Source: Candidatus Brockarchaeota archaeon (GTDB taxonomy: Archaea; Thermoproteota; EX4484-205; JAAOZP01). Taken from it: a stretch of 56,090 nt of DNA. Within the stretch, counting starts at the first letter, position 1. Each line of letters begins with the position of its first letter. The translations under genes were made by a program, and so were the position numbers. The stretch lies in the NCBI GenBank assembly GCA_017601395.1, contig JAFNIQ010000005.1, positions 1-56,090 of the forward strand, written 5' to 3'. The notes under the pieces are model-generated. The model worked only from the letters and a program-made list of their open reading frames with translations. It did not search any database and was not told the DNA's origin. Positions 1-56,090 of the stretch are shown here, in pieces.

Positions 1-1
1 G

Positions 2-871
2 AAGGGAACTATCGTCGCGGCGGAGCACGATCCGTTGATAAACGAGGCTAAGAAAACAATCATGCTTGAAATACTTCTGCAGCTTGGGGGGAGCCCACCT
101 GACTACGTGGTTCTCCCAATGGGTGAGGGAGGCCTCGTCTACGCAACCTATAAAATGATGAGAGAGCTGAGGGAGCTTGGCGTCGCTAAGGGCAGCGTAG
201 GAATAGTCGGAGCCCAGCCGGAGGACTGTAAGCCTATAGTGAAGGCTTTTGAAAAAGGCTTCGACACTGTCGAGGCTGAAGCTGAGCCGAGAAGCAGAAT
301 ATTCGACCTGAACGTGGCCAATCCCAGGTTTGGAAACGCTGCCCTAAGAGCAATAAGACAGACGGATGGGCTGGCAGTATCCGTCAGCGAAAAAGAGATA
401 TTTGAAGCCCTAAGCCTACTAGCTGAGAAAGAAGGTATACTTGCAGAACCGGCTGGAAGTCTTCCTCTAGCAGGCTTGATGAAGCTGGTTGAAAGCAGAG
501 AGGTGGGGAGAGACGCCAGAGTGGTTTGTGTCGTGACTGGAAGCGGCCTCAAGGATCCTAGGGTTATGAAGGAAATAGCCTACAGTAAGTCTAACCTAGG
601 CGTGTTGATAGAGGAGTTGAGCGGAGGTGTTAGACTTGGTTCTACTAAGACAGCCATCCTGAGGCTGCTGTCTGAAAAAAACATGTACGGCTACGAAGTT
701 TGGAGAGGGTTGATGGAGAAATACGGTATGAACGTGAGGATTCCAACTGTTTACCAGCATCTTTCCGATCTCGTTGAAAAAGGGTATGTTAAAAGAGTGG
801 AGGCCAAGAGGGTCATGGGTAGGAAGAGAGAGTATTACTCCCTAACCGAAAGGGGGGAAGCTATCGTCTAA
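2..871 (+). CDS. Threonine synthase-like PLP-fold protein fused to a C-terminal PadR-type winged HTH (5'-partial)
   Basis: Frame is open from base 2. ThrC-like motifs EAKKTIMLEI, PDYVVLPMGEGG, EGILAEPAG and VVCVVTGSGLKD; C-terminal ILRLL..MYGYEV..TVYQHLSDLVEKGYV..YYSLTERG is a typical PadR wHTH. Confidence 0.8.
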   Translation, partial: KGTIVAAEHDPLINEAKKTIMLEILLQLGGSPPDYVVLPMGEGGLVYATYKMMRELRELGVAKGSVGIVGAQPEDCKPIVKAFEKGFDTVEAEAEPRSRIFDLNVANPRFGNAALRAIRQTDGLAVSVSEKEIFEALSLLAEKEGILAEPAGSLPLAGLMKLVESREVGRDARVVCVVTGSGLKDPRVMKEIAYSKSNLGVLIEELSGGVRLGSTKTAILRLLSEKNMYGYEVWRGLMEKYGMNVRIPTVYQHLSDLVEKGYVKRVEAKRVMGRKREYYSLTERGEAIV

Positions 872-874
872 TGT

Positions 875-1963
875 CTAAAGCTTCATCCTCTCATAAGTTA
901 TCTTCAAATCACTACCCTTCCATTCGAAAATCGGGACGTCTCTTCTAAGCCTCTTGAACTTTTCGCTTAAAGAATGAACTACGAGAGGAAGCACTATGGT
1001 GGCGTCAGCGTAGCACTGCACCCTCTGTGCTCGGAACCCGATTTTCCCCCAGCTTTGACCCTCCTCGAACGTGCATCCCGATAAGCCCCCCCACTGCGGC
1101 ACGTCCGTGGAGATCTGTATCGCAAAACCATGGCTTCTGTCATGCCTAGTCTGGTAGCTCGCTATCACGGCGGTTTGCTGAATAAAATTCTTGGGCACGC
1201 CTCCACCTATGTATATCACCCCCGTCTGCTTCGCTTTCTCAGTTATTCTAGAGCTCTCGTCGACATCCTTTAGGTAGTCGACGATTATCCTCTTCTTCTT
1301 AAGGACAACCTTCTTCCCGTTGATGCTTGTAACTCTCTCCCTCCTGTTAGAGAACATTATTGAGAAACCCAGGGAGCTGTCTCCGAACGCGGGGCAGAAT
1401 ATCGGGACGCCGCTCCTGTAGGCGCTTACAAGAATGGAGTCTTTATCCTTAGCATGCTTGCTTAAAAGCTTCCCAAGAAGATAGAGTAATTCACGGGAGG
1501 AATATGGGTAATCGTCCCTAAGCGTCCTAGCGAAAACCTTTTCTATCCAGAGATCAGTCTCGTAGAACTTATTCTCGTCTGCGAAAACGTCGTAAATCCT
1601 GTCAACCCTCTCCCTCCTCAGCTTGACATCATCTACCAGGTGGGTTCCAACATAATGTTTCCCGCCTAGGGCTTCAAAAAGATCGTGGTAAAGGTTTGCG
1701 CCAGTCGAGACAACTACGTCGACCATTCTCCTTTCAATCAGGTATGAGATTAGCCTCCTCATCCCTGCTGGAACCATGGCGCCGGCCAAGCCGAACCATA
1801 TTACGATATCCCTTTTCTTAAGCATTCTCGACCATACTTGAACAACCTCAGCAACCTTCCTACCCTGAAAGCCTGTAAACAGCATTTCATCAGTCAGCTG
1901 ACTAATCTTTTTATCCGGGTTGACGTCAATTGGATCTGTGGGGAGTTTAAGAAACTTCCTCAT
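875..1963 (-). CDS. dys: Deoxyhypusine synthase
   Basis: GAMVPAGMR, STGANLYHD, IGGGVPKNF, GGLSGCTFEEGQSWGK (catalytic Lys), DATIVLPL. Confidence 0.9.
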   Translation of the reverse strand: MRKFLKLPTDPIDVNPDKKISQLTDEMLFTGFQGRKVAEVVQVWSRMLKKRDIVIWFGLAGAMVPAGMRRLISYLIERRMVDVVVSTGANLYHDLFEALGGKHYVGTHLVDDVKLRRERVDRIYDVFADENKFYETDLWIEKVFARTLRDDYPYSSRELLYLLGKLLSKHAKDKDSILVSAYRSGVPIFCPAFGDSSLGFSIMFSNRRERVTSINGKKVVLKKKRIIVDYLKDVDESSRITEKAKQTGVIYIGGGVPKNFIQQTAVIASYQTRHDRSHGFAIQISTDVPQWGGLSGCTFEEGQSWGKIGFRAQRVQCYADATIVLPLVVHSLSEKFKRLRRDVPIFEWKGSDLKITYERMKL

Positions 1964-2024
1964 CTTTTACCGGTTTGAACCGTTTAAATTTTAATTTAAA
2001 CTTTGCTGGAACAGACTGGGCTCC

Positions 2025-2352
2025 GAGTAAGCAGAACTATTGTCCTCCAGCGCGACCCCTACTTCCACGCTCGTCGCATCCTCGGTTGGAAGCGGAACCA
2101 CTTCGCCGTGAACATGTTTACTATTCACCTTGACAAAACCCTCTTACCCTTTCCAACACGTTTAACGAAAATATCGTACGTCACTCCTAAGACCCTTCAG
2201 GCCTTGAAGCCGCTCCGGGATCCCGGGTAGGAAGATATTTTTAATCCTTCGAAGGTGGAGCGTATGCCAAGAATCCATTGTTCGCAGAAACGTAAACCAA
2301 TGGGGCTGTGCTGTTGAGCATGAGTTTCTGCACACCCATACTCAGGATGCTA
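2025..2352 (-). pseudogene. Decayed C-terminal remnant of a GH94 (cellobiose/cellodextrin phosphorylase-like) gene
   Basis: Across frameshifts the minus strand reads HPEYGCA/RNS./LNSTAPLVYVSA/QWILGIRSTFEGLKI..SGFKA*RVLGVTYDIFVKRVGKG/VKVNSKHVHGEVVPLP..VEVGVAL. This matches the GH94 C-terminus (G.AKNSWLTGTA.W...QWILGIRP...RGATY.I.V). Confidence 0.7.
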
Positions 2353-2592
2353 GCGCGTGCTCAACCCTAATGATGTTTTCATCATCACCCCTAACGACAA
2401 ATGTTTCAAGCATCCTGACTGCAACACCCTTTTTCACGAATGCTATTTGAAGAAGTATAAGAAAACCAGTAATTTTCTCAGAACCCCGGGACCCAAAGCG
2501 CCGCCTCACCCATAAACATATCGCAGTAGGAAAATCCTGTGCAAGATATAAACTGCACCCGGCCCCCGGTTTCGAGTTTTAAAGCGTCATGT

Positions 2593-3732
2593 TCAAGGCG
2601 GCTGGAATCTCAATTCCTTATCAATCCTCTGCATCCATTCGCTGATCGGAATCCTCTGAGGGCATTTCTCCTCGCAGGTCCTGCAGCCCACGCATGCGCT
2701 CGCCCGCTTCTCAGCAGAAATATTATTATTGTACGTCCATCTGGCTGAGCCAATCGAGTTATAGGCGACACCATTATTGTAAACCTCAAAGTTCCAAGGT
2801 ATATCAACACCATTCGGGCACGGCATGCAGTAGCCGCATTTCGTGCATGGAATTGGGCGGAGCTCCTTATACTTAACGTGAACCCTAGCTATAAGCTTAA
2901 GATCCTCCTCAGTAAGCAGCCCAACACCCGATCTTGAGGCGAACTCAATGTTTCGCTTAACCTGCTCCATCGTGCTCATGCCGCTTAGGACCACTGAGAC
3001 CTCAGGCTTGTTCCAAAGCCATTGTAGAGCCATTTCCACAGGATCCTTACCAGCCTCATCCCAGATCTGCTTCACAGCCGGAGGCGGGTTGGCTAAAGCC
3101 CCTCCTAAAAGAGGCTCCATTATAACCACGGCAAGCCCTTTCCCAGCAGCGTATTTCAACCCTCTTGTCCCGGCTTGAACCTCTTCATTCTCATAGTTAT
3201 ACTGTATTTGACAGAGAGTCCACTTGTCATACGCGTCTATAATCTCCTTGAAAACCTCATAGTCGTCGTGGAAGCTGAAACCTAAATATTTTATCCTATC
3301 CTCGGAAACAACCCTTTCAGCCCAGTCGAAAACATTCAGGTTTTTAATCTTAAGCCAGCTGTTTTTATTCAGCGCGTGAAGAAGGTAGAAATCCACGTAT
3401 TCTGTCTGAAGCTTCTTAAGCTGCTCCTCGAAAATCCTATCCATATCCTCCCTAGAATTAATGTTCCAGATGGGCATCTTGGTTGCCAGCCTAACCCGCT
3501 CCCTGTAGCCGTCTCTTAAAGCCTTTCCAACAACGATCTCACCATTTCCACCGTGATAAGGGTAAGCGGTATCCACGTAGTTGACGCCATGGTCTATGGC
3601 GTACCTTATCATCCTGATGGCCTCAGGCTCATCAACCTTAGAATGGTCGTTACCTATTACCGGGAGCCTCATGCATCCGAAGCCGAGGGCAGACACCTGC
3701 CAGTCCAGCTTCCCAAACCGCCTATACTTCAT
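2593..3732 (-). CDS. Aldo/keto reductase with C-terminal 4Fe-4S dicluster domain
   Basis: Start reassigned to MKYRRFGK. SALGFGCMRLP, YVDTAYPYH, CTKCGYCMPCP and CVGCRTCEEKCPQ. Confidence 0.9.
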   Translation of the reverse strand: MKYRRFGKLDWQVSALGFGCMRLPVIGNDHSKVDEPEAIRMIRYAIDHGVNYVDTAYPYHGGNGEIVVGKALRDGYRERVRLATKMPIWNINSREDMDRIFEEQLKKLQTEYVDFYLLHALNKNSWLKIKNLNVFDWAERVVSEDRIKYLGFSFHDDYEVFKEIIDAYDKWTLCQIQYNYENEEVQAGTRGLKYAAGKGLAVVIMEPLLGGALANPPPAVKQIWDEAGKDPVEMALQWLWNKPEVSVVLSGMSTMEQVKRNIEFASRSGVGLLTEEDLKLIARVHVKYKELRPIPCTKCGYCMPCPNGVDIPWNFEVYNNGVAYNSIGSARWTYNNNISAEKRASACVGCRTCEEKCPQRIPISEWMQRIDKELRFQPP

Positions 3733-3865
3733 GCCTTCACGGATAGAAGGGTAAACCTTATAAATTTTGTTTAGAACGCTTTGGAACCGTTTCCCGACCG
3801 AGGCCACAAGTGGAACAACAGCCTTATATCGCGCTGAGACTGAAATGAAAAATACGACTTGAAAA

Positions 3866-4288
3866 ATGAAGGATCTAGAGACAGCTAAGAGAATACTGAA
3901 AGACCATGGTTTTAGCCTAGTTATAGTTAAACCCGGAACGCTTTTTCACGCTACTAGGAAGTACGGCGTCATAGGGCTTGTTGAAGCCATTGAAAACTAT
4001 GGTTCGGAACTATCCGGGGCGGCTGTGGCCGACAGGGTCGTTGGCAGGGCAGCGGCGATGCTCTGCCTGTATGCCAATATTGCTGAAGTATATGCTGAAG
4101 TAGTAAGTAGGAAGGGTTTAGAAGCCTTGAGAGAGAAAAACGTAAGCGTTGAATATGAGGAACTGGTTCCTGAAATCCTGAACAGAAACAGGAATGACGT
4201 TTGCCCGTTTGAAAAGCTCGCCGCCGACTGCCATGGTGAGGAAGAACTTTTTAGGAAAATAGTGTCTCTTAAAGACAGGTTTTCATAG
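3866..4288 (+). CDS. DUF1893 (TM1506-like) protein
   Basis: ADRVVGRAAA and ILNRNRNDVCPFE motifs. Confidence 0.8.
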   Translation: MKDLETAKRILKDHGFSLVIVKPGTLFHATRKYGVIGLVEAIENYGSELSGAAVADRVVGRAAAMLCLYANIAEVYAEVVSRKGLEALREKNVSVEYEELVPEILNRNRNDVCPFEKLAADCHGEEELFRKIVSLKDRFS

Positions 4289-4382
4289 ATGCTTCGCATT
4301 CGCGTGAAATCAAAAAGCGATAAGCCTTTCAAAGTCTAAACGAGGAGGCTAGCCTACTGCACGCTGCAGATTAATGTTTCAA

Positions 4383-4784
4383 TCAGGATGAAGACTTACC
4401 GGAGAGATTAGACATTACGTTTACATGAATCCTAGCCACGTCCCCCAGCTTATCCATTGCTTCCGCAAGCCTCCCACTCCAAACCTCTTTCAGACCCCCC
4501 TTCTCCTCCTGAACCACGTGGAACACGGAGTCATCTATTTTCGCCACGTAAACCCCATTAGCATCCTTATTGAAAGTAAGAGTAACCACTACTCTCTGCT
4601 CCTTTGAGAACCTGCCCAGCTTCACTAGGTAGGTTGCTGAAAGCTCGCAAACCTTCCGTTCTTTATCTGGGAAGGTGACGAGAGCCCCACCGGTCTTAAC
4701 GTTTTTACTGGTTTCAACATTCTTAAGAGCCTCCTCGTAATATCTGCCGAGCGAATCAACCTCTCTAAACATTATCGTGTCCAT
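4383..4784 (-). CDS. Hypothetical protein
   Basis: 133-aa ORF with an ATG start and protein-like composition; no family recognised. Confidence 0.6.
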   Translation of the reverse strand: MDTIMFREVDSLGRYYEEALKNVETSKNVKTGGALVTFPDKERKVCELSATYLVKLGRFSKEQRVVVTLTFNKDANGVYVAKIDDSVFHVVQEEKGGLKEVWSGRLAEAMDKLGDVARIHVNVMSNLSGKSSS

Positions 4785-5088
4785 TTTTTTCTCTAGACCC
4801 CTACTTTCAGTATCCTCATCCGCTAAAAGGGAGAATATTAAGGTTACGCTTTTTAGAAAACCCTTTTAAACGGGAACTGCTGCGGCTGGCTCCTATGGGC
4901 ACAGCGGGGCCAGTAAACCGTAAGCCTAGGAAAACCATGAGAAAGAAGCACTCTTCAAAGGCTCTAATGATCTCTTAGCGCTCGTCAAAACGGGCTTAAA
5001 CGCATCAGCATCATTAAACTAAAGGAGAATTCTTAAACAATAAGGAAAAATGAATTATGTTTATAAGACGCGTTGAACACAAGGACCC

Positions 5089-6303
5089 ATGGGAGAAAGC
5101 GGGACGGTTAAACTCGCAATAGCTGGCTGCGGAGGAATAGCCCGTGCACACCTTACGGCTTATGCGAGAATCAACGAGAAAGAACCCGGGAAACTTAGGC
5201 TTGTCGCTTTAAACGATGTCTCGAAAGAGTCTGCTGAAGCCTTTGCAGATGAAGCTGAAAAACTGCTGGGCTACAGGCCCCCTGTTTTCCAAGACACTAG
5301 GGAAATGCTGAGGAAGGCTAAGCCTAAAGCAGTCGACATATGTACACCGCATTCTGAACACCATAGGGTTGCGTTGGAATGCATCAGGTCTGGGGCGGAC
5401 ATTATGGTTGAGAAACCCTTCGGGGTGACGCTGAGGGCTAGCAAGACGATAATAGCTGCAGGGAAGAAACACGGGAGGATTGTTGCGACTGCGGAAAACA
5501 TACGCCGCGGGGTGAACCAGAGGACTATGCACTGGCTGGTTAACGAGGCTAAGCTGATCGGCAAGCCAAGAATGTTCTACGCGATCCACGCTTCCTGGAA
5601 CGACCCGTTGAAGCCTAGGAGGTGGCATTGGAGGATTGAGAAGAACCTGAGCGGGGGAGGCCTGGTTCTGGATAGTGGAGCACATTTCTGCGATTCGATG
5701 AGGTACTTCTTCGGAGAGGTCGATAGGGTTTACGCTTTCGTAGGGCAGTTTGAAAAATGGCCTCACGATAAGAATGGGGAAACCGTTTACAGCGAAGTGG
5801 AGGATAGCTGGGTTGCGCTAATAAGCTTTGAAAACGGTCTCGTCGGAACATGGAGCTGGACGATGGCTGCGCCGGGCCATTCTTTCACTAAGGTTGTTTA
5901 CTATGGGTCTGAGGGATGTCTCCTTGACTCGGGCGATGTCTTCCACGGTCCCTTCGACAACGCGGTGCTCATTCTAAAAGATGGGACACAGCGCAACATG
6001 TCTGAGCTTCGAGAAGAATTCCTTAGAAGCATAGGTGAGGAGGGCAGGAACAGGCTTTTCCCACATGGTTTTACTGACGGGATTACTTTAGAGTGTTACG
6101 ATTTTCTCGAAGCCGTTCAGAAAAGGAGGAGGCCTGAGGTCGACGGCGAAGACGGGATGAGGGCCAAGGCGATAGCCGAAGCCATATATGAGTCGGCTAA
6201 GCTCCGTGCAGCCGTAAGGTATAGGGATGTTCTCAACGGGAGGATTTCAAAATACCAGGATCCAATCGACAGGGCGAACGGGCTCTTAAAGGGGAAACGT
6301 TAG
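5089..6303 (+). CDS. Gfo/Idh/MocA family oxidoreductase
   Basis: AIAGCGGIA Rossmann motif, ICTPHSEH, VEKPFG, GGLVLDSGAHFCD. Confidence 0.9.
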   Translation: MGESGTVKLAIAGCGGIARAHLTAYARINEKEPGKLRLVALNDVSKESAEAFADEAEKLLGYRPPVFQDTREMLRKAKPKAVDICTPHSEHHRVALECIRSGADIMVEKPFGVTLRASKTIIAAGKKHGRIVATAENIRRGVNQRTMHWLVNEAKLIGKPRMFYAIHASWNDPLKPRRWHWRIEKNLSGGGLVLDSGAHFCDSMRYFFGEVDRVYAFVGQFEKWPHDKNGETVYSEVEDSWVALISFENGLVGTWSWTMAAPGHSFTKVVYYGSEGCLLDSGDVFHGPFDNAVLILKDGTQRNMSELREEFLRSIGEEGRNRLFPHGFTDGITLECYDFLEAVQKRRRPEVDGEDGMRAKAIAEAIYESAKLRAAVRYRDVLNGRISKYQDPIDRANGLLKGKR

Positions 6304-6308
6304 TCGAA

Positions 6309-7481
6309 CTATCCTCTGGCGTTTCTCAGAATACTCAGGACATCCTCCTTACCCAGCTTTACGAAGCTCCCTATTTTAGAGCCGCCTGAGTCAGTGCACC
6401 GGAGCGCCATCTCCTCCAGCCTGTCTTCAGGAACACCCAGTTCCCTGAGCGTCGTCGGAAGCCCTATCCGCTTGAAGAAAGATTTCAGCATCTCTATGCC
6501 TTCAAGAGCCGTTTTCTCAGGATCCTGGAAATCAGGCTCAACACCCCAGACTCTAACGGCGAACTGCACGAATATGTCTACGCGATGCTTATACACGTGT
6601 CTCATCCAGCTTGGAAACAATACTGCCAGCCCAGCGCCGTGCGGCACATCGTATAGGCCGCTGAGCTCATGCTCTATTACGTGCGTAGCCCAATCCCCTA
6701 TCCGGCCTGTTCCAAGAAGATCATTGTGCGCAACAGTGCTGGCCCACATTATTTCAGCCCGAGCATCATAGTTCTCAGGCTCCCTTAAGGCGATTGGAAC
6801 ATTCCTGATCACTGTTTTTAAAGTAGCTTCGCAAAGCCTATCCGTCAGATCAGTATGCCGCACGTTGGTGAAGTACCGCTCCATGACGTGAGACATTATG
6901 TCGGCTGCTCCGCAAGCAGTATGGTAGGGCGGCACTGAAAAAGTAACCTCAGGATTCATCAAAGCGAACCTGGGGCGTAAGAGCTCGGTTGTTAGTGAAA
7001 GCTTACGCCAATCCTCCTCGTTCGTAATAACGGAGCTGCTGCTCGCCTCGCTCCCCGCCCCAGGTATAGTTAAAACCACCCCGACGGGCAAAGCCTCCGC
7101 TGGCTCAGCCCTGTCAACGTAGAAATCCCACACGTCACCCTTATACGGGACGCCCACGCTTATGGCTTTAGCAGAGTCTATGACGCTCCCGCCCCCAACC
7201 GCCAGTATGAAATCTACACCACTACTCCTGCAGACCTCTATTCCCTTTCTAACAAGGCTTAAACGAGGATTAGGCTTAACACCCGGAAGCTCGATAAACC
7301 TGACGCCCACACTCTTCAAGGATTCGACAACCCTGTCGTAGAGACCTATTCTCTTTATGCTTCCACCACCATAGTGTAAAAGAACCTTATCGCTGTATTT
7401 CTTCACCTCTTCCCCAACCAGGTTTTCAACACCCCTGCCGAAAACGATTCTAGTGGGACATTGAAACTGGAAGTTTTCCAT
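6309..7481 (-). CDS. Iron-containing alcohol dehydrogenase (NADH-dependent butanol dehydrogenase-like)
   Basis: Start MENFQFQCPTRIVFG. YGGGSIKR, AVGGGSVID, ADIMSHVMERYF, DWATHVIEHELS, PHGAGLA. Confidence 0.9.
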   Translation of the reverse strand: MENFQFQCPTRIVFGRGVENLVGEEVKKYSDKVLLHYGGGSIKRIGLYDRVVESLKSVGVRFIELPGVKPNPRLSLVRKGIEVCRSSGVDFILAVGGGSVIDSAKAISVGVPYKGDVWDFYVDRAEPAEALPVGVVLTIPGAGSEASSSSVITNEEDWRKLSLTTELLRPRFALMNPEVTFSVPPYHTACGAADIMSHVMERYFTNVRHTDLTDRLCEATLKTVIRNVPIALREPENYDARAEIMWASTVAHNDLLGTGRIGDWATHVIEHELSGLYDVPHGAGLAVLFPSWMRHVYKHRVDIFVQFAVRVWGVEPDFQDPEKTALEGIEMLKSFFKRIGLPTTLRELGVPEDRLEEMALRCTDSGGSKIGSFVKLGKEDVLSILRNARG

Positions 7482-7615
7482 GATAAAGGACTGCTTCAGC
7501 CACCTTTTAACCTTTATTTCCACCATTTCTGGCAATCCAAAAGTTCAGCATAAACGCTTTCACAGTAAAATATTTTCATTAGGATTGGAGGGTTAACAGC
7601 AGGAGGCTTGGGAAC

Positions 7616-8091
7616 ATGGTTAGAGTCTTAATACTTTACTATTCTCGAGGAGGGAACGTTGAAGCCTTAGCTAAGGCGGTTGCCCAAGGCGTGGAGAAGG
7701 TTGAAGGAGCCACTACCGAGCTGAAACGCGTAGACTACGCTACTGTTGAAGACCTTATATCGTGCGACGCTGTAGCATTCGGCTCACCCAACTATTTCGG
7801 CTACATGGCGGGATTGTTGAAGGATTTCTTCGACAGAGCCTGGAGCATAAGGGAGAAGATCGCGGGGAAACCGGCGGCAGCATTCACATGCGGTGGTAGT
7901 TCAAGCGACTCCGTTGCTGAGCATAGAGAGGATTTTCTCAGCTTTCAAAATGGAGAAGGCTGCTGTAGGCGTTGTCTGGGGTCTGGGAGAAGGGGACTCC
8001 TTTTGGAAAAGACTTGTCTGAGTTGAAGAGGCTTGGAGAGACTCTGGCTAAAGCAGCCGTTGAAAGAAAAACAAGGATGCCAGAGGACTGA
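7616..8091 (+). pseudogene. Flavodoxin/WrbA-like NAD(P)H oxidoreductase with two frameshifts
   Basis: YYSRGGNVE and FGSPNYFG. A frameshift near 7912 continues as LLSIERIFSAFKMEK. A 7-bp tandem duplication GTCTGGG (7974-7987) precedes the final frame ...ELKRLGETLAKAA..*. Confidence 0.75.
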
Positions 8092-8816
8092 CGGAATGAA
8101 ACCCTTTTAGAGAACAAATATTTTTATCCTGCAAAACATTTACTCATGCTTTCCCCTGATTCCACTATGGTTAAGTCTTCACGTATTCTGTGTAAGTAAC
8201 CCGCCGCGGTCAGAGCAGTGTGAAAGGAAGAAGTGCAACCCATCCCGCAAATATTCTTTGTCTGGAAACTACAGCGTCTTCACCCAGTCGCCCTCTGTCC
8301 CTGTAATGTTCTTTCGCGAAATAGAAAGGATCATGAGTCCTTTATATTAAGCATGCCTGCTCTAGCATTACTGGTTTTGCTCAAACACTCATGCAGGTAA
8401 GCGGGTTTCCACCCTCTTTAACCGCTCAAGGTTCACCGCTATCACCCACTATTGTCAACCCGCGTGCCGTAACCTTTAGATTTCAGATAGTCTTGGTAAA
8501 GCCTGCATGCCCCTAGAGGCTTCTCCAACTATTAGTTTAAATTTACCGGTACCGTCTCATCCGTTCCACCTCTTACTCAGCCGCAGTTCTTTTGCTTCGA
8601 AAGCACTGGTACCATTAAAAGAAGCTTCTTTCCTTTCGACCGCCCTTCTTTCTACAATTTCACGTCTAATTCTGCCCCCGATAATACATAAGTGATTTAA
8701 GTATGGAGAACCATATGCAAAAAGGTGAAATCAGTCTTAAGCAGAAAGGGTTTGATCTACGCATGAAAAGTTGAACAATACTTGGCGGTGTGGAGAAAAC
8801 AGATATATAGGCTTAA

Positions 8817-10562
8817 GTGAAAACACGAATACGCATGGGACCAGCAAGAACAGGCTGTTTGGCGTTGATTGTTTTAGCCGCTGTTTTCCTTACTGGAACA
8901 GCTGCCGCGTTCATCATAAACAATGACTTCGGAAGGCTTAAAGTAAAAACCGTCGAAATACCGGACGGCGAACATTACATAAGCGGGGTACTGTATCGTC
9001 CGCGTGCAGCCGCCGAGGAAAACCCTTTGCCGGCTGTAGTCCTTGTGCACGGTATCAGCAGTGCTAAAGAATCCATGAGCAGCATAGCTTTGGAGCTCGC
9101 TAGAAGGGGTTTCGTCGCTTTATCGATAGATGTTGTGGGTCATGGTGATTCCGGCGGGCGGCTCGGCGCAACTAAGGATCCCAGCCTCGGTGCTCTTGCA
9201 GCCTTAAGATACGTTGAAACGCTGCCGTATGTTGACGCTTCTTCACTCGGCCTAGTTGGGCACAGCTTGGGGGCTGGAGCGGTCAGGGCTGCTGCCGCCG
9301 CCCACCGGCGGGTTAAAGCAACCGTGCTCATAGCGGGAGGCTTAGGCGGAATGGCTTCCAGCCCGTTGGAATACGGGGTTCTCAACACTACTTTCCCAAA
9401 GAACCTGCTGGTAGCCATAGGCAGACAGGACGTGCTTTTCAACCTTAATCAGGTTACTGGGGAATGGCTACCCCCGGTTTTCGGGGTTCATCAGGTCTCT
9501 CCTGGAAAACTATACGGCGATTTCAACTCTGGGACTGCGAGGAAGCTAGTAGCACCGGCTACAACCCATCTGCTTGAACCCCTTGACCCGACTATTGTTT
9601 CCGAAACAGTCGTCTGGATGGGCAGCGCTCTCAAGCCTAGCGAAGCCAGTCAAATCAGGCGGCTGGAAGAAGGCTTAGCATACCCCTACCGTGAAACAGT
9701 GATGCTCCTGAGCGTTTTCTCACTGGTGGGTTTAACATTCCCGGTTTCCATGCTAATCTTGCCGCGCAAGCCTTCGAATAAGATTAGTATAGAGTATGGT
9801 TCTCTCAAAGACTGGAAGATTATGGTTATTTGGGGAACCCTGAGCATAGTGCTGCTCCTACCAACGTTCATACTGGGCTTCAGCCTATCCTTCCCACCGG
9901 TTTTATTCGGCTCGTCTATCGCCTGGTGGCTGCTCATGGTTGCTATAGCCGGTGTTTTCCTCATCCTGCTCGTCATGCCTAAGTTCTCAGGCGTTAGGCT
10001 GAGAATTAGAAGATTGACGTCTGAATCCTTCACATGGAGGGAAACCTGTGTCGCGATAAGCCTGTTCCTCATGCTGTATATAATTGTTTACCTTATAGAT
10101 CTCTTGTTAGGCATGAACCTCTGGATTTTCGTGCCTATTTTCAAAGTTCTCAGCATTCCGGCGAGAATCACCCTGTTTCTGACCTTCATACCGTTCTTCC
10201 TAGTCTTCTTTTACGTAGAAGGAATTTACCTCCATGTTCTGCGTAGGGGAAGTGGGAAAAACGGGTTCCTCCCGGGAGCCTTAGAGATGGGTAGAACCAT
10301 CGGGATCAAGATTACACCATACATTCTCGTAATGGGAATACAGTACATCCCGATGTTCTTGTTCGAATTTAAGCCGCTCACCTCTTTCCTCGGCTTCCTG
10401 ATAGAGTTCCTTCCACTCATAACAGTACAGTTCATCATCTCAACAGCTTGCTCATGGTGGTTTCACCGGCTTACCTCATCCATAGGCACGGGCACAGTTT
10501 TCAACGCGCTCCTATTCGCCTGGATTTCAGCAGGTGTTTTCCCATTCGGAGCATTCGGTTGA
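8817..10562 (+). CDS. Alpha/beta hydrolase with N-terminal anchor and C-terminal multi-pass membrane domain
   Basis: VVLVHG, GHGDS, GHSLG nucleophile elbow; about 8 hydrophobic segments in the C-terminal half. Confidence 0.8.
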   Translation: MKTRIRMGPARTGCLALIVLAAVFLTGTAAAFIINNDFGRLKVKTVEIPDGEHYISGVLYRPRAAAEENPLPAVVLVHGISSAKESMSSIALELARRGFVALSIDVVGHGDSGGRLGATKDPSLGALAALRYVETLPYVDASSLGLVGHSLGAGAVRAAAAAHRRVKATVLIAGGLGGMASSPLEYGVLNTTFPKNLLVAIGRQDVLFNLNQVTGEWLPPVFGVHQVSPGKLYGDFNSGTARKLVAPATTHLLEPLDPTIVSETVVWMGSALKPSEASQIRRLEEGLAYPYRETVMLLSVFSLVGLTFPVSMLILPRKPSNKISIEYGSLKDWKIMVIWGTLSIVLLLPTFILGFSLSFPPVLFGSSIAWWLLMVAIAGVFLILLVMPKFSGVRLRIRRLTSESFTWRETCVAISLFLMLYIIVYLIDLLLGMNLWIFVPIFKVLSIPARITLFLTFIPFFLVFFYVEGIYLHVLRRGSGKNGFLPGALEMGRTIGIKITPYILVMGIQYIPMFLFEFKPLTSFLGFLIEFLPLITVQFIISTACSWWFHRLTSSIGTGTVFNALLFAWISAGVFPFGAFG

Positions 10563-10959
10563 CAACCCGCCTATATACTTCTTCAAGACGCGAAGCCTTT
10601 AACAGTTTTATCTTAATCTATACATTACAAACAGTTGTTAAAAAGTTTATATTAGTAGAGCGCGCGCTACAGCTCGGAAGGAAGTTGAAAGAATGAAAAT
10701 GTATATAAGTTAACCATCACAATGATGTAGGTGACTATAAGGAACGGGAGAAGAACGGATGGCACCTACACACATATCAAGCGGTAGGCACACTAAATAT
10801 GGTGAACGATTACTTGCTGATTGAAAGAGAAACAGGTTCTTAAAAACTAGGGATTAACTTTTGACGGTTCATTCAATTCAAGCGAAAACCTAGAAGGCAT
10901 AATATAATTATGATAGAGATAGCGTTAAATGCAGAAGATATAGTGTAATGATTTATTAC

Positions 10960-11855
10960 TCAAAAATCTTTAAAGCCGTTTGCCCAGAATGTGAATACAC
11001 ATTGTCCATAGCCCCTAAATATTTCTCGATAATCATGTCCCGCTCCCTTTACCGTGACAAATTCGTGTTCAACATTCAGCTTTTTTAACCACTCATGATA
11101 CTCGTGCAAAGCAGGTAGTAAACGTGAATCATATTCACCGCATAATATTCTCAGCTTTGTTTTCTCCCAATTCAGAACCCTGGCGTTCAGTTTGGCCAAG
11201 TGCCATGGACCGATTTCTTCGTAGTAATTTTGATCACAATTAAAAGTGTAGTATGTACGGTATGTAGGTTCCTCGCTTAAATCACGTAATATACTTGGGG
11301 CTATCGCGGAGATGGCGCCAAATAAGTTTGAATGCTTGAGCCCCAGATGTAGAGCTCCAAATCCGCCCATTGAATGACCTTCTATGTCGCGCCCCTCTTT
11401 TCGAGCTATTGTATGATAAGTAGCATCAATGTGTGGAATCAGATTTTTAATGATAACTTGTTCTATGGGTAGCTTTCCATCTTTAGAATTCACATACCAT
11501 CCTACAGGCAGTGCTTGAGGGAGAACGATAATTACTTCGGGCATTACCTTCGCCTTTATGGCAGCATCATATTTTTGAACTGCCCATGCTCCTTGCCTCG
11601 CGCTTTCAAAACCTGCATGAAGCCAATAGATCACGGGGAAATGCTTGGAAATATTTTGTTCATAGCTCGGTGGCAAATAAATCAGATAGCTGCCTTAAGT
11701 ATTAGATCCTCGAGCTGGTGTTGGGTAAAGACGATATCTTGTGCCCGGCGGCTCTTCAGTAATCGGGTCTATCCATTGAGCCAGCAGCTCTGCAATAGTT
11801 TCTGGCGAAGGAGGCTCTGATGCTGGAGACTTCTCCCGTACATAGGACTTATTCT
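10960..11855 (-). pseudogene. Esterase (enterochelin/feruloyl esterase-like alpha/beta hydrolase) with premature stop
   Basis: YLIYLPPSY, PVIYWLH, GHSMGG, GAGH. An in-frame TAA at 11695-11697 separates the upstream QWIDPITEEPPGTRYRLYPTPARG from the rest; no clean start codon. AT-richer than the flanks. Confidence 0.75.
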
Positions 11856-12355
11856 ATTTAAAACACCTATATAATTTTCGTTAGCTGGTTAAGAGCTTTT
11901 AGTATATGCTATCGCTGATCTTCAGTTTTATGATTAATTTAGGAGATCTCTTACCCAGTATCTAGTCTATCTGACGCATCTGGTCTTTTCTCGAAGGCTC
12001 GAAATCCATTGCCCAATCTTCTCCTCAACCCGCACCACTGTTTTAAACCCTGGATAGGCGTTGTTCTTTCGCTTCTTGCCCATATCCATGCTGGAGCACC
12101 CTGGCGCGAATATGGCTTTTTCTAGTCAATATTTCACGCATAGGACTCTTTCCCAAGCCATTCTGGGCTTGGCTTCCCATCCTTAAAATACTTCATCCAG
12201 TCTGGCTCCTTGCCTCTTACATCATCTAGTGCAGACGCGAATCCGAGTGAACTTGCCAGTTGGAAAACCCATTGTGGAAACGAGCCTACTATAGCCCCTG
12301 TCTTGGGTACATTGCACTAACATTAATACTCAATCTTCTCAGTCTTCTCGAGAAA

Positions 12356-13318
12356 CTAGCCATTTTTCAACCTACTCCTGTTTTCCGCCGATGGTATGAG
12401 CGCGTTTAAAACTGGTTCTACCCATCTGTTGTTGGGAATATCGTAAAGTATGAAGTCGCTGTCAAACTGCCAGTAGGCCCAGCTCCAGCCCATTTCCTCA
12501 GCCAGCCTGGCTACGAAGCCGAGGTATCTTACCCTAGAATCCATGTCGGCTTTGTCATATACTCCGAACTCTCCCAGGAAAATAGGCCTGTTGTGGTTTT
12601 CCGACCATGCTTAAGCCTTCTCGAAATCGCTCCGAATCGCTCTCTTCTCCTCTGGGGAGCCTACCCATTTTATCCCAACCTTGCCCTCGCGGCCAGCCCA
12701 TTTAGCACCCTGATGCGTGAAATCCATAGGCTTATAGTAGTGCACAGTCACAATTATATTCCTGTCTTCCTCAGGCAGAACCAGCTTGTCGAGGCCCGTT
12801 ATGCTGTTCCAGAGGGCTGGGCCTATTATCACAGTCCTATCCGGGTTAGTCCTGCGCACCGTTCTAAGAACATCGATGAGAAGACGGTTCCTGAGCTCAG
12901 GCGTAAGCTCCCCGTTTGGCTCGTTTAGAAGCTCGAAAACCAAGCTGTCAGGATAATTACTGTAGAGCTTCCCGATTTGATCCCAGAAGGCGAGGAGCCT
13001 CCCCCTGTTTTCAAACGGATCCCTACCCATGATTATGAACTCGTGGAAATCGATTATCGGCATCAGCCAGTTGCCTAAAGCCTGTTCAACCGCCCAATCC
13101 AAGGTTTCAAGCCATTCCTCCGAAAGCCGGTTTCCCTTAACCATAGCCTCGTCGCGGAAAGGATGGAGAGCGATGCGTACATTGTTGAAGCCGACACTTG
13201 CTATCAGCCTGAAATGTTCACTCCTCATCCTTCCCATAGACCTGTTTCTCCAAACCTGGTCGTAACCCAGAATGTTAACACCCCTGCCAAGCCGCTCATT
13301 CTGGTTAAACATATCCAT
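12356..13318 (-). pseudogene. GH5 endoglucanase (Cel5A-like, no signal peptide) interrupted by one in-frame TAA
   Basis: LGRGVNI, FELLNEP, VHYYKPMDFTHQGA, then EKA*AWSENHNRPIFLGEFG..WAYWQF. The stop at 12611-12613 is in frame with ORF 12356-12544. Confidence 0.85.
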
Positions 13319-13469
13319 TTCAATCAACCCCAGTACTCCACGCTCGCCATCCAACCTTAAAAGCGCGCGCTATACTTATACTTTATTTCAGTTAACAAGA
13401 AACTGTTCAAAAGGCTTTAGGGAAAAGCCTTATAAGAATTTTCCGACTCGAAGAGGAACAGTAGGAAAA

Positions 13470-14636
13470 GTGGGGAGGAAGTCTTCGTTCAAAAACATAG
13501 CAACATCAACCCAAATACTGCTGGCTCTAATTATAATATTGCCAATAGTCGTAAGCCTATGGTTAGTCCTCACATATCCTCCTAGCCTGTTCAAACTGTT
13601 TCCTGGAATTGAGGGAGACGGAGCAATACCGATCACGCTGGGAGAAGAATCCTATGAAACATTGATTGTTAAAGTCTATTATCCTTCCGAGTTAGCAGGT
13701 GTAATGGTGGATAGGGTGTGGAGTGAAGCCCGCGGTAATCTGTCGACGACAATAATAGGAGAATTTCTTAGGATAAGGTGGCAAGGTGAAACAGTTAGAG
13801 TAGGCATGATTAATGATACAGAGCATGTTTTTAATATGAAGGAGTTGAAAAGAGAAGAAAAACAGTTAAAACTTTCTGCAGGCGATTCACTCATAGACTT
13901 AACGATCAGGTTTTTAAACTTGTCCTATCCTAGGCTGCCCGAAGACTTTAAGAAAAGGATGGTCATGATCTTGGAAAACCAGTCTTTTATAAAATGGCTT
14001 AAGGAAGAGGGCCTCACATACAGTGTTGAAAGCATCAGGCCAGCGGGAGCATTGGGAGGATGGGACTGGATTATTACTTCGAATATGGAAATAGAACTGC
14101 TGGTTGATGGGATTGAAGCATCATGCATCTTAACTCTCAGAGAAACCTATAAGTTGGTGTCTAATTCTAACGCATCAAGGGAGCTGCAGTTATTCCTCAG
14201 GGAGGGCAATAAGACTAATGGAGTTTGCGCATATATTTATAAATATGGTGATGGGTTTATAGTGGGTACGATAGTTGGAACTAAAAACCCGTATGACCCA
14301 GGATATACTTACAGTACGGGTGAAGCATGGTTAAAGAATAGCTCGTCAAATATTTGGATATCGCCAAATATATATGTAAGGGTTTCGATTATTAACGCGA
14401 CGAGCGAGCTGGGGCAGAGAATCATACAGGTATTAAGCAGCAACAGGCTTACAGGCAGACTTATAGAATACGGATTCAAGGTAGACCTGGTCATGACGGA
14501 GAAATATCCTTTCGATGAAACAAGCCGATACTTCTATGCATATTTTTACTATGCAGAAAAAGAAGTGGTGGTGAATGTGAATATTAATCCGGATGCTGGA
14601 AGGATTGAGAAAATATCTTTCATTGCTCGAGAATAA
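13470..14636 (+). CDS. Hypothetical N-terminally anchored membrane/secreted protein
   Basis: Probable GTG start at 13470, then a single hydrophobic segment ILLALIIILPIVVSLWLVL; many NxS/T sequons. Confidence 0.6.
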   Translation: MGRKSSFKNIATSTQILLALIIILPIVVSLWLVLTYPPSLFKLFPGIEGDGAIPITLGEESYETLIVKVYYPSELAGVMVDRVWSEARGNLSTTIIGEFLRIRWQGETVRVGMINDTEHVFNMKELKREEKQLKLSAGDSLIDLTIRFLNLSYPRLPEDFKKRMVMILENQSFIKWLKEEGLTYSVESIRPAGALGGWDWIITSNMEIELLVDGIEASCILTLRETYKLVSNSNASRELQLFLREGNKTNGVCAYIYKYGDGFIVGTIVGTKNPYDPGYTYSTGEAWLKNSSSNIWISPNIYVRVSIINATSELGQRIIQVLSSNRLTGRLIEYGFKVDLVMTEKYPFDETSRYFYAYFYYAEKEVVVNVNINPDAGRIEKISFIARE

Positions 14637-14672
14637 GATTTTTAAAGATTTTCGGCAGAGAAAGGTCTAGAA

Positions 14673-16070
14673 ATGGCTTTACTTGAAAAGAGGCTTGAAT
14701 CATACGTCTTATTGTTTAGTCTACTTTTCTCAACAATATTCTACCCTGTTAGCACGAGAGGAGATGGTGAGCAAACGCAGCCAGCTTACGATTATCGGTT
14801 TGAAGAGGCAGTTGCAGAATCCAGGATGCACAGGGGAATAAACATTGGGAATGCTTTGGAAGCACCCAGGGAGGGTGAATGGGGAGTTTACATTAGGGAC
14901 GAGTATTTCAGGATAATAAGGGAAGCCGGCTTCGACACTGTTCGAATACCAATAAGATGGTCGGCTCACGCTGAGAACAACCCGCCTTATAGGATCGATG
15001 AAGACTTCTTCAACAGGGTGGATAGGGTTGTGAACAAGTCCCTGGAACAGGGTCTTATCACCATAATAAACATTCACCACTATGAGGAGATAATGCAAGA
15101 CCCCTTGGGCCACAGAGACCGTTTCAAAGCCTTGTGGAGCCAGATATCTGAACACTATAAGGATTATCCTGAAACGCTTTTCTTCGAGCTTCTAAACGAG
15201 CCTTACGGTGAGCTGACTGATGAGAGGTGGAACATGCTTATCAGGGAGACTGCCGAAATAATAAGAAGAAATAACCCTACGAGAAAAATAATCGTAGGTC
15301 CAACAGGGTGGAACAGCGTTTACAATCTTAAGGGATTAGTGATTCCTGAGGACGAGAACATTATCGTCACCTTCCACTTTTACACCCCCTTCGAATTCAC
15401 CCATCAGGGGGCGGAATGGGTCAGCCCCTCTCCCACCGTCGGCAGGAAATGGCTTGGAACCCAGGGTGAAAAGAAACAGATTACGGATGAGTTGAACATG
15501 GCTGTCGAATGGGCGATGCAGCACGGCAACGTCTCCCTTTTAATGGGCGAGTTCGGAGCATACAGTAAAGCAGACATGGATTCAAGAGTGAGATGGACAC
15601 GTTTCGTTGCGAGAGAGGCGGAGAAGAGGGGAATAGCCTGGTGCTACTGGGAGTTCTGCGCAGGCTTCGGAGCCTACGACCCAGATAAGGGAGAGTGGAG
15701 AACAGAGCTTTTGAACGCGTTGATCTCTGAGAAGCACTATGTTACTGTGGAGACTGAATATGGAAACGCTTTCGGCGCAGGCTGGTATGACGAGGGTACT
15801 TATGCACCTGTAGGGATTAATATTACAAGCTGGGGCTTCTATGTTTTCGACCATTTCGAAGGACTGGGTCCTAAGGACAGGATTATAGACGAGAGGACTG
15901 TTGAAATCTACGTCGACGAGTCTAGGATGATAAAGGCTATTTGGAGAATAGATTATGTTAAACTATTGATAATAGCCTTAATATGTTTCACCGCATGCGC
16001 AGCAGCAATCCTGTATAAAAAGCGAGCTTTAAGATCCAGTTTAATTCAGAAGATTAAGCATTCTCCCTGA
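14673..16070 (+). CDS. GH5 endoglucanase, secreted, with C-terminal membrane anchor
   Basis: Signal-like N-terminus. RGINIGNALEAP, RIPIRW, FELLNEP (acid/base), LMGEFG (nucleophile), WCYWEF; C-terminal TM followed by KKR. Confidence 0.9.
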   Translation: MALLEKRLESYVLLFSLLFSTIFYPVSTRGDGEQTQPAYDYRFEEAVAESRMHRGINIGNALEAPREGEWGVYIRDEYFRIIREAGFDTVRIPIRWSAHAENNPPYRIDEDFFNRVDRVVNKSLEQGLITIINIHHYEEIMQDPLGHRDRFKALWSQISEHYKDYPETLFFELLNEPYGELTDERWNMLIRETAEIIRRNNPTRKIIVGPTGWNSVYNLKGLVIPEDENIIVTFHFYTPFEFTHQGAEWVSPSPTVGRKWLGTQGEKKQITDELNMAVEWAMQHGNVSLLMGEFGAYSKADMDSRVRWTRFVAREAEKRGIAWCYWEFCAGFGAYDPDKGEWRTELLNALISEKHYVTVETEYGNAFGAGWYDEGTYAPVGINITSWGFYVFDHFEGLGPKDRIIDERTVEIYVDESRMIKAIWRIDYVKLLIIALICFTACAAAILYKKRALRSSLIQKIKHSP

Positions 16071-16160
16071 GTTTTAACTCATGCTGACAGTTGGCTTAAA
16101 TTTTCATCCAGCCTCGCAAACCCTTAAATGCTTCGAAAAACATTATAATTGGTGGTTTAT

Positions 16161-16961
16161 ATGAAGGTTTACGTTCTGGCCGACATGGAGGGCGCCAGCT
16201 ACGTGGTCCGCGAGCAGCAGACCGAGCCCGGGAGCAGAGAGTACGAGGAGGCATGCCTCCTTCTAACTAGAGACGTGAACGCTGCTGTTGAAGGAGCCCT
16301 GGAGGGAGGTGCTTCAGAAGTCCTTGTTAACGACCTGCATGGGGCGCGAAACGGTTTCAACCTTGTGCCGGAGGAGCTGCACGAGGAGGCGAAATACGTT
16401 ACAGGAGGGCCTAGGCCGTGTAGAATGGCTGGGCTCGACAGGAGCTTTAGCCTAGCGTTCATGATAGGCTACCACGCTATGGCTGGGACAGAGGGTGCGG
16501 TTCTAGACCACACGATGGCCACTAGGATAATAGTCAACGCCTACATAAACGAGAAGCAGGTTGGTGAAATCGGGATAGACGCGGCTATACTGGGGTATTT
16601 CGAAGTGCCCGTGGGTCTGGTAAGCGGTTGCAGAACGGCAGCCCAAGAGGCTAAGACTCTATTAGGCAGGGTTGAAACCGTTGTTGTGAAAGAAGGGTTT
16701 AGTAGAAACTTTGCGGCTTGCCTGCCGCCAGCCCGGAGCAGGAAGCTTATCCGAGAAACCGCTGAGAGGGCTGTTCGAAACGCTGAAGATTTTAAGCCTT
16801 TCAGAATCAACCCGCCTGTGACTTTGAAAATCGAGTATTCACATCCGAATTACGCGGATATTCAATGCAGAACGCCGGGCATAGAACGCCTTGACGCTCG
16901 AACAATCGTTATCCGTGGAGACGACTTGCTTGAAGTGATGAAAAGAGTAGGCTGGTATTAA
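16161..16961 (+). CDS. M55 family D-aminopeptidase (DppA-like)
   Basis: ADMEG, VNDLHG, GYHAMAG, LDHT, GEIG motifs. Confidence 0.9.
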   Translation: MKVYVLADMEGASYVVREQQTEPGSREYEEACLLLTRDVNAAVEGALEGGASEVLVNDLHGARNGFNLVPEELHEEAKYVTGGPRPCRMAGLDRSFSLAFMIGYHAMAGTEGAVLDHTMATRIIVNAYINEKQVGEIGIDAAILGYFEVPVGLVSGCRTAAQEAKTLLGRVETVVVKEGFSRNFAACLPPARSRKLIRETAERAVRNAEDFKPFRINPPVTLKIEYSHPNYADIQCRTPGIERLDARTIVIRGDDLLEVMKRVGWY

Positions 16962-17060
16962 CTTTAGTGGAGAATCATAACGCCCTAGAATGCAACCATC
17001 TTCATTCGGATCCTTGTTTCCGCTTCACCTGTTTATCACGCTGATTACCGGCTGGTTGCT

Positions 17061-18393
17061 TCACCTTCCTGCCATCCAGAAGGTGCTCCATCCGCCGATA
17101 TGCACGTCGCGTCCAGAGTCCCCCGGCAGAAGATCCATGTAGTTTTCAGCAACCTTCCTGAATGCTTGAGCATACTCTTCAATGATCTCAGGCCTGTAAT
17201 GCTTGAACCATGGGACGGTGAACACCCGCTCCTGCACGCTCTCTGAAACCGGGAGGCTACCCGGCGGCTGCCTCACGTCAACACCCGGGGGATAATTCGC
17301 TATGCGCGTCGGTCTACCCTGGTTGTAGACATCTATCTTGTTGAACAATGAGTGTAAATGCAGCGGGAGGTTGCAGCCCGGGTAGCATGGGGCTCCCTCT
17401 GCCCTTACTGCTTCGCAGAACCTTTGAACAGATAGGCCTCCCAACTCCTCCGGACGGTAGATGCCGTGGGGTGCGTACCACCCACCCTTGGTTGACCCAG
17501 AGTCTTTCGGAGGCCTATGGCTCCTGATTCCGGGGACTCCTTCAAGCAGGTTCCAGAAGTAGTTCATGGCTTTATCTATCTCAGCCATAAGCTCCGGGTA
17601 ATGCTTCAACTGGACACGCCCGACTGCCGAGGTTAACTGGTGCATCCTATACTTGTATCCTCCCCAGGGCAGCCCTGCTCCACGTTTAAGGTCTTCCACA
17701 AGGCGAACCCGTGGCGCTCGTAATGGCCGAAGGCCACAGCCCTTTCATAAACCCGCCTGTCGTTCGTAGTCATCATTCCTCCCTCGCCGCAAGGCAGTGA
17801 TTTTCCGGACATTAGTGAGAAGCCTGCAGCATCTCCATAGGTTCCAACCATTCTACCCTTGTAAAGAGCACCGTGAGCGTGAGAGCAATCCTCAATCACC
17901 ATCAAGCCGTTTCTCTCAGCTATCTTCATTATCGCATCCATATCTGCCGGCATTCCCAAGTAGTGGACAATCATTATCGCCTTAGTTCTCGGAGTAACCC
18001 AGCGTTCAATATCCTTAGGATCGATGCAGAGCGTTTCGGGATCAATGTCGGCGAAAACAACTGTTCCACCGAGCGAGTAGACCTGTAGGCAGGAGGCCCA
18101 GTAAGTGATGCTTGGACAAATGATCTCATCCCCCTTCCCTATGCCTACGCCGAACATCGCGCTGTGTAGAGCAGCGGTTCCAGTGTTATGTGCAAGCGCG
18201 TATTCCACGCCCAGCCATCGGGCGAACTCCTCATCGAATTTTTAAGTCAAATCTATGTCTGACATTTTCCCGGTGCGGAGTACTTCTAAAACAGCATCCT
18301 AACCTCGCTAGTTATAATTGGCCAAGCGAATATGTCTCCATGTTCAGACCTGACAGTCTTCGGACCCTCTAAGAGAGCTAGGCCGCTTCCCAA
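17061..18393 (-). pseudogene. DegT/DnrJ/EryC1/StrS aminotransferase, disrupted
   Basis: GTAALHSA, IEDCSHAHGA, FSLMSGKSLPCGEGG. Frameshifts near 18300 and 17700 and an in-frame TAA at 18242-18244. Confidence 0.85.
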
Positions 18394-18588
18394 CCTTTAA
18401 ACAATCATTACACTGTTTCAGCAGATATTAAATATTTCCGCTACCATTTCTTTCACCCTGATCCCAATACTGAGATTCTGAAGGCGCCCAACATTCACAG
18501 GTGCCTGAAAACAATACTTAGGGATGCGCGCATCTTCTTTTGAAACTTGGCCGAATGCTTAAATAAGTTGCTTCGCCAGACTGTGAAC

Positions 18589-19485
18589 ATGATCATTGAT
18601 ATTCACGCGCACTGTTCCCCTAAACAAAGCTGGCTTACCTACGATCCGGTTAAAGACCAGTACATACCTTGGATAACAGTGTCTGAACTCGTTAAAAGGA
18701 TGGAGGAAGAGGGGATAGACATAACGGTGATCCTCCCACTGCCAAGCCCGGAAAGCACTATAGAGCCGGTGACCAACAGAGATGTTATAGAGTTCTGCAA
18801 GAAATATGGGAGTAGGCTAATCCCTTTCTGCAACCCGGATCCGAGGCTAAACGCCGGCTCAGAAAAAACCCTGAGATTCATAATTGAGGAGTATAAAAGC
18901 GAAGGGTGCAAAGGCGTTGGCGAAATAACTGCCAACATATACTTTGACGACCCGAGGGCCCTGAGCCTCTTCAGGGTTTGTGAAGAACTAGGGCTCCCCG
19001 TAATATTCCATATCGGTCCCCACCTGGGCGGCTGCTACGGGCTTGTTGACGAGCCCGGCCTGCCCAGGCTTGAGAAGTGTTTAAAAATGTTTCCAAGCCT
19101 GATATTCATAGGACACTCTCAACCATTCTGGGCGGAGATATCTGGAGACGTTAAGCCGGAAGATAGGAACAGTTACCCAGCTGGCAGGGTTGCTCCAGGC
19201 GGCAGGGTCGTCGACCTGTTCAGAAGCTATCAAAACCTTTACGGGGATCTTTCAGCTGGCAGCGGATATAACGCTATCTCGAGAGACCCGGAGTTCGGAG
19301 TCCGGTTCTTAGAGGAGTTTCAGGACAGGTTGATGTTCGGAACAGACTTAGACATGCCGGATCAAAACATACCTCAACTGAAATACCTGCGCAGCCTGAG
19401 AGAAGAAGGAAAAATATCGCGAAAAACCTATGATAAAATAATGTATAGAAACGCTGCGAGAGTCTTGAAGCTCGACTTGGAATAA
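18589..19485 (+). CDS. Amidohydrolase_2 family metal-dependent hydrolase
   Basis: IIDIHAH, GVGE, PVIFH, FIGHS, DLSAGSG, LMFGTD. Confidence 0.85.
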   Translation: MIIDIHAHCSPKQSWLTYDPVKDQYIPWITVSELVKRMEEEGIDITVILPLPSPESTIEPVTNRDVIEFCKKYGSRLIPFCNPDPRLNAGSEKTLRFIIEEYKSEGCKGVGEITANIYFDDPRALSLFRVCEELGLPVIFHIGPHLGGCYGLVDEPGLPRLEKCLKMFPSLIFIGHSQPFWAEISGDVKPEDRNSYPAGRVAPGGRVVDLFRSYQNLYGDLSAGSGYNAISRDPEFGVRFLEEFQDRLMFGTDLDMPDQNIPQLKYLRSLREEGKISRKTYDKIMYRNAARVLKLDLE

Positions 19486-19510
19486 GCAGTCGAACCTAAA
19501 ACGGTTTAAA

Positions 19511-20554
19511 TCACGTCAGCGGGAGCCTCACTGCCTCGCTATTCTTACTGGACTGGTAGATGGCGTTGATGATTTCAATAGACTTTCTCCCCTCCTCGCC
19601 AGAAACCTTCGGCTCCCTGTCATCAAGGATTGCTTGGGCAAAGTCCCTTATAGATGCGGCATGGTTCAACGGGGGCGCTGCCTCCGGCCTAGCCCAGGTC
19701 TCAAGTCCTACCTTAGCCTCCTTCTCAGAATACGGTTTCTCACCCTTTATGTCTAATAGTTTAATCACCTCCCCCTCTAAGATGGCTGTGCCATTCGTCC
19801 CGTAGAACTCAAGCCCAGCCGGGAAACCGGGATAAAGGGCTGTGCTCGCCTGAACAAGTCCTAAAGCACCGTTCTTAAACCTTAGGGTGGCAACAGCCAG
19901 GTCCTCAACCTCTATGTTGTGGAAAACAGTGCTGCACTGGGCCCAAAGATATTCAACAGGACCCATGATCCAGACAAGCTGGTCTAGAGTGTGAATAGCC
20001 TGGTTTATCAGTGCTCCACCCCCCTCGGTAGCCCATCTCCCCCTCCAAGGGCTTTTATCATAGTATTCTCTCGTCCTGAACCATTTGACGGTTGCCTCGC
20101 CGTAGAAAAGCCTGCCCAGCCTACCGGTGTCCACCGCCTCCTTTATCTTGAGAACACTGGGGTCAAACCTGCCCTGAAGGTTTACACCCAGCTTCACACC
20201 AGCCCTCCTAGCCCTCCTTATCATCTCATCAGCCTCCCTGACGTTTATGGCCATGGGTTTGTCAACAAGCACGTTTACACCAGCCTCTAAGGCCTCTAAA
20301 GCCATGGGGAAATGCAGATAGTGTGGTGTTGAAATGAAAACCGCGTCAACCCTCTCCTTGACTAATAAATCCCTATAGTTGAGAAAATACTTTACCCCGA
20401 ACTCCTCAGCCGTCTTCCTAGCTAAATCCTCAACAACGTCGCATACGGCAACTGCTTTGACAATACCCTCCTTCTCCTCCAGGAGCTTCATGGCGCGGAG
20501 GGCAAAGTTGGCACCAACCCCGGCGCCAGCTACGCCGAACTTAACCTGCCTCAT
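19511..20554 (-). CDS. Gfo/Idh/MocA family oxidoreductase
   Basis: GVAGAGVGA, STPHYLH, VDKPMA, GGGALINQAIHTLD. Confidence 0.9.
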   Translation of the reverse strand: MRQVKFGVAGAGVGANFALRAMKLLEEKEGIVKAVAVCDVVEDLARKTAEEFGVKYFLNYRDLLVKERVDAVFISTPHYLHFPMALEALEAGVNVLVDKPMAINVREADEMIRRARRAGVKLGVNLQGRFDPSVLKIKEAVDTGRLGRLFYGEATVKWFRTREYYDKSPWRGRWATEGGGALINQAIHTLDQLVWIMGPVEYLWAQCSTVFHNIEVEDLAVATLRFKNGALGLVQASTALYPGFPAGLEFYGTNGTAILEGEVIKLLDIKGEKPYSEKEAKVGLETWARPEAAPPLNHAASIRDFAQAILDDREPKVSGEEGRKSIEIINAIYQSSKNSEAVRLPLT

Positions 20555-20666
20555 AGAATCTTCACTTGGAAACAGGCTTAAAAAGCTTAAACAGTTTCTC
20601 CTTGAAGCCCCTCTATGAACGTATTTAAAAAAACGCTGGGTTTCTTTACAGTCGTGTTTGCTACAA

Positions 20667-20936
20667 CTACAGGGAGGCCTTCATCTTCTCAAGGTACTCC
20701 TTTATGAACCTGAGGTTCTCAACCGTCTTAGGAATGTAATTCGCATACGCCAGGCTTCCCCGGTATCCTTCCTCCACACCCTTTATAATTTCATCAATGT
20801 TTTCCCTCGTAATGTTTTTCAACTGTTCCTTAAGATTTTCTAAGCCTTTTATAGCGCTACTGGCCTCGGAGGAAAACATCCTGTAAGGCTTCAACTCAGC
20901 TATGCACTCATCAATCTTCGCCTCAACTTCAGACAT
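20667..20936 (-). CDS. Small helical hypothetical protein
   Basis: Probable start MSEVEAKID, preceded by TGGTGG; amphipathic helical pattern. Confidence 0.6.
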   Translation of the reverse strand: MSEVEAKIDECIAELKPYRMFSSEASSAIKGLENLKEQLKNITRENIDEIIKGVEEGYRGSLAYANYIPKTVENLRFIKEYLEKMKASL

Positions 20937-21037
20937 TGAGACCACCATTTTGAAAAATCTTGGAAACCTATTAAATTTTACTCGGAGAGCACGTGGCAAA
21001 AGCATGGTCCTCCTTCACGTTGAAACAAAATTCAGTT

Positions 21038-21241
21038 TTAGTCAAGCATGTTTAGATAGCTTTCCAATTCCGATATGCGCTGTTTAACCTTGCTTAATAT
21101 TTCCCTCAGCTCTTCGAAGTCTCCACGCGATAAAGCAGTATTCAGGCTCTGAACGATCTTCGATAATTCTTCAGCACACTTTATTGTCTGCTCAATCCTT
21201 CCACATGCTTCTTTTTTAGCCTGAGTCGGCTCTTCCCGCAT
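21038..21241 (-). CDS. Small coiled-coil hypothetical protein
   Basis: 67 aa with a heptad pattern; overlaps the end of the upstream gene. Confidence 0.5.
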   Translation of the reverse strand: MREEPTQAKKEACGRIEQTIKCAEELSKIVQSLNTALSRGDFEELREILSKVKQRISELESYLNMLD

Positions 21242-21851
21242 TTTTAACCACCTGTAGCGCCACCTTATAAATGTCTTTCAGGCCAGCCTCCCCGCCCATC
21301 ATCCCAATGCCAGCGGCGGCTGAACCATGGAATGCTTCGCCCAAAGCCTTTAGAATAAGCTTGTCATCAACAGGCTTCTGCCTACCCATCAGCATGTTTA
21401 CGATGAGAAAAGCCTCCTCGTCTGAAGCTTTATTGAGAAGCCCCGTTAAGCTTTTAACCTTGAAGGCGATACTGCTCTTCCCACTTATCCTGCAAGCTTC
21501 AAGCATTCCCAGATAAGCCTGGTCGATGCTCAACCCTTTTTCGAGAAGTATGCTGCTCCTCCTGCTTAAAACATCCCTCAGCCTTCCGGATTGCACTAAT
21601 CCTTCAGCCTCATCCTGTTTAAGAAGAGTTATTCCGGCCAAGGCTTCTGAAACAATTCTCCTCATCAAGTATGTCCCGATAAGCCGCGAAGCCTCTCCGA
21701 AATCCATTCTCATTATCCTGAGAAGGGTTTCGAGGCAATCGGCGTCAACCTTTTTAAACAAGGCAGCCATTTCCCGGACAGCATCCTGCTCTCCCAACAC
21801 GCTTAACCGGTTTAGCACCTCAGCCACATCCCTGAACCCCCTGGCACCCAT
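21216..21851 (-). CDS. Stand-alone homolog of the N-terminal DNA-binding domain of ATP-dependent DNA ligase
   Basis: F..VAEVLNRL.. and LSIDQAYLGMLEACRISGKSSIAFKVKSLTGLLNKASDEEAFLIVNMLMGR..ILKALGEAF parallel the archaeal ligase DBD (LTV.EVY..L..IA..SG.GS...K...LAGLL..A.P.EA..LVR...GR). No KxDG catalytic domain. Confidence 0.6.
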   Translation of the reverse strand: MGARGFRDVAEVLNRLSVLGEQDAVREMAALFKKVDADCLETLLRIMRMDFGEASRLIGTYLMRRIVSEALAGITLLKQDEAEGLVQSGRLRDVLSRRSSILLEKGLSIDQAYLGMLEACRISGKSSIAFKVKSLTGLLNKASDEEAFLIVNMLMGRQKPVDDKLILKALGEAFHGSAAAGIGMMGGEAGLKDIYKVALQVVKNAGRADSG

Positions 21852-21852
21852 A

Positions 21853-22374
21853 TTACTGGAACCCCTCGTATAGGATCTTCATGCTTCTAGCCGGCGGCGG
21901 TCTCCCGCGGGCTGCTGAATCCGAATAACCCAAGGGGGTGAGTGAAACCGCCCTAAATCCTTTTGGAGCGTTGAGAATCTCTTCAACCCGTCTCTCGTCG
22001 AAGGCCCCAACCCAGCATGTTGACAACCCTAGACTTGTGGCCGCCAGCATAAGGTTCTCCATGGACGCGCCTACGTCCAGAATACTGTAGAGTTCAACCC
22101 CCCTCTTGCCGTATGCTGAAGCCTCCTCCAGCGAAACCAAATACACTATTACTATTGGGGCTTGAGATATGAATGTCTGGTTTAAAGCAGCCTCAGCGAT
22201 CCGCCTTATTTTACCCTCATCCGTTACGACAACTATCCTGTAAGGATGTATGTCTCCCGCTGAGGGAGCCATTAGGGCCGCTTCAAGAACCTTGTCGACC
22301 AGTTCTTTAGGAACCGGTTTCTTTAAAAACGACCTTACGCTCCTCCTTTTCAAGATGCATTCAAACGCGTCCAA
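21853..22374 (-). CDS. Nitroreductase family protein
   Basis: KRRSVRSF, APSAG, ENLMLAATSLGLSTCWVGAF. Confidence 0.9.
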   Translation of the reverse strand: MDAFECILKRRSVRSFLKKPVPKELVDKVLEAALMAPSAGDIHPYRIVVVTDEGKIRRIAEAALNQTFISQAPIVIVYLVSLEEASAYGKRGVELYSILDVGASMENLMLAATSLGLSTCWVGAFDERRVEEILNAPKGFRAVSLTPLGYSDSAARGRPPPARSMKILYEGFQ

Positions 22375-22476
22375 CGCTTAAGAAAACTTTACTGTTGAAG
22401 ATAAGGTTTTCTATCGACAAGCCTACTCCAGTCTAAGAGAAAACCATTCTCCCCATCAGTTTAGCTTGTTCTAAGG

Positions 22477-22797
22477 CTAGAGTATTGTTATGTTTCTTTC
22501 CGAGAAGCCGTTTTTAGACAAATAGGTGTAGACCTTCTGCCTATGGTCACCCTGAAGCATTATAGCATTATTCTTAACAGTCCCGCCGCATGCACAGTAA
22601 GCCTTAAGCTTCTTAGCAAGGCTGGCTAAGTCCACCTCCTTCGGATCAATGCCTTCGATTATAGTCATCTGCTTGTTCCACCTGGTGACCTCAAGCCTTA
22701 TGGTTATTATCTGCTCCTCCTTACTTAGCTCCTCGAAAATTTCCTTGTCATCAAACGGCTTTATCCTTTCACCTAAAGTTTCCTCTATCCCTACCAT
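22477..22797 (-). CDS. sui1: Translation initiation factor SUI1 (aIF1)
   Basis: TIIEGID, LAKKLKAYCACGGTVK, LQGDHR. Confidence 0.9.
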   Translation of the reverse strand: MVGIEETLGERIKPFDDKEIFEELSKEEQIITIRLEVTRWNKQMTIIEGIDPKEVDLASLAKKLKAYCACGGTVKNNAIMLQGDHRQKVYTYLSKNGFSERNITIL

Positions 22798-22869
22798 TTA
22801 CGTTTTATTCAGGGAAAGATTCTCTAGGATGCTTAAAAACCTTTTCCACCGTGCCGGATAAAAAGGACC

Positions 22870-23286
22870 TCAGGTTTCAACCTTGGCCTCCTCAACTTTA
22901 AACTCGAACACGATGTCTCTGAGACTATCGACAACCCCTTTTAAGCGCTCCTTCACCGGATAGTTCTTTTCAACATCCGCGATAACCTCCCACTCAGCCA
23001 GTTTACCGGGCACCAGGGTCGTTGAGCTTGTCGCTACAAGATTTATTCCTGATAGTGCAAGCGAGTTAGCAACCTTCGCCAAAGAGCCCGGCTGATCGGA
23101 TATTTTAAAAACTATCCTGACGAAGTTACCGCCCTGCCGGGCAGGCATGAGCGTGAAAACGTTTCTCTCAGAGTCATATGTTCCAACAGTCTCAGACTGG
23201 GGCCTAAGCCCCATAAGGTCTCTAACGGCTTGAGGAATCAAGATTCTACCCCTATCGTCTATTTTAAGCAGGTATGTCTTCGGCAT
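22870..23286 (-). CDS. AbrB/MazE-type DNA-binding domain fused to an ACT domain
   Basis: KIDDRGRILIPQAVRDLMGL (AbrB) and DQPGSLAKVANSLALSGINL (ACT). Confidence 0.85.
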   Translation of the reverse strand: MPKTYLLKIDDRGRILIPQAVRDLMGLRPQSETVGTYDSERNVFTLMPARQGGNFVRIVFKISDQPGSLAKVANSLALSGINLVATSSTTLVPGKLAEWEVIADVEKNYPVKERLKGVVDSLRDIVFEFKVEEAKVET

Positions 23287-23310
23287 GCTTGCCTCTCTTA
23301 GGAGTATTGG

Positions 23311-23325
23311 GAAAAGCTTATAAAC
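23311..23325. promoter_or_regulatory. Shared bidirectional BRE/TATA element between the AbrB-ACT gene and hisC
   Basis: GAAAAGCTTATAAAC. The palindromic TTATAA (23318-23323) is centred exactly between the divergent ATGs at 23286 and 23355. Confidence 0.55.
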
Positions 23326-23354
23326 ATGTGGGTCTCCAATGGAACTTCATTCCC

Positions 23355-24344
23355 ATGATATTCCCACCTAAGCCTGTTCGTCTAGACACGAACGAAAACC
23401 CGTTCGGCCCGTCTCCTAGAGCAATAACGGCCTATTTTAAGACAGCCATGCGACTAAACAGGTATCCGGATTACGTCGAGTACAGAGAGTTCATCTCCAG
23501 CCGTCTAGCGCTGCAGCCCCAGGAGGTTCTTCCAACCCCGGGTAGCGACAGAGGACTGCAGACCCTGCTGCAATGCTTGTCGAAAAAATATGCGCGCATC
23601 GTAATACCTTCACCAGCCTTCCTGATGTACACGCGTTTCTCCAGGCTTTTCTTCAACAGGGTTGAGCAGCCTCCCTCCTGGCTGGGCAGGGGTTGGGATG
23701 CTGTATTCAGACTTTCAGGCAGCGACGCCATCCTATTATTAGGGTCACCAAACAATCCGACGGGGGAGGTTGTTGAAGAAAGCACTGTAAGAAGGTTTCT
23801 GGAGGAATTCGGAATGGTTATTATGGATGAGGCCTATGCCGAGTACTATGGTAAAAGCTTCGTCTCATTTCTACGCGGCTTCAACAACCTTGTGCTAGTC
23901 AGGACTTTTTCTAAAGCATACGGATTAGCAGGCTTAAGATCCGGGTATCTGTTAGGGGAAAGCTCTGTTTTAAGAGAAGTCGAGAGAGCAATGGGGCCTT
24001 TCGATGTTCCCACTCCGGCTGTGGAGGCTTCTAAGGCGGCTCTTGAAGACGAAGACTGGCTTAGAATGGTTGTCGAATCAACTTCCATTAACAGGGCCTA
24101 CATGGTTGACGAGTTGAACAGGCTTGACGGTGTTAAGACATTTGATTCTAAGGCGAATTACGTCCCAGTCTACGTTGAAGACGCTCAAAGAGTCTTTGAG
24201 AAGCTTCTCGCTGAAAACATAAGGGTGCGTTCAGTAACATCTGAATGGGGAGGGATCGAGGAATCGTTTCTAAGAGTCACTGTTGGAACCATGATTGAGC
24301 TGAAATGGTTTCTACAGGCCTTAAGGAGGATTCTGGCAAGTTGA
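23355..24344 (+). CDS. hisC: Histidinol-phosphate aminotransferase
   Basis: RLDTNENPF, NRYPD, SPNNPTG, DEAY, RTFSKAYGLAGLR; start reassigned to ATG 23355. Confidence 0.9.
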   Translation: MIFPPKPVRLDTNENPFGPSPRAITAYFKTAMRLNRYPDYVEYREFISSRLALQPQEVLPTPGSDRGLQTLLQCLSKKYARIVIPSPAFLMYTRFSRLFFNRVEQPPSWLGRGWDAVFRLSGSDAILLLGSPNNPTGEVVEESTVRRFLEEFGMVIMDEAYAEYYGKSFVSFLRGFNNLVLVRTFSKAYGLAGLRSGYLLGESSVLREVERAMGPFDVPTPAVEASKAALEDEDWLRMVVESTSINRAYMVDELNRLDGVKTFDSKANYVPVYVEDAQRVFEKLLAENIRVRSVTSEWGGIEESFLRVTVGTMIELKWFLQALRRILAS

Positions 24345-25219
24345 ACAGCCAAGTTTTCCTAGCTCTTCCCAGCAAGGGGAGGCTTTTCCAGCCTTCGCTT
24401 GAACTACTGGGCTCATCTGGGCTGATAACTTATTTCCCTAATGATCGGAGTTATCAAGCGCTCTCCCGTTTAAAAGGGCTTGCAGTAGTTTTCAACCGAG
24501 CTGCAGATATTCCGAGGATGGTTGAAAACGGTGTCGTAGACCTAGGTATTACTGGGAGAGATCTCGTCAAGGAATCAGGCGTAGACGTTGAGGAGGTTCT
24601 TACACTCAACTATGGTCACGCTAAGCTTGTGCTCGCGGCACCCTCCTCGAGATTCAGCGAACTTAGCGACCTGCTTAAAAAAGAGAGTTTCAAAGTGGCA
24701 ACAGAGTTTCCAAACATAGCGAGAAGCTTCTTCCAAAGCCTGAATGCTAATGCCGAAATCATAAATGTCGAGGGAGCCTCTGAAACAATGCCGAACCTCG
24801 GTTTGTCTGACTGCATAGTGTCAGTGATGAGCACCGGCACAACGCTTCTAATACACGGATTGAAGGTACTTTCAACAATCATGGATTCGCAAGCAGTTCT
24901 AATAGGAAACAGGAACAGCCTTAAAACCCCTGAAAAGCAACACATTATTGGAAGCATCATATCAATTATTCAAGCAACCCAAATGGCACAGGGAAAGAAG
25001 CTTCTAATGATGAATGTGCCTGAAGAATGCTTGAAGGAAGTTGTTAGCTGTCTGCCTTGCATGAGTGGCCCAACGATCTCTAAAGTAGAGTCTAAAGAAC
25101 CCATGTGGGAAGTCATAACCGTCGTTGATTCAGACAAGGTTTTCGAAGTAGTTTACAACGTTAAAAACAAGGGTGCACGGGATATTCTCGTTCTAAACAT
25201 AGATAAGGTGATTATTTGA
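24341..25219 (+). CDS. hisG: ATP phosphoribosyltransferase (long form)
   Basis: ALPSKGRL, RAADIP, DLGITGRD, VATEFP, GASE, STGTTL and a C-terminal regulatory domain. TTG start overlaps the hisC stop. Confidence 0.95.
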   Translation: MNSQVFLALPSKGRLFQPSLELLGSSGLITYFPNDRSYQALSRLKGLAVVFNRAADIPRMVENGVVDLGITGRDLVKESGVDVEEVLTLNYGHAKLVLAAPSSRFSELSDLLKKESFKVATEFPNIARSFFQSLNANAEIINVEGASETMPNLGLSDCIVSVMSTGTTLLIHGLKVLSTIMDSQAVLIGNRNSLKTPEKQHIIGSIISIIQATQMAQGKKLLMMNVPEECLKEVVSCLPCMSGPTISKVESKEPMWEVITVVDSDKVFEVVYNVKNKGARDILVLNIDKVII

Positions 25220-25938
25220 TGAGGATAATTCCATCGATAGACCTGATGGATTCAAAAAGGGTTGAGGTAATAGGCCACATTGTGAACAAGGCTCTTGAAG
25301 ACTCCGACCCTGTTAAAATAGCAGCATACTGGGAGAAGGCGGGTGCAAGCATGGTTCACGTGGTCGATATAGATGCTGCGTTGAACACTGGGAGAAGTAA
25401 CGATAGCATTATTAAGAGGATTATACGCTCAGTCCGGATACCGGTTCAAGTCGCGGGCGGAATCAGGAGTAGGAAGCAGGTTGAAGACTATCTTTCAAAC
25501 GGCGCTTCAAGGATTGTTGTGAGACTAAGGCCCTGCTCGACTAATGCCCTAAACGATTTTTCAGGATTGGATAAAATCGTTCTAGGAATAGACTACCTGG
25601 GGAGAAACATGTTTAGAGACATCGGTAAGGAAAGCATCGTCATCGGTGAGGAGAAGGCTGCCAGCTGGGTCTTAAAGGTTGACGACGCAATAGGTTTGAA
25701 GGGAATACTTCTAACCGATGTTGGAAGAGAGGGCTCGCTAGCAGGGTTGCGCCGTGAAACGCTTTCACTATTATCAATACTTAGGGAAACAGGCTTGGAG
25801 CTAATGTACGCCGGAGGAGTCTCTTCACTAGAAGACATCTTGGCTTTGAAAGAGACTGGTGTGAAGGGCGTGATCATCGGGAAAGCTTTATACAATGGGC
25901 TGCTAAGCCTAGAGGGTTTAAGGAGGGTTGAGGATTGA
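25219..25938 (+). CDS. hisA: ProFAR isomerase (divergent)
   Basis: IIPSIDL, HVVDIDAA, VQVAGGIRS, AGGVSSLED, GVIIGKALY; operon position. Confidence 0.85.
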   Translation: MRIIPSIDLMDSKRVEVIGHIVNKALEDSDPVKIAAYWEKAGASMVHVVDIDAALNTGRSNDSIIKRIIRSVRIPVQVAGGIRSRKQVEDYLSNGASRIVVRLRPCSTNALNDFSGLDKIVLGIDYLGRNMFRDIGKESIVIGEEKAASWVLKVDDAIGLKGILLTDVGREGSLAGLRRETLSLLSILRETGLELMYAGGVSSLEDILALKETGVKGVIIGKALYNGLLSLEGLRRVED

Positions 25939-26516
25939 CTAGAACAACCATGGTTCGTAGAGAGACTGTTGAAACAGTAGCTGAGCTGGAGCTCACCTTG
26001 GACGGTGAAGGTGCACACACTATAGAGACACCCTACCCTGTGTTCAACCATCTGCTCGGAAGCATGATCAGGTTCTCAGGCTTCAACCTTAGGCTCAACG
26101 CTAGAAACACGGTTGAATGCGATGAGCACCATTTAATCGAGGATGTTGCAATAGCTTTAGGCGAGGCCTTAAGGAGGGCTCTTGGCGAAAAAAGGGGGGT
26201 GAACAGGTTCGGCTATTCCATCGTTCCTATGGACGAGGTGCTCGCTTGCGTTTCACTAGACTTGAGCGGAAGACCGTTCTTCTCCCACAACATGCGGTTT
26301 AAACAGACAACCATCGGGAACATGGGGACCAGCATGATTCCACACTTCTTCCGAAGCCTTTCAAACTCATCCGGTGTTACGCTTCACGTCCTGATCTTTA
26401 GAAATGGTGATCCGCACCACTTGGCTGAAGCCGTTTTTAAAGCCGCGGGCCTTGCTTTCAAACAGGCGGTTGCAGTAACAGGTTCAACGATCCCTAGCGA
26501 AAAGGGGGTTTTGTGA
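25935..26516 (+). CDS. hisB: Imidazoleglycerol-phosphate dehydratase
   Basis: [37 protein letters not shown]. Confidence 0.95.
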
Positions 26517-27280
26517 AAGAAATGGGCTTAACCAAGAGAATAATCCCTTGTCTTGATGTTTACGACGGCGTTGTGGTTAAAGGCGTTAAGTTTTCAAACC
26601 TTAAGAGGATAGGGGATCCTGCAGAGCTCGCTGTTAAATACATGGAGCAGTGTGCTGACGAAATAGTTTTCCTCGATATCTCTGCCACGCCAAAGGGAAG
26701 GGAAACCATGGTGGAAGTGGTTAAGAGAACCGCTGAAAACCTTTTCATCCCTCTGACCGTCGGGGGAGGGGTTAGAAGCGTAGAGGATTTTGGGAAGCTT
26801 CTTAGAGCAGGTGCAGACAAGGTTTCAGTCAATACTGCAGCCGTCAGGGACAGGAGCCTGATTAGAAGGGCTAGCAGTATTTTCGGGCATCAATGCGTCG
26901 TTGTTGCTGTCGACGCTAAAAGAGTTGAGAAAGGGTGGGAGGTGTATGTTAAAGCTGGAAAGGAGCCAACTGGACTGGACGCACTTGAATGGATTAAAAC
27001 GTGTGAATACGAGGGTGCTGGTGAAATACTTTTAACAAGCATAGATGCGGACGGCACCAGGCTAGGCTACGATGTTGAACTTTTGCACGCGGCGAGAAGA
27101 AGCGTCGACATCCCTATAATAGCCTCGGGTGGAGCCGGCTCGCTGCAACACGTTTACGAGGCCCTTACGAGAGGGGGTGCTGACGCTGCACTCATAGCTT
27201 CACTCCTACACTATGAACAGTACAGTGTCTTACAAATTAAGAAATGGTTGAAGGAGAGGGGGGTTGAGGTAAGGCTTTGA
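26513..27280 (+). CDS. hisF: Imidazole glycerol phosphate synthase, cyclase subunit
   Basis: [36 protein letters not shown]. Confidence 0.95.
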
Positions 27281-27558
27281 CCCTAGAGTACTTGGCTGAA
27301 CTGTTTGAAGTCGTGAAAAACAGGGTGCGCGAGAAACCAAAGGGGTCTTACGTAGCGAGCATCGTCGAAGGAGGAATGGACAGGGTTCTCGGAAAATTCG
27401 GGGAGGAAGCTTTCGAATTCGCCTCAGCGGTCCAGGGTAATGGTGACAAGGTTGCGGAGGCAGCCGATGTCCTCTTCCACTACCTCATAGTGCTGGCAGC
27501 ATCCGGAGTGGAGCTTGAGGAAGTCACAAGGGAGCTTGAGAGAAGGCGCAGACACTGA
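27277..27558 (+). CDS. hisE: Phosphoribosyl-ATP pyrophosphatase
   Basis: [20 protein letters not shown]. Confidence 0.9.
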
Positions 27559-28178
27559 TGAGGATAATGATTCTTGATTGCGGAGTCGGAAACCTTGCAA
27601 GTATATGCGCGTCCCTGAAAAAAGTAGGAGCCGAACCTAGAATAGTCTCGTCAATAGTCTTGGAGGAGGGTTTCGACGGCCTAGTTATTCCAGGAGTCGG
27701 AAGCTATTCCGCCGCTTTCAAGAAGGTCGATGAGGAAAGGCGAAGAATCATGAGTATCGTGGAGGAGGGTCGCCCAGTGCTTGGAATATGCTTAGGCCTG
27801 CAACTCATGTTCAATGGAAGCCAAGAGGGGAAGCAGGGTGAAGAGGGCCTCGGGTTTTTCAGAGGATTTGTTAAAAAGATTCCTGTTAAACGGCTTCCAC
27901 ACATAGGCTGGAACAGCATAGAAATAGCCGGTAAATCCGTTATTCTCAAAGGTTTAGAGAACAACTCTTACATGTATTTTGCACACTCCTACGCTCCCTT
28001 GGATTACGCTGAGGATGATGCCGCCGCCTACGCCAGATACGGAGGCATAAGGTTCCCAGTTGTGTTCGAGAAGGAAAACGTTATCGGCGTGCAGTTCCAT
28101 CCTGAAAAAAGCTGGCAACCCGGGCTAAGAATCCTCAGAAACTTCTTAAGCCTCTGCGGAGGTGGGACAATTGTTTAA
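27558..28178 (+). CDS. hisH: Imidazole glycerol phosphate synthase, glutaminase subunit
   Basis: PGVG, LGICLGLQ, PHIGWN, YFAHSY, QFHPEKS. Confidence 0.95.
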   Translation: MRIMILDCGVGNLASICASLKKVGAEPRIVSSIVLEEGFDGLVIPGVGSYSAAFKKVDEERRRIMSIVEEGRPVLGICLGLQLMFNGSQEGKQGEEGLGFFRGFVKKIPVKRLPHIGWNSIEIAGKSVILKGLENNSYMYFAHSYAPLDYAEDDAAAYARYGGIRFPVVFEKENVIGVQFHPEKSWQPGLRILRNFLSLCGGGTIV

Positions 28179-28584
28179 AACAAGCGTTGAGAAAGCCAGG
28201 AGGATTATTTCCCAACTCAATTTTGAAAAAGGCCTGATCCCCGTGGTGGCGAGGAATGTTGACGGGGAAGTCCTGATGGTCGCGTTCATGAATAGGAATG
28301 CTCTTTCAAAAACTCTTTCAACAGGCTTCATGCACTACTATTCGAGGAGAAGGAGGAAAATATGGATGAAGGGAGAAGCATCAGGCTTCGTGCAGAGGGT
28401 TCTGGAGGTCAGGGTTAACTGCGAAAACAACTCTCTACTCTTCACAGTTAAGCAGGATGGCCCTGGTGCGTGTCACATGGGCTATAAAACATGTTTCTAC
28501 AGGAAGATTGTTAAAAGCGGCCACTTTAAAACGGTTGGCGAAAAGGTTTTCGACCCTAGAAAAGTCTACAGCGGTCGCTTTTAA
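28162..28584 (+). CDS. hisI: Phosphoribosyl-AMP cyclohydrolase
   Basis: GLIPVV, LMVAFMN, YYSR..WMKGEASG, ACHMGYKTCFY. Confidence 0.9.
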   Translation: MGQLFKTSVEKARRIISQLNFEKGLIPVVARNVDGEVLMVAFMNRNALSKTLSTGFMHYYSRRRRKIWMKGEASGFVQRVLEVRVNCENNSLLFTVKQDGPGACHMGYKTCFYRKIVKSGHFKTVGEKVFDPRKVYSGRF

Positions 28585-28851
28585 CCGTTGAGTCGGCATA
28601 TGCTTCACCCCACCTTTTAAAAAATGATGATAGCAGAACTTGGAAGACGATATGTTTTGATATTTTTTCAATATAAAATGAGCAGGCAAAAGAAAACCCG
28701 CTTAGAGGGAGGATGAGGGTCTAGCACGCACTCAATAAACTGGCGCCACCTCGGCGAACTTTCGTTTTCAAAGATGGTCTAGGAGAACCGTCTTTGGTTG
28801 GATAAGCAGTAAAGGCTTAAGTATCGGCTAAAGTTAATTCCTGTCTCGACT

Positions 28852-29589
28852 ATGAGCGATGAACTTGTTCCCTACCTCAGCGAACTGCTTACAGTAGCCA
28901 AGCAAGTGTCTATGAAGAAGATTATCAGCGACGTTGTCCTGGCCGAGCAACCCTTCATGGTCCTGAGGAACTGGCGTGAGAAGTTCGGGGTGTCTCAGAA
29001 AACCCTAGCCAGCAGAATGGGTATTTCAGCCTCAGTGATAAGCGACTATGAGACAGGCAGGAGGAGAAACCCTGGAATAGGCTTTCTCAGACACTATGTT
29101 CAGAACCTTGTTGAAAGCGATGCTGAAAGAGGAGGGGCACATCTGATAGACCTGTTGAAGACAGAGCCCATTCTCAAAGGGATAATTCTAGACATGAAAG
29201 AGTATTCCAAGCCTGTTTCAATGCGTAAGGTTGTTGAGGCTGTTGCGGGCAAGGTGGAAACATTTCCAGACATGCTTGACGACTTTGTTTTCGGCCACAC
29301 GGTGCTCGACAGCGTTAAAGCAATACTTTACTTCAAATGGTACGACTTGGTTAATGTTTTCGGATACACGAACATAAGGACGCTTGTCTTCACGAATGTT
29401 CAACACGGTAGAAGCCCCTTGGTCGGGATACACCTCTACCCGTTTAAGCCTAAGATGATCGTTCTCCACGGCCCCAAGGAGCTTGACCCGGTTGCTATGG
29501 AGATAGCTAAGGTTGACGGGATAGTTGTAGCACTGTCAAACCTCGGCTCAACGAGAGAGCTTATAGAAAGGCTTACTTCACTAGGCTAA
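28852..29589 (+). CDS. Archaeal XRE-family HTH transcriptional regulator (COG1709-like)
   Basis: WREKFGVSQKTLA..SVISDYETGRRRNPG; C-terminal FTNVQHGRSPLV. Confidence 0.85.
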   Translation: MSDELVPYLSELLTVAKQVSMKKIISDVVLAEQPFMVLRNWREKFGVSQKTLASRMGISASVISDYETGRRRNPGIGFLRHYVQNLVESDAERGGAHLIDLLKTEPILKGIILDMKEYSKPVSMRKVVEAVAGKVETFPDMLDDFVFGHTVLDSVKAILYFKWYDLVNVFGYTNIRTLVFTNVQHGRSPLVGIHLYPFKPKMIVLHGPKELDPVAMEIAKVDGIVVALSNLGSTRELIERLTSLG

Positions 29590-29627
29590 GCTTAAATAGC
29601 CCTTTAAGAAGAATCATCCAGCTTTTG

Positions 29628-30458
29628 ATGATTGCCGAAACCCTGGTTAAAACGCTCGCGATAGTCATGCTGGCGGTAGCAACATATGTCTCGCGCTCCC
29701 TAAGCTTTTCCGGGGTCCTAGCCTCTATTTTCCTAGGAGTAATAGTGCTCTTCCTAGGAGGCTGGGATTGCTTCATAATAATGCTGGCGTTCCTAGTCTT
29801 GGGGGTCGCCTCCACGAAGTATAGGCGTAAAGACAAGGAGCTGGATGCTTTGGCCCAGGAGAAGAGTGGGGTTAGAAGCTGGGTTAACGTTCTCGCAAAC
29901 GGTGGGCCCGCGGCAATGTCAATCATGCTTGAGCATTTTTTCAGGATGGAAATATTTCTCGTCTTCTTCACCACCACAGTTTGCTCAGCTGCGGCAGACA
30001 CGCTGGCCACTGAACTAGGACTGTTAAGCAGCTCTAAGCCTAGGCTTATAACAAACATTAGGAGGAGTGTTGAGAAAGGGGTTTCGGGAGGAGTCACCCT
30101 GCTGGGCACTTTCGCAGGGCTTTCAGGAGCAATAGCGATAGCGCTGGTCTCAGTGGCACTCCGGCAGGCTAATGCTCCAGGCATCATTTCCGGGGTCGGT
30201 GATGCTCAAAGCCTATTTGTAGCGTGCTCAACCGGCGGTTTCCTAGGGATGGTTGTAGACAGCCTGCTTGGAGCAACCGTTCAGGAGGCATACGTGTCTA
30301 AGACTGACGGCAGGCTTTGTGAAAAGCCCGGGAAGCAGGGGGAATACGTTTTAGTGAAAGGGTTTAAGGGCTTTGACAACCATGTTGTAAACCTTGTCTC
30401 AAACCTTATAGCGGGCATTCTGGGCATCATGATATATGTTTTCACCGCAGCATTATAA
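29628..30458 (+). CDS. DUF92 family membrane protein
   Basis: NVLANG, AADTLATELG, SGGVTLLG, DSLLGATVQ, DNHVVN. Confidence 0.9.
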   Translation: MIAETLVKTLAIVMLAVATYVSRSLSFSGVLASIFLGVIVLFLGGWDCFIIMLAFLVLGVASTKYRRKDKELDALAQEKSGVRSWVNVLANGGPAAMSIMLEHFFRMEIFLVFFTTTVCSAAADTLATELGLLSSSKPRLITNIRRSVEKGVSGGVTLLGTFAGLSGAIAIALVSVALRQANAPGIISGVGDAQSLFVACSTGGFLGMVVDSLLGATVQEAYVSKTDGRLCEKPGKQGEYVLVKGFKGFDNHVVNLVSNLIAGILGIMIYVFTAAL

Positions 30459-30494
30459 ACAGGCTAATATTTATCTACTCATCCGGCTGCACGA

Positions 30495-31661
30495 ATGAAG
30501 ATGATCACTCTCCTATACTTGACGCGCTACGCGCTCAGGGATATCGCGAGTAAAAAGCTTAGAGCAGGCCTTACTGTACTAGGTATTTCGATAGGCATAG
30601 CCTCGCTCGTCTCGCTCTTCATAGTTTCACTCGGTATGCGTGCAAGGGTTGAGAGCGAGATAAACACTTTACTAGGGTCGTCGATAATAGTGAGAACAAG
30701 GAACAGCGAGCCCATGTCGATCTACGTTGTCCACCTGATAAGCAATATCACCGGCGTTGAAAGGGCTGTTCCAGTCATAATCGGCTCAGGCCTAGTGGAG
30801 TCGAGCAACGCGTTCATACTAGCTGTGCCGGTGGAGGAGATAAAAGCATTCCAGACGATCGTAAGCGGCTCAGGAGTTTCCTCTCCAAAAGCTAGAGAAT
30901 GCTTAATGCCCGAGGAGTCGGCTAAGAAACTAGGCGTTTCGGTCAACTCGACTGTGAGGATCGTGACTTCATACGTGCAGGAAGGAGTGTCCTTCAAGGT
31001 TACGGGGCTTTCGGAGATTGGTGGGCTCTTCCAGGCTGCGCTGGCGGGTCCAGCCTCGGTTGTAGTAATGAGCCTTGAGCAGGGGGAGAGGATTCTGAAC
31101 AAGAGGGGGCTTGCAGACATGATCCTCGTTAGAGTTTATAATTCAAGCGTCATGAGCAGCGTTGTCAACGCTATAAGGTCTACTTACCCTAGCCTCTCAG
31201 TCTCAACCGAGGAGGATGTTCTGAAGCAGAGCCAGGCTATTCTGGACACGATAGACGCAGTAATATTCACTATAAGCGCCATAAGCATAATCGTGGCAGG
31301 CGTTGGAACCATGAACACCATCACGATGAGCATAAGGGAGAAGATAAGGGAGATAGGGGTTTTGAAGTCTATAGGCGCGTCACCCCTGCAGGTTCTCTAT
31401 ATTTTTCTGGTCGAGGGGATACTGCTCGGCATTTCAGGAGGATTATTCGGGTCAGCCCTCGGCATGGGCTTGGGCTACGTTATTGTTACTTACCTGCTCC
31501 CCAGGGTCTTCAGGTTCCAGATAAGCCTGCCTTTCATAATCAGCTACGAGCCTGTTTTAAACGGTCTTGTGATCGCGGTTGCGGCGAGCTTCCTGAGCAG
31601 CCTGCTCCCTTCTTGGAATGCTTCCAGGATAAGGCCCGTGGAGGCTTTAAGATATGAGTAG
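30495..31661 (+). CDS. MacB/FtsX-like ABC transporter permease
   Basis: LRAGLTVLGISIGIA, REKIREIGVLKSIGA, PSWNASRIRPVEALRYE. Confidence 0.9.
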   Translation: MKMITLLYLTRYALRDIASKKLRAGLTVLGISIGIASLVSLFIVSLGMRARVESEINTLLGSSIIVRTRNSEPMSIYVVHLISNITGVERAVPVIIGSGLVESSNAFILAVPVEEIKAFQTIVSGSGVSSPKARECLMPEESAKKLGVSVNSTVRIVTSYVQEGVSFKVTGLSEIGGLFQAALAGPASVVVMSLEQGERILNKRGLADMILVRVYNSSVMSSVVNAIRSTYPSLSVSTEEDVLKQSQAILDTIDAVIFTISAISIIVAGVGTMNTITMSIREKIREIGVLKSIGASPLQVLYIFLVEGILLGISGGLFGSALGMGLGYVIVTYLLPRVFRFQISLPFIISYEPVLNGLVIAVAASFLSSLLPSWNASRIRPVEALRYE

Positions 31662-32532
31662 CCCCGCCTTAGAATGCATAGATGTTTCTAAAATCTACGT
31701 TATGGGTAGAGACATAGAGGTGAAGGCTTTGAAGAACGTTTCGCTCACAATCCGGAGGGGGGATTTCGTGTCTATCGTCGGGCCCTCTGGCTCAGGAAAG
31801 TCAACACTGCTCCACATAGCCGGAACCCTGGATAGGCCCACCTCGGGAAGGGTTCTGGTTGACGGTGTCGATGTGACTAAGCTCAGCGAGAGCCAGCTAT
31901 CCGTTTTCAGGAAGAACAAGATAGGCTTCGTCTTCCAGTTCTTCAACCTTCTCAGAAACCTTTCAGCCGTGGAGAACGTAATGCTCCCGATGCTCCTTTC
32001 TAAAAGATACTCTTTCAAGGAGGCTAGGCTTAAGGCTCTCTACTTGCTGAAGCTTGTCGGCTTCCCTGAAGACAGGTTGAGAAACCCTCCTAGCAGGCTT
32101 AGCGGAGGCCAGCAGCAGAAAGTGGCTATTGCGAGAGCCCTCGCTAATAATCCTGCCTACATTCTTGCGGACGAGCCCACTGGCAACCTGGACGTCGCTT
32201 CATCAACAGAAATAATAGCAACCTTCAGGCTCCTGAACAGTTTTGGAAACACGATTATCATTGTGACCCATAACGTGGAGCTGGCCCGGGTTACTAACAG
32301 GATCCTGTTTATGAAGGATGGCCAAGTATTCGAGGAAGCCCCCAGAAGCTTCCTGGAAGGCATTCCCATGGACGAGGAGTCGACAAGGCTTAAGAAGCGG
32401 GTTCAACTAGACCTTTTAAAACTGGAGAGGGAGAACGTTGAAAGGCTTTTCAAAAACAAGGTTATATCCGGGGAAACCTATGAAAGAGCTTTAAAATCCA
32501 TAGAGGAGAAGGAGTTTATGGTGAAACAATGA
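31654..32532 (+). CDS. ABC transporter ATP-binding protein (LolD/MacB-like) with C-terminal extension
   Basis: GPSGSGKS, LSGGQQQ, ILADEPTGNLD, VTH. Confidence 0.95.
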   Translation: MSSPALECIDVSKIYVMGRDIEVKALKNVSLTIRRGDFVSIVGPSGSGKSTLLHIAGTLDRPTSGRVLVDGVDVTKLSESQLSVFRKNKIGFVFQFFNLLRNLSAVENVMLPMLLSKRYSFKEARLKALYLLKLVGFPEDRLRNPPSRLSGGQQQKVAIARALANNPAYILADEPTGNLDVASSTEIIATFRLLNSFGNTIIIVTHNVELARVTNRILFMKDGQVFEEAPRSFLEGIPMDEESTRLKKRVQLDLLKLERENVERLFKNKVISGETYERALKSIEEKEFMVKQ

Positions 32533-34733
32533 GACTCGTCCAAGCCTTTCTCCTAATAATGATGCTGATGCTGCCCTTGGTGACCCAAGCCTCCCCGGAG
32601 GAAACCCGGGTCACTGTAAGCGAAAACATCACCTATTTCCTAGATCTAAACCCGTTGAACGGGAACTCGACGACAGAATTCAAATCAACAGTGACGGTTA
32701 AAAACACAGGCCAGTCAACCATCCAGTACCGTTTCACTCAAAGGCTATCCGGAGTTGATTCTTCAAGCCTAGTATTGCCCCAGGAGGCACGTCTCCTAAG
32801 TTATTCAGGAGACTCCTGCGTTATTGAATGGAATGTTCAGGCTAAGCCGGGTACAATAATCTTCGAGCTTAGCGGCAAGCCTCTTTGGCTTCCACTCACT
32901 GTTGAAGCAAGCCTAAGGGTAAACGGAGCGGTGCCAAACTATAGTTCAGCATACGGAGTGTTCTTCGTAAAATGCAAGGAGGGCGATTCTGCAGAATGGG
33001 TGGTAAGGCTCAAGAATAATAATCCGGTTCTCCTAGACCCGTTGACGAACGCTTCTTCAAAACCCCCGGTATTCATCTCCATAACGATGAATATTCCTCA
33101 AAAATATTTTAGAAATATTGTTTTCAACCCTCCTGCAAACATGACTAGCCCCTTTGAAAAGGATTCGGTTTCATGGATGCTCATACTGAGGGGGGAGGCG
33201 GAGATCAGAGTAGAAGCAGTTGTAGACGGGTTTGACGACTGGGGCACCATCCCGTTGACCACGATATCGATCTCCTCCTCCCCGATTGGAGAATCTGTTA
33301 GAGAGTCTATACGTTCACAGTTAAACGGGTTGAACATGTCGATCAGTATGATGAATATGATTCTGACACCCATCGGCAACCTTACTGGTTTCATTAACCT
33401 GATGAAGAAAATGCTTGGAAACCTGAGCTACGGCTTGGAGACAACTGGTAATCAAACCATTATGATCGGCGAAGCATTGAAAGCAATAGGCTTCGGACTC
33501 GGCTCGGCAGCATCCCAGCTTTCCCAGGCGGCTTCACTATTCTCCGCGATCGCTGAAAACGTTTCCAAAGTGGATTTCAACATGCTTAGGAAAGGGTTGA
33601 ACTCCTCTCGACAGGCAGCCGGCCTAATCCTAAACGAAACCTATAGGATGATTGTAGACGCGAAACAGGGCCTCTTGGAGATTAACAATACTTTAACGAC
33701 GGTCAGAAACAATTTGACTAACCCTGACCAGATAAGCCTCTTGGAAAACGCCACACGGAGGATAAACAATCTGTACAGCCGCTTAAGCCTTGCTGAAAGC
33801 TATTTCGAATCAGCCGGGCTTCAACTGGACTACCTGTTCGAAAGCCTAGAATCCTTCATAAACACGCTGGAGGAATATGGCTCCAGAATTGTGGAGATGA
33901 GTTCAGGCCTAGGCTCAGCCGTCTCAGCATTGTCACAAACATCGTCAGCGCTAGCCGAGATTGGCTCAGCTTTGAAGCTTATCGGCGAGGCAAACATGAT
34001 GATGGGGAGCAACCTGACCAGTGTCACCCCGATGCTTGAAAACGTCTCCTCAGGTTTAGATAGTGTTCAAAAAAGCCTAAGCGAGAACATGACGTCCCTT
34101 ATGAACGTTTACGATGAGCTGACCCTGATCCTCCGGCTTATAGATTATAGCGAGGCCAGAAATAGCCTTCTTGCTCCAGAGGCTTTAAACGGGGAGAGTA
34201 TTATTTTCAAACCCGAGTCGGTTGAAGACGGTTTTCTAGAGTTAAACAGGGTGGTTTTAGTGAACGAAACCAGAATTGGGGTTAGACGCGTAAAGGTCAG
34301 TTACAACGGCAGTTTCGAGGGAGCCGTTTTAAACGGCTCCAGATACTCTGCAAACCTTAGCCCGATGGGGATACTGGTTTCAGGAAACAGCGTAGTCATA
34401 GAGCAGTTCAGGTTTTACGACGATGGCAATATTCTAACCCTCTGGAACGGGCAGGAAGTTAGCTTACTCTTCTCTAAAGGCTCCCAGATAAGGGTTGAAG
34501 TAGACTATTCTATAGCCAGCAGCCTTGGCGAGAGGAGCGAAGCTTTAAGCTACTCCATAGTCCAGCCGACCTTCGGAAAAGGCATTACAATCACGGTGAA
34601 ACCCGGCGGGACAACAACTCCTCTTAAAACAGGTTTGAACATGGTTGCGGTAGCACTATCCGTTGGAAGCATAGTGATTGTAGCACTGCTCTTATACAAG
34701 CTTCGTGGAAAGAAGGAAGTAATAGTAACCTGA
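32529..34733 (+). CDS. Secreted, C-terminally anchored protein with a long amphipathic helical stalk
   Basis: Signal peptide, beta-rich N-domain, ~280-aa S/G/A/L/N-rich heptad region, C-terminal TM followed by KLRGKK; overlaps the ATPase stop. Confidence 0.75.
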   Translation: MRLVQAFLLIMMLMLPLVTQASPEETRVTVSENITYFLDLNPLNGNSTTEFKSTVTVKNTGQSTIQYRFTQRLSGVDSSSLVLPQEARLLSYSGDSCVIEWNVQAKPGTIIFELSGKPLWLPLTVEASLRVNGAVPNYSSAYGVFFVKCKEGDSAEWVVRLKNNNPVLLDPLTNASSKPPVFISITMNIPQKYFRNIVFNPPANMTSPFEKDSVSWMLILRGEAEIRVEAVVDGFDDWGTIPLTTISISSSPIGESVRESIRSQLNGLNMSISMMNMILTPIGNLTGFINLMKKMLGNLSYGLETTGNQTIMIGEALKAIGFGLGSAASQLSQAASLFSAIAENVSKVDFNMLRKGLNSSRQAAGLILNETYRMIVDAKQGLLEINNTLTTVRNNLTNPDQISLLENATRRINNLYSRLSLAESYFESAGLQLDYLFESLESFINTLEEYGSRIVEMSSGLGSAVSALSQTSSALAEIGSALKLIGEANMMMGSNLTSVTPMLENVSSGLDSVQKSLSENMTSLMNVYDELTLILRLIDYSEARNSLLAPEALNGESIIFKPESVEDGFLELNRVVLVNETRIGVRRVKVSYNGSFEGAVLNGSRYSANLSPMGILVSGNSVVIEQFRFYDDGNILTLWNGQEVSLLFSKGSQIRVEVDYSIASSLGERSEALSYSIVQPTFGKGITITVKPGGTTTPLKTGLNMVAVALSVGSIVIVALLLYKLRGKKEVIVT

Positions 34734-34779
34734 ATATTTTCCGCGCGCATGCCTATCAGAGATTGAAATCTGGTTAAGA

Positions 34780-35616
34780 CCATAGAGAATCCTAAGCATA
34801 CTTGGCGGGATCGGCGAGGAATACATTGAGCAGAGGATTATGCTTGAGAAAGCGTTGGTCAAGTCAAGGTTGATCCAGACTGGGATCTACCCAATCCTGA
34901 CAAGGAGCAGGTAATTTAAAACTAACCTTGGAGTCTGAATTATCTCGAACAATCCTTTAAGACTTTCAAGATAACCACTTAACACTTTTAAAATAGAGGA
35001 TAAGGTTGGGGATGGCCATGGACAAGTCTCCCCGGGCCATTATTGGGTTCAGGTGATTAGCGAGGCCTTGGGAGAGAAGGTAGATGAGGGCCTTAGGATT
35101 TTGAAGCCTGAGGAAAGGCCTCTCACCTTCGAGAATGTGGAGGCGGGGAAAACTACATTCTGATTCTGAGAGACGTTAACGTGGAGAACTTCTTTGAGCG
35201 CGTTAAGATCAGGGATGCATCAGGCGAATACGAGAAGACAATTAGCGAGTGGCTTTCGGAGAAGTACGGACTTTCGGAATTCTCGTTCACGAAAGAAATT
35301 GGTGACACTTACTTAGTTATGGGCGATGAGAAAGTCGCTAAAGTGGAGGCGGGCCTTAAGGGAGGGCCCGGCTACTCTTACCTTGAATTTAAGATCGTTG
35401 ATCTTAATGGGGAGGCGCACATTTTCCATATCGGATGGAAAAATGGTGAGCCGAGTTTGCGAAACTGCGAAACTGCCATTCGAAGAAAGGATAAGAAAAC
35501 ACATGGAGCTAGAAAACAAGTATCTTAGAGCATGGGGAAACTTCCTCCTAAAAGCACTGGAGCTTCGCAGGAAATACTCAAACGTAAAATTTTGGTTTAC
35601 AATCGAAATGATTTAA
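34780..35616 (+). pseudogene. Fragmented remnants resembling polymorphic-toxin C-terminal regions, plus a possible immunity-gene tail
   Basis: ILGGIGEEYI resembles ALGSFGEEIF of the intact large protein. The frameshifted VSPGHYWVQV...GENYILILRDVNVENFF...FSFTKE resembles LEPGIYLIRV...GEDVEVTILQYNYVLNF...FSFSEG. Confidence 0.45.
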
Positions 35617-35884
35617 CTAAGCATTAAGATACTCCTAGCCTACCCTAGGTTAAGGCCTTGATTCACCGGTCTTTACACCGACCTACCTTTAGCGATCCTT
35701 GCATATCCTTCCTTATTAGAAGGACATCTGGTTTGGGGGGGAGACGATTATGAAGACGCGTTTTAGAGCTAAAATGCTGATTATCTGTGTTTGCTCTCTT
35801 TAACGTATCACATTATAAAAAATTAGTGCGTTAAGATAGAGTTGGAAAACGGTTAAAAACAGATGTTTAGCTTTATGGAGGAGT

Positions 35885-36583
35885 ATGGTTACTGCGGGAA
35901 AGATATTCAGGCTGGACGAATACTTGCCTCAGAGCGATATTGCTCAGAGGCTTAAGGGCTACAGGGTTGAAACCCCGCTTGAAGGGGTTGACCTGAGCCT
36001 GGTGACTGAGATAGCTGAGTTGAGGGCTTCTCAAAACATGCTGGAGGGGGTTATTAGCAGGGACGTGCCCTTGACGATCAGGAGGAGGGATAGGACGGAG
36101 ATAGTTGCTAAAACGGTCGACTCGGTTTTCAGCTTCGTCTTCAGGAGGAGGAGAGTCTTTCTCATAGTTTTGGAGAAGAAGCCGGTTGCAAACATGGTTG
36201 CCAACATGTTCAGCCAAGTGATCTTTCTTAAAAGCGGCAGGATTGTCGAGGCGAGGATTTCTCCCGAGGTGATGCTGAACTATCATAATGCGAACAGCGA
36301 TGCTGCTAAAGTGGTTTTCTTCGACGATGTCGACATCCCCAATGTTAAGAAGCTCTCCCTATATGGTCCCTCGCTCGCGAACACTAGCCTGTTTACAGAA
36401 TATCTTAAACATGGGAACATATGGTACATCGTAATCGCGCATAGAAAAACTGGCTTGGTGGCTGGAATAACTAGGGATGCCGTCGTAACGATCTTCAGCA
36501 GGATAGACCCCGCTTCATTCATAAGGTTCTCCGTCGAGGAGATCATTCCCCTGATTGAAGAATCCGAGACCCCTAAGTCGTAG
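35885..36583 (+). CDS. Conserved-looking archaeal hypothetical protein; target of the 3'-end duplication
   Basis: GGAGGAG SD before the ATG; 232-aa intact ORF; its 3' ~235 bp recurs at 43872-44119. Confidence 0.8.
   Translation: MVTAGKIFRLDEYLPQSDIAQRLKGYRVETPLEGVDLSLVTEIAELRASQNMLEGVISRDVPLTIRRRDRTEIVAKTVDSVFSFVFRRRRVFLIVLEKKPVANMVANMFSQVIFLKSGRIVEARISPEVMLNYHNANSDAAKVVFFDDVDIPNVKKLSLYGPSLANTSLFTEYLKHGNIWYIVIAHRKTGLVAGITRDAVVTIFSRIDPASFIRFSVEEIIPLIEESETPKS
36348..36570 (+). repeat. Copy 1 of the duplicated gene 3' end
   Basis: Aligns to 43872-44094 at a constant offset of 7524 bp. Confidence 0.95.
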
Positions 36584-36637
36584 AGAGCTTATTTACGGTT
36601 ATGCTTAAATATCTTTTACTGAATAGATGAAGCGGAA

Positions 36638-37300
36638 ATGATACAGGAGTTAAGAAAAAAGTTCACGGATTCGATAGAATATCTTCGCAAGATGAGTTTC
36701 TTTCAAGATTACTCTGAATTATCCTCGGAGGAAATCTTCAACGAGATACTTAAGGGTGAAATTACATACGCATATTGGTGGGAAGAGTGGGAGCGGAGGA
36801 AACCTCGTCTCCGAGGACCTCTCCATCACATCATGGAAGGATATGAGGAGGAATTGATGAAGGCCAGCGATGCCTCCATAGACTATATCATAATTCCATT
36901 CGATACTAAGAGAACGGTGACGGAGGACTATGAGACATGGTTGGGTAAGGGGTTAGGCATAACTATGTTGAAAAGGTATGCCAAGATATCTCGAGGGGTC
37001 TTCCAGCCTAAGGACATAGAGGAGGAGTGTAGCTTTCCCAATTTCGATCCCGAGTTGGGAAAGGAATGGTTCTCCTACAAAGTTTACTTTATCTTCATGA
37101 ACGAGAGACATTACACAAAAATCATCCTATGGCACGATTTCTTCGAGGATCTCGGTCTGAAAAAGATAAATGAGTTGATAAAGGATACAGGATATCAATA
37201 TTATCGCATTGATCATGAACTAGTCATGGTTGTAGTGCTGACTGAGGAGGAGGCAAAAAAACTAATGAAGGAGAGGAACTGGAGGTTCCGCCCGGTCTAG
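36638..37300 (+). CDS. Hypothetical cytoplasmic protein, candidate immunity protein
   Basis: 220 aa, acidic and aromatic-rich, no signal or TM segment. Its TAG abuts the stop of the toxin-like gene; own TATA-like TTAAATA upstream. Confidence 0.6.
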   Translation: MIQELRKKFTDSIEYLRKMSFFQDYSELSSEEIFNEILKGEITYAYWWEEWERRKPRLRGPLHHIMEGYEEELMKASDASIDYIIIPFDTKRTVTEDYETWLGKGLGITMLKRYAKISRGVFQPKDIEEECSFPNFDPELGKEWFSYKVYFIFMNERHYTKIILWHDFFEDLGLKKINELIKDTGYQYYRIDHELVMVVVLTEEEAKKLMKERNWRFRPV

Positions 37301-40300
37301 CTATCCCACTGGCTTGTGATAATAGACTGTTGTTCCGCCGATTATGTCGAAGTAAACGACAACGGCCCAGTAGCCCTCGATCTCACCAGGCCCGATGATC
37401 ACGGGGTTACCGTTACCATCAGTGAATTGAAGTTTGCCTCCCTTACTGAATAATTCATTAATCGAGTTCTTATATTTTATCGCGTCTTCTGTGGCACTAT
37501 CGAGATAATCGCCGATGAGATTCGAACTCTTAGTTGATTTGATCGAAATGATTATGTACTCACCACTTAACTTTCTACGGAGTATCACATCCAGCTCTCC
37601 CGTCTCAGTTGGCACTCTCGTGCGCACGAATTCCGTATCCTCTAGCCCAGATATCTGATTGTTTATTGCTGCATTTGCAAATATTTCCTCCCCAAAGCTT
37701 CCCAATGCCTTCGGTGAGGCATCCACGATCTCTTGGAGTTGCTCCGGGACTAGCATTGAGAGTGACCTGTGCCATATTTCGACGCTCTTTAGCACCGTAA
37801 TGTCATCAGGTATTTTAACTAGAAGTTCGCTAGTACTACCCATAGCAAATTTTTTCCTACCGGAGCTGGTTTCGTAACATGCTAGTAGCAGCAACTCGCC
37901 GCTTCCAACCCTATGCCTTAGGTCCTGAACGTTATCATATCCAAAGATTTCCTCCAGCTCTTCAATTAAAGAGATACTTGATTGACCTCTCTTTAGCTGG
38001 ATATTAAGCTCATAAGCCCCCCACACGTTCCAGTCCTTGATATGAATTGGAACTTTCATCGGATGAGGCTTTCCATATTCATAGTCTATAATCAGCGTGT
38101 TCCCCTCAACTCTAAATTCAATAACAGGATGCGCCTGTCCCCCGATAAGAACAGAAACAGTCTTGTCCTCATGGAATATAAGATATGTCTCGCGTCCCCC
38201 TTGCTTTCCGATGCTCTTATTTTTGAGCTTTACCTTCACGGATGCCCTATGATTATTACTCCACGTACTCGGCTCAACTTCCCCTAGTTCTATCTTCCCC
38301 CATGAGCCGTCCGGCCTCATTATCCAGAAACCTTCAGAAAAGCTGAAACGGTAGTTATTACCTATACACTTGAAATTTAATACGTAATTATATTGGAGGA
38401 TGGTGACTTCCACGTCCTCTCCTACTAGCTCGGCCTTAAACTCTTTTGGAATGGTAGTGTGAAGCTTGCTGGCCGCATTCTTCTTATGGCTCCACTCAAA
38501 AATCTTCCCATCTTTTCTCTTCACCCTTATTAAGTAAATCCCTGGCTCTAGCGTAATGTCCGATCTGCTGATCACACCATAATCGGGCACGGTTTCACTA
38601 AACTTGGCGAGGACTACTTCGATATCGGCCTTCACCCTGAGCAATATCTCCTCAAACTTGAGTCTAAGTTCCTCGGGCGATAGCTCTGCAATCTTTGATA
38701 ACAGCTCTGCCATCGCCTTTAGCCTTTGCTCGTCGAGTTTCGGCAACATTTCCACAAGGCTTTCCACCCATGCATTGAAGGCTTCTGAGTTCTTCAAGAT
38801 TATCGTGATCAGCACGTCGGCCATGATCTTGCCATATTGCCGTATTCCAACGACCTTAACATATTTATCGAGGAAATCAAGTCCATTCTTGGAGGAGCTC
38901 ATCTTAGTCAGGACGCCCTTAAGGTCCTCAAGCCGATCCTTCTCTAGGTTCAGCTCCGCCAGTTCTAATATAGTCTCGGCCGCCTTATCCATTTCCTCCG
39001 CATCGAGCTCCTTCATCAACTCCACGATGATTTTCGCCGCGCTGCTCGATGTTGATAATATCCGAAGGTAGCCATCAAGGAGCTTAACAGTGCTCTCGGA
39101 ATTTCTGAGATTAATCAGCACCCTTCTGAAGACAGTGAGCTCGCTCTCATCAAACTCGAGAAACTTAGGGATTATCTCAGTGATTACTTTCTTCAATAGC
39201 TCTGAATCTTTAATGTTGCCTGTTAACTTCAGGAATTCTTCAGCAAGTCCCCTGTCTTTACTACTTATTTCTTGAATATCCTTGAGGAACTTCTCGAGCT
39301 TCTCATGCCCTAGGTTCTTAATTGACTCCCCATACGCCCTAATTAAGCTGAAGAAAGTTTCTTCCCTAAGCCCCAATCTCCCCGATATCTCCAGCGCCCT
39401 ATCTACATAATCTTCAGGAGATCCCATGTTATCCAGCACAGATTTGATAGATGGCTCATTCTCCACGATTGAGCCTAAGTATTTCGTAAAGCCTTCGCTT
39501 TGCTCAAAAATCGCGATCATGCATGCGAGTCTCCTTGCCACGAGTCTAGCTCTCACCTGCTTGATTAGTAAGGCTCCGAGATCCCATATCGCTGGAGTTA
39601 ACCAGTTGTAGATTCCCCTCAATACCTCCTTTATCTTTCCACCTAGGGAGAGGAGCTTTGGCCCATGGCTGAGGAACTTGTAAAAGATCACCTCGTATTC
39701 TATCAGGGAGGTCGCGGCCCCGACCAGTCTTCCTATTGCCCTCCCTTTCTCGTATTCGGTTGCATCCTCTCTGCCAAATGCTATAAATATGTCTCTCACC
39801 GTGATGTCTGCGAGGAGGTCGAGCCCGGTGTTCCCCATGACGAGTAATTGGCTCTCCTTTACCTTCTCCTTAAGCCTCTGGAAGAAAGAATAGGTCCGCA
39901 TATACCCGAAGTAGGAGGCTCTCTGTGAGAACCCTTCGAACTCCTCAGCAACTTTATCCATCACTGCATAAGTTGAGTAAGCGTCAAACAATTCCCTGAC
40001 GTTCGCTAGCGTGCCTACCATTAGACCTATGAGCACTCCTGTTGTAACTATCTTTTTTACGTAATGAAGCAGAGAGCCTCCAGCAGTCGGTATTGCCAGT
40101 ATGATCATTACTGTTGCGGTGATTATTATCCCGGGCAGTTTTTCCTGGACTCCATCCCAGAAGCCCTTCCAGAATTCTGAAACCTTACCCGCAGTACTCA
40201 CCAAGAGCGTTGAGATAATCCTGTTTCCGTATTTCAGGCGGATGAGAATTAAAGGGCTTGCGCTCTCAAGCTGAATAATGTTCATAGGGATTGAGCCATA

Positions 40301-42409
40301 GGCCGGGATGCTGAGGACACTGCTCTTCGGCAGAACTCCAACTATTGGTCCCTGGAGGACTTCGAGCTCGTAAGCCATATTCCTTGCAGCATAGTTCTTG
40401 ACTAAGACACCCTTAACCAGGTCTCCTTGGCATATGAGCGGACGGTAAATGAGCTCTATTGTTTTCCCATGCTTAACCCTTGTCGTGGCTTTGTTAAGAT
40501 CCCACTTCTTAACCCCCGTATCCTCATACTTATAGTCATAGTCTTCCCAGTTGCTATGCTTCAGTTGCTCGTAGAGATCATCGCTGACTGTTGCGATTTC
40601 AGACTGGTTGAGAACCTCCTCCTTTAACAGCTTAACCTCGTAGCCCGGTGGTATTCTGCTAGGCTCTAATCTCTCGTCTTCGTTTAAGTGAAAGAGCTTC
40701 TTAACTTCGTCCTCTCTCAAAACTCTTTCGCATAGGAAGCGGGGCTTAACGTCGAGGAGCATGTATCTCACTTCCGGAACCTTGGGGAAAATCTCCGCAA
40801 TGTTGCTCGCATTCCCTAAAGTCAGCGTGAAGCCATTGGGGGAGATGGGGATTAAGCTTAGTCCGTCGAAGAAACTCATGGATGGAGGTGCCAGACAATT
40901 CTTCATCAGGTAGAGCTTAACTTGCGTCGCACCCTGATAGCTGGGGACAAAGACCCTCTTGGTCTCCTCATAGCCTTCAACCTCTACTAAGTACGTCCTC
41001 CATTCCTCCGGAGTTACGAAGTTTGTGGTCGAGATCGTTATAAGCGCTGTGTTCGCATGCTTCCTCCCCTCAAGATCGTAGTAGACCGCTGTAACGTTAA
41101 CTTTAGCGATGGGAGTGAGAAGCTTGGTTATTACGTTTCCTTCCCAGGTGTGCCAGACCCTTCCGACGTCAAGCTGCTTCTCCTCAACATCGCCGGTTAT
41201 GAATAGCTTAACGTCTCTGGCCTCCTGCCCGCCGGTGTTCACCAAAGTTATCGTGAGGTTCGCGAACTTAGCTAAGGCCTTGGCTTCGAGCTCAACCCTC
41301 AGCTTAGGAGCCTCAGGTAAAACTGTTATGACGTAGGTTACTGTTTTCCCACCGTTCCAGAACACTACGTCCAAGCTCTTGGGCTCGACGACGGCAAAAT
41401 AGATGGTAATCTGGTAGACTCCTGGCCTCTTAGCTCTAAGGTATAGGTATGATGCTGGGCATCCCGAGCCATATGAGAAGCCAACTGGAGGGGGAGTCCA
41501 CGCTTCAAACGCTTCTTCGTCCGAAAACCTTGCTCCAAGCAGGACCCTGAAGCCTTTAGCCTCCTGAGGATTCCTTATCTGAGCACTTATCGTTATTACA
41601 TCTCCCATTTTGACCTTCGTAGATGAGATCCCCGTGTCAACGACAAGGGGATCATGTGCGGGGAGCAGGACTCTGAACTCGCATACCTGTGACTCTACTG
41701 CTTCACGCGTCTCCTCGAAGTGACCAGACACAGCAATGATAAAGCTCTCAAAGCCAAAGTTACCTTGGGTTAAGTTAGAAAAGAGCCCGATGTTCATCCT
41801 AACCGTCTTGTTGAACACCTTCCCGGTCTTCAGGTCGATGAAGGTGAGAGTGTAAGCATCGGGGTCGACGACCCTAACCAGGTAGGTTCTTCTCTTGGGA
41901 TACCTATAGAGGATGTGGAAGAGGTTGGTTCCGTTGCTCTCATACTTTATCGAGTCTGCGTCAACATCTTTTCCATGAATATCAACCACACTATAGGGAA
42001 TTTCTACGGATACGCTTCCATCGTTGCTTTGGCAAACCTGAATTTCATCATACTTGGGGATTATCGTGTAGTTCTTGAACTCGTAGCTTATCCGCGACGG
42101 TAGCTCCAGAGTGTCATTAGCGTCGATCATCGCTCTTTGTATCCCATCCTTCGAATAACCTTCCGAAACTAGTTGGGCCACAAAGAGCCAAAGCCTTTTC
42201 GCAAGATCAGTCGGAAAACCTTCTGGTATAATGAAATTAGCTTCGGTTATTGAGCCGCTGGGTATTTGTCCTCTCTCAAGTTCTTCCTCAATCTCCTTGA
42301 GAGCAGCTAATGCATTCGCCTCTCCTCCGCGAACCCTGACGTATAGCATGGTATCAAAGTGTGAGGTTAGTATGAGGATTAAGATGATTATAGCTAGTAC
42401 CCTACGCAT
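37301..42409 (-). CDS. Large secreted multidomain protein with C-terminal PD-(D/E)xK-like nuclease (putative polymorphic toxin)
   Basis: Start MRRVLAIIILILIL (signal). Ig/CARDB-like LTITLVNTGGQEARDV; internal hydrophobic hairpin (~40000-40180); helical repeats; C-terminal GSFGEEIF..GELDVIL..IISIKST. Confidence 0.7.
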   Translation of the reverse strand: MRRVLAIIILILILTSHFDTMLYVRVRGGEANALAALKEIEEELERGQIPSGSITEANFIIPEGFPTDLAKRLWLFVAQLVSEGYSKDGIQRAMIDANDTLELPSRISYEFKNYTIIPKYDEIQVCQSNDGSVSVEIPYSVVDIHGKDVDADSIKYESNGTNLFHILYRYPKRRTYLVRVVDPDAYTLTFIDLKTGKVFNKTVRMNIGLFSNLTQGNFGFESFIIAVSGHFEETREAVESQVCEFRVLLPAHDPLVVDTGISSTKVKMGDVITISAQIRNPQEAKGFRVLLGARFSDEEAFEAWTPPPVGFSYGSGCPASYLYLRAKRPGVYQITIYFAVVEPKSLDVVFWNGGKTVTYVITVLPEAPKLRVELEAKALAKFANLTITLVNTGGQEARDVKLFITGDVEEKQLDVGRVWHTWEGNVITKLLTPIAKVNVTAVYYDLEGRKHANTALITISTTNFVTPEEWRTYLVEVEGYEETKRVFVPSYQGATQVKLYLMKNCLAPPSMSFFDGLSLIPISPNGFTLTLGNASNIAEIFPKVPEVRYMLLDVKPRFLCERVLREDEVKKLFHLNEDERLEPSRIPPGYEVKLLKEEVLNQSEIATVSDDLYEQLKHSNWEDYDYKYEDTGVKKWDLNKATTRVKHGKTIELIYRPLICQGDLVKGVLVKNYAARNMAYELEVLQGPIVGVLPKSSVLSIPAYGSIPMNIIQLESASPLILIRLKYGNRIISTLLVSTAGKVSEFWKGFWDGVQEKLPGIIITATVMIILAIPTAGGSLLHYVKKIVTTGVLIGLMVGTLANVRELFDAYSTYAVMDKVAEEFEGFSQRASYFGYMRTYSFFQRLKEKVKESQLLVMGNTGLDLLADITVRDIFIAFGREDATEYEKGRAIGRLVGAATSLIEYEVIFYKFLSHGPKLLSLGGKIKEVLRGIYNWLTPAIWDLGALLIKQVRARLVARRLACMIAIFEQSEGFTKYLGSIVENEPSIKSVLDNMGSPEDYVDRALEISGRLGLREETFFSLIRAYGESIKNLGHEKLEKFLKDIQEISSKDRGLAEEFLKLTGNIKDSELLKKVITEIIPKFLEFDESELTVFRRVLINLRNSESTVKLLDGYLRILSTSSSAAKIIVELMKELDAEEMDKAAETILELAELNLEKDRLEDLKGVLTKMSSSKNGLDFLDKYVKVVGIRQYGKIMADVLITIILKNSEAFNAWVESLVEMLPKLDEQRLKAMAELLSKIAELSPEELRLKFEEILLRVKADIEVVLAKFSETVPDYGVISRSDITLEPGIYLIRVKRKDGKIFEWSHKKNAASKLHTTIPKEFKAELVGEDVEVTILQYNYVLNFKCIGNNYRFSFSEGFWIMRPDGSWGKIELGEVEPSTWSNNHRASVKVKLKNKSIGKQGGRETYLIFHEDKTVSVLIGGQAHPVIEFRVEGNTLIIDYEYGKPHPMKVPIHIKDWNVWGAYELNIQLKRGQSSISLIEELEEIFGYDNVQDLRHRVGSGELLLLACYETSSGRKKFAMGSTSELLVKIPDDITVLKSVEIWHRSLSMLVPEQLQEIVDASPKALGSFGEEIFANAAINNQISGLEDTEFVRTRVPTETGELDVILRRKLSGEYIIISIKSTKSSNLIGDYLDSATEDAIKYKNSINELFSKGGKLQFTDGNGNPVIIGPGEIEGYWAVVVYFDIIGGTTVYYHKPVG

Positions 42410-43583
42410 CTTTTCCAAACCCCTTTTCTTTGAGGCTGGCACTACGCATTCCTTTTACAAATATGATGAACAAAGAGATTGTAAAAACTGCTAAGGAGAC
42501 CGTTAAGAACCTCATCATATTAAGTTCTTCGGCTAGCTTCTTGGCTTCCTCAACTTCATTTAGACATCTCTTTTCATAAGCCTCAAGCGAAGCTTTTAGA
42601 ACGGTTATTTCAACCTCCTTGTTGTGGAGCTTATGTCCAAAGGTTTCTCGCTCCAGCCTAGAGTTATTCAGCATCGCCTTCAGGAACTTGTTCTCATCTA
42701 TAAGCCGGAGATATTTGGAGAAGATGGTTTCGCTGAGCTTGACAGTTAGAGTTGAGGTCGAGTTTAAGGTTCTAGCGCTCAGCATAAGCCTAACTGGTTC
42801 CTTGAGACCTGAGAACATTGACCAGTTAAGCATCACATTGTAAAACCCATATTCATATGTTACTTCATGATCCTTTATTAATGAGTCAGCTTGTAGAGTT
42901 GCCTTAACTTCCGCGATATTACCTGAAGCAACTATCCTAAACGTGAGCTTAAAGCCCTCTTCTCTTACGGAAATAGAATCTACAATTATCTCAGCAAATT
43001 CGACCGCTTCCTCTCCTTCAACCCTTATCATTGCACTTCCCTCCTCATACTTCTTCAATCCTTGCCTGTAACAGTCAACAAGGAAGCTTCTTCCAGAAAT
43101 CATATCACTGTCAACTGCGACCCAAAGCTGAGTCCCATTGGGCTCAAGCATGGGGTAGACGCATACGTAGAAATTGCCATTCACGACGACGTTTGGCAAT
43201 GGGACCTTAGCCCAATCCAGGGTCGCGTTCTCAAAGTGGTTGGAGATGAGGATGGAAGACCTGAAAATCGCGTTAAAATCGCTATCCCTCACCTCTATGA
43301 TGAAAGATTTCTCGCCCTTGACCAATGCGAAGCCGTAGATGAGAAGAGCGGTTATCCTCCACCTAAGGGCGGGGGGAGTGAATTTAACGGCCATCCCGTT
43401 GGGATAGTAATCGCTCCAGAAGCATTCCGCACCCCCATCGTCATAACGCAATAGTAGACTTGAATCGGGATAGATGCATGGGGTTTGAGCCAGCATCAAT
43501 AGGGACAGAAGCGCGATCTTCATTGCTTGAGCCGCGGATTTTATCTTTCCTCCAGTCCTTGATTTATCGGCCTCGCTCCTCAT
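42402..43583 (-). CDS. Secreted/anchored protein with YDDG beta-domain, coiled coil and C-terminal TM
   Basis: Probable start 43583 with TATAAAAA just upstream. Signal-like KIALLSLLML; LRYDDG..AVKFTP; heptad region; TM FLTVSLAVFTISLFIIFV. Stop overlaps the start of the large gene (ATGCGTAG). Confidence 0.7.
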   Translation of the reverse strand: MRSEADKSRTGGKIKSAAQAMKIALLSLLMLAQTPCIYPDSSLLLRYDDGGAECFWSDYYPNGMAVKFTPPALRWRITALLIYGFALVKGEKSFIIEVRDSDFNAIFRSSILISNHFENATLDWAKVPLPNVVVNGNFYVCVYPMLEPNGTQLWVAVDSDMISGRSFLVDCYRQGLKKYEEGSAMIRVEGEEAVEFAEIIVDSISVREEGFKLTFRIVASGNIAEVKATLQADSLIKDHEVTYEYGFYNVMLNWSMFSGLKEPVRLMLSARTLNSTSTLTVKLSETIFSKYLRLIDENKFLKAMLNNSRLERETFGHKLHNKEVEITVLKASLEAYEKRCLNEVEEAKKLAEELNMMRFLTVSLAVFTISLFIIFVKGMRSASLKEKGFGKDA

Positions 43584-43871
43584 ATCATTAGAGGAGGTTT
43601 GAGGATATGTTTTTATAGCATGAGGTAAGCGAAAATTTCCGCTGACAGTCAGCGAGAATTTACCAACGGAAGATTTATATAGTAGCTTCCATCGTTGAGC
43701 CCAAAATCGCCATTTTAAACTCAGTGCATTTTGACTAAAGAAAATGCGCATCCCATATCCAGCTAGCTCCCTTGAGGACTACACGTCAAGTTCATAAACC
43801 TCTACGCTGTCAACCTTAAGCCTGAAATGCCTGTCCACCACCTACTTAAACCGTCTGGAATAGCATGTGCT

Positions 43872-44119
43872 AGAAGCTCTCGCTGTACGGGCCCTCGCTC
43901 GCTAACACTAGGTCTATCCTACTGAAGATCGTTACGACGGCATCCCTAGTTATTCCAGCCACCAAGCCAGTTTTTCTATGCGCGATTACGATGTACCATA
44001 TGTTCCCATGTTTAAGATATTCTGTAAACAGGCCTGCTTCATTCATAAGGTTCTCCGTCGAGGAGATTATTCCACTAATAGAGGAATCTGAAGCGTCCAA
44101 ACCTGAGAGGAAAGCCTAG
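43872..44119 (+). repeat. Copy 2 of the duplicated gene 3' end, with a 121-bp internal inversion (43912-44032)
   Basis: 43872-43911 and 44033-44094 are direct copies (mostly synonymous differences) of 36348-36387 and 36509-36570. 43912-44032 is the reverse complement of 36388-36508 with 1 mismatch. Confidence 0.95.
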
Positions 44120-44164
44120 GCACGTCCATCTTCAACGCCTCCTTTAAAATAAAAGTCTAAGGTT

Positions 44165-44755
44165 CTATATATTGGAGAGTAGAGCATCGTATTCCTCGTC
44201 GGTTAAAGCGTCGAGTTTCTTAAGGCTTCCCACCAGGCTTTTAAAATCGATCAACTCGTGCAACGTTATTCCCTTGCTTCTCAGCCTCTCCGCAGCACTC
44301 TTGCTCTGACACATTATTACGGCAGCCTGCTCAACAACCCCTCCTTCTGAAACGATTTTACTGGCCGTCCCCAGTATCTGCCTGCCTGTCACGACGGAGT
44401 CATCGATGACTAGAACCCTATCCCCCATTTTCAACGGTCCCTCCACAAGCTTCCCCCTGCCTCTTTCCCTAATGAGCAGCATAGGCTTACGTGTCTTGAC
44501 GCAGAGGAATGACGCGTAGGGTATTCCGGCCAACGGTACTCCTGCGACGAACTCGAAGCTGTTCAACCCGACTTTCTCCCTAACGACTCTGAGAAGCCCT
44601 GATGCGACCCGGAGGAAAACAGGCGGATGGCTTAGAATCGTAGTCAGGTCGAGTACGAACGGTTGTAGAACCCCTTCATCAGTTTTATCAGGCCATGTTA
44701 AGAAGCCGCCTGTTTTAACGAGGGTTTTCGCCACGAGGTCGACTAACCTGTACAA
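44165..44755 (-). CDS. Orotate phosphoribosyltransferase-like type I PRTase (divergent)
   Basis: VAGVPLAGIP, LVEG, RVLVIDDSVVTG PRPP loop. Confidence 0.7.
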   Translation of the reverse strand: MYRLVDLVAKTLVKTGGFLTWPDKTDEGVLQPFVLDLTTILSHPPVFLRVASGLLRVVREKVGLNSFEFVAGVPLAGIPYASFLCVKTRKPMLLIRERGRGKLVEGPLKMGDRVLVIDDSVVTGRQILGTASKIVSEGGVVEQAAVIMCQSKSAAERLRSKGITLHELIDFKSLVGSLKKLDALTDEEYDALLSNI

Positions 44756-44892
44756 ATGGTTTCCCGCTTTAAGTGTAGTAGCTTATCTTTAAGCCTTTCC
44801 AACCGGTTAAAACAACAACCGTAAAGAGGATACGTTGTGCATTAAGACTGTCTTTAAGCTAAATGCTCGCTCAGCATCGTTTCTAAAATGCC

Positions 44893-45591
44893 TTACTGGC
44901 CGATTCTATATATGAAAGGCTCCCCGACTTTAAGTATTACTATCCCTATTTTCAAGCCTTTCCTCTTCACGGAGCGTTGAAAAACGGCAAGGTCCTCGCC
45001 GTGGTAGGGTATAACTATTTTAGAGTTGGAGTTTTCAGCGGATTCAACCCATGAGGCGGCGTTAAGCATAGGGTTGAAGCCTACTGGTATGAACGTTATG
45101 TCAGGCTTCTCCTCCATAGTCACCTTTTTCAAAGCCTTTGACACTGGGGAGGAGCCTGTCTGGAAAATCTTACACCCGTTTTCAAGCGTAACCATGTATG
45201 TTACTGGCGTTGAAGCCTCGGAATTTTCACTCGGATATGATTTGATTATAAGCCCGTTGCTTACGAGCAGCTTGTTAGGCTTGGCTGCAATAAGCATCTC
45301 CTTAGGGATATGCGACCGGAGAATCCTGTAGCTTGTTTCATCAGCGATTATTTTCCCAGACTTCTTTAGAAGGCAGAGCTCTGTTATCAGGTTCTCGTCG
45401 AAATGCTCAGGCTGCTCGTCGGTTATCAGGGTGTAGTCTACAGGCTCGACTTCGCCGACGTTTATCTCGGAGGGGTTGAAGAGTAGTCTTTGCGTCTGGG
45501 TTGCAACGTATACGCATGAGTATTTGTTCAACCATGTTAACACTACTTCTGATTTACTGGGTCTAACAGTATTCAAGACCGTGTTTCCCAA
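44893..45591 (-). CDS. Metallo-beta-lactamase-fold protein with degenerate metal site
   Basis: LTWL, YTLITDEQPEHFD (at the HxHxDH position), KIFQTGSS, PDITFIPVG, VIPYHG. Confidence 0.65.
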   Translation of the reverse strand: MGNTVLNTVRPSKSEVVLTWLNKYSCVYVATQTQRLLFNPSEINVGEVEPVDYTLITDEQPEHFDENLITELCLLKKSGKIIADETSYRILRSHIPKEMLIAAKPNKLLVSNGLIIKSYPSENSEASTPVTYMVTLENGCKIFQTGSSPVSKALKKVTMEEKPDITFIPVGFNPMLNAASWVESAENSNSKIVIPYHGEDLAVFQRSVKRKGLKIGIVILKVGEPFIYRIGQ

Positions 45592-45678
45592 TTGGAGAAA
45601 CTTTTAGAAAAAAAGGGTAATAAGCATTTCCCCAAGCGACAATAGTTGAGAATAAGCTTCTACCGCTATAGAAACCGT

Positions 45679-47019
45679 CTAAGAAGCTCTTCCAACTTCC
45701 TCGTGAACCCTTTTGTGGAACCCCCTTACCTTTATTCTCCACTCGTCGAACCACCTATGAGGCGGGTAATCCACATAAAACTGCCTGAAATCCTCCATTA
45801 GCTTAACAGTCCTGTTAAGCTTCATAAGAAAGCCCGGTTTACCGATTCCCGCGAAAAACCTTGAAGCCTTCTCAGTAATGTTGAGCCTAAGACTCCCGCC
45901 CATGCTTGCCTCCAGAAGATCCCCGCTTTTAATAAGCCCCTGGGCCAAGCCGTAGTTTATAAGCTCATTGTTCAAGCCCTGTAGGAAAACCCTGAAAACG
46001 TCTAGAGAAGCCTGTTTAAAACCGTAGCTTCTCATATACTCCGTGTTGAAACCCCATAGGGATTCCTCGTCTACACAGCCCCTCTCCAAAGCTTCTGCAA
46101 CAACCTTGGCAGCCAGGAAGCCGCCGGTCATGGAAGACCCTATTCCCCCGCCGTGCAGAGGGTTAACCATGAAAGCCGCGTCTCCGACAGCTATAAAGCC
46201 GTTCCAAACGGCGGAGTCTATGGGCCTCCTGGCGGGAACTATTCCCCCACCCCTGTGGACAACGCCTACGATATTATCCTTAAGGCAGGGAAGCTTGTCG
46301 ACCCATTTTCTGAAGAGAAGCTTAGGATTCGCTGAACCCTTGGCGACGCCTAGGCCCGCGTTAACCCTTCCCTCCCCCTCCGGGAAAACCCAGAAGTAGC
46401 CTCCGGGAGCCTCATCCATATCTAGGTAGATGGCTGGGAGGGGAGGAGTCGTCCTCGTCTCCAAGATCTCTCGGTAGCACACCAGTGTTTCATCATCGTC
46501 AAGCTCCTGGTCAAAGCCCACTTTTTGAAGTTCTCTAGAGAGAACTCTTGAAGCACCCGTAGCATCCACAGTCACCTTCGCGTAAACATCCTGCTTAACA
46601 CCATTCTTGCCAACCAGCCTAACCCCTTTAACGCAACCCTGCTCCACGATCAGTCCCCTGGCCTGCGTCTCCGGCTTAAACTCGCATCCAGCGTCCAAGG
46701 CCAGTTTAAGGAGAAACTGGCCGAATTCAAGCCTGTTTAAAGCGTACGCGCTTAAGCCCTCGGCAACTACGCTGAGGCAAGTATGCATGTCGGGAGAGTA
46801 TATTTCTATCCCAGGGTATATGGAGAAATAGGTTTCACTGGGCAGGGTTAGCCTGAGCCTCTCCAAATGATGCGAGCCAAGAGCGTCTCCACAAACCTTG
46901 TCTCCAACCTTCTCCTGGCGCGACTTATCCACCAGGAGAACTTTCAGCCCTTTTCTGGCTGCTTCCCTGGCAAGCGTTGCGCCAGCCACGCCCGCGCCTG
47001 CTATGCACACGTCGTACAT
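45679..47019 (-). CDS. Geranylgeranyl reductase (digeranylgeranylglycerophospholipid reductase family)
   Basis: DVCIAGAGVAG, KVCGDA, PGGYFWVFP, VGDAAFMVNPLHGGGI. Confidence 0.9.
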   Translation of the reverse strand: MYDVCIAGAGVAGATLAREAARKGLKVLLVDKSRQEKVGDKVCGDALGSHHLERLRLTLPSETYFSIYPGIEIYSPDMHTCLSVVAEGLSAYALNRLEFGQFLLKLALDAGCEFKPETQARGLIVEQGCVKGVRLVGKNGVKQDVYAKVTVDATGASRVLSRELQKVGFDQELDDDETLVCYREILETRTTPPLPAIYLDMDEAPGGYFWVFPEGEGRVNAGLGVAKGSANPKLLFRKWVDKLPCLKDNIVGVVHRGGGIVPARRPIDSAVWNGFIAVGDAAFMVNPLHGGGIGSSMTGGFLAAKVVAEALERGCVDEESLWGFNTEYMRSYGFKQASLDVFRVFLQGLNNELINYGLAQGLIKSGDLLEASMGGSLRLNITEKASRFFAGIGKPGFLMKLNRTVKLMEDFRQFYVDYPPHRWFDEWRIKVRGFHKRVHEEVGRAS

Positions 47020-47114
47020 TAGGCGTGCGGAGGCTTAGGAGGGATAAAAGGGTTTCTCAACAGTTTTTAAGCGGTTTAACGGATACTGGAAGCGTGGAGA
47101 AACCTGGGAACGGG

Positions 47115-48281
47115 ATGGATTTCGAAACGATGAGCATCAGGGAGGGGAGGGCTGAAATAATCGTTCCCAAACCGGATTACTACAGGGTTTCGCCGAATGA
47201 ATACGTGCCTTCTAAGGCACCCGTATTCTACAATCCTTTGATGAAGGAGAATAGGGATTTCACGGTCATGGTTGCTAGTGTGATCAGGAGGAGGGTTGGA
47301 TACAGCCTCTGTTTCGGCGATTCTATGGCGGGCGTCGGAGTAAGATCGATAAGGGTTGTTACGGAGGCAGGGTGGGATGAGGCCCATGTGAACGATTCAA
47401 GCCAGAGAGCCTTTGCAACCATAGTTATGAATATTAGGCTGAACAGGCTGGAGGAGAGGCTGCACGCGTCTAAAATGGATGCGAATGTTTTCCACGTGGA
47501 ACATTCCCCTAGGGGCAGCAGGTTTGACATGCTTGAGCTGGATCCTTTCGGAACACCCGTAAGGTTTCTTGACACTTGTTTTCAAGCCGTTAAACACGGC
47601 GGCGTGCTCAGCGTAACCGCCACTGACACAGCCAACCTTTTCGGCGTGCATAAGCGGGCTGCGAGAATGCTTTACGGCGTGAATGTTTTGAAAACTGGCT
47701 TCATGCGGGAGATTGGAGTCAGGGTTCTGCTTAAAGCAGTGGCCGAGGCTGCCGCTAGGAATGAAAGAGGAATAGAACCTATTGTTTCAGTTACGAGGAG
47801 GCATTACGTTAAGGTTTTAGTAAGGGTTTTGAAGGGTAGGAAACATGCTTTCAAAAGTGTTTCGCAAATCAGGTTTCTTAAATTAAGGAGGGTTGAGAAA
47901 ATATATGTGCCACTCGGTGTGGTTGACGTTGAAGAAGGATGCGAGAAGGATTCCCTGCTGCTGGGGCCGCTCTACACTGGTCAGACATACTCTAGGGAAT
48001 GGCTTGAAAAAATGCTGCTTCTGAAAACAGAGAATACATTTGTGGATAAAGATGTTTTCAAAACCCTTGAAACCCTAGTCTCGGATGACCAGAAGATCGT
48101 GGGGGGCATTGATTTAACCGGGTTGGCTTCAAGCCTGCATGTGAACCCCCCTGGGAGAAGCCTTATTATAGAGAGGCTTGCGAGAGAAGGGTTTACAGCG
48201 TGCAGAAGCGGTTTCGATAATAATTGCGTGAGGACTGATGCTGGGCTTGACGAGCTTGTTAGAATTATTAGAAGCCTTTGA
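47115..48281 (+). CDS. trm1: tRNA (guanine-26 N2,N2)-dimethyltransferase
   Basis: VFYNPLMKENRD, GVRSIR, DANV, LDPFGTP, VTATD; start reassigned to ATG 47115. Confidence 0.9.
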   Translation: MDFETMSIREGRAEIIVPKPDYYRVSPNEYVPSKAPVFYNPLMKENRDFTVMVASVIRRRVGYSLCFGDSMAGVGVRSIRVVTEAGWDEAHVNDSSQRAFATIVMNIRLNRLEERLHASKMDANVFHVEHSPRGSRFDMLELDPFGTPVRFLDTCFQAVKHGGVLSVTATDTANLFGVHKRAARMLYGVNVLKTGFMREIGVRVLLKAVAEAAARNERGIEPIVSVTRRHYVKVLVRVLKGRKHAFKSVSQIRFLKLRRVEKIYVPLGVVDVEEGCEKDSLLLGPLYTGQTYSREWLEKMLLLKTENTFVDKDVFKTLETLVSDDQKIVGGIDLTGLASSLHVNPPGRSLIIERLAREGFTACRSGFDNNCVRTDAGLDELVRIIRSL

Positions 48282-48888
48282 AAAACCTAGCGACCAGATA
48301 AAATTCTGAACTCCCCTTGCGGGAAGCCTTAGGCTTAAATCTTTTGACAAACCTGAAGAGCCTCATAACCCTTCTGTAAACTCTATTGGAACCCTCTCCC
48401 TCGAAAACCTTAATCACCATCGACCCTCCTGTCTTCAACAGGTCCCTCGACAGTTGGAGGACCCTTTCAACCATCTCGATCTGCCTAGCGTGATCGAGCT
48501 CATAGATCCCAGACATGTTAGGCGAGAGGTCTGAAAGAATCACGTCGAACCTGCTTTTAGATTCTTTTAAAACTTTTCCAACAAAGTCCTCGTCAAAAAC
48601 GTCGAGCACGATTGTCTTAATATTCTCAGAACCCAGGTTTTCAACTTCCTTAACATCCACCCCAATAACCAGCCCGGTTTCACCGACGGCTTCAGAAGCA
48701 ACTTGAAGCCATCCTCCTGGTGCGCACCCAATATCTAGAACAATATCGCCTGTTCTGATAACCCTGTACTTATCCAGTATCTGCTTAAGCTTGTACGACG
48801 CCCTGCTACGATATCCCTCTTTTTTCGAAAGTATAAAATACGGGTCACGCTTCCTCTCTTGAAGCCACCGCCTCTTTGACTTCAGCAT
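48268..48888 (-). CDS. rlmE: 23S rRNA 2'-O-methyltransferase (RlmE/FtsJ)
   Basis: GYRSRASYKL, DIGCAPGGW, ILSDLSP, KPKASRKGSSEFY. Confidence 0.95.
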   Translation of the reverse strand: MLKSKRRWLQERKRDPYFILSKKEGYRSRASYKLKQILDKYRVIRTGDIVLDIGCAPGGWLQVASEAVGETGLVIGVDVKEVENLGSENIKTIVLDVFDEDFVGKVLKESKSRFDVILSDLSPNMSGIYELDHARQIEMVERVLQLSRDLLKTGGSMVIKVFEGEGSNRVYRRVMRLFRFVKRFKPKASRKGSSEFYLVARFFKGF

Positions 48889-49258
48889 CCGCTCCCCCCA
48901 CGCCGATCGTAAGTATCCACTTATCCAGTAGTTCACAACGTTCAGGGCTTATTGCAGATCCTGGTGAACAACTCCTGTTGAAATGCTGGCATGCAAAGCA
49001 TGGTGAACCCTTCAACGAATCTATCTTTGGAACCTTGCGCGTCGAGTAGAGCTTATAGGTCCATCTCTCCTTGTGAAGAACCCTCTCCCTCTTTATCAGC
49101 CCCCATGACTCCAGTTTCAAGCAGATTCTCGACCCCTCTCTGCTCGATATGTTAAGCATCTTGTATAGGTCTGTCTGAACCACTCCGTCCTTGGAACGCA
49201 TTATGATGTTAAGGACCTTTCCCTCAAGCCTGTATCTTCTCGAGACCTTTCTGACCAC
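48845..49258 (-). CDS. Transcription factor E beta subunit (RPC34/RPC39-like wHTH plus 4Fe-4S domain)
   Basis: wHTH GVVQTDLYKMLNISSREGSRICLKLE..GLIKRE, then PCFAC..C..ISPERC..LDKW. Confidence 0.8.
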   Translation of the reverse strand: MVRKVSRRYRLEGKVLNIIMRSKDGVVQTDLYKMLNISSREGSRICLKLESWGLIKRERVLHKERWTYKLYSTRKVPKIDSLKGSPCFACQHFNRSCSPGSAISPERCELLDKWILTIGVGGADAEVKEAVASREEA

Positions 49259-49369
49259 CGAGGCTTTATCACCACTGTTAACAGTAGCGTTTCCAAGCTA
49301 TAAAGGTTTTCCGAGCACTATGCTTTTCTGGGCTGAAAGGCGTATTTTAGAGCATAAAGGCATACTGGC

Positions 49370-49990
49370 TTATTTACGCTTTCTGAGGAGCATTAAACCA
49401 TCTTTCTCGAAGACGTATTCGAAACCCGCTTCCAGAAGCTCTTTAGCCTCCTCTATAGTCTTCGCGACTTTAACCGTAAACTCGTCATTCTCCTCACCTT
49501 AGAGAGCCTTTTCAACCTGGATGTAGAGCATTGTGTTTTCAATATCCTTATGGCCGAGCATCTCTTTAACGTGCAAGATATCCTTAGTTTTATGGTACTC
49601 CATAGTTGCTTTCCAATGCCTAAAGGTGTGGAAGGTTATTCTTAGAAGCCTAGGGTTATTAAGCTTCCTCGCCAGCCTCTTACGTTGGGCCTCGAAATTC
49701 GCCTTAAGCGCCCTATATTGCGTGGGGAAAAGCCTCTCGTTAATCTTAGGCAGCGTGTTGAGCATCCCCATGAGCCTAGGGCTTATTCTGAAGATCCTGG
49801 GGTTAGAGTTCTTCTCAGGCTCGTTCAGGATTATGACTTTCCTCTCCAGGTCTACATCTCTCCAAGTTAGCCTCAACGCTTCTCCTATCCTCATGCCGGT
49901 TTCTTTAAGCAATTGTAGAAGTATGGAGACCTTGGGACCACAGCCAGCTATCAACGCATCCAACTCGCTCTCCAAGGGTATGAAGGGCAG
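49370..49990 (-). pseudogene. Tyrosine recombinase/integrase, N-terminally truncated, with a premature stop
   Basis: LPFIP..ETGMRIGE, PEKNSNPR, FHTFRHW, LGHK..TMLY. An in-frame TAA at 49499-49501 precedes the tail EFTVKVAKTIEEAKELLEAGFEYV..RKRK*. Confidence 0.85.
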
Positions 49991-50032
49991 GGGCCCTCTT
50001 ATGAGATCTATATTGTTGCAATATTTTTCATC

Positions 50033-50827
50033 TTACAGCACAAGTCCCTCGCAGTATATCTTATTATACCCTTTTCTCAATATACATAGGCCTACCAAGA
50101 ATGTAGAGATAGAGGCGATTATGAAAGTAAAGTACTCCAATGATATAACTGGCAATTCTTCGAAAAGGATCTTGCGCCAAACCAGATAAGCCCATGAATA
50201 TGGTAGAAGCCACACAAATTGTTGTAATATTGGCGGCAATATTGTTAGAGGGAAGTATTGCCCTGAGAACACATATTCGAAGAACCTGAAGGCGAGGCTA
50301 ACGGGCTCGGCTTTTTTGGTAATGTAAACTACGCCGTTCTCAAGAAAGTTTAGACCGATGCTCATTGTCATCCATAACACCAGAAAGAGTAGGATTGATT
50401 CCAATCTCATACTTAAGTTTCTCAAGGACGCGATTGCTATGGCATATATGAGGACAGGATACGCATTAAATTTCACGTATATGCTAAGCCAAGTTTGTAT
50501 TAGAATTAAATATGGGGGAATTGGCCTTGAAAATGAATAATAGAACGAACTCAAGTGAAGCGGGAAGTTATATCTAAATGGATTTGCGATCTGGGAGAGT
50601 AAGAGCCCGGAGAGAATGAATCCTAGCGGCATGCTCACGCCATACTCCAAAATACCCCTCTGGTAGATTATTGAGTAGCCGAGGAAATAATACGTCAGAA
50701 AGGAACCAATAGTCCCAACTGCAGTGGTAACTATAACAGATCTGTATGCAACGATCTCATACCAATTCCCCAGTATCGAGTAATACCATAAGGACCTAAG
50801 CACCGCTTTTATGTTCACTTGCCTCAC
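50033..50827 (-). CDS. ABC-2 type exporter permease
   Basis: About 6 TM segments; FSGQYFPLTILPPILQ..LLPYSW motif. Confidence 0.85.
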   Translation of the reverse strand: MRQVNIKAVLRSLWYYSILGNWYEIVAYRSVIVTTAVGTIGSFLTYYFLGYSIIYQRGILEYGVSMPLGFILSGLLLSQIANPFRYNFPLHLSSFYYSFSRPIPPYLILIQTWLSIYVKFNAYPVLIYAIAIASLRNLSMRLESILLFLVLWMTMSIGLNFLENGVVYITKKAEPVSLAFRFFEYVFSGQYFPLTILPPILQQFVWLLPYSWAYLVWRKILFEELPVISLEYFTFIIASISTFLVGLCILRKGYNKIYCEGLVL

Positions 50828-51797
50828 TTCCTACTAACATTCTGAAGACATCGCTTAATGTGGGCTCCTCATATGTTAATGAAAGTATTTCCGTGCCAGA
50901 CGAGCTGGATAATTCAACTAATCTTTTGGGTTTAAGACTACCTTTAATCGCTTTCACGACGATCGTTGAATCGTCTTTGATCTCGTCGACTTCCGTTACT
51001 CCCTCAATTTTTTCTATCTCGGATCTGAATTCAGAATATCTCCCGCGAACCTTTATCATGATTCGATCATATTTTTGAACCAATCCCTTAAGATCCTTTG
51101 GACTGCCGGAGGTGATCATTTCTCTCTTCAGAAAAATTATTCGATCACAAAGGTATTCCGCTTCTTCCATATTCTGCGTAGTTAGTAATATGGTTTTTCC
51201 ATCATCTTTAAGCTTCTTTAATACTGCCCATATTTCCATGCAAGACAGCGGATCCAAGTGTATCGTTGGTTCATCGAGTACTATACATGGCTTGTCATTC
51301 ATTAGTATTTCGGCTAGCATTAATTTCCTCTGCATACCTGAGGAAAAACGAGCAGGCCATTCGTCTTTCCATGCTAGTAACCCGACGGCCCTAAGTACTT
51401 CCGTCGCTTTCTCCCTAATATTTCCTCTAATGCAATTTATAGCTGCAAGCATCTCTAAGTACTTGATTGCCGGCAAGCGAATGAAGCCTTGTTCAAGATT
51501 CATGTAGCCAGTTAGGTAGAGTGTTATGTATTTTTCACAGACCCTTCGCTTAAGTCTTCGGATGTCCTCTCCCATTATGAACACGGTGCCTCTTGATGGC
51601 TTCAATAACCCGCTTATTATCAGTGATAGAGTAGTCTTTCCAGCACCATTGGGGCCTAATATACCTAAAATCTCACCTTCACTGACATTAAAATTAATTT
51701 CCCTTAAAGCGAGGATTTCTTTTCCCCTTCCTGAATAAGACTTCCATAAATCATCGACAACGATAGGCTCCAACGGAGTCCCTTTTTTAATCAACAT
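50796..51797 (-). CDS. ABC-2 type exporter ATP-binding protein
   Basis: GPNGAGKT, FSSGMQRK, VLDEPT, TTQNMEEAE..CDR. Confidence 0.9.
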   Translation of the reverse strand: MLIKKGTPLEPIVVDDLWKSYSGRGKEILALREINFNVSEGEILGILGPNGAGKTTLSLIISGLLKPSRGTVFIMGEDIRRLKRRVCEKYITLYLTGYMNLEQGFIRLPAIKYLEMLAAINCIRGNIREKATEVLRAVGLLAWKDEWPARFSSGMQRKLMLAEILMNDKPCIVLDEPTIHLDPLSCMEIWAVLKKLKDDGKTILLTTQNMEEAEYLCDRIIFLKREMITSGSPKDLKGLVQKYDRIMIKVRGRYSEFRSEIEKIEGVTEVDEIKDDSTIVVKAIKGSLKPKRLVELSSSSGTEILSLTYEEPTLSDVFRMLVGSEASEHKSGA

Positions 51798-51849
51798 TCC
51801 GTATACTTAAAAACTTTATTCCAATGCGTTATCATTAAGGCATCTGTTT

Positions 51850-51990
51850 TTATGTTGGACTTTTTTCTGGACCTATCTGACATTTCCAACAGGAACCATC
51901 ACAAGCGATACATAATGGTTCCACTTTATCCTTTTTAGTACTTGGATTAATGACTTTCGCAATAGGTTTCTGATATTTTTCCTTACTCAT
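51850..51990 (-). CDS. 46-aa Cys-rich peptide, candidate RiPP precursor (not in the ORF track)
   Basis: MSKEKYQKPIAKVINPSTKKDKVEPLCIACDGSCWKCQIGPEKSPT*. GGAGA just before the ATG; co-oriented and directly upstream of the ABC exporter. Confidence 0.7.
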   Translation of the reverse strand: MSKEKYQKPIAKVINPSTKKDKVEPLCIACDGSCWKCQIGPEKSPT

Positions 51991-51992
51991 AT

Positions 51993-52015
51993 TTCTCCAA
52001 AAATTTTTTGGAGAA
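51993..52015. promoter_or_regulatory. Perfect 11-bp inverted repeat overlapping the peptide gene's SD
   Basis: TTCTCCAAAAA-T-TTTTTGGAGAA. Confidence 0.55.
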
Positions 52016-52128
52016 GGAGTGAGCATAAGCTTTTTTCTTAAAAAAAGAGTTATTGATCAATTTTATTGTACATGGATCTAACTACTAATGTTTAAGGAAA
52101 AAAGAGGGGGACCGGGGAGATTCCACTC

Positions 52129-52362
52129 TCAGGCCTTTCTGGGTTTAAAAAACACGACCTCGCCTTTCCCAACTTTCTTGGCGTTTCTTTTTAAAACCAC
52201 CACGGCATAGGGCTCTTTAACTGGACCTATTATGTCTGTAACGCTGCCTATCGGCCTCATTTCCCTGCTTAAGACGAGGGAGCCTAAGCCAACTAGTCCA
52301 TCCAGCCTAACTAGAGCAATCCTGTTGTTAAGAATGTTTTCAACAGTCCCTTTACGTTTCAA
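52129..52362 (-). CDS. gar1: H/ACA RNP protein Gar1/Naf1
   Basis: IGSVTDIIGPVKEPYAVV; follows srp19. Confidence 0.85.
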   Translation of the reverse strand: MKRKGTVENILNNRIALVRLDGLVGLGSLVLSREMRPIGSVTDIIGPVKEPYAVVVLKRNAKKVGKGEVVFFKPRKA

Positions 52363-52655
52363 CCGGCACCACCCTTCATGGCCCTCCCGATTTTTTCAAT
52401 AATACTCTTCTTCCGCATATCCTTGCAGAAAACTACTATTCGCCCACACTTAACATTGCTCACCCTCGGATAAGCCTTGTCGGGTTCCACAATGATCTTT
52501 AAGCCAAGCTTTCGACATGCTTCCTCAACCCTAGCTAGGCTCGGAGAATCAACCGCAAGAACCTTGGGCACCCGCCTACCCATTTTTCGCGAGGCCCTGG
52601 AGTCAAAATACTGTGGGTAAACTATTACGTAGCGTTCCTTAGAAATGCTTTTCAT
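52359..52655 (-). CDS. srp19: Signal recognition particle protein SRP19
   Basis: VYPQYFDSRASRKMGRRVPK..AVDSP, DKAYPR. Confidence 0.9.
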   Translation of the reverse strand: MKSISKERYVIVYPQYFDSRASRKMGRRVPKVLAVDSPSLARVEEACRKLGLKIIVEPDKAYPRVSNVKCGRIVVFCKDMRKKSIIEKIGRAMKGGAG

Positions 52656-53041
52656 CTTTCAGAAACCAGTTTAGCGTTCACAACCCCGTTAGAGCCCGGT
52701 TTAGAGGTAACTACAGCATTGCCCACTTCAGTCTTTATTATAGCACCCTTAGTTATTATTTTCATCCTTCCGAACTCCCTGTTCGCAGGGTTATCAACTA
52801 CGTCTAAAACCTTGGCTTTCACAACCCTATCCTTCTCAACAGCGACGTTAGCATAAGCAGCCTGAGTAACCCTAAGCTTTAATCCTCCTCCTCTGACCCT
52901 AACCTTTTCAACAACATTATTCTCCCCGAGCCTCGTAAGGGTTGGCGGCCGCCCCATTTCATACTTTCGTTTACTCCTGTTAGGGTGACTCTTACCCCCT
53001 GTCTTCTTCCTCTTGAATATGTCTCCGTGGTATACTGACAA
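52652..53041 (-). CDS. rps8e: 30S ribosomal protein S8e
   Basis: KRKKTGG, KRKYEMGRPP, RVRGG, IITKGAII, VTSKPG..GVVNA. Confidence 0.95.
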   Translation of the reverse strand: MSVYHGDIFKRKKTGGKSHPNRSKRKYEMGRPPTLTRLGENNVVEKVRVRGGGLKLRVTQAAYANVAVEKDRVVKAKVLDVVDNPANREFGRMKIITKGAIIKTEVGNAVVTSKPGSNGVVNAKLVSER

Positions 53042-53234
53042 CCTGCCCCAGACTTCTTAAAATAATGCTTAAAAACTTATTCCTAGGCGTTTATGCTAAG
53101 CTTTATGAGGCTGTGGAGCGGCTTAACATTTAGTTTTCGAAGCGGGGAGGGTTCTAAAAGTTATATTAAAAAGAAAGACCGTGAATATTATTCTAATGCG
53201 AATAGTGTTAGCGAACTTGGAGAGGGTTTAAAGA

Positions 53235-56090
53235 TTGCATTTGACAAGGATTGAAATCAGGAATTTCAAATCGGTAGGCGGCCGACAGGTTATAAACCTG
53301 AGCAGAGGCTTAACTGTTTTAACAGGTAGAAACGGCTCTGGAAAATGCGTAGCCCCTTGGACAGTCATAGAACGGCCGTGGGGAGGACTTGCTGTAGAAT
53401 CTCTTTTCAAGGAGGCGTCTTCAGAGGGTGTTAGAATCAAGCTGGTGGACGGGGAATACGTGATTCCCCTTGAAAGGGAGCCGCTCATAAGCTACCAAAC
53501 GCTTCTAGGTAGGAGCGTTGAAGCCGGTGTTAGCGCAATTTTCAGGAGACCCTACGAGGGATTCATGTTAAAAATTGAAACAGAAAATGGCAGAAAGATT
53601 GAGGTAACCCCGGAACACAGGCTGATGGTGGCCGACGGGAAGGGGGCACACAGGTGGATTGAGGCTTCACGGCTCTCAGAAGGCGTGAAGATAATTGTTA
53701 TTGACAATGGGAAAACAAGCCTTGATGTTTTAAACAGGATTGTTAGGAATGTTTGGAGAGGAGAAGTATACGACATATATGTTGAGAACATCGGCTCATA
53801 CGTTACAGGGGACGGCGTGATAGTTCACAACAGTAATTTAATCGACGCGATACGTTTCGCACTCGGTGAAAACAATCCTAGGCTTCTCCGGATAGACAGG
53901 CTTTCCTCCCTGGTCAATGATAACGCAGGCAGGGAAGCGGAAACCTACGTGAAAATAACCATAGATAATAGTGACTCAACAATACCCGGGCAAGAGAAGC
54001 TTATAACGGTTGCTAGGAGAATGGGGAGGGACGGGGAGAGCACGTATTATCTCAATGGTAGAAGAACCTCTAAAAACGTTGTTGAAGACACCATCTCTTC
54101 AACAGGTCTTTCTGCAAGAGGCTACAACATAATACCGCAGGGAGAGATTTCACGATTGGCTGATAAAAATCCCGTGGAGAGAAGAAAGGAGATAGAACAG
54201 GCACTAGGCTTAGCACAGTACGACGAGAGGAAGTCGGAGGCGCTTAGCAACCTGCAGCAGGCCGACAATAATCTCAGAGTGGCACAGGCTAGGCTTCAAG
54301 AGATCGATAGAAGAATGCTGCAATTAGAAAGAGAGAGAAACATTCTGCTCAGAAGAAGAATGCTTGAGAAAGAAGTGGAGAAGATGCAGATGATTATCAA
54401 TTCGTTCGAGTATTGGAGGCTCGTCAGAAAACTGGAGGAAATATCGCGAAGCCTAGAGGAAAATACTGCTTTGCGAGCTAAGCTTGAAGCAGAGCTTGCC
54501 TCCAGACAGGCGGAGAAGAGAAGCATTATAGAGAGAATGGAGGAACTTTTGAAAACCGCTGCTTCAGCAACCCCTGACACTGAGAGAATTAGGCTCGAAT
54601 ACGAGTTAAAAGACCTTGAGAAAAGGCTTGGAGAAGCTTTTGAAAGGCTTGAGAGAAACAGGAGCGAGTTAAACACGATTAAAAAAGAATTGTCGAAAAC
54701 TAGGCGGAAGAGGAGTAAGAGTATTAGGAAAATGGCCAGCCTGACAGAGGATTATGGACGCATGCTTGTAAAACGCTCTTCGATCAACACCAGGATACTT
54801 CGTCTTTTAAGCGAGAAGAAGAGGCTTCAAGAGGTTGAGAAACAACAGGAGGCGGAGATTTCCAATATTATGAATAGGCTGATCTTAGTCAACAGGGATT
54901 TAGACCGGCTGATGCTTGAGGAGGAGAATTCGAAAAGAATGCTAAGAGAAGTCGCTACTTATTATGATAGTCTAAAGAGGAGAATCGGGTCTTTGAGTAG
55001 GAGGAGGAAGATGGAGACGGTTAGAAAAAGCAGGGTAGTTGAGAAACTGGCTGATCTTGACAGAGTTTTAGCGGAGAGAAGAAGGATGCTGGATGAAATA
55101 ATGAACACCGTTAAAATCTTAATGAGTAGTCTGGATTCATTCAGAATCCTTTTTGCAAAAGTTTCCGGAATAGCGGGCTACGCTATTCAGGATGAGAGAA
55201 GTAGGAGGGTTCTAGAACTTGTGAAAACTATTTCTGAGAAAAAAAGCTTAAGTATTTACGGAATTCTAAGAGAAAGCCTTTGGTTTCCAAAAGAATTGAG
55301 TAGAGCTGTTGAAAGCCTGGCTGGCGATTGGATGGACGCTGTACTCGTTAAAAGCTCTCTAGACATGCTTTTCCTAATGAACTTTCTTGGAGGTAAAGGA
55401 ATTGGGATTAAAGTGTTAACCTCCGAGGGGGAGGTAAACAGGAAAGAAATACCTCTTGAACTCAGTAAGCGTGGCAAGCATATGATGGATATAGTCAAAT
55501 ACCCTAAGAGTATTGAGAAACACGTCTTAAAACTTTTCTGGAATAGCGTTGTGGTTAACACTACCGAGGACGCCCTCGTCTTCGCTAGAAGAGGGTTCAG
55601 GGCAGCAACCATAAACGGCGAGGTTTTCATGGTCGAAGGAGGGTTGGTAAGGGAGAATATTGAGGAGAAGCTTGAAAGCGTTAGAAGCCTTGTGAAAAGC
55701 TTCTCCGAGAAAGCCGGCGAGTTAGCCAGAATACTTGAAGCCATGAATAACCATGTGAGGCCAGTTTTAAACAGTAAAATAGTTGAGGCAGCGAGTATTC
55801 GAAGCAGGCTTGCCGAGGACCTGAACACAATTGACTCTCGTATGAAGGAGTTGGAGGAACAGTTAGACACTTTGACCAGCGAGTATTTAGAAGCATCTCG
55901 AAGATTGAGTCAAGCGTTCAGAAAACGTGACGCGGGTAAAAAGCGTCTCTTGGAAAGGGAAAGGATAAGGTTAAAATCTTTAATCGTAGTTAGGGAGAAA
56001 AGTATCAGCAGGGTTCGCAGGAGAATAAGGCTGATTGAAAACGAGTTGAACGGGCTTGAGAAAAAGAGAGAGGCTTTAAAAAACAGACTA
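53235..56090 (+). CDS. smc: Chromosome segregation protein SMC (3'-partial, intein-containing)
   Basis: TTG start after GGAGAGGG. IEIRNFKS..VLTGRNGSGK[intein]SNLIDAIRFALG, YNIIPQGEI (Q-loop), coiled coil, hinge IYGILRESL..AVESLAGDWMDAVLV. The gene runs off the window end, which explains its absence from the ORF track. Confidence 0.9.
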   Translation, partial: MHLTRIEIRNFKSVGGRQVINLSRGLTVLTGRNGSGKCVAPWTVIERPWGGLAVESLFKEASSEGVRIKLVDGEYVIPLEREPLISYQTLLGRSVEAGVSAIFRRPYEGFMLKIETENGRKIEVTPEHRLMVADGKGAHRWIEASRLSEGVKIIVIDNGKTSLDVLNRIVRNVWRGEVYDIYVENIGSYVTGDGVIVHNSNLIDAIRFALGENNPRLLRIDRLSSLVNDNAGREAETYVKITIDNSDSTIPGQEKLITVARRMGRDGESTYYLNGRRTSKNVVEDTISSTGLSARGYNIIPQGEISRLADKNPVERRKEIEQALGLAQYDERKSEALSNLQQADNNLRVAQARLQEIDRRMLQLERERNILLRRRMLEKEVEKMQMIINSFEYWRLVRKLEEISRSLEENTALRAKLEAELASRQAEKRSIIERMEELLKTAASATPDTERIRLEYELKDLEKRLGEAFERLERNRSELNTIKKELSKTRRKRSKSIRKMASLTEDYGRMLVKRSSINTRILRLLSEKKRLQEVEKQQEAEISNIMNRLILVNRDLDRLMLEEENSKRMLREVATYYDSLKRRIGSLSRRRKMETVRKSRVVEKLADLDRVLAERRRMLDEIMNTVKILMSSLDSFRILFAKVSGIAGYAIQDERSRRVLELVKTISEKKSLSIYGILRESLWFPKELSRAVESLAGDWMDAVLVKSSLDMLFLMNFLGGKGIGIKVLTSEGEVNRKEIPLELSKRGKHMMDIVKYPKSIEKHVLKLFWNSVVVNTTEDALVFARRGFRAATINGEVFMVEGGLVRENIEEKLESVRSLVKSFSEKAGELARILEAMNNHVRPVLNSKIVEAASIRSRLAEDLNTIDSRMKELEEQLDTLTSEYLEASRRLSQAFRKRDAGKKRLLERERIRLKSLIVVREKSISRVRRRIRLIENELNGLEKKREALKNRL
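53346..53831 (+). mobile_element. Mini-intein (162 aa, no homing endonuclease) in SMC Walker A
   Basis: Starts CVAPWT (C1). Block B IEVTPEHRL, W.EAS.L..G, block F GEVYDIYVE; ends VIVHN followed by Ser+1. Removing it restores GRNGSGKS. Confidence 0.92.

Follow-up and report, generated by a model that had tools for sequence, protein, structure and literature searches.

How does a block of genes come to be lodged in the 3' end of a conserved protein gene that stays intact, and how did one of the two gene ends that border it come to carry, in the assembly, its central part backwards? These questions are raised by a window of 56,090 nt, the whole of one contig in a scaffolded metagenome-assembled genome with 54 N-runs from Candidatus Brockarchaeota archaeon (hereafter G000). 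An initial annotation of this DNA had proposed that a cassette entered a coding gene by recombination and supplied a replacement 3' end, with no integrase on board. We compared the locus with related genomes and with contigs from public sequencing runs, and searched its proteins against profile and structure libraries.

A strain-specific insertion at the 3' end of a conserved gene

The target gene, g232 (35885-36583, plus strand), is an intact open reading frame of 232 aa with a chimeric 3' end. It belongs to a conserved single-copy archaeal family, with homologues in 33 of the 41 genomes searched and one copy in each, except where the gene is split between contigs. The protein had no match in Pfam or NCBIfam, and its atlas neighbours were unnamed archaeal clusters (score 0.98). 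At all 14 same-genus loci examined, g232 is directly convergent with an orotate-PRTase-like gene, an MBL gene adjoins, and the cargo is absent. The other two of the 16 congeners have, respectively, no match to g232 and a g232 split over two contigs. In the window, this native convergent neighbour, recognized by NCBIfam and synteny, lies beyond the island (44165-44755, minus strand). The window contained no tRNA, and no Rfam match was found in 35000-45000 at E <= 1.

Contigs from two public runs (X1 and X6; Logan contigs) join position 36508 directly to 44033, which is the empty-site joint. The empty site that the initial annotation suggested looking for, in which nothing separates g232 from the convergent PRTase gene, was therefore recovered both in the 14 congener loci and in these runs, in agreement with insertion of the cassette into a coding gene. 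A third run, X2, carries 36520-43173 at 99.3-99.6% identity and at a depth of 5.6-10, versus 26-27 on both flanks, so that the cargo has roughly one fourth of the depth of its surroundings. The coverage of the Logan contigs used for this comparison leaves out 43681-44043, and the best share of words of 43600-44400 in the public runs was at most 53%. Overall, there is good support for reading 36568-43871 as strain-specific DNA that was inserted among the last codons of a conserved gene of housekeeping type. The insertion is younger than the split between G000 and its nearest relative, G010.

Direct flanks around an inverted centre in the assembled contig

The end of g232 occurs twice on the contig. 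Copy 1 (36348-36567, plus strand) is found again 7524 bp downstream, start to start, by both a repeat search and a whole-genome search, and the latter detected no further copies in the 2.14-Mb, 156-contig assembly. The recurrence previously reported for 36348-36570 is thus present at the level of the assembled contig. The left flank of copy 1 (36348-36387) pairs with 43872-43911 in direct orientation (40 nt, 88% identity, five mismatches, E = 2.4e-7), and so does the right flank (36509-36567) with 44033-44091 (59 nt, 88%, E = 6.2e-15). The centre (36387-36509) pairs with 43911-44033 in inverted orientation over 121-123 nt, with one ambiguous base at each end and a single mismatch (99%, E = 1.2e-57).

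In the assembled contig, all features of the earlier description lie where it placed them. The differences between the direct flanks had been called mostly synonymous, with five in the first 40 bp; all 12 are synonymous changes at third codon positions. The tails differ as claimed, copy 1 ending in ETPKS before the stop codon and copy 2 in EASKPERKA, and the flipped central 121 bp with its one mismatch is present in the assembly, at contig level only. The junction overlaps are 2, 1 and 1 nt. Inspection of the junctions detected no inverted repeat of at least 5 nt at the borders of the flipped piece, in agreement with the reported 1-bp inverted junction. The centre is significantly closer between the copies than the flanks (1/123 versus 12/99 differences, Fisher p = 3e-4). 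As in an invertible switch, 123-nt inverted arms, 99% alike and 7401 nt apart, bracket a segment; no invertase was detected in profile searches of the cargo or among the ORFs in 20.6-56 kb.

Probable origins of the two copies

Comparison with G010 separated the two copies. A divergent tract in copy 1 (36337-36567, plus strand) differs from G010 at 20 of 231 positions, versus 3 of 452 in the rest of g232 (Fisher p = 1.3e-7 for the tract against the 5' part). This divergence of 8.7% is only about three times the local background between the two genomes, which to the right of the island amounts to 11-23 differences per 500 nt (2-5%). In the flanks, copy 1 differs from G010 at 10 of 99 positions and copy 2 at 2 of 99. 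Both of the latter lie in the native-like left flank of copy 2 (43872-43911, plus strand; 2/40), and both variants occur in other congeners. The right flank of copy 2, with the ancestral tail (44033-44119, plus strand), falls in a 93-nt stretch (44033-44125) identical to G010. Copy 2 is, on these alleles, the displaced native gene end. Its inverted centre (43911-44033, minus strand) carries the copy 1 allele at all seven sites that separate copy 1 from G010, together with one private synonymous difference, and hence a plain in-place flip of the native remnant does not explain the inversion.

The divergent tract already begins at 36337, 11 nt before the repeat does, so that an att-type crossover at the repeat border does not fit. 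The insert-derived tail of g232 is also found in P0002, which is encoded on another contig (7824 nt). In P0002, Ile and Pro-Ser-Ser take the place of the Val and Pro-Ala-Ser of the window; the P0002 residues correspond to the X2 alleles at 36344 and 36511-36512. These native-like residues further to the right indicate that left crossover points vary between haplotypes. The left junction is therefore read as homologous recombination with variable crossover points, not as a fixed att crossover. The last codons of g232 (TPKS) and its stop (36568-36583, plus strand) have no counterpart in copy 2 or in relatives and were therefore supplied by the insert. The idea of a replacement 3' end thus stands in part: the gene has a different end and copy 2 keeps the ancestral tail, but only the last five codons and the stop are demonstrably inserted DNA.

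On the right, a unique 191-nt spacer (43681-43871) separates the cassette module from copy 2 and ends at the illegitimate junction 43871/43872, whose sides share 2 nt (AG). The spacer has no match elsewhere in G000. We considered it as a relic of a previous insertion site and rejected this, as 15 of 16 congeners gave no match at E <= 0.01 and G013 gave one weak 27-nt match (E = 0.003). The 3' part of copy 1 was not nearer to any of 14 congeners than to G010. A degenerate pattern for the insert-derived tail had 0 matches in genome_contigs and 0 in viral_contigs, and a g220 scan of metagenome_contigs for the donor arrangement yielded three loci, each 41% identical and none adjoining a g232 homologue. 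The X2 empty allele has the copy 1 base at 36364; together with the threefold background divergence of copy 1, this indicates that the population has to some extent mixed "donor" with "native" alleles.

The cargo and its family in the genus

The cargo is one copy of a multicopy, genus-restricted three-gene module, comprising the surface protein g449, the giant membrane protein g1713 and the partner g220. The gene for g449 (42402-43583, minus strand) encodes a C-terminal transmembrane anchor and always lies upstream of the giant gene. Its longest ORF extends to 43751, and its start is likely the methionine of MRSEADK at 43583, as in the paralogue on contig C53. A conserved upstream promoter-like element (43562-43680) is 85-99% shared with paralogous cassettes; the homology to every one of them ends at 43680/43681, and the contigs of public run X3 end inside this element. 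DNA homology to paralogues is limited to 39575-43680.

The giant gene g1713 (37301-42442, minus strand) encodes an N-terminal signal or anchor and a transmembrane segment at residues 768-792, with a conserved N-terminal part of ~1100 aa and a variable C-terminal part of ~600 aa. Genomes of the genus contain up to 17 matches to g1713-like genes, in which residues 1-1100 are at 54-77% identity and which do not share the C-terminus. A nuclease-fold reading of the extreme C-terminus rests on fold comparison and a motif: a structure model of the C-terminal part matched restriction-endonuclease-like folds (Z 5.7-7.6, all below 8), and a D...E-x-K motif is kept in paralogues, the window copy having Ser for Glu. 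A Foldseek search with the whole 523-residue C-terminal model returned only beta-sandwich tandem-domain matches (TM 0.1). The C-terminal restriction-endonuclease-like domain is probably located on the cytoplasmic side of the transmembrane segment. A Tox-REase-7 atlas lead (score 0.80) fell within the range reached by shuffled sequences and was kept as a lead only.

The third gene encodes g220, an orphan protein of 220 aa (36638-37300, plus strand) from a genus-restricted multicopy family. There are 20 matches to it in G000, and it is present in 14 of 16 congeners. The gene is convergent with the C-terminal module of g1713-like genes, and this arrangement recurs at six other loci, where g220 adjoins matches to that module. 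Its AF2 model is confident (pLDDT 89) and had no match in the PDB at E <= 0.001. The 90% cluster of g220 has one further member, other relatives in protein databases are at most 58% identical, and relatives elsewhere reach 41-58% identity only. The cargo as a whole may be an unannotated hypervariable membrane-protein system with a role in conflicts between cells or between viruses and their hosts.

Other copies of the cassette are bracketed by 43-78-nt duplications of host gene boundaries; across all copies, each of which has a different target, the duplications range from 43 to 236 nt. The C53 cassette has a duplication 96.6% alike over 58 nt and a different small gene downstream of the giant gene, on the same strand. 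Its site is empty in all nine relatives with a spanning locus (10 loci were searched; the G010 contig begins inside the gene). Similarly, the site of the cassette in G002/G007 is empty in G000. In two species, cassettes entered the same intergenic region in opposite orientations, and the differing duplications there indicate separate, independent insertions. No shared sequence was seen at the ends of five inserts when read by eye. A locus in G003 (L064; a 161-nt repeat, 81%) was considered as a second replaced gene 3' end and dropped, since neither copy is attached to a full-length gene.

Search for a recombinase

The earlier proposal that the island has no integrase on board agrees with all our searches. 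The three cargo proteins had no integrase match in any of four HMM libraries (Pfam, NCBIfam, PHROGs and PADLOC). Among structure models, the confident g220 model had no recombinase-like match, and the C-terminal g1713 model had nuclease-fold matches only. No integrase or transposase was found among 24 further ORFs in 20.6 to 56 kb, and no recombinase domain in 10 proteins from four other cassettes. Of the features of an integrative element, the locus thus has the empty site and the replaced gene end, and lacks the recombinase gene and the fixed crossover core; of those of a transposon, it lacks a transposase and, as judged by eye on five inserts, conserved termini. A target duplication made by a transposon would start out identical; the repeat flanks in the window are 88% alike although the insertion is younger than the G000-G010 split, and the C53 duplication is 96.6% alike.

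How the island and its inverted patch may have arisen

We favour, at roughly an even chance, a single event in which an insert joined to a divergent 3' part of the gene entered by homologous joining on the left and illegitimate joining on the right, with the flipped centre as a template-switch scar and only host recombination at work. The order of events and the switching mechanism are read from the junctions and the allele pattern. The insert would have arrived linked to a divergent version of the 3' part of g232. Ordinary homologous recombination would have fixed the left side, with the crossover between 36262 and 36337 here and further right in the other haplotype. The right side would have been joined illegitimately to the resident gene at position 36348, through the 2-nt overlap. 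The resident 3' end (copy 2) would thereby have been displaced downstream and left there without function, while the gene itself stayed intact. The new strand would have used the resident gene as template for 40 nt, then the opposite strand of the incoming copy, and then the resident gene again, with a 1-nt overlap at each switch; use of the incoming strand would account for the copy 1 alleles in the flipped centre. The flipped 121-nt centre is thereby most likely a scar of the same illegitimate, replication-type joining. No recombinase of its own would be needed, since host recombination would suffice, as in homology-facilitated illegitimate recombination. Against a template switch, exit and re-entry at exactly equivalent positions of the two copies would be an unusual coincidence. 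The outcome of the donor searches, in which no donor arrangement turned up, and the partial mixing of alleles also count against the favoured account. The only other island-bearing population, X2, has no contig over 43681-44043, and so its right junction may differ. As a consequence of the inversion, the longest perfect direct match left for excision would be 32 nt, and a 123-bp inverted repeat would bracket the cargo; as the initial annotation proposed, this could lock the island in or allow it to flip.

The insertion could be real and the 121-nt inversion an artefact of assembly or scaffolding, the true copy 2 being a plain direct remnant. The setting invites this reading: the genome is a scaffolded assembly of 156 contigs whose 54 N-runs are of estimated size, several following ~147-nt pieces, and the longest exact overlap between contig ends in the assembly, 120 nt, is near the size of the flipped piece. 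Moreover, P0001, the ORF created by the flip, is recorded from a single contig, the window's own, and no independent public-run contig covers either junction, 43911 or 44033. However, graph-based assemblers require reads that hold both junction words, and the junctions are free of Ns, gaps and duplicated overlap letters. The flipped piece ends 8 nt and 1-2 nt inside the stretch common to both copies (36380-36510), and one synonymous base separates it from copy 1, so that mere reuse of a single collapsed node does not account for it. Among the repeats listed in a genome-wide self-comparison, no other has direct flanks around a flipped middle; that comparison contained six other intra-contig inverted pairs, of 40 to 768 nt, on contigs C102, C119, C144 and C18. 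On balance we regard an artefact as unlikely, though a serious contender; were it true, an ordinary strain-specific island remains.

A biological inversion could also have come about otherwise. The centre of the native remnant may have flipped in place, by breakage and rejoining or a local template switch, and gene conversion between the inverted repeats, perhaps while the 7.4-kb interval was flipping, may then have matched it to copy 1. Concerted evolution of inverted repeats would give a centre far more alike than its flanks, and conversion tracts are expected to be confined to the inverted homology, as seen here; the site that two species share, with cassettes pointing opposite ways, would also fit, though the duplications there differ. 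Nevertheless, two rare events would be needed in a short time, as the remnant flanks are still identical or nearly so to G010, and the run-contig tables, which cover positions outside 43681-44043, contain no strand-changing joints. We consider this sequence of events improbable. More doubtful still is a non-autonomous integrative element that relies on a site-specific recombinase whose gene lies elsewhere, with the gene-end duplication as long attL and attR sites and the flipped core as an aberrant product of that enzyme. The 3'-distal insertion in a protein gene, the element-supplied stop, the direct repeats, the empty sites in relatives and a near-identical, att-core-like stretch in mid-repeat all speak for it. 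Yet searches detected no integrase in the island, between 20.6 and 56 kb or in the four other cassettes, copies of the cassette have different targets with duplications of 43 to 236 nt, and the insert ends lack a common sequence to the eye. In addition, crossover points are not equal between haplotypes, and the borders of the centre have no symmetric sites.

Relation to known systems and implications

Integrated elements in the 3'-distal region of a protein gene are well known from phage 21 and e14 in the icd gene of E. coli. Among thaumarchaeal integrated elements (iMGEs), 14 of 68 lie in 3'-distal regions of protein genes (PMC6563490). The present island resembles such elements in its absence from close relatives, in the inserted DNA giving the last codons and the stop and so keeping the gene functional, in the displaced native end on the far side, and in the direct repeats that bracket the insert. 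By contrast, its repeat is 220-236 nt long and 88% alike, whereas archaeal att sites are quoted as up to 69 bp long, with a median of 45 bp (PMC6563490). It also differs in that no integrase was found on the island or nearby, the divergent tract starts outside the repeat, the crossover points vary, and one repeat has its middle reversed in the assembly.

Homology-facilitated illegitimate recombination is known from naturally transformable bacteria under laboratory transformation. The island shares with it one end anchored by homology, another at 1-2 nt of microhomology, and no dedicated recombinase, but here the process would have taken place in an archaeon known only from environmental DNA, and it would have duplicated the anchor region and left a patch copied in reverse from a template. 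Template-switch rearrangements (FoSTeS/MMBIR-type, and short in-place inversions) are described mainly from eukaryotes and from E. coli quasi-palindromes. These, too, have breakpoint overlaps of 1-2 nt, a short inverted segment from a nearby homologous template, and duplication with insertion; unlike in known cases, the template here would be the other copy of the repeat, located either at a distance of 7.5 kb or on the DNA that came in.

The cargo recalls the VARTIG modules of Thermococcales (PMC8416519) and polymorphic toxin systems (PMC3482391). It shares with them a large protein, exported or in the membrane, whose N-terminal part is conserved and whose C-terminal part varies and recombines, as well as variable small partner genes in many copies that differ between close strains (PMC8416519, PMC3482391). 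It differs in belonging to another protein family, without a Pfam match, whose C-terminal domain would have a restriction-endonuclease-like fold, and in cassette copies bracketed by duplicated host gene boundaries. In addition, g220 is convergent with g1713, and not downstream on the same strand as a cognate immunity gene is in polymorphic toxin systems.

More speculatively, and rather improbably as a whole, the family could be an undescribed mobile cassette built on a giant membrane protein with swappable C-terminal modules and partner genes. It would encode no recombinase and spread through insertion at gene boundaries, the 43-236-nt target duplications keeping both neighbours working, and the flipped core here would be a natural lock or flip site that protects the island from excision by host recombination.

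If the structure at g232 proves genuine, it offers a clear natural record of an archaeal chromosome taking up a gene block without an integrase, through one homologous junction and one illegitimate junction with a templated inverted patch, and it would show how the loss of such an insert can become difficult. At the level of the family, five independent insertions, each duplicating a host gene boundary, point to an undescribed route of gene-cassette spread in this uncultured hot-spring lineage.

A cassette inserted into the 3′ end of a conserved gene

The interval 36568-43871, which holds the genes g220 (36638-37300, forward), g1713 (37301-42442, reverse) and g449 (42402-43583, reverse), is well supported as an insertion with a displaced native gene end. 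The gene that it entered, g232 (35885-36583), is a conserved, single-copy archaeal gene, matched in 33 of the 41 genomes searched and belonging to no family in Pfam or NCBIfam. At all 14 same-genus loci examined, g232 is directly convergent with a PRTase-like gene (44165-44755 in the window) and a metallo-beta-lactamase-fold gene, and the three cargo genes are absent from between g232 and the PRTase-like gene; two congeners fall outside this set, one (70% complete) without a g232 match and one with g232 split across two contig ends. The same three-gene order occurs at four loci of other families within the order. Since, besides these loci, contigs of the public sequencing runs X1 and X6 join 36508 straight to 44033, the empty site that the initial annotation had called for exists. 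In run X2, which belongs to X1's study, 36520-43173 is present as a chain of short contigs with 3 to 11 differences each (identity about 99.3-99.6%). The depth of these contigs is 5.6-10 against 26-27 on both flanks, and the island is therefore carried by some but not all members of a closely related population.

The insertion is bracketed by a repeat of the end of g232. Repeat searches of 35500-45000 and of the whole assembly recovered two direct blocks, on the left 36348-36387/43872-43911 (40 nt, 88%, E = 2.4e-7) and on the right 36509-36567/44033-44091 (59 nt, 88%, E = 6.2e-15), which share one register with a spacing of 7524, and in between an inverted pair, 36387-36509/43911-44033 (123 nt, 99%, E = 1.2e-57). 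No further copies of these pieces were found in the 2.14-Mb assembly (156 contigs, 91% complete, scaffolded, 54 N-runs; the window is the entire contig C147). The duplicated 3′ end and the inverted 121-bp centre of its second copy are thus confirmed, at assembly level, as they had been described. All 12 flank differences between the copies are synonymous and in third positions, and the centre is much more similar than the flanks (1/123 versus 12/99 differences, Fisher p = 3e-4). The tail peptides are ETPKS* in copy 1 and EASKPERKA* in copy 2.

The second copy is the displaced native end

Copy 2 ends in the tail found in G010, the nearest relative, and in three further congeners; it matches G010 at every position of 44033-44125, and its left flank differs from G010 at 2 of 40 positions, where both variants also occur in other congeners. 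Over 36337-36567, on the other hand, copy 1 has 20 differences from G010 in 231 positions, against 3 in 452 over the remainder of g232 (background to the right of the island, 11-23 differences per 500 nt), and beyond 36567 it has no counterpart in any relative. Because its tail and flanks match G010 closely while copy 1 diverges, copy 2 is the displaced native end. As read from the sequence, g232 now uses a divergent 3′ part whose final five codons and stop are supplied by the insert. Entry into a coding gene and provision of a replacement 3′ end, both proposed initially, are accordingly borne out, the former by the empty sites and the displaced end, the latter for the last five codons and the stop.

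The start of the divergent tract lies outside the repeat, 11 nt to its upstream side, which is at odds with a crossover at an att-type border. An island-bearing g232 end in a public protein collection (P0002; 103 residues, encoded on a 7824-nt contig) has the same ETPKS end, with Ile in place of the window's Val and Pro-Ser-Ser in place of its Pro-Ala-Ser, and agrees in these states with an X2 contig at 36344 and 36511-36512. The point of switching from native to island-linked sequence therefore varies between island-bearing haplotypes, a pattern expected of homologous recombination. At 36364 the X2 majority allele, too, has the base of copy 1, which indicates that alleles are mixed in the population.

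Origin of the flipped centre

The inversion itself is seen only in the assembled contig. Its reversed centre carries copy 1's base at all seven sites that separate copy 1 from G010, together with one private synonymous change; had the native remnant simply inverted in place, native bases would still be there, and this reading was rejected. The flipped piece would instead have been copied in reverse from copy 1, or from incoming DNA, while the insert was being joined. The overlap is 1 nt at each border of the flipped piece and 2 nt between the right border of the insert (43871/43872) and the resident gene, and no inverted repeats of at least 5 nt were found at the edges of the flipped piece. 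Three adjacent minimal-overlap junctions with a templated inverted patch form the pattern of replicative template switching, and we therefore favour this origin, although we infer the mechanism of insertion and flip alike.

It is also possible that the piece was flipped first and later converted by copy 1, or that the inverted centre is an assembly error. The source is a scaffolded MAG in which contig ends overlap by up to 120 nt, the ORF that the flip creates is recorded from the window's contig alone, and no public-run contig spans the centre, all of which would suit an error. Yet the flipped piece is shorter than the stretch common to both copies, falling 8 nt short of one end and 1-2 nt short of the other, it differs from copy 1, and it has neither Ns nor duplicated letters at its ends.

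Cargo and its surroundings

Within the reach of sequence and fold searches, the claim that no integrase is on board is supported, and the island would thus be integrase-free. The three cargo proteins had no match in Pfam, NCBIfam, PHROGs or PADLOC, and the confident g220 model (pLDDT 89) had no PDB match at E <= 0.001. No integrase or transposase was found among 24 further ORFs at 20.6-56 kb of the window (histidine biosynthesis, ABC transport, geranylgeranyl reductase, Trm1, FtsJ, S8e and SMC genes), nor any recombinase domain in ten proteins from four other cassettes of the family. In the same region, the sole match of a 211-aa ORF (21219-21851) is to the N-terminal domain of ATP-dependent DNA ligase (PF04675); the ORF may represent a gene fragment or a domain that stands alone. 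The SMC-like gene at the contig end (53235-56090) encodes, at residues 96-172, a splicing domain of inteins (Pfam PF14890).

The g1713 family is confined to this genus and one other among the 41 genomes searched, with up to 17 matches per genome. Its paralogues are 54-77% identical over the first ~1100 residues, the last ~600 not being common, and the DNA of 39575-43680 is shared with five other contigs of this genome, homology ending at 43680/43681 in all. The protein has a predicted N-terminal signal or anchor and a predicted TM segment at 768-792. A model of residues 1191-1713 (pLDDT 84) comprises a helical part, beta-sandwich domains and a final domain of ~130 residues that aligns with restriction-endonuclease-like folds (3fov, Z 7.6; NucS 2vld, 7.1; Hjc 1ob8, 6.8; 1gef, 6.5). 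With all Z under 8 and support from a motif, such a fold is a lead: D...E-x-K is kept in the paralogues, and Ser replaces Glu in the window's copy. A second multicopy family, g220, has 20 matches in this genome, many of them broken, and is convergent with this g1713-type C-terminal module at six other loci; g449 has a predicted C-terminal TM anchor. Of the systems described so far, polymorphic toxin systems and the VARTIG modules of Thermococcales (PMC8416519) are the closest analogues. At the g220/g1713 boundary, 39 nt (37165-37203) match X1, X2 and X3 contigs that differ from the window on both sides; as the two flanks in these contigs are unlike each other, the stretch is not a CRISPR spacer.

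At four paralogous loci of this genome (C53:8042-8310, C1:31678-31954, C20:3539-3643 and C105:1378-1545), the upstream element of the cassette has a TATA-like end, after which comes a conserved stretch of ~230-270 nt, with a GAATTCTC..GAGAATC hairpin and, in tandem, two to four 18-nt palindromes (type GGTAAAC-N4-GTTTACC). The stretch had no Rfam match and could be either an RNA gene or an array of sites for protein binding; the window's copy has a unique spacer (43681-43871) in its place. A 74-nt piece of the upstream element (43607-43680) stands alone on contig C1, 99% identical, and several long contigs (depth ~34) of X3, by its record a marine metagenome, terminate in the same 30-55 nt; the piece behaves like a dispersed repeat. 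Self-comparison of the genome also revealed near-perfect tandem duplications of 527, 497 and 220 nt (C8:4456-5512, C95:8804-9809, C143:3608-4065) and a 768-nt inverted repeat extending to a contig start (C119:4-771/6476-7243).

A family of insertions at gene boundaries

In E. coli, phage 21 and e14 integrate into the 3′-distal part of icd. Among thaumarchaeal integrated elements, 14 of 68 lie in the 3′-distal part of protein genes and, as in our case, the element provides a new stop (PMC6563490). Unlike such elements, the island has no integrase, its repeat is longer and imperfect, its crossover is variable and the core of the repeat is inverted. A limited literature search on Brockarchaeota and mobile elements yielded only the description of the phylum (PMC8065059) and none of such cassettes, which does not prove their absence.

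Other cassettes of the family lie at gene boundaries, too. On either side of the C53 cassette is a copy of a 58-nt direct repeat (96.6%) corresponding to the 5′ region of an aminotransferase-like gene, and the site of this cassette is empty, with adjacent flanking genes, in 9/9 relatives with the locus (the G010 contig begins within the gene). In congeners G002 and G007, a cassette lies between a gene end and a pheT-like start that natively overlap; its 43-45-nt duplication leaves both flanking genes whole, and the empty version is found in our genome on C116. An 822-aa gene and a proteasome-alpha-like gene enclose an intergenic region that holds a cassette with a 78-nt repeat in congener G009 (C3) and, in our genome (C20:1-4400 and C35:1-1100), one that points the opposite way. 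The duplication in our genome is a different one, ~70 nt long, and takes in the first codons of the gene downstream, so the region was hit independently in the two. No common sequence was visible by eye at the insert ends, and an inverted segment within the repeat is confined, among family cassettes, to the window's copy. Together, these loci suggest that insertion in this cassette family takes place at gene boundaries and is accompanied by long duplications.

Follow-up and report, generated by a model that had tools for sequence, protein, structure and literature searches.

The window analysed here is a 56,090-nt stretch of a Candidatus Brockarchaeota genome (contig JAFNIQ010000005.1 of assembly GCA_017601395.1). 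It contains a low-GC insertion of 2.8 kb (49339-52132) that holds a gene for a 46-aa peptide and an ABC exporter pair, with 17-nt att-like repeats at its edges. The source is a hot-spring archaeon. The features of the insertion and its borders are:

49322..49338, no strand: attL-like repeat GCTTTTCTGGGCTGAAA, the left insertion edge and the 17-nt overlap at the L032 empty site
49499..49975, minus strand: tyrosine-integrase remnant of 158 aa, catalytic domain only (PF00589, E 1.3e-21)
50033..50827, minus strand: predicted six-helix ABC-2 (type V) exporter permease, assigned from homologues and AF2 fold
50796..51797, minus strand: DrrA-type ABC ATPase (PF00005, E 4.6e-25; PF13732, E 7.5e-07), overlapping the permease start
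51809..51823, no strand: 15-nt junction AAAAACTTTATTCCA in the peptide-ATPase spacer, at which both flanks overlap by 15 nt
51850..51990, minus strand: 46-aa peptide gene, with YQKPIA in its basic N-terminal half and CIACDGSCWKCQIGPEK at the C-terminus
51994..52014, minus strand: palindrome TCTCCAAAAA-T-TTTTTGGAGA in the 5' leader of the peptide gene, predicted as RNA to fold into a 10-bp hairpin that sequesters the GGAG
52133..52149, no strand: attR-like repeat GCCTTTCTGGGTTTAAA, directly past the stop of Gar1 (PF04410, 52129-52362)

The host locus is a mosaic remnant of an integrated mobile element, with the peptide gene at its attR end. In the same-genus genome L032 the site is empty, and both junctions align to it with 17 nt of overlap. 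The flanks abut in this way in 7 of 16 genus genomes, and a further two carry other cargo there, so that relatives with an empty site, direct repeats at both flanks and an integrase gene are all found, as expected for an integrated element. The preliminary description had placed the locus inside an island, and its edges can now be given to the nucleotide. An intact 4.75-kb integrative element in G010, a genome of the same genus, occupies the same att site, between a MarR-like gene and Gar1; over the catalytic region of the integrase the two share 81% DNA identity. The G010 element encodes a 439-aa integrase and a 655-aa replication-like protein, whereas the window element retains 158 aa of integrase (approximately residues 236-393 of the G010 protein) and has the exporter pair and peptide in place of the replication genes. 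The integrase is a decaying pseudogene, and its region differs in the sister assemblies by indels of 10, 6 and 1 nt. GC content divides the insertion into compositional modules: 0.467 for the integrase, 0.41 for the exporter pair and 0.34-0.35 for the peptide module (0.348 for the peptide gene).

The peptide gene runs from an ATG at 51990 to a TAA at 51850-51852, translates to MSKEKYQKPIAKVINPSTKKDKVEPLCIACDGSCWKCQIGPEKSPT, and has a GGAG 6 nt 5' of the ATG. These coordinates, the GGAG and the strand shared with the exporter confirm the earlier claim of a 46-aa ORF with a Shine-Dalgarno sequence heading an ABC ATPase/permease pair. The 52-bp gap then given to the ATPase holds for a start at ATG 51797 and becomes 76 nt with the likelier TTG at 51773. 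An in-frame ATG further upstream, at 52026, would give a 58-aa alternative product; we favour the 46-aa form because a 1-nt insertion after 52024, found in all three sister assemblies, interrupts the extension. The predicted fold of 51975-52045 has an MFE of -17.1 kcal/mol (z -3.5), equalled by one of 200 shuffles.

Two independent sequences are homologous to the peptide, P0001 at 82% identity and P0009 at 61%. A word-indexed search of 5.8 billion clusters returned one homologue, and a HMMER pass over 1.84 billion representatives gave two matches at E ≤ 0.001, of which P0009 is a homologue. Across the window peptide, P0001 and P0009, the C-terminal LCIACDGSCWKCQxGPEK is invariant save one I/T, and 17 of the 22 invariant alignment columns fall within the final 18 aligned positions preceding the tails. 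The N-terminal halves of the window peptide and P0009 are only ~25% identical, yet Y6 and P9 are retained, and the stop position is conserved among the homologues to within 3 residues. The indels listed for the three sister assemblies all lie outside 51850-51990, at least five of them in the 140 nt upstream. The four-Cys motif is unremarkable by itself because a six-frame translation of the genome has four occurrences of C..C...C..C where 1.6 are expected; the ORF stands above chance because it is conserved in P0001 and P0009. Judged from the sequences, it is probably a genuine, constrained and very rare gene.

The peptide was not found in any of 16 same-genus relatives, and its profile matched none of 25 other genomes of the class. 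Among 400 other genomes of the phylum there was no credible match, the four weak ones (E 0.003-0.006 per genome) being at chance level. No family in Pfam (E ≤ 0.01), NCBIfam (E ≤ 0.1) or PHROG matched, and a PDB sequence search with the peptide profile gave nothing better than E 0.64. The best score in an ESM Atlas search was 0.86, which gave no lead. Two candidate relatives were rejected. P0010 (499 aa, with repeated PLCLFHGQGCWK units) reached E 1.8e-4 via seven stretches, which we read as repeat-inflated chance or convergence rather than homology. The viral-contig match L036 is due to chance, its 'RIACDGSCW' lying off-frame within an ORF of the capsid region.

In the preliminary description the ORF was a RiPP-like precursor, divided into a leader and a Cys-rich core, and YxxP was the recognition sequence of RRE/PqqD-dependent leaders. 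PMC13381572 describes [Y/W]xxPx[L/V/I/F/A] as the motif recognised by the discrete RREs of lasso-peptide and LPP leaders; the attribution is accurate for these leaders and not for RRE-dependent RiPPs in general. All three peptides carry YxxPx[A/I] near the N-terminus (YQKPIA in the window peptide and P0001, YESPAI in P0009) and so match this lasso-type motif, YxxPx[LVIFA] having a chance expectation of ~1.2% per such leader. Lasso precursors also have Thr at leader position -2, Gly, Ala, Ser or Cys at core position 1, and Asp or Glu at core positions 7-9. The peptide has no Thr at -2 before C27 and, counted from C27, its Asp is at position 5 and its Glu at 16, which argues against the leader-core reading. 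So do the lack of a signal peptide and of a double-glycine site in the peptide, and of any match at E ≤ 0.1 to the NCBIfam precursor models, SCIFF included. An AF2 model of low confidence (pLDDT 57.5) folds residues 26-30 and 34-38 into a hairpin that sets C27 opposite C37 and C30 opposite C34.

The position of the peptide gene, on the same strand as the exporter pair and 52-76 nt upstream of it, favours the leader-core reading. Both domain matches of the ATPase, PF00005 and PF13732 (the DrrA C-terminal domain), are above their cut-offs, and its TIGR01188 drrA score of 197 bits is under the cut-off of 312. Its true start is likely TTG 51773, giving a 325-aa product: the near-identical P0026 is annotated with 325 aa, eight short of 333. 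In one sister assembly 1 nt is inserted after 51778. An A/T-rich, TATA-like stretch on the minus strand, 33-50 nt 5' of this TTG and taking in the 15-nt junction, may be the exporter's own promoter, which would weigh against the leader-core reading. The permease probably starts 3 codons in, because its homologues are called at 261 aa. It has no match in Pfam, ABC2_membrane included, or in NCBIfam, and viral contigs hold no relative. Seven homologues share 58-99% identity with it, and no sister-assembly indel among those listed lies in its region. Its AF2 model (pTM 0.62, pLDDT 63.5) is nearest in fold to KpsM, Wzm, TarG and ABCH/ABCG (TM 0.45-0.57), at Foldseek E values of 3.6e-3 or more and none ≤ 0.001. 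PADLOC and PHROGs matched neither the peptide nor the permease; PADLOC gave generic ABC ATPase similarity only, and PHROGs generic ABC ATPase and integrase matches. Secretion of hydrophilic 46-aa peptides is not known for ABC-2 exporters, a further point against the leader-core reading.

Neither the island genes nor the 43 window ORFs scanned yielded a maturase-type family, which also argues against the leader-core reading, and the RRE, leader peptidase and cyclase genes that co-locate in lasso-type systems are absent from the same set. In the genome as a whole (91% complete), YcaO and LanC were not found, and none of its 21 radical-SAM and two SPASM matches lies on the contig of the window. 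The genome search for RRE-rSAM genes proposed in the preliminary description does yield a PqqD-like protein on contig C4 and a peptide-maturase-like rSAM/SPASM gene on contig C106. The former is discrete and the only one in the genome; it recurs in 13 of 16 genus relatives, every one without the peptide, and as a genus-core gene without linkage to the peptide locus it speaks against the leader-core reading. A complex prediction of its residues 15-125 with the peptide scored 0.11 (mark 0.32) and is not evidence either way. The C106 gene, also the only one of its kind, has a frame break near C106:105-113 and runs off the contig end. Its best NCBIfam matches are CbpB (1e-53) and PapB (1.5e-35), with all scores under curated cut-offs. 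Small ORFs that end in ...GLTHYxMxxDxSPF precede its homologues in two other genomes; they are unlike the peptide, and this too counts against the leader-core reading. For a 31-aa ORF upstream of the C106 gene we make no claim of a precursor role; it aligns only weakly (25% and 16% identity) to the small ORFs upstream of the homologues.

Relatives of the transporter also occur without the peptide. Of the homologous pairs, four distinct ones can be read on their upstream side (L009/L015, L013, two tandem pairs of G345); neither the peptide nor a maturase lies beside any of them, and the absence of maturases near homologous transporters is what the preliminary description had named as speaking against its own proposal. 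The transporter-bearing genomes G375 and G345 have no peptide anywhere, and the peptide profile matched none of 41 genomes of their order, again against the leader-core reading. Peptide and exporter look like separable modules, in keeping with GC contents of 0.35 and 0.41.

At 51809-51823 the sister assemblies are longer by 1061 nt (X1, X2) or 2600 nt (X3). In precursor-maturase-exporter operons the maturase is located between precursor and exporter. This 1.06-2.6 kb sits exactly at the expected maturase position, and in a variant of the leader-core reading it may contain a maturase gene that was deleted from this genome. Of the RiPP locus first proposed, the ORF, the exporter, the island and the conserved YxxP stand, while the expected maturase is missing from the island, from the contig and from the surroundings of the four homologous transporter pairs.

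Our tentative preference, at somewhat less than even odds, is for a peptide of leader-core type left as an orphan when its integrative element degraded. Its basic N-terminal part would carry a YxxPx[A/I] docking motif, and the invariant four-Cys C-terminal hairpin would be the functional part, either cross-linked by a partner enzyme or self-folding around disulfides or a metal. Because no maturase is present in the island, at most the unmodified peptide would be made in this genome. The adjoining exporter may serve export or self-protection, as its adjacency suggests. The gene and its conservation, the island with its edges, the integrase decay, the modules and the lack of maturase genes here are observed, whereas the division into leader and core, any cross-linking or secretion and the role of the exporter are inferred.

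The main competitor, though one we would not bet on, takes the peptide for a mini-protein of the mobile element that binds metal (Zn or Fe-S) inside the cell; CxxCxxxCxxC would hold one metal at the hairpin tip, the basic tail would contact nucleic acid or a partner, and the exporter would be separate cargo with no functional connection to it. Archaeal mobile elements often encode small Cys-rich proteins, and four invariant Cys within 11 residues, paired across the low-confidence AF2 hairpin, fit such a role. The lack of a nearby maturase among the 43 window ORFs and the 21 rSAM matches is then expected, as is the separability of peptide and exporter seen in the sister assemblies, the transporter homologues and GC content. 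However, usual zinc ribbons place 10-20 residues between two CxxC, a spacing that differs from that of the peptide, and the peptide is without a sequence match in Pfam, NCBIfam, PHROG and the PDB. The metal-binding proposal also leaves the retention of Y6 and P9 in an otherwise free N-terminal half unexplained.

It is very improbable that the ORF is a regulatory uORF or leader, or a chance ORF without a product of its own, with the hairpin and promoter region controlling the exporter being what counts. The stable hairpin does bury the GGAG and pair around the start codon, and the four-Cys pattern is near chance genome-wide, but protein-level conservation in two independent sequences, with the stop kept to within 3 residues, counts against this; transporter homologues exist without such an ORF, and in the sister assemblies 1.06-2.6 kb separates it from the exporter. 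Hardly more can be said for a full RiPP precursor matured in trans by the CbpB-like rSAM/SPASM protein of C106 or with the PqqD-like protein of C4, which we regard as very improbable. Like the peptide, the C106 gene is without a close copy in all 16 relatives (one has a 33% identical homologue), and it lies in a low-GC island (0.33-0.43) similar to the peptide module (0.35); its resemblance to the peptide maturases CbpB and PapB and the presence of one discrete PqqD-like protein would also suit maturation in trans. Against this stand its broken and truncated frame, its scores under every curated cut-off, the dissimilar small ORFs upstream of its homologues, and the presence of the PqqD-like protein in 13 of the 16 genus relatives, none of which has the peptide.

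The most far-reaching version of the leader-core reading, which we consider unlikely, would make the peptide the founding member of a new archaeal family of RiPPs or peptide-derived cofactors. Such a family would combine a lasso/LPP-like YxxPx[A/I] leader with an invariant CIACDGSCWKCQxGPEK core, its modifying enzyme would be encoded in the 1.06-2.6 kb of the sister assemblies and deleted here, and the cassette of precursor, maturase and ABC-2 exporter would be mobile among hot-spring archaea via small integrative elements. If true, this would be the first locus of such kind in Brockarchaeota-labelled genomes.

Sactipeptide, ranthipeptide and SCIFF operons consist of a precursor, an rSAM/SPASM maturase and an ABC ATPase and permease, as in subtilosin Alb and thermocellin CteA/CteB. 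The window locus resembles them in having a precursor-sized ORF, comparable to SCIFF at 46 aa, with a Cys-rich C-terminal part directly 5' of an ABC ATPase and permease. It differs in having no rSAM/SPASM gene and four Cys only, and from SCIFF in a leader motif of lasso/LPP type. With lasso/LPP systems it shares YQKPIA or YESPAI near the N-terminus (3/3) and a genome with a discrete PqqD-like protein, but a lasso cyclase and a leader peptidase are missing from the neighbourhood, the penultimate Thr is absent, and core positions 7-9 have no Asp. Comparable exporters are the ABC-2 systems of the DrrAB and LanFEG types. Archaeal 'dark matter' islands include operons of an ABC ATPase (arCOG00194) and a 6-TM permease (PMC4158269). 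Like these islands and DrrAB/LanFEG-type systems, the window has a DrrA-like ATPase with an overlapping gene for a predicted 6-helix permease, a fast-evolving permease, a place on a mobile island and a patchy distribution. Unlike arCOG00194 islands and DrrAB/LanFEG-type systems, it has no substrate-binding third gene, its ATPase falls under the drrA cut-off, and its permease has no Pfam ABC-2 match.

Whatever the peptide does, the locus is a clear example of the module-by-module decay of integrated elements, and it teaches that, where a maturase is lacking, a RiPP should not be called from a small Cys-rich ORF next to an ABC pump. Archaeal ribosomal peptide natural products are poorly charted. 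If a maturase exists, a mobile cassette of precursor and exporter from an uncultured lineage of hot springs would offer a useful way into them.

The island lies among minus-strand genes, and its borders and contents are as follows (attL and attR from comparison with the genus genome G008):
S8e, SRP19 and Gar1, minus strand, upstream of the five features below that are read right to left
52133-52149, attR, GCCTTTCTGGGTTTAAA
51990-51850, minus strand, peptide ORF of 46 aa
51797 or 51773 to 50796, minus strand, ABC ATPase
50827-50033, minus strand, six-helix permease overlapping the ATPase stop
49975-49499, minus strand, tyrosine integrase fragment of 158 aa
49322-49338, attL, GCTTTTCTGGGCTGAAA
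MarR-like gene, minus strand, last of the five features

To map the borders, window positions 46000-54000 were compared by blastn with the other 16 genus genomes. In seven of these (G002, G003, G006, G007, G008, G009, G012) the site is empty: the stretch ending at 49338 abuts the stretch that begins at 52133, and the flanks overlap by 17 nt where laid out. Two (G010, G016) carry other DNA at the same site, and in the remaining seven both flanks match at lower identity. The att repeats and the empty site of G008 (GCTTTTCTAGGTTTAAA) thus delimit an insertion of 2,794 nt (49339-52132). A repeat search at default settings did not report the imperfect attL/attR pair. The site in G010 (L030, G010:C23:30500-38500) is occupied by an element of 4.75 kb that encodes a 655-aa replication-like protein and an intact integrase of 439 aa. 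Of this G010 integrase, the window's fragment represents approximately residues 236-393, with both ends missing. G016 (L031, G016:C21:22000-27500) has a 598-aa membrane protein instead. The interval from the MarR-like gene to the Gar1 stop (49322-52149) has taken up three different cargos within the genus and is a hot spot of integration. In G002, G006 and G010, integrase paralogues of 69-74% nucleotide identity are found elsewhere in the genome.

Three sister assemblies, all from one study, align to the window at ≥99% (X1, X2) and 95-99% (X3). The integrase remnant carries indels of 10, 6 and 1 nt in these assemblies, and none of the indels listed (all but three) falls inside the ATPase (from TTG 51773), permease or peptide ORF. 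The integrase is therefore a decaying pseudogene, and by this measure the other three genes look intact. GC content is 0.467 in the integrase remnant, 0.410 in the permease, 0.409 in the ATPase, 0.329 in the peptide-ATPase spacer, 0.348 in the peptide, 0.338 in the region upstream of the peptide and 0.46-0.48 in the core flanks. Between the peptide and the ATPase (window 51823 to 51809), X1 and X2 have an extra 1,061 nt and X3 an extra 2,600 nt, with a 15-nt overlap, AAAAACTTTATTCCA, at both sides. None of this extra DNA is similar at ≥80% to window 49000-52500. Either the sister assemblies have gained it by insertion, or the window may reflect a deletion between two 15-nt repeats. Stepwise deletion would be the simpler account of the sizes, because there are two of them at one point and the element is visibly decaying.

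Is the peptide a gene at all? The sequence quoted in the preliminary description matches the window exactly, and its ATG is preceded by GGAG at 6 nt. A longer 58-aa reading from ATG 52026 is broken in all three sister assemblies by a 1-nt insertion after 52024. A six-frame translation of the genome contains the four-cysteine pattern (C..C...C..C) four times where 1.6 occurrences are expected, which alone is not beyond chance. The gene is credible because it is conserved, not because of this pattern. A word-indexed search of 5.8 billion protein clusters returned a single relative (P0001, with 51 aa and 82% identity at E 3.5e-15), and a full HMMER pass over 1.84 billion representatives another (P0009, 40 aa, 61% identity, E 1.1e-06). 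Twenty-two columns are invariant in the three-way alignment, the LCIACDGSCWKCQxGPEK block has a single I/T difference, and the stops differ by at most three residues. The N-terminal half is variable, with Y6, P9 and V13 kept. We conclude that the peptide is a real, leader-like gene of an extremely rare family. Searched as a profile or a protein, it has no match at E ≤ 1 in the 16 other genus genomes and a best E no lower than 0.16 in 60 relatives, and 400 further genomes from the phylum yielded nothing credible; it was found in none of 25 other genomes of the class and none of 41 genomes of the order to which G375 belongs, a genome with a homologous transporter.

An AlphaFold2 model from the three-row alignment is of low confidence (pLDDT 57.5). 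It predicts a hairpin of residues 26-30 and 34-38 around a D-G-S turn in which C30 faces C34 and C27 faces C37, and as a model would suit either two disulfides or one metal site, without deciding between them. The 5' leader of the gene contains a 21-nt palindrome (51994-52014) that as RNA forms a hairpin (z -3.5) covering the GGAG, with pairing also around the start codon; a role as operator or as translational switch is conceivable. The HMMER pass also returned P0010, a secreted-looking 499-aa protein of the representative library with ~14 repeats of ...PLCLFHGQGCWK(R/E), a unit resembling EPLCIACDGSCWKC of the window peptide. Its repeats are set apart by acidic spacers with KR sites, a layout like that of fungal Kex2-processed repeat precursors.

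The exporter ATPase has a PF00005 domain and a DrrA C-terminal domain, with drrA as its best NCBIfam match (197 bits vs a cut-off of 312). No Pfam or NCBIfam model matched the permease. Its AlphaFold2 model (8 sequences; pLDDT 63.5, pTM 0.62) is closest in fold to the type-V (ABC-2) exporters KpsM, Wzm, TarG and ABCH/ABCG, at TM-scores of 0.45-0.57 and with no Foldseek E ≤ 0.001. Proteins sharing ≥99% identity with the window's permease carry the NCBI label 'Candidatus Brockarchaeota archaeon', and one near-identical permease (P0002, 292 aa) has an internal tandem duplication of 28 residues (LLSQIANPFRYNFPLHLSSFYYSFSRTR). The ATPase (50796-51797) has Gln (LLTTQNMEEAEYLCD) at what we take to be the ABC H-loop histidine site of this subfamily, as do all four homologues compared in translation (from L009, L013 and L067).

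In favor of a tie between peptide and exporter, the two adjoin and are read from one strand, and four assemblies (window, X1, X2, X3) have both in a single island. Other archaeal MAGs and metagenome contigs also contain homologous ATPase-permease pairs (54-63% identity), and the upstream side can be inspected for four distinct ones: L009 (the same as L015), L013 and two tandem pairs in G345. The preliminary description had proposed to inspect the neighborhoods of such transporters for maturases; none was seen beside these four pairs. Nor is there a homologous peptide or a C..C...C..C ORF upstream of any of them, which counts against the tie; at L013 the end of a tRNA and a piece of an integrase lie there instead. 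Also against it, the peptide is absent genome-wide from G375 and G345, both of which have the transporter. The G375 copy is split over two frames and that of G006 (L010) is truncated to residues 90-264. Such broken copies and the integrase context elsewhere indicate that the transporter cassette is itself mobile cargo, often decaying. The ATPase probably starts at TTG 51773, because the near-identical protein P0026 is annotated with a length of 325 aa and one nucleotide is inserted after 51778 in X3. Together with this start, an A/T-rich, TATA-like stretch in the spacer (33-50 nt upstream of the TTG) points to a putative promoter of the exporter's own, which also argues against a tie. Operons of an ABC ATPase and a 6-TM permease have already been described as frequent in archaeal 'dark matter' islands (PMC4158269).

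The best single point for a leader is the YxxP-type motif. Discrete lasso-peptide RREs are reported to recognise [Y/W]xxPx[L/V/I/F/A], and this motif to be essential for binding in lasso and LPP systems alike (PMC13381572). The three peptides, two of them close to each other, have YQKPIA, YQKPIA and YESPAI; given the amino-acid frequencies of the window's genome, ~1.2% of 26-residue leaders would match by chance. The peptide departs from the remaining lasso rules.

A Pfam scan of 43 further ORFs of the window gave housekeeping enzymes, an operon for histidine biosynthesis, glycoside hydrolases, an ABC pair of MacB type and several proteins of unknown kind; none belonged to a radical-SAM, YcaO, LanB/C, peptidase C39 or PqqD family. 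Elsewhere in the window, the SMC gene (53235-56090, plus strand) has an intein-like insert directly 3' of the Walker A GSGK (CVAPW...VHNS), and a block of large ORFs (32529-44755), none matching Pfam at E ≤ 1e-5, encodes among others a protein of 1,713 aa (37301-42442, minus strand) and proteins of 734, 449, 232, 220 and 196 aa. A DegT/DnrJ/EryC1 aminotransferase (17061-18208, minus strand) is broken into two ORFs that overlap and cover profile positions 40-203 and 217-324, a frameshift or pseudogene.

The whole genome (91% complete, 156 contigs) has two SPASM, one PqqD and 21 Radical SAM matches, none on the window's contig, and no YcaO or LANC_like match. The SPASM enzyme on contig C124 is AhbD/NirJ-like. 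The PqqD-like protein (C4, 178 aa, coiled-coil tail) occurs in 13 of the 16 genus relatives, which are without the peptide. The enzyme on contig C106 best matches models of peptide maturases (CbpB 1e-53, anaerobic sulfatase maturase 1.2e-35, PapB 1.5e-35), all under cut-offs. This CbpB/PapB-like radical-SAM/SPASM gene and two HTH regulators lie in a second low-GC island (C106:1-2420, L069; GC 0.33-0.43), specific to the window's genome and missing from relatives; no close copy of the enzyme was found in any of the 16, and one has a 33% identical homologue. Maturation of the peptide in trans by this enzyme would be improbable, because the gene has a frameshift near 105-113 and runs past the end of its contig, its matches are under cut-off, and in G163 and G299 the small ORFs preceding its homologues (31-32% identity) end in ...GLTHYxMxxDxSPF, unlike the peptide. 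A maturase may have been deleted from the window locus. Of the proposed RiPP precursor, a real and leader-like peptide stands, but every direct test of a RiPP pathway run here was negative. The locus is a degraded integrative element with two separable cargo modules.
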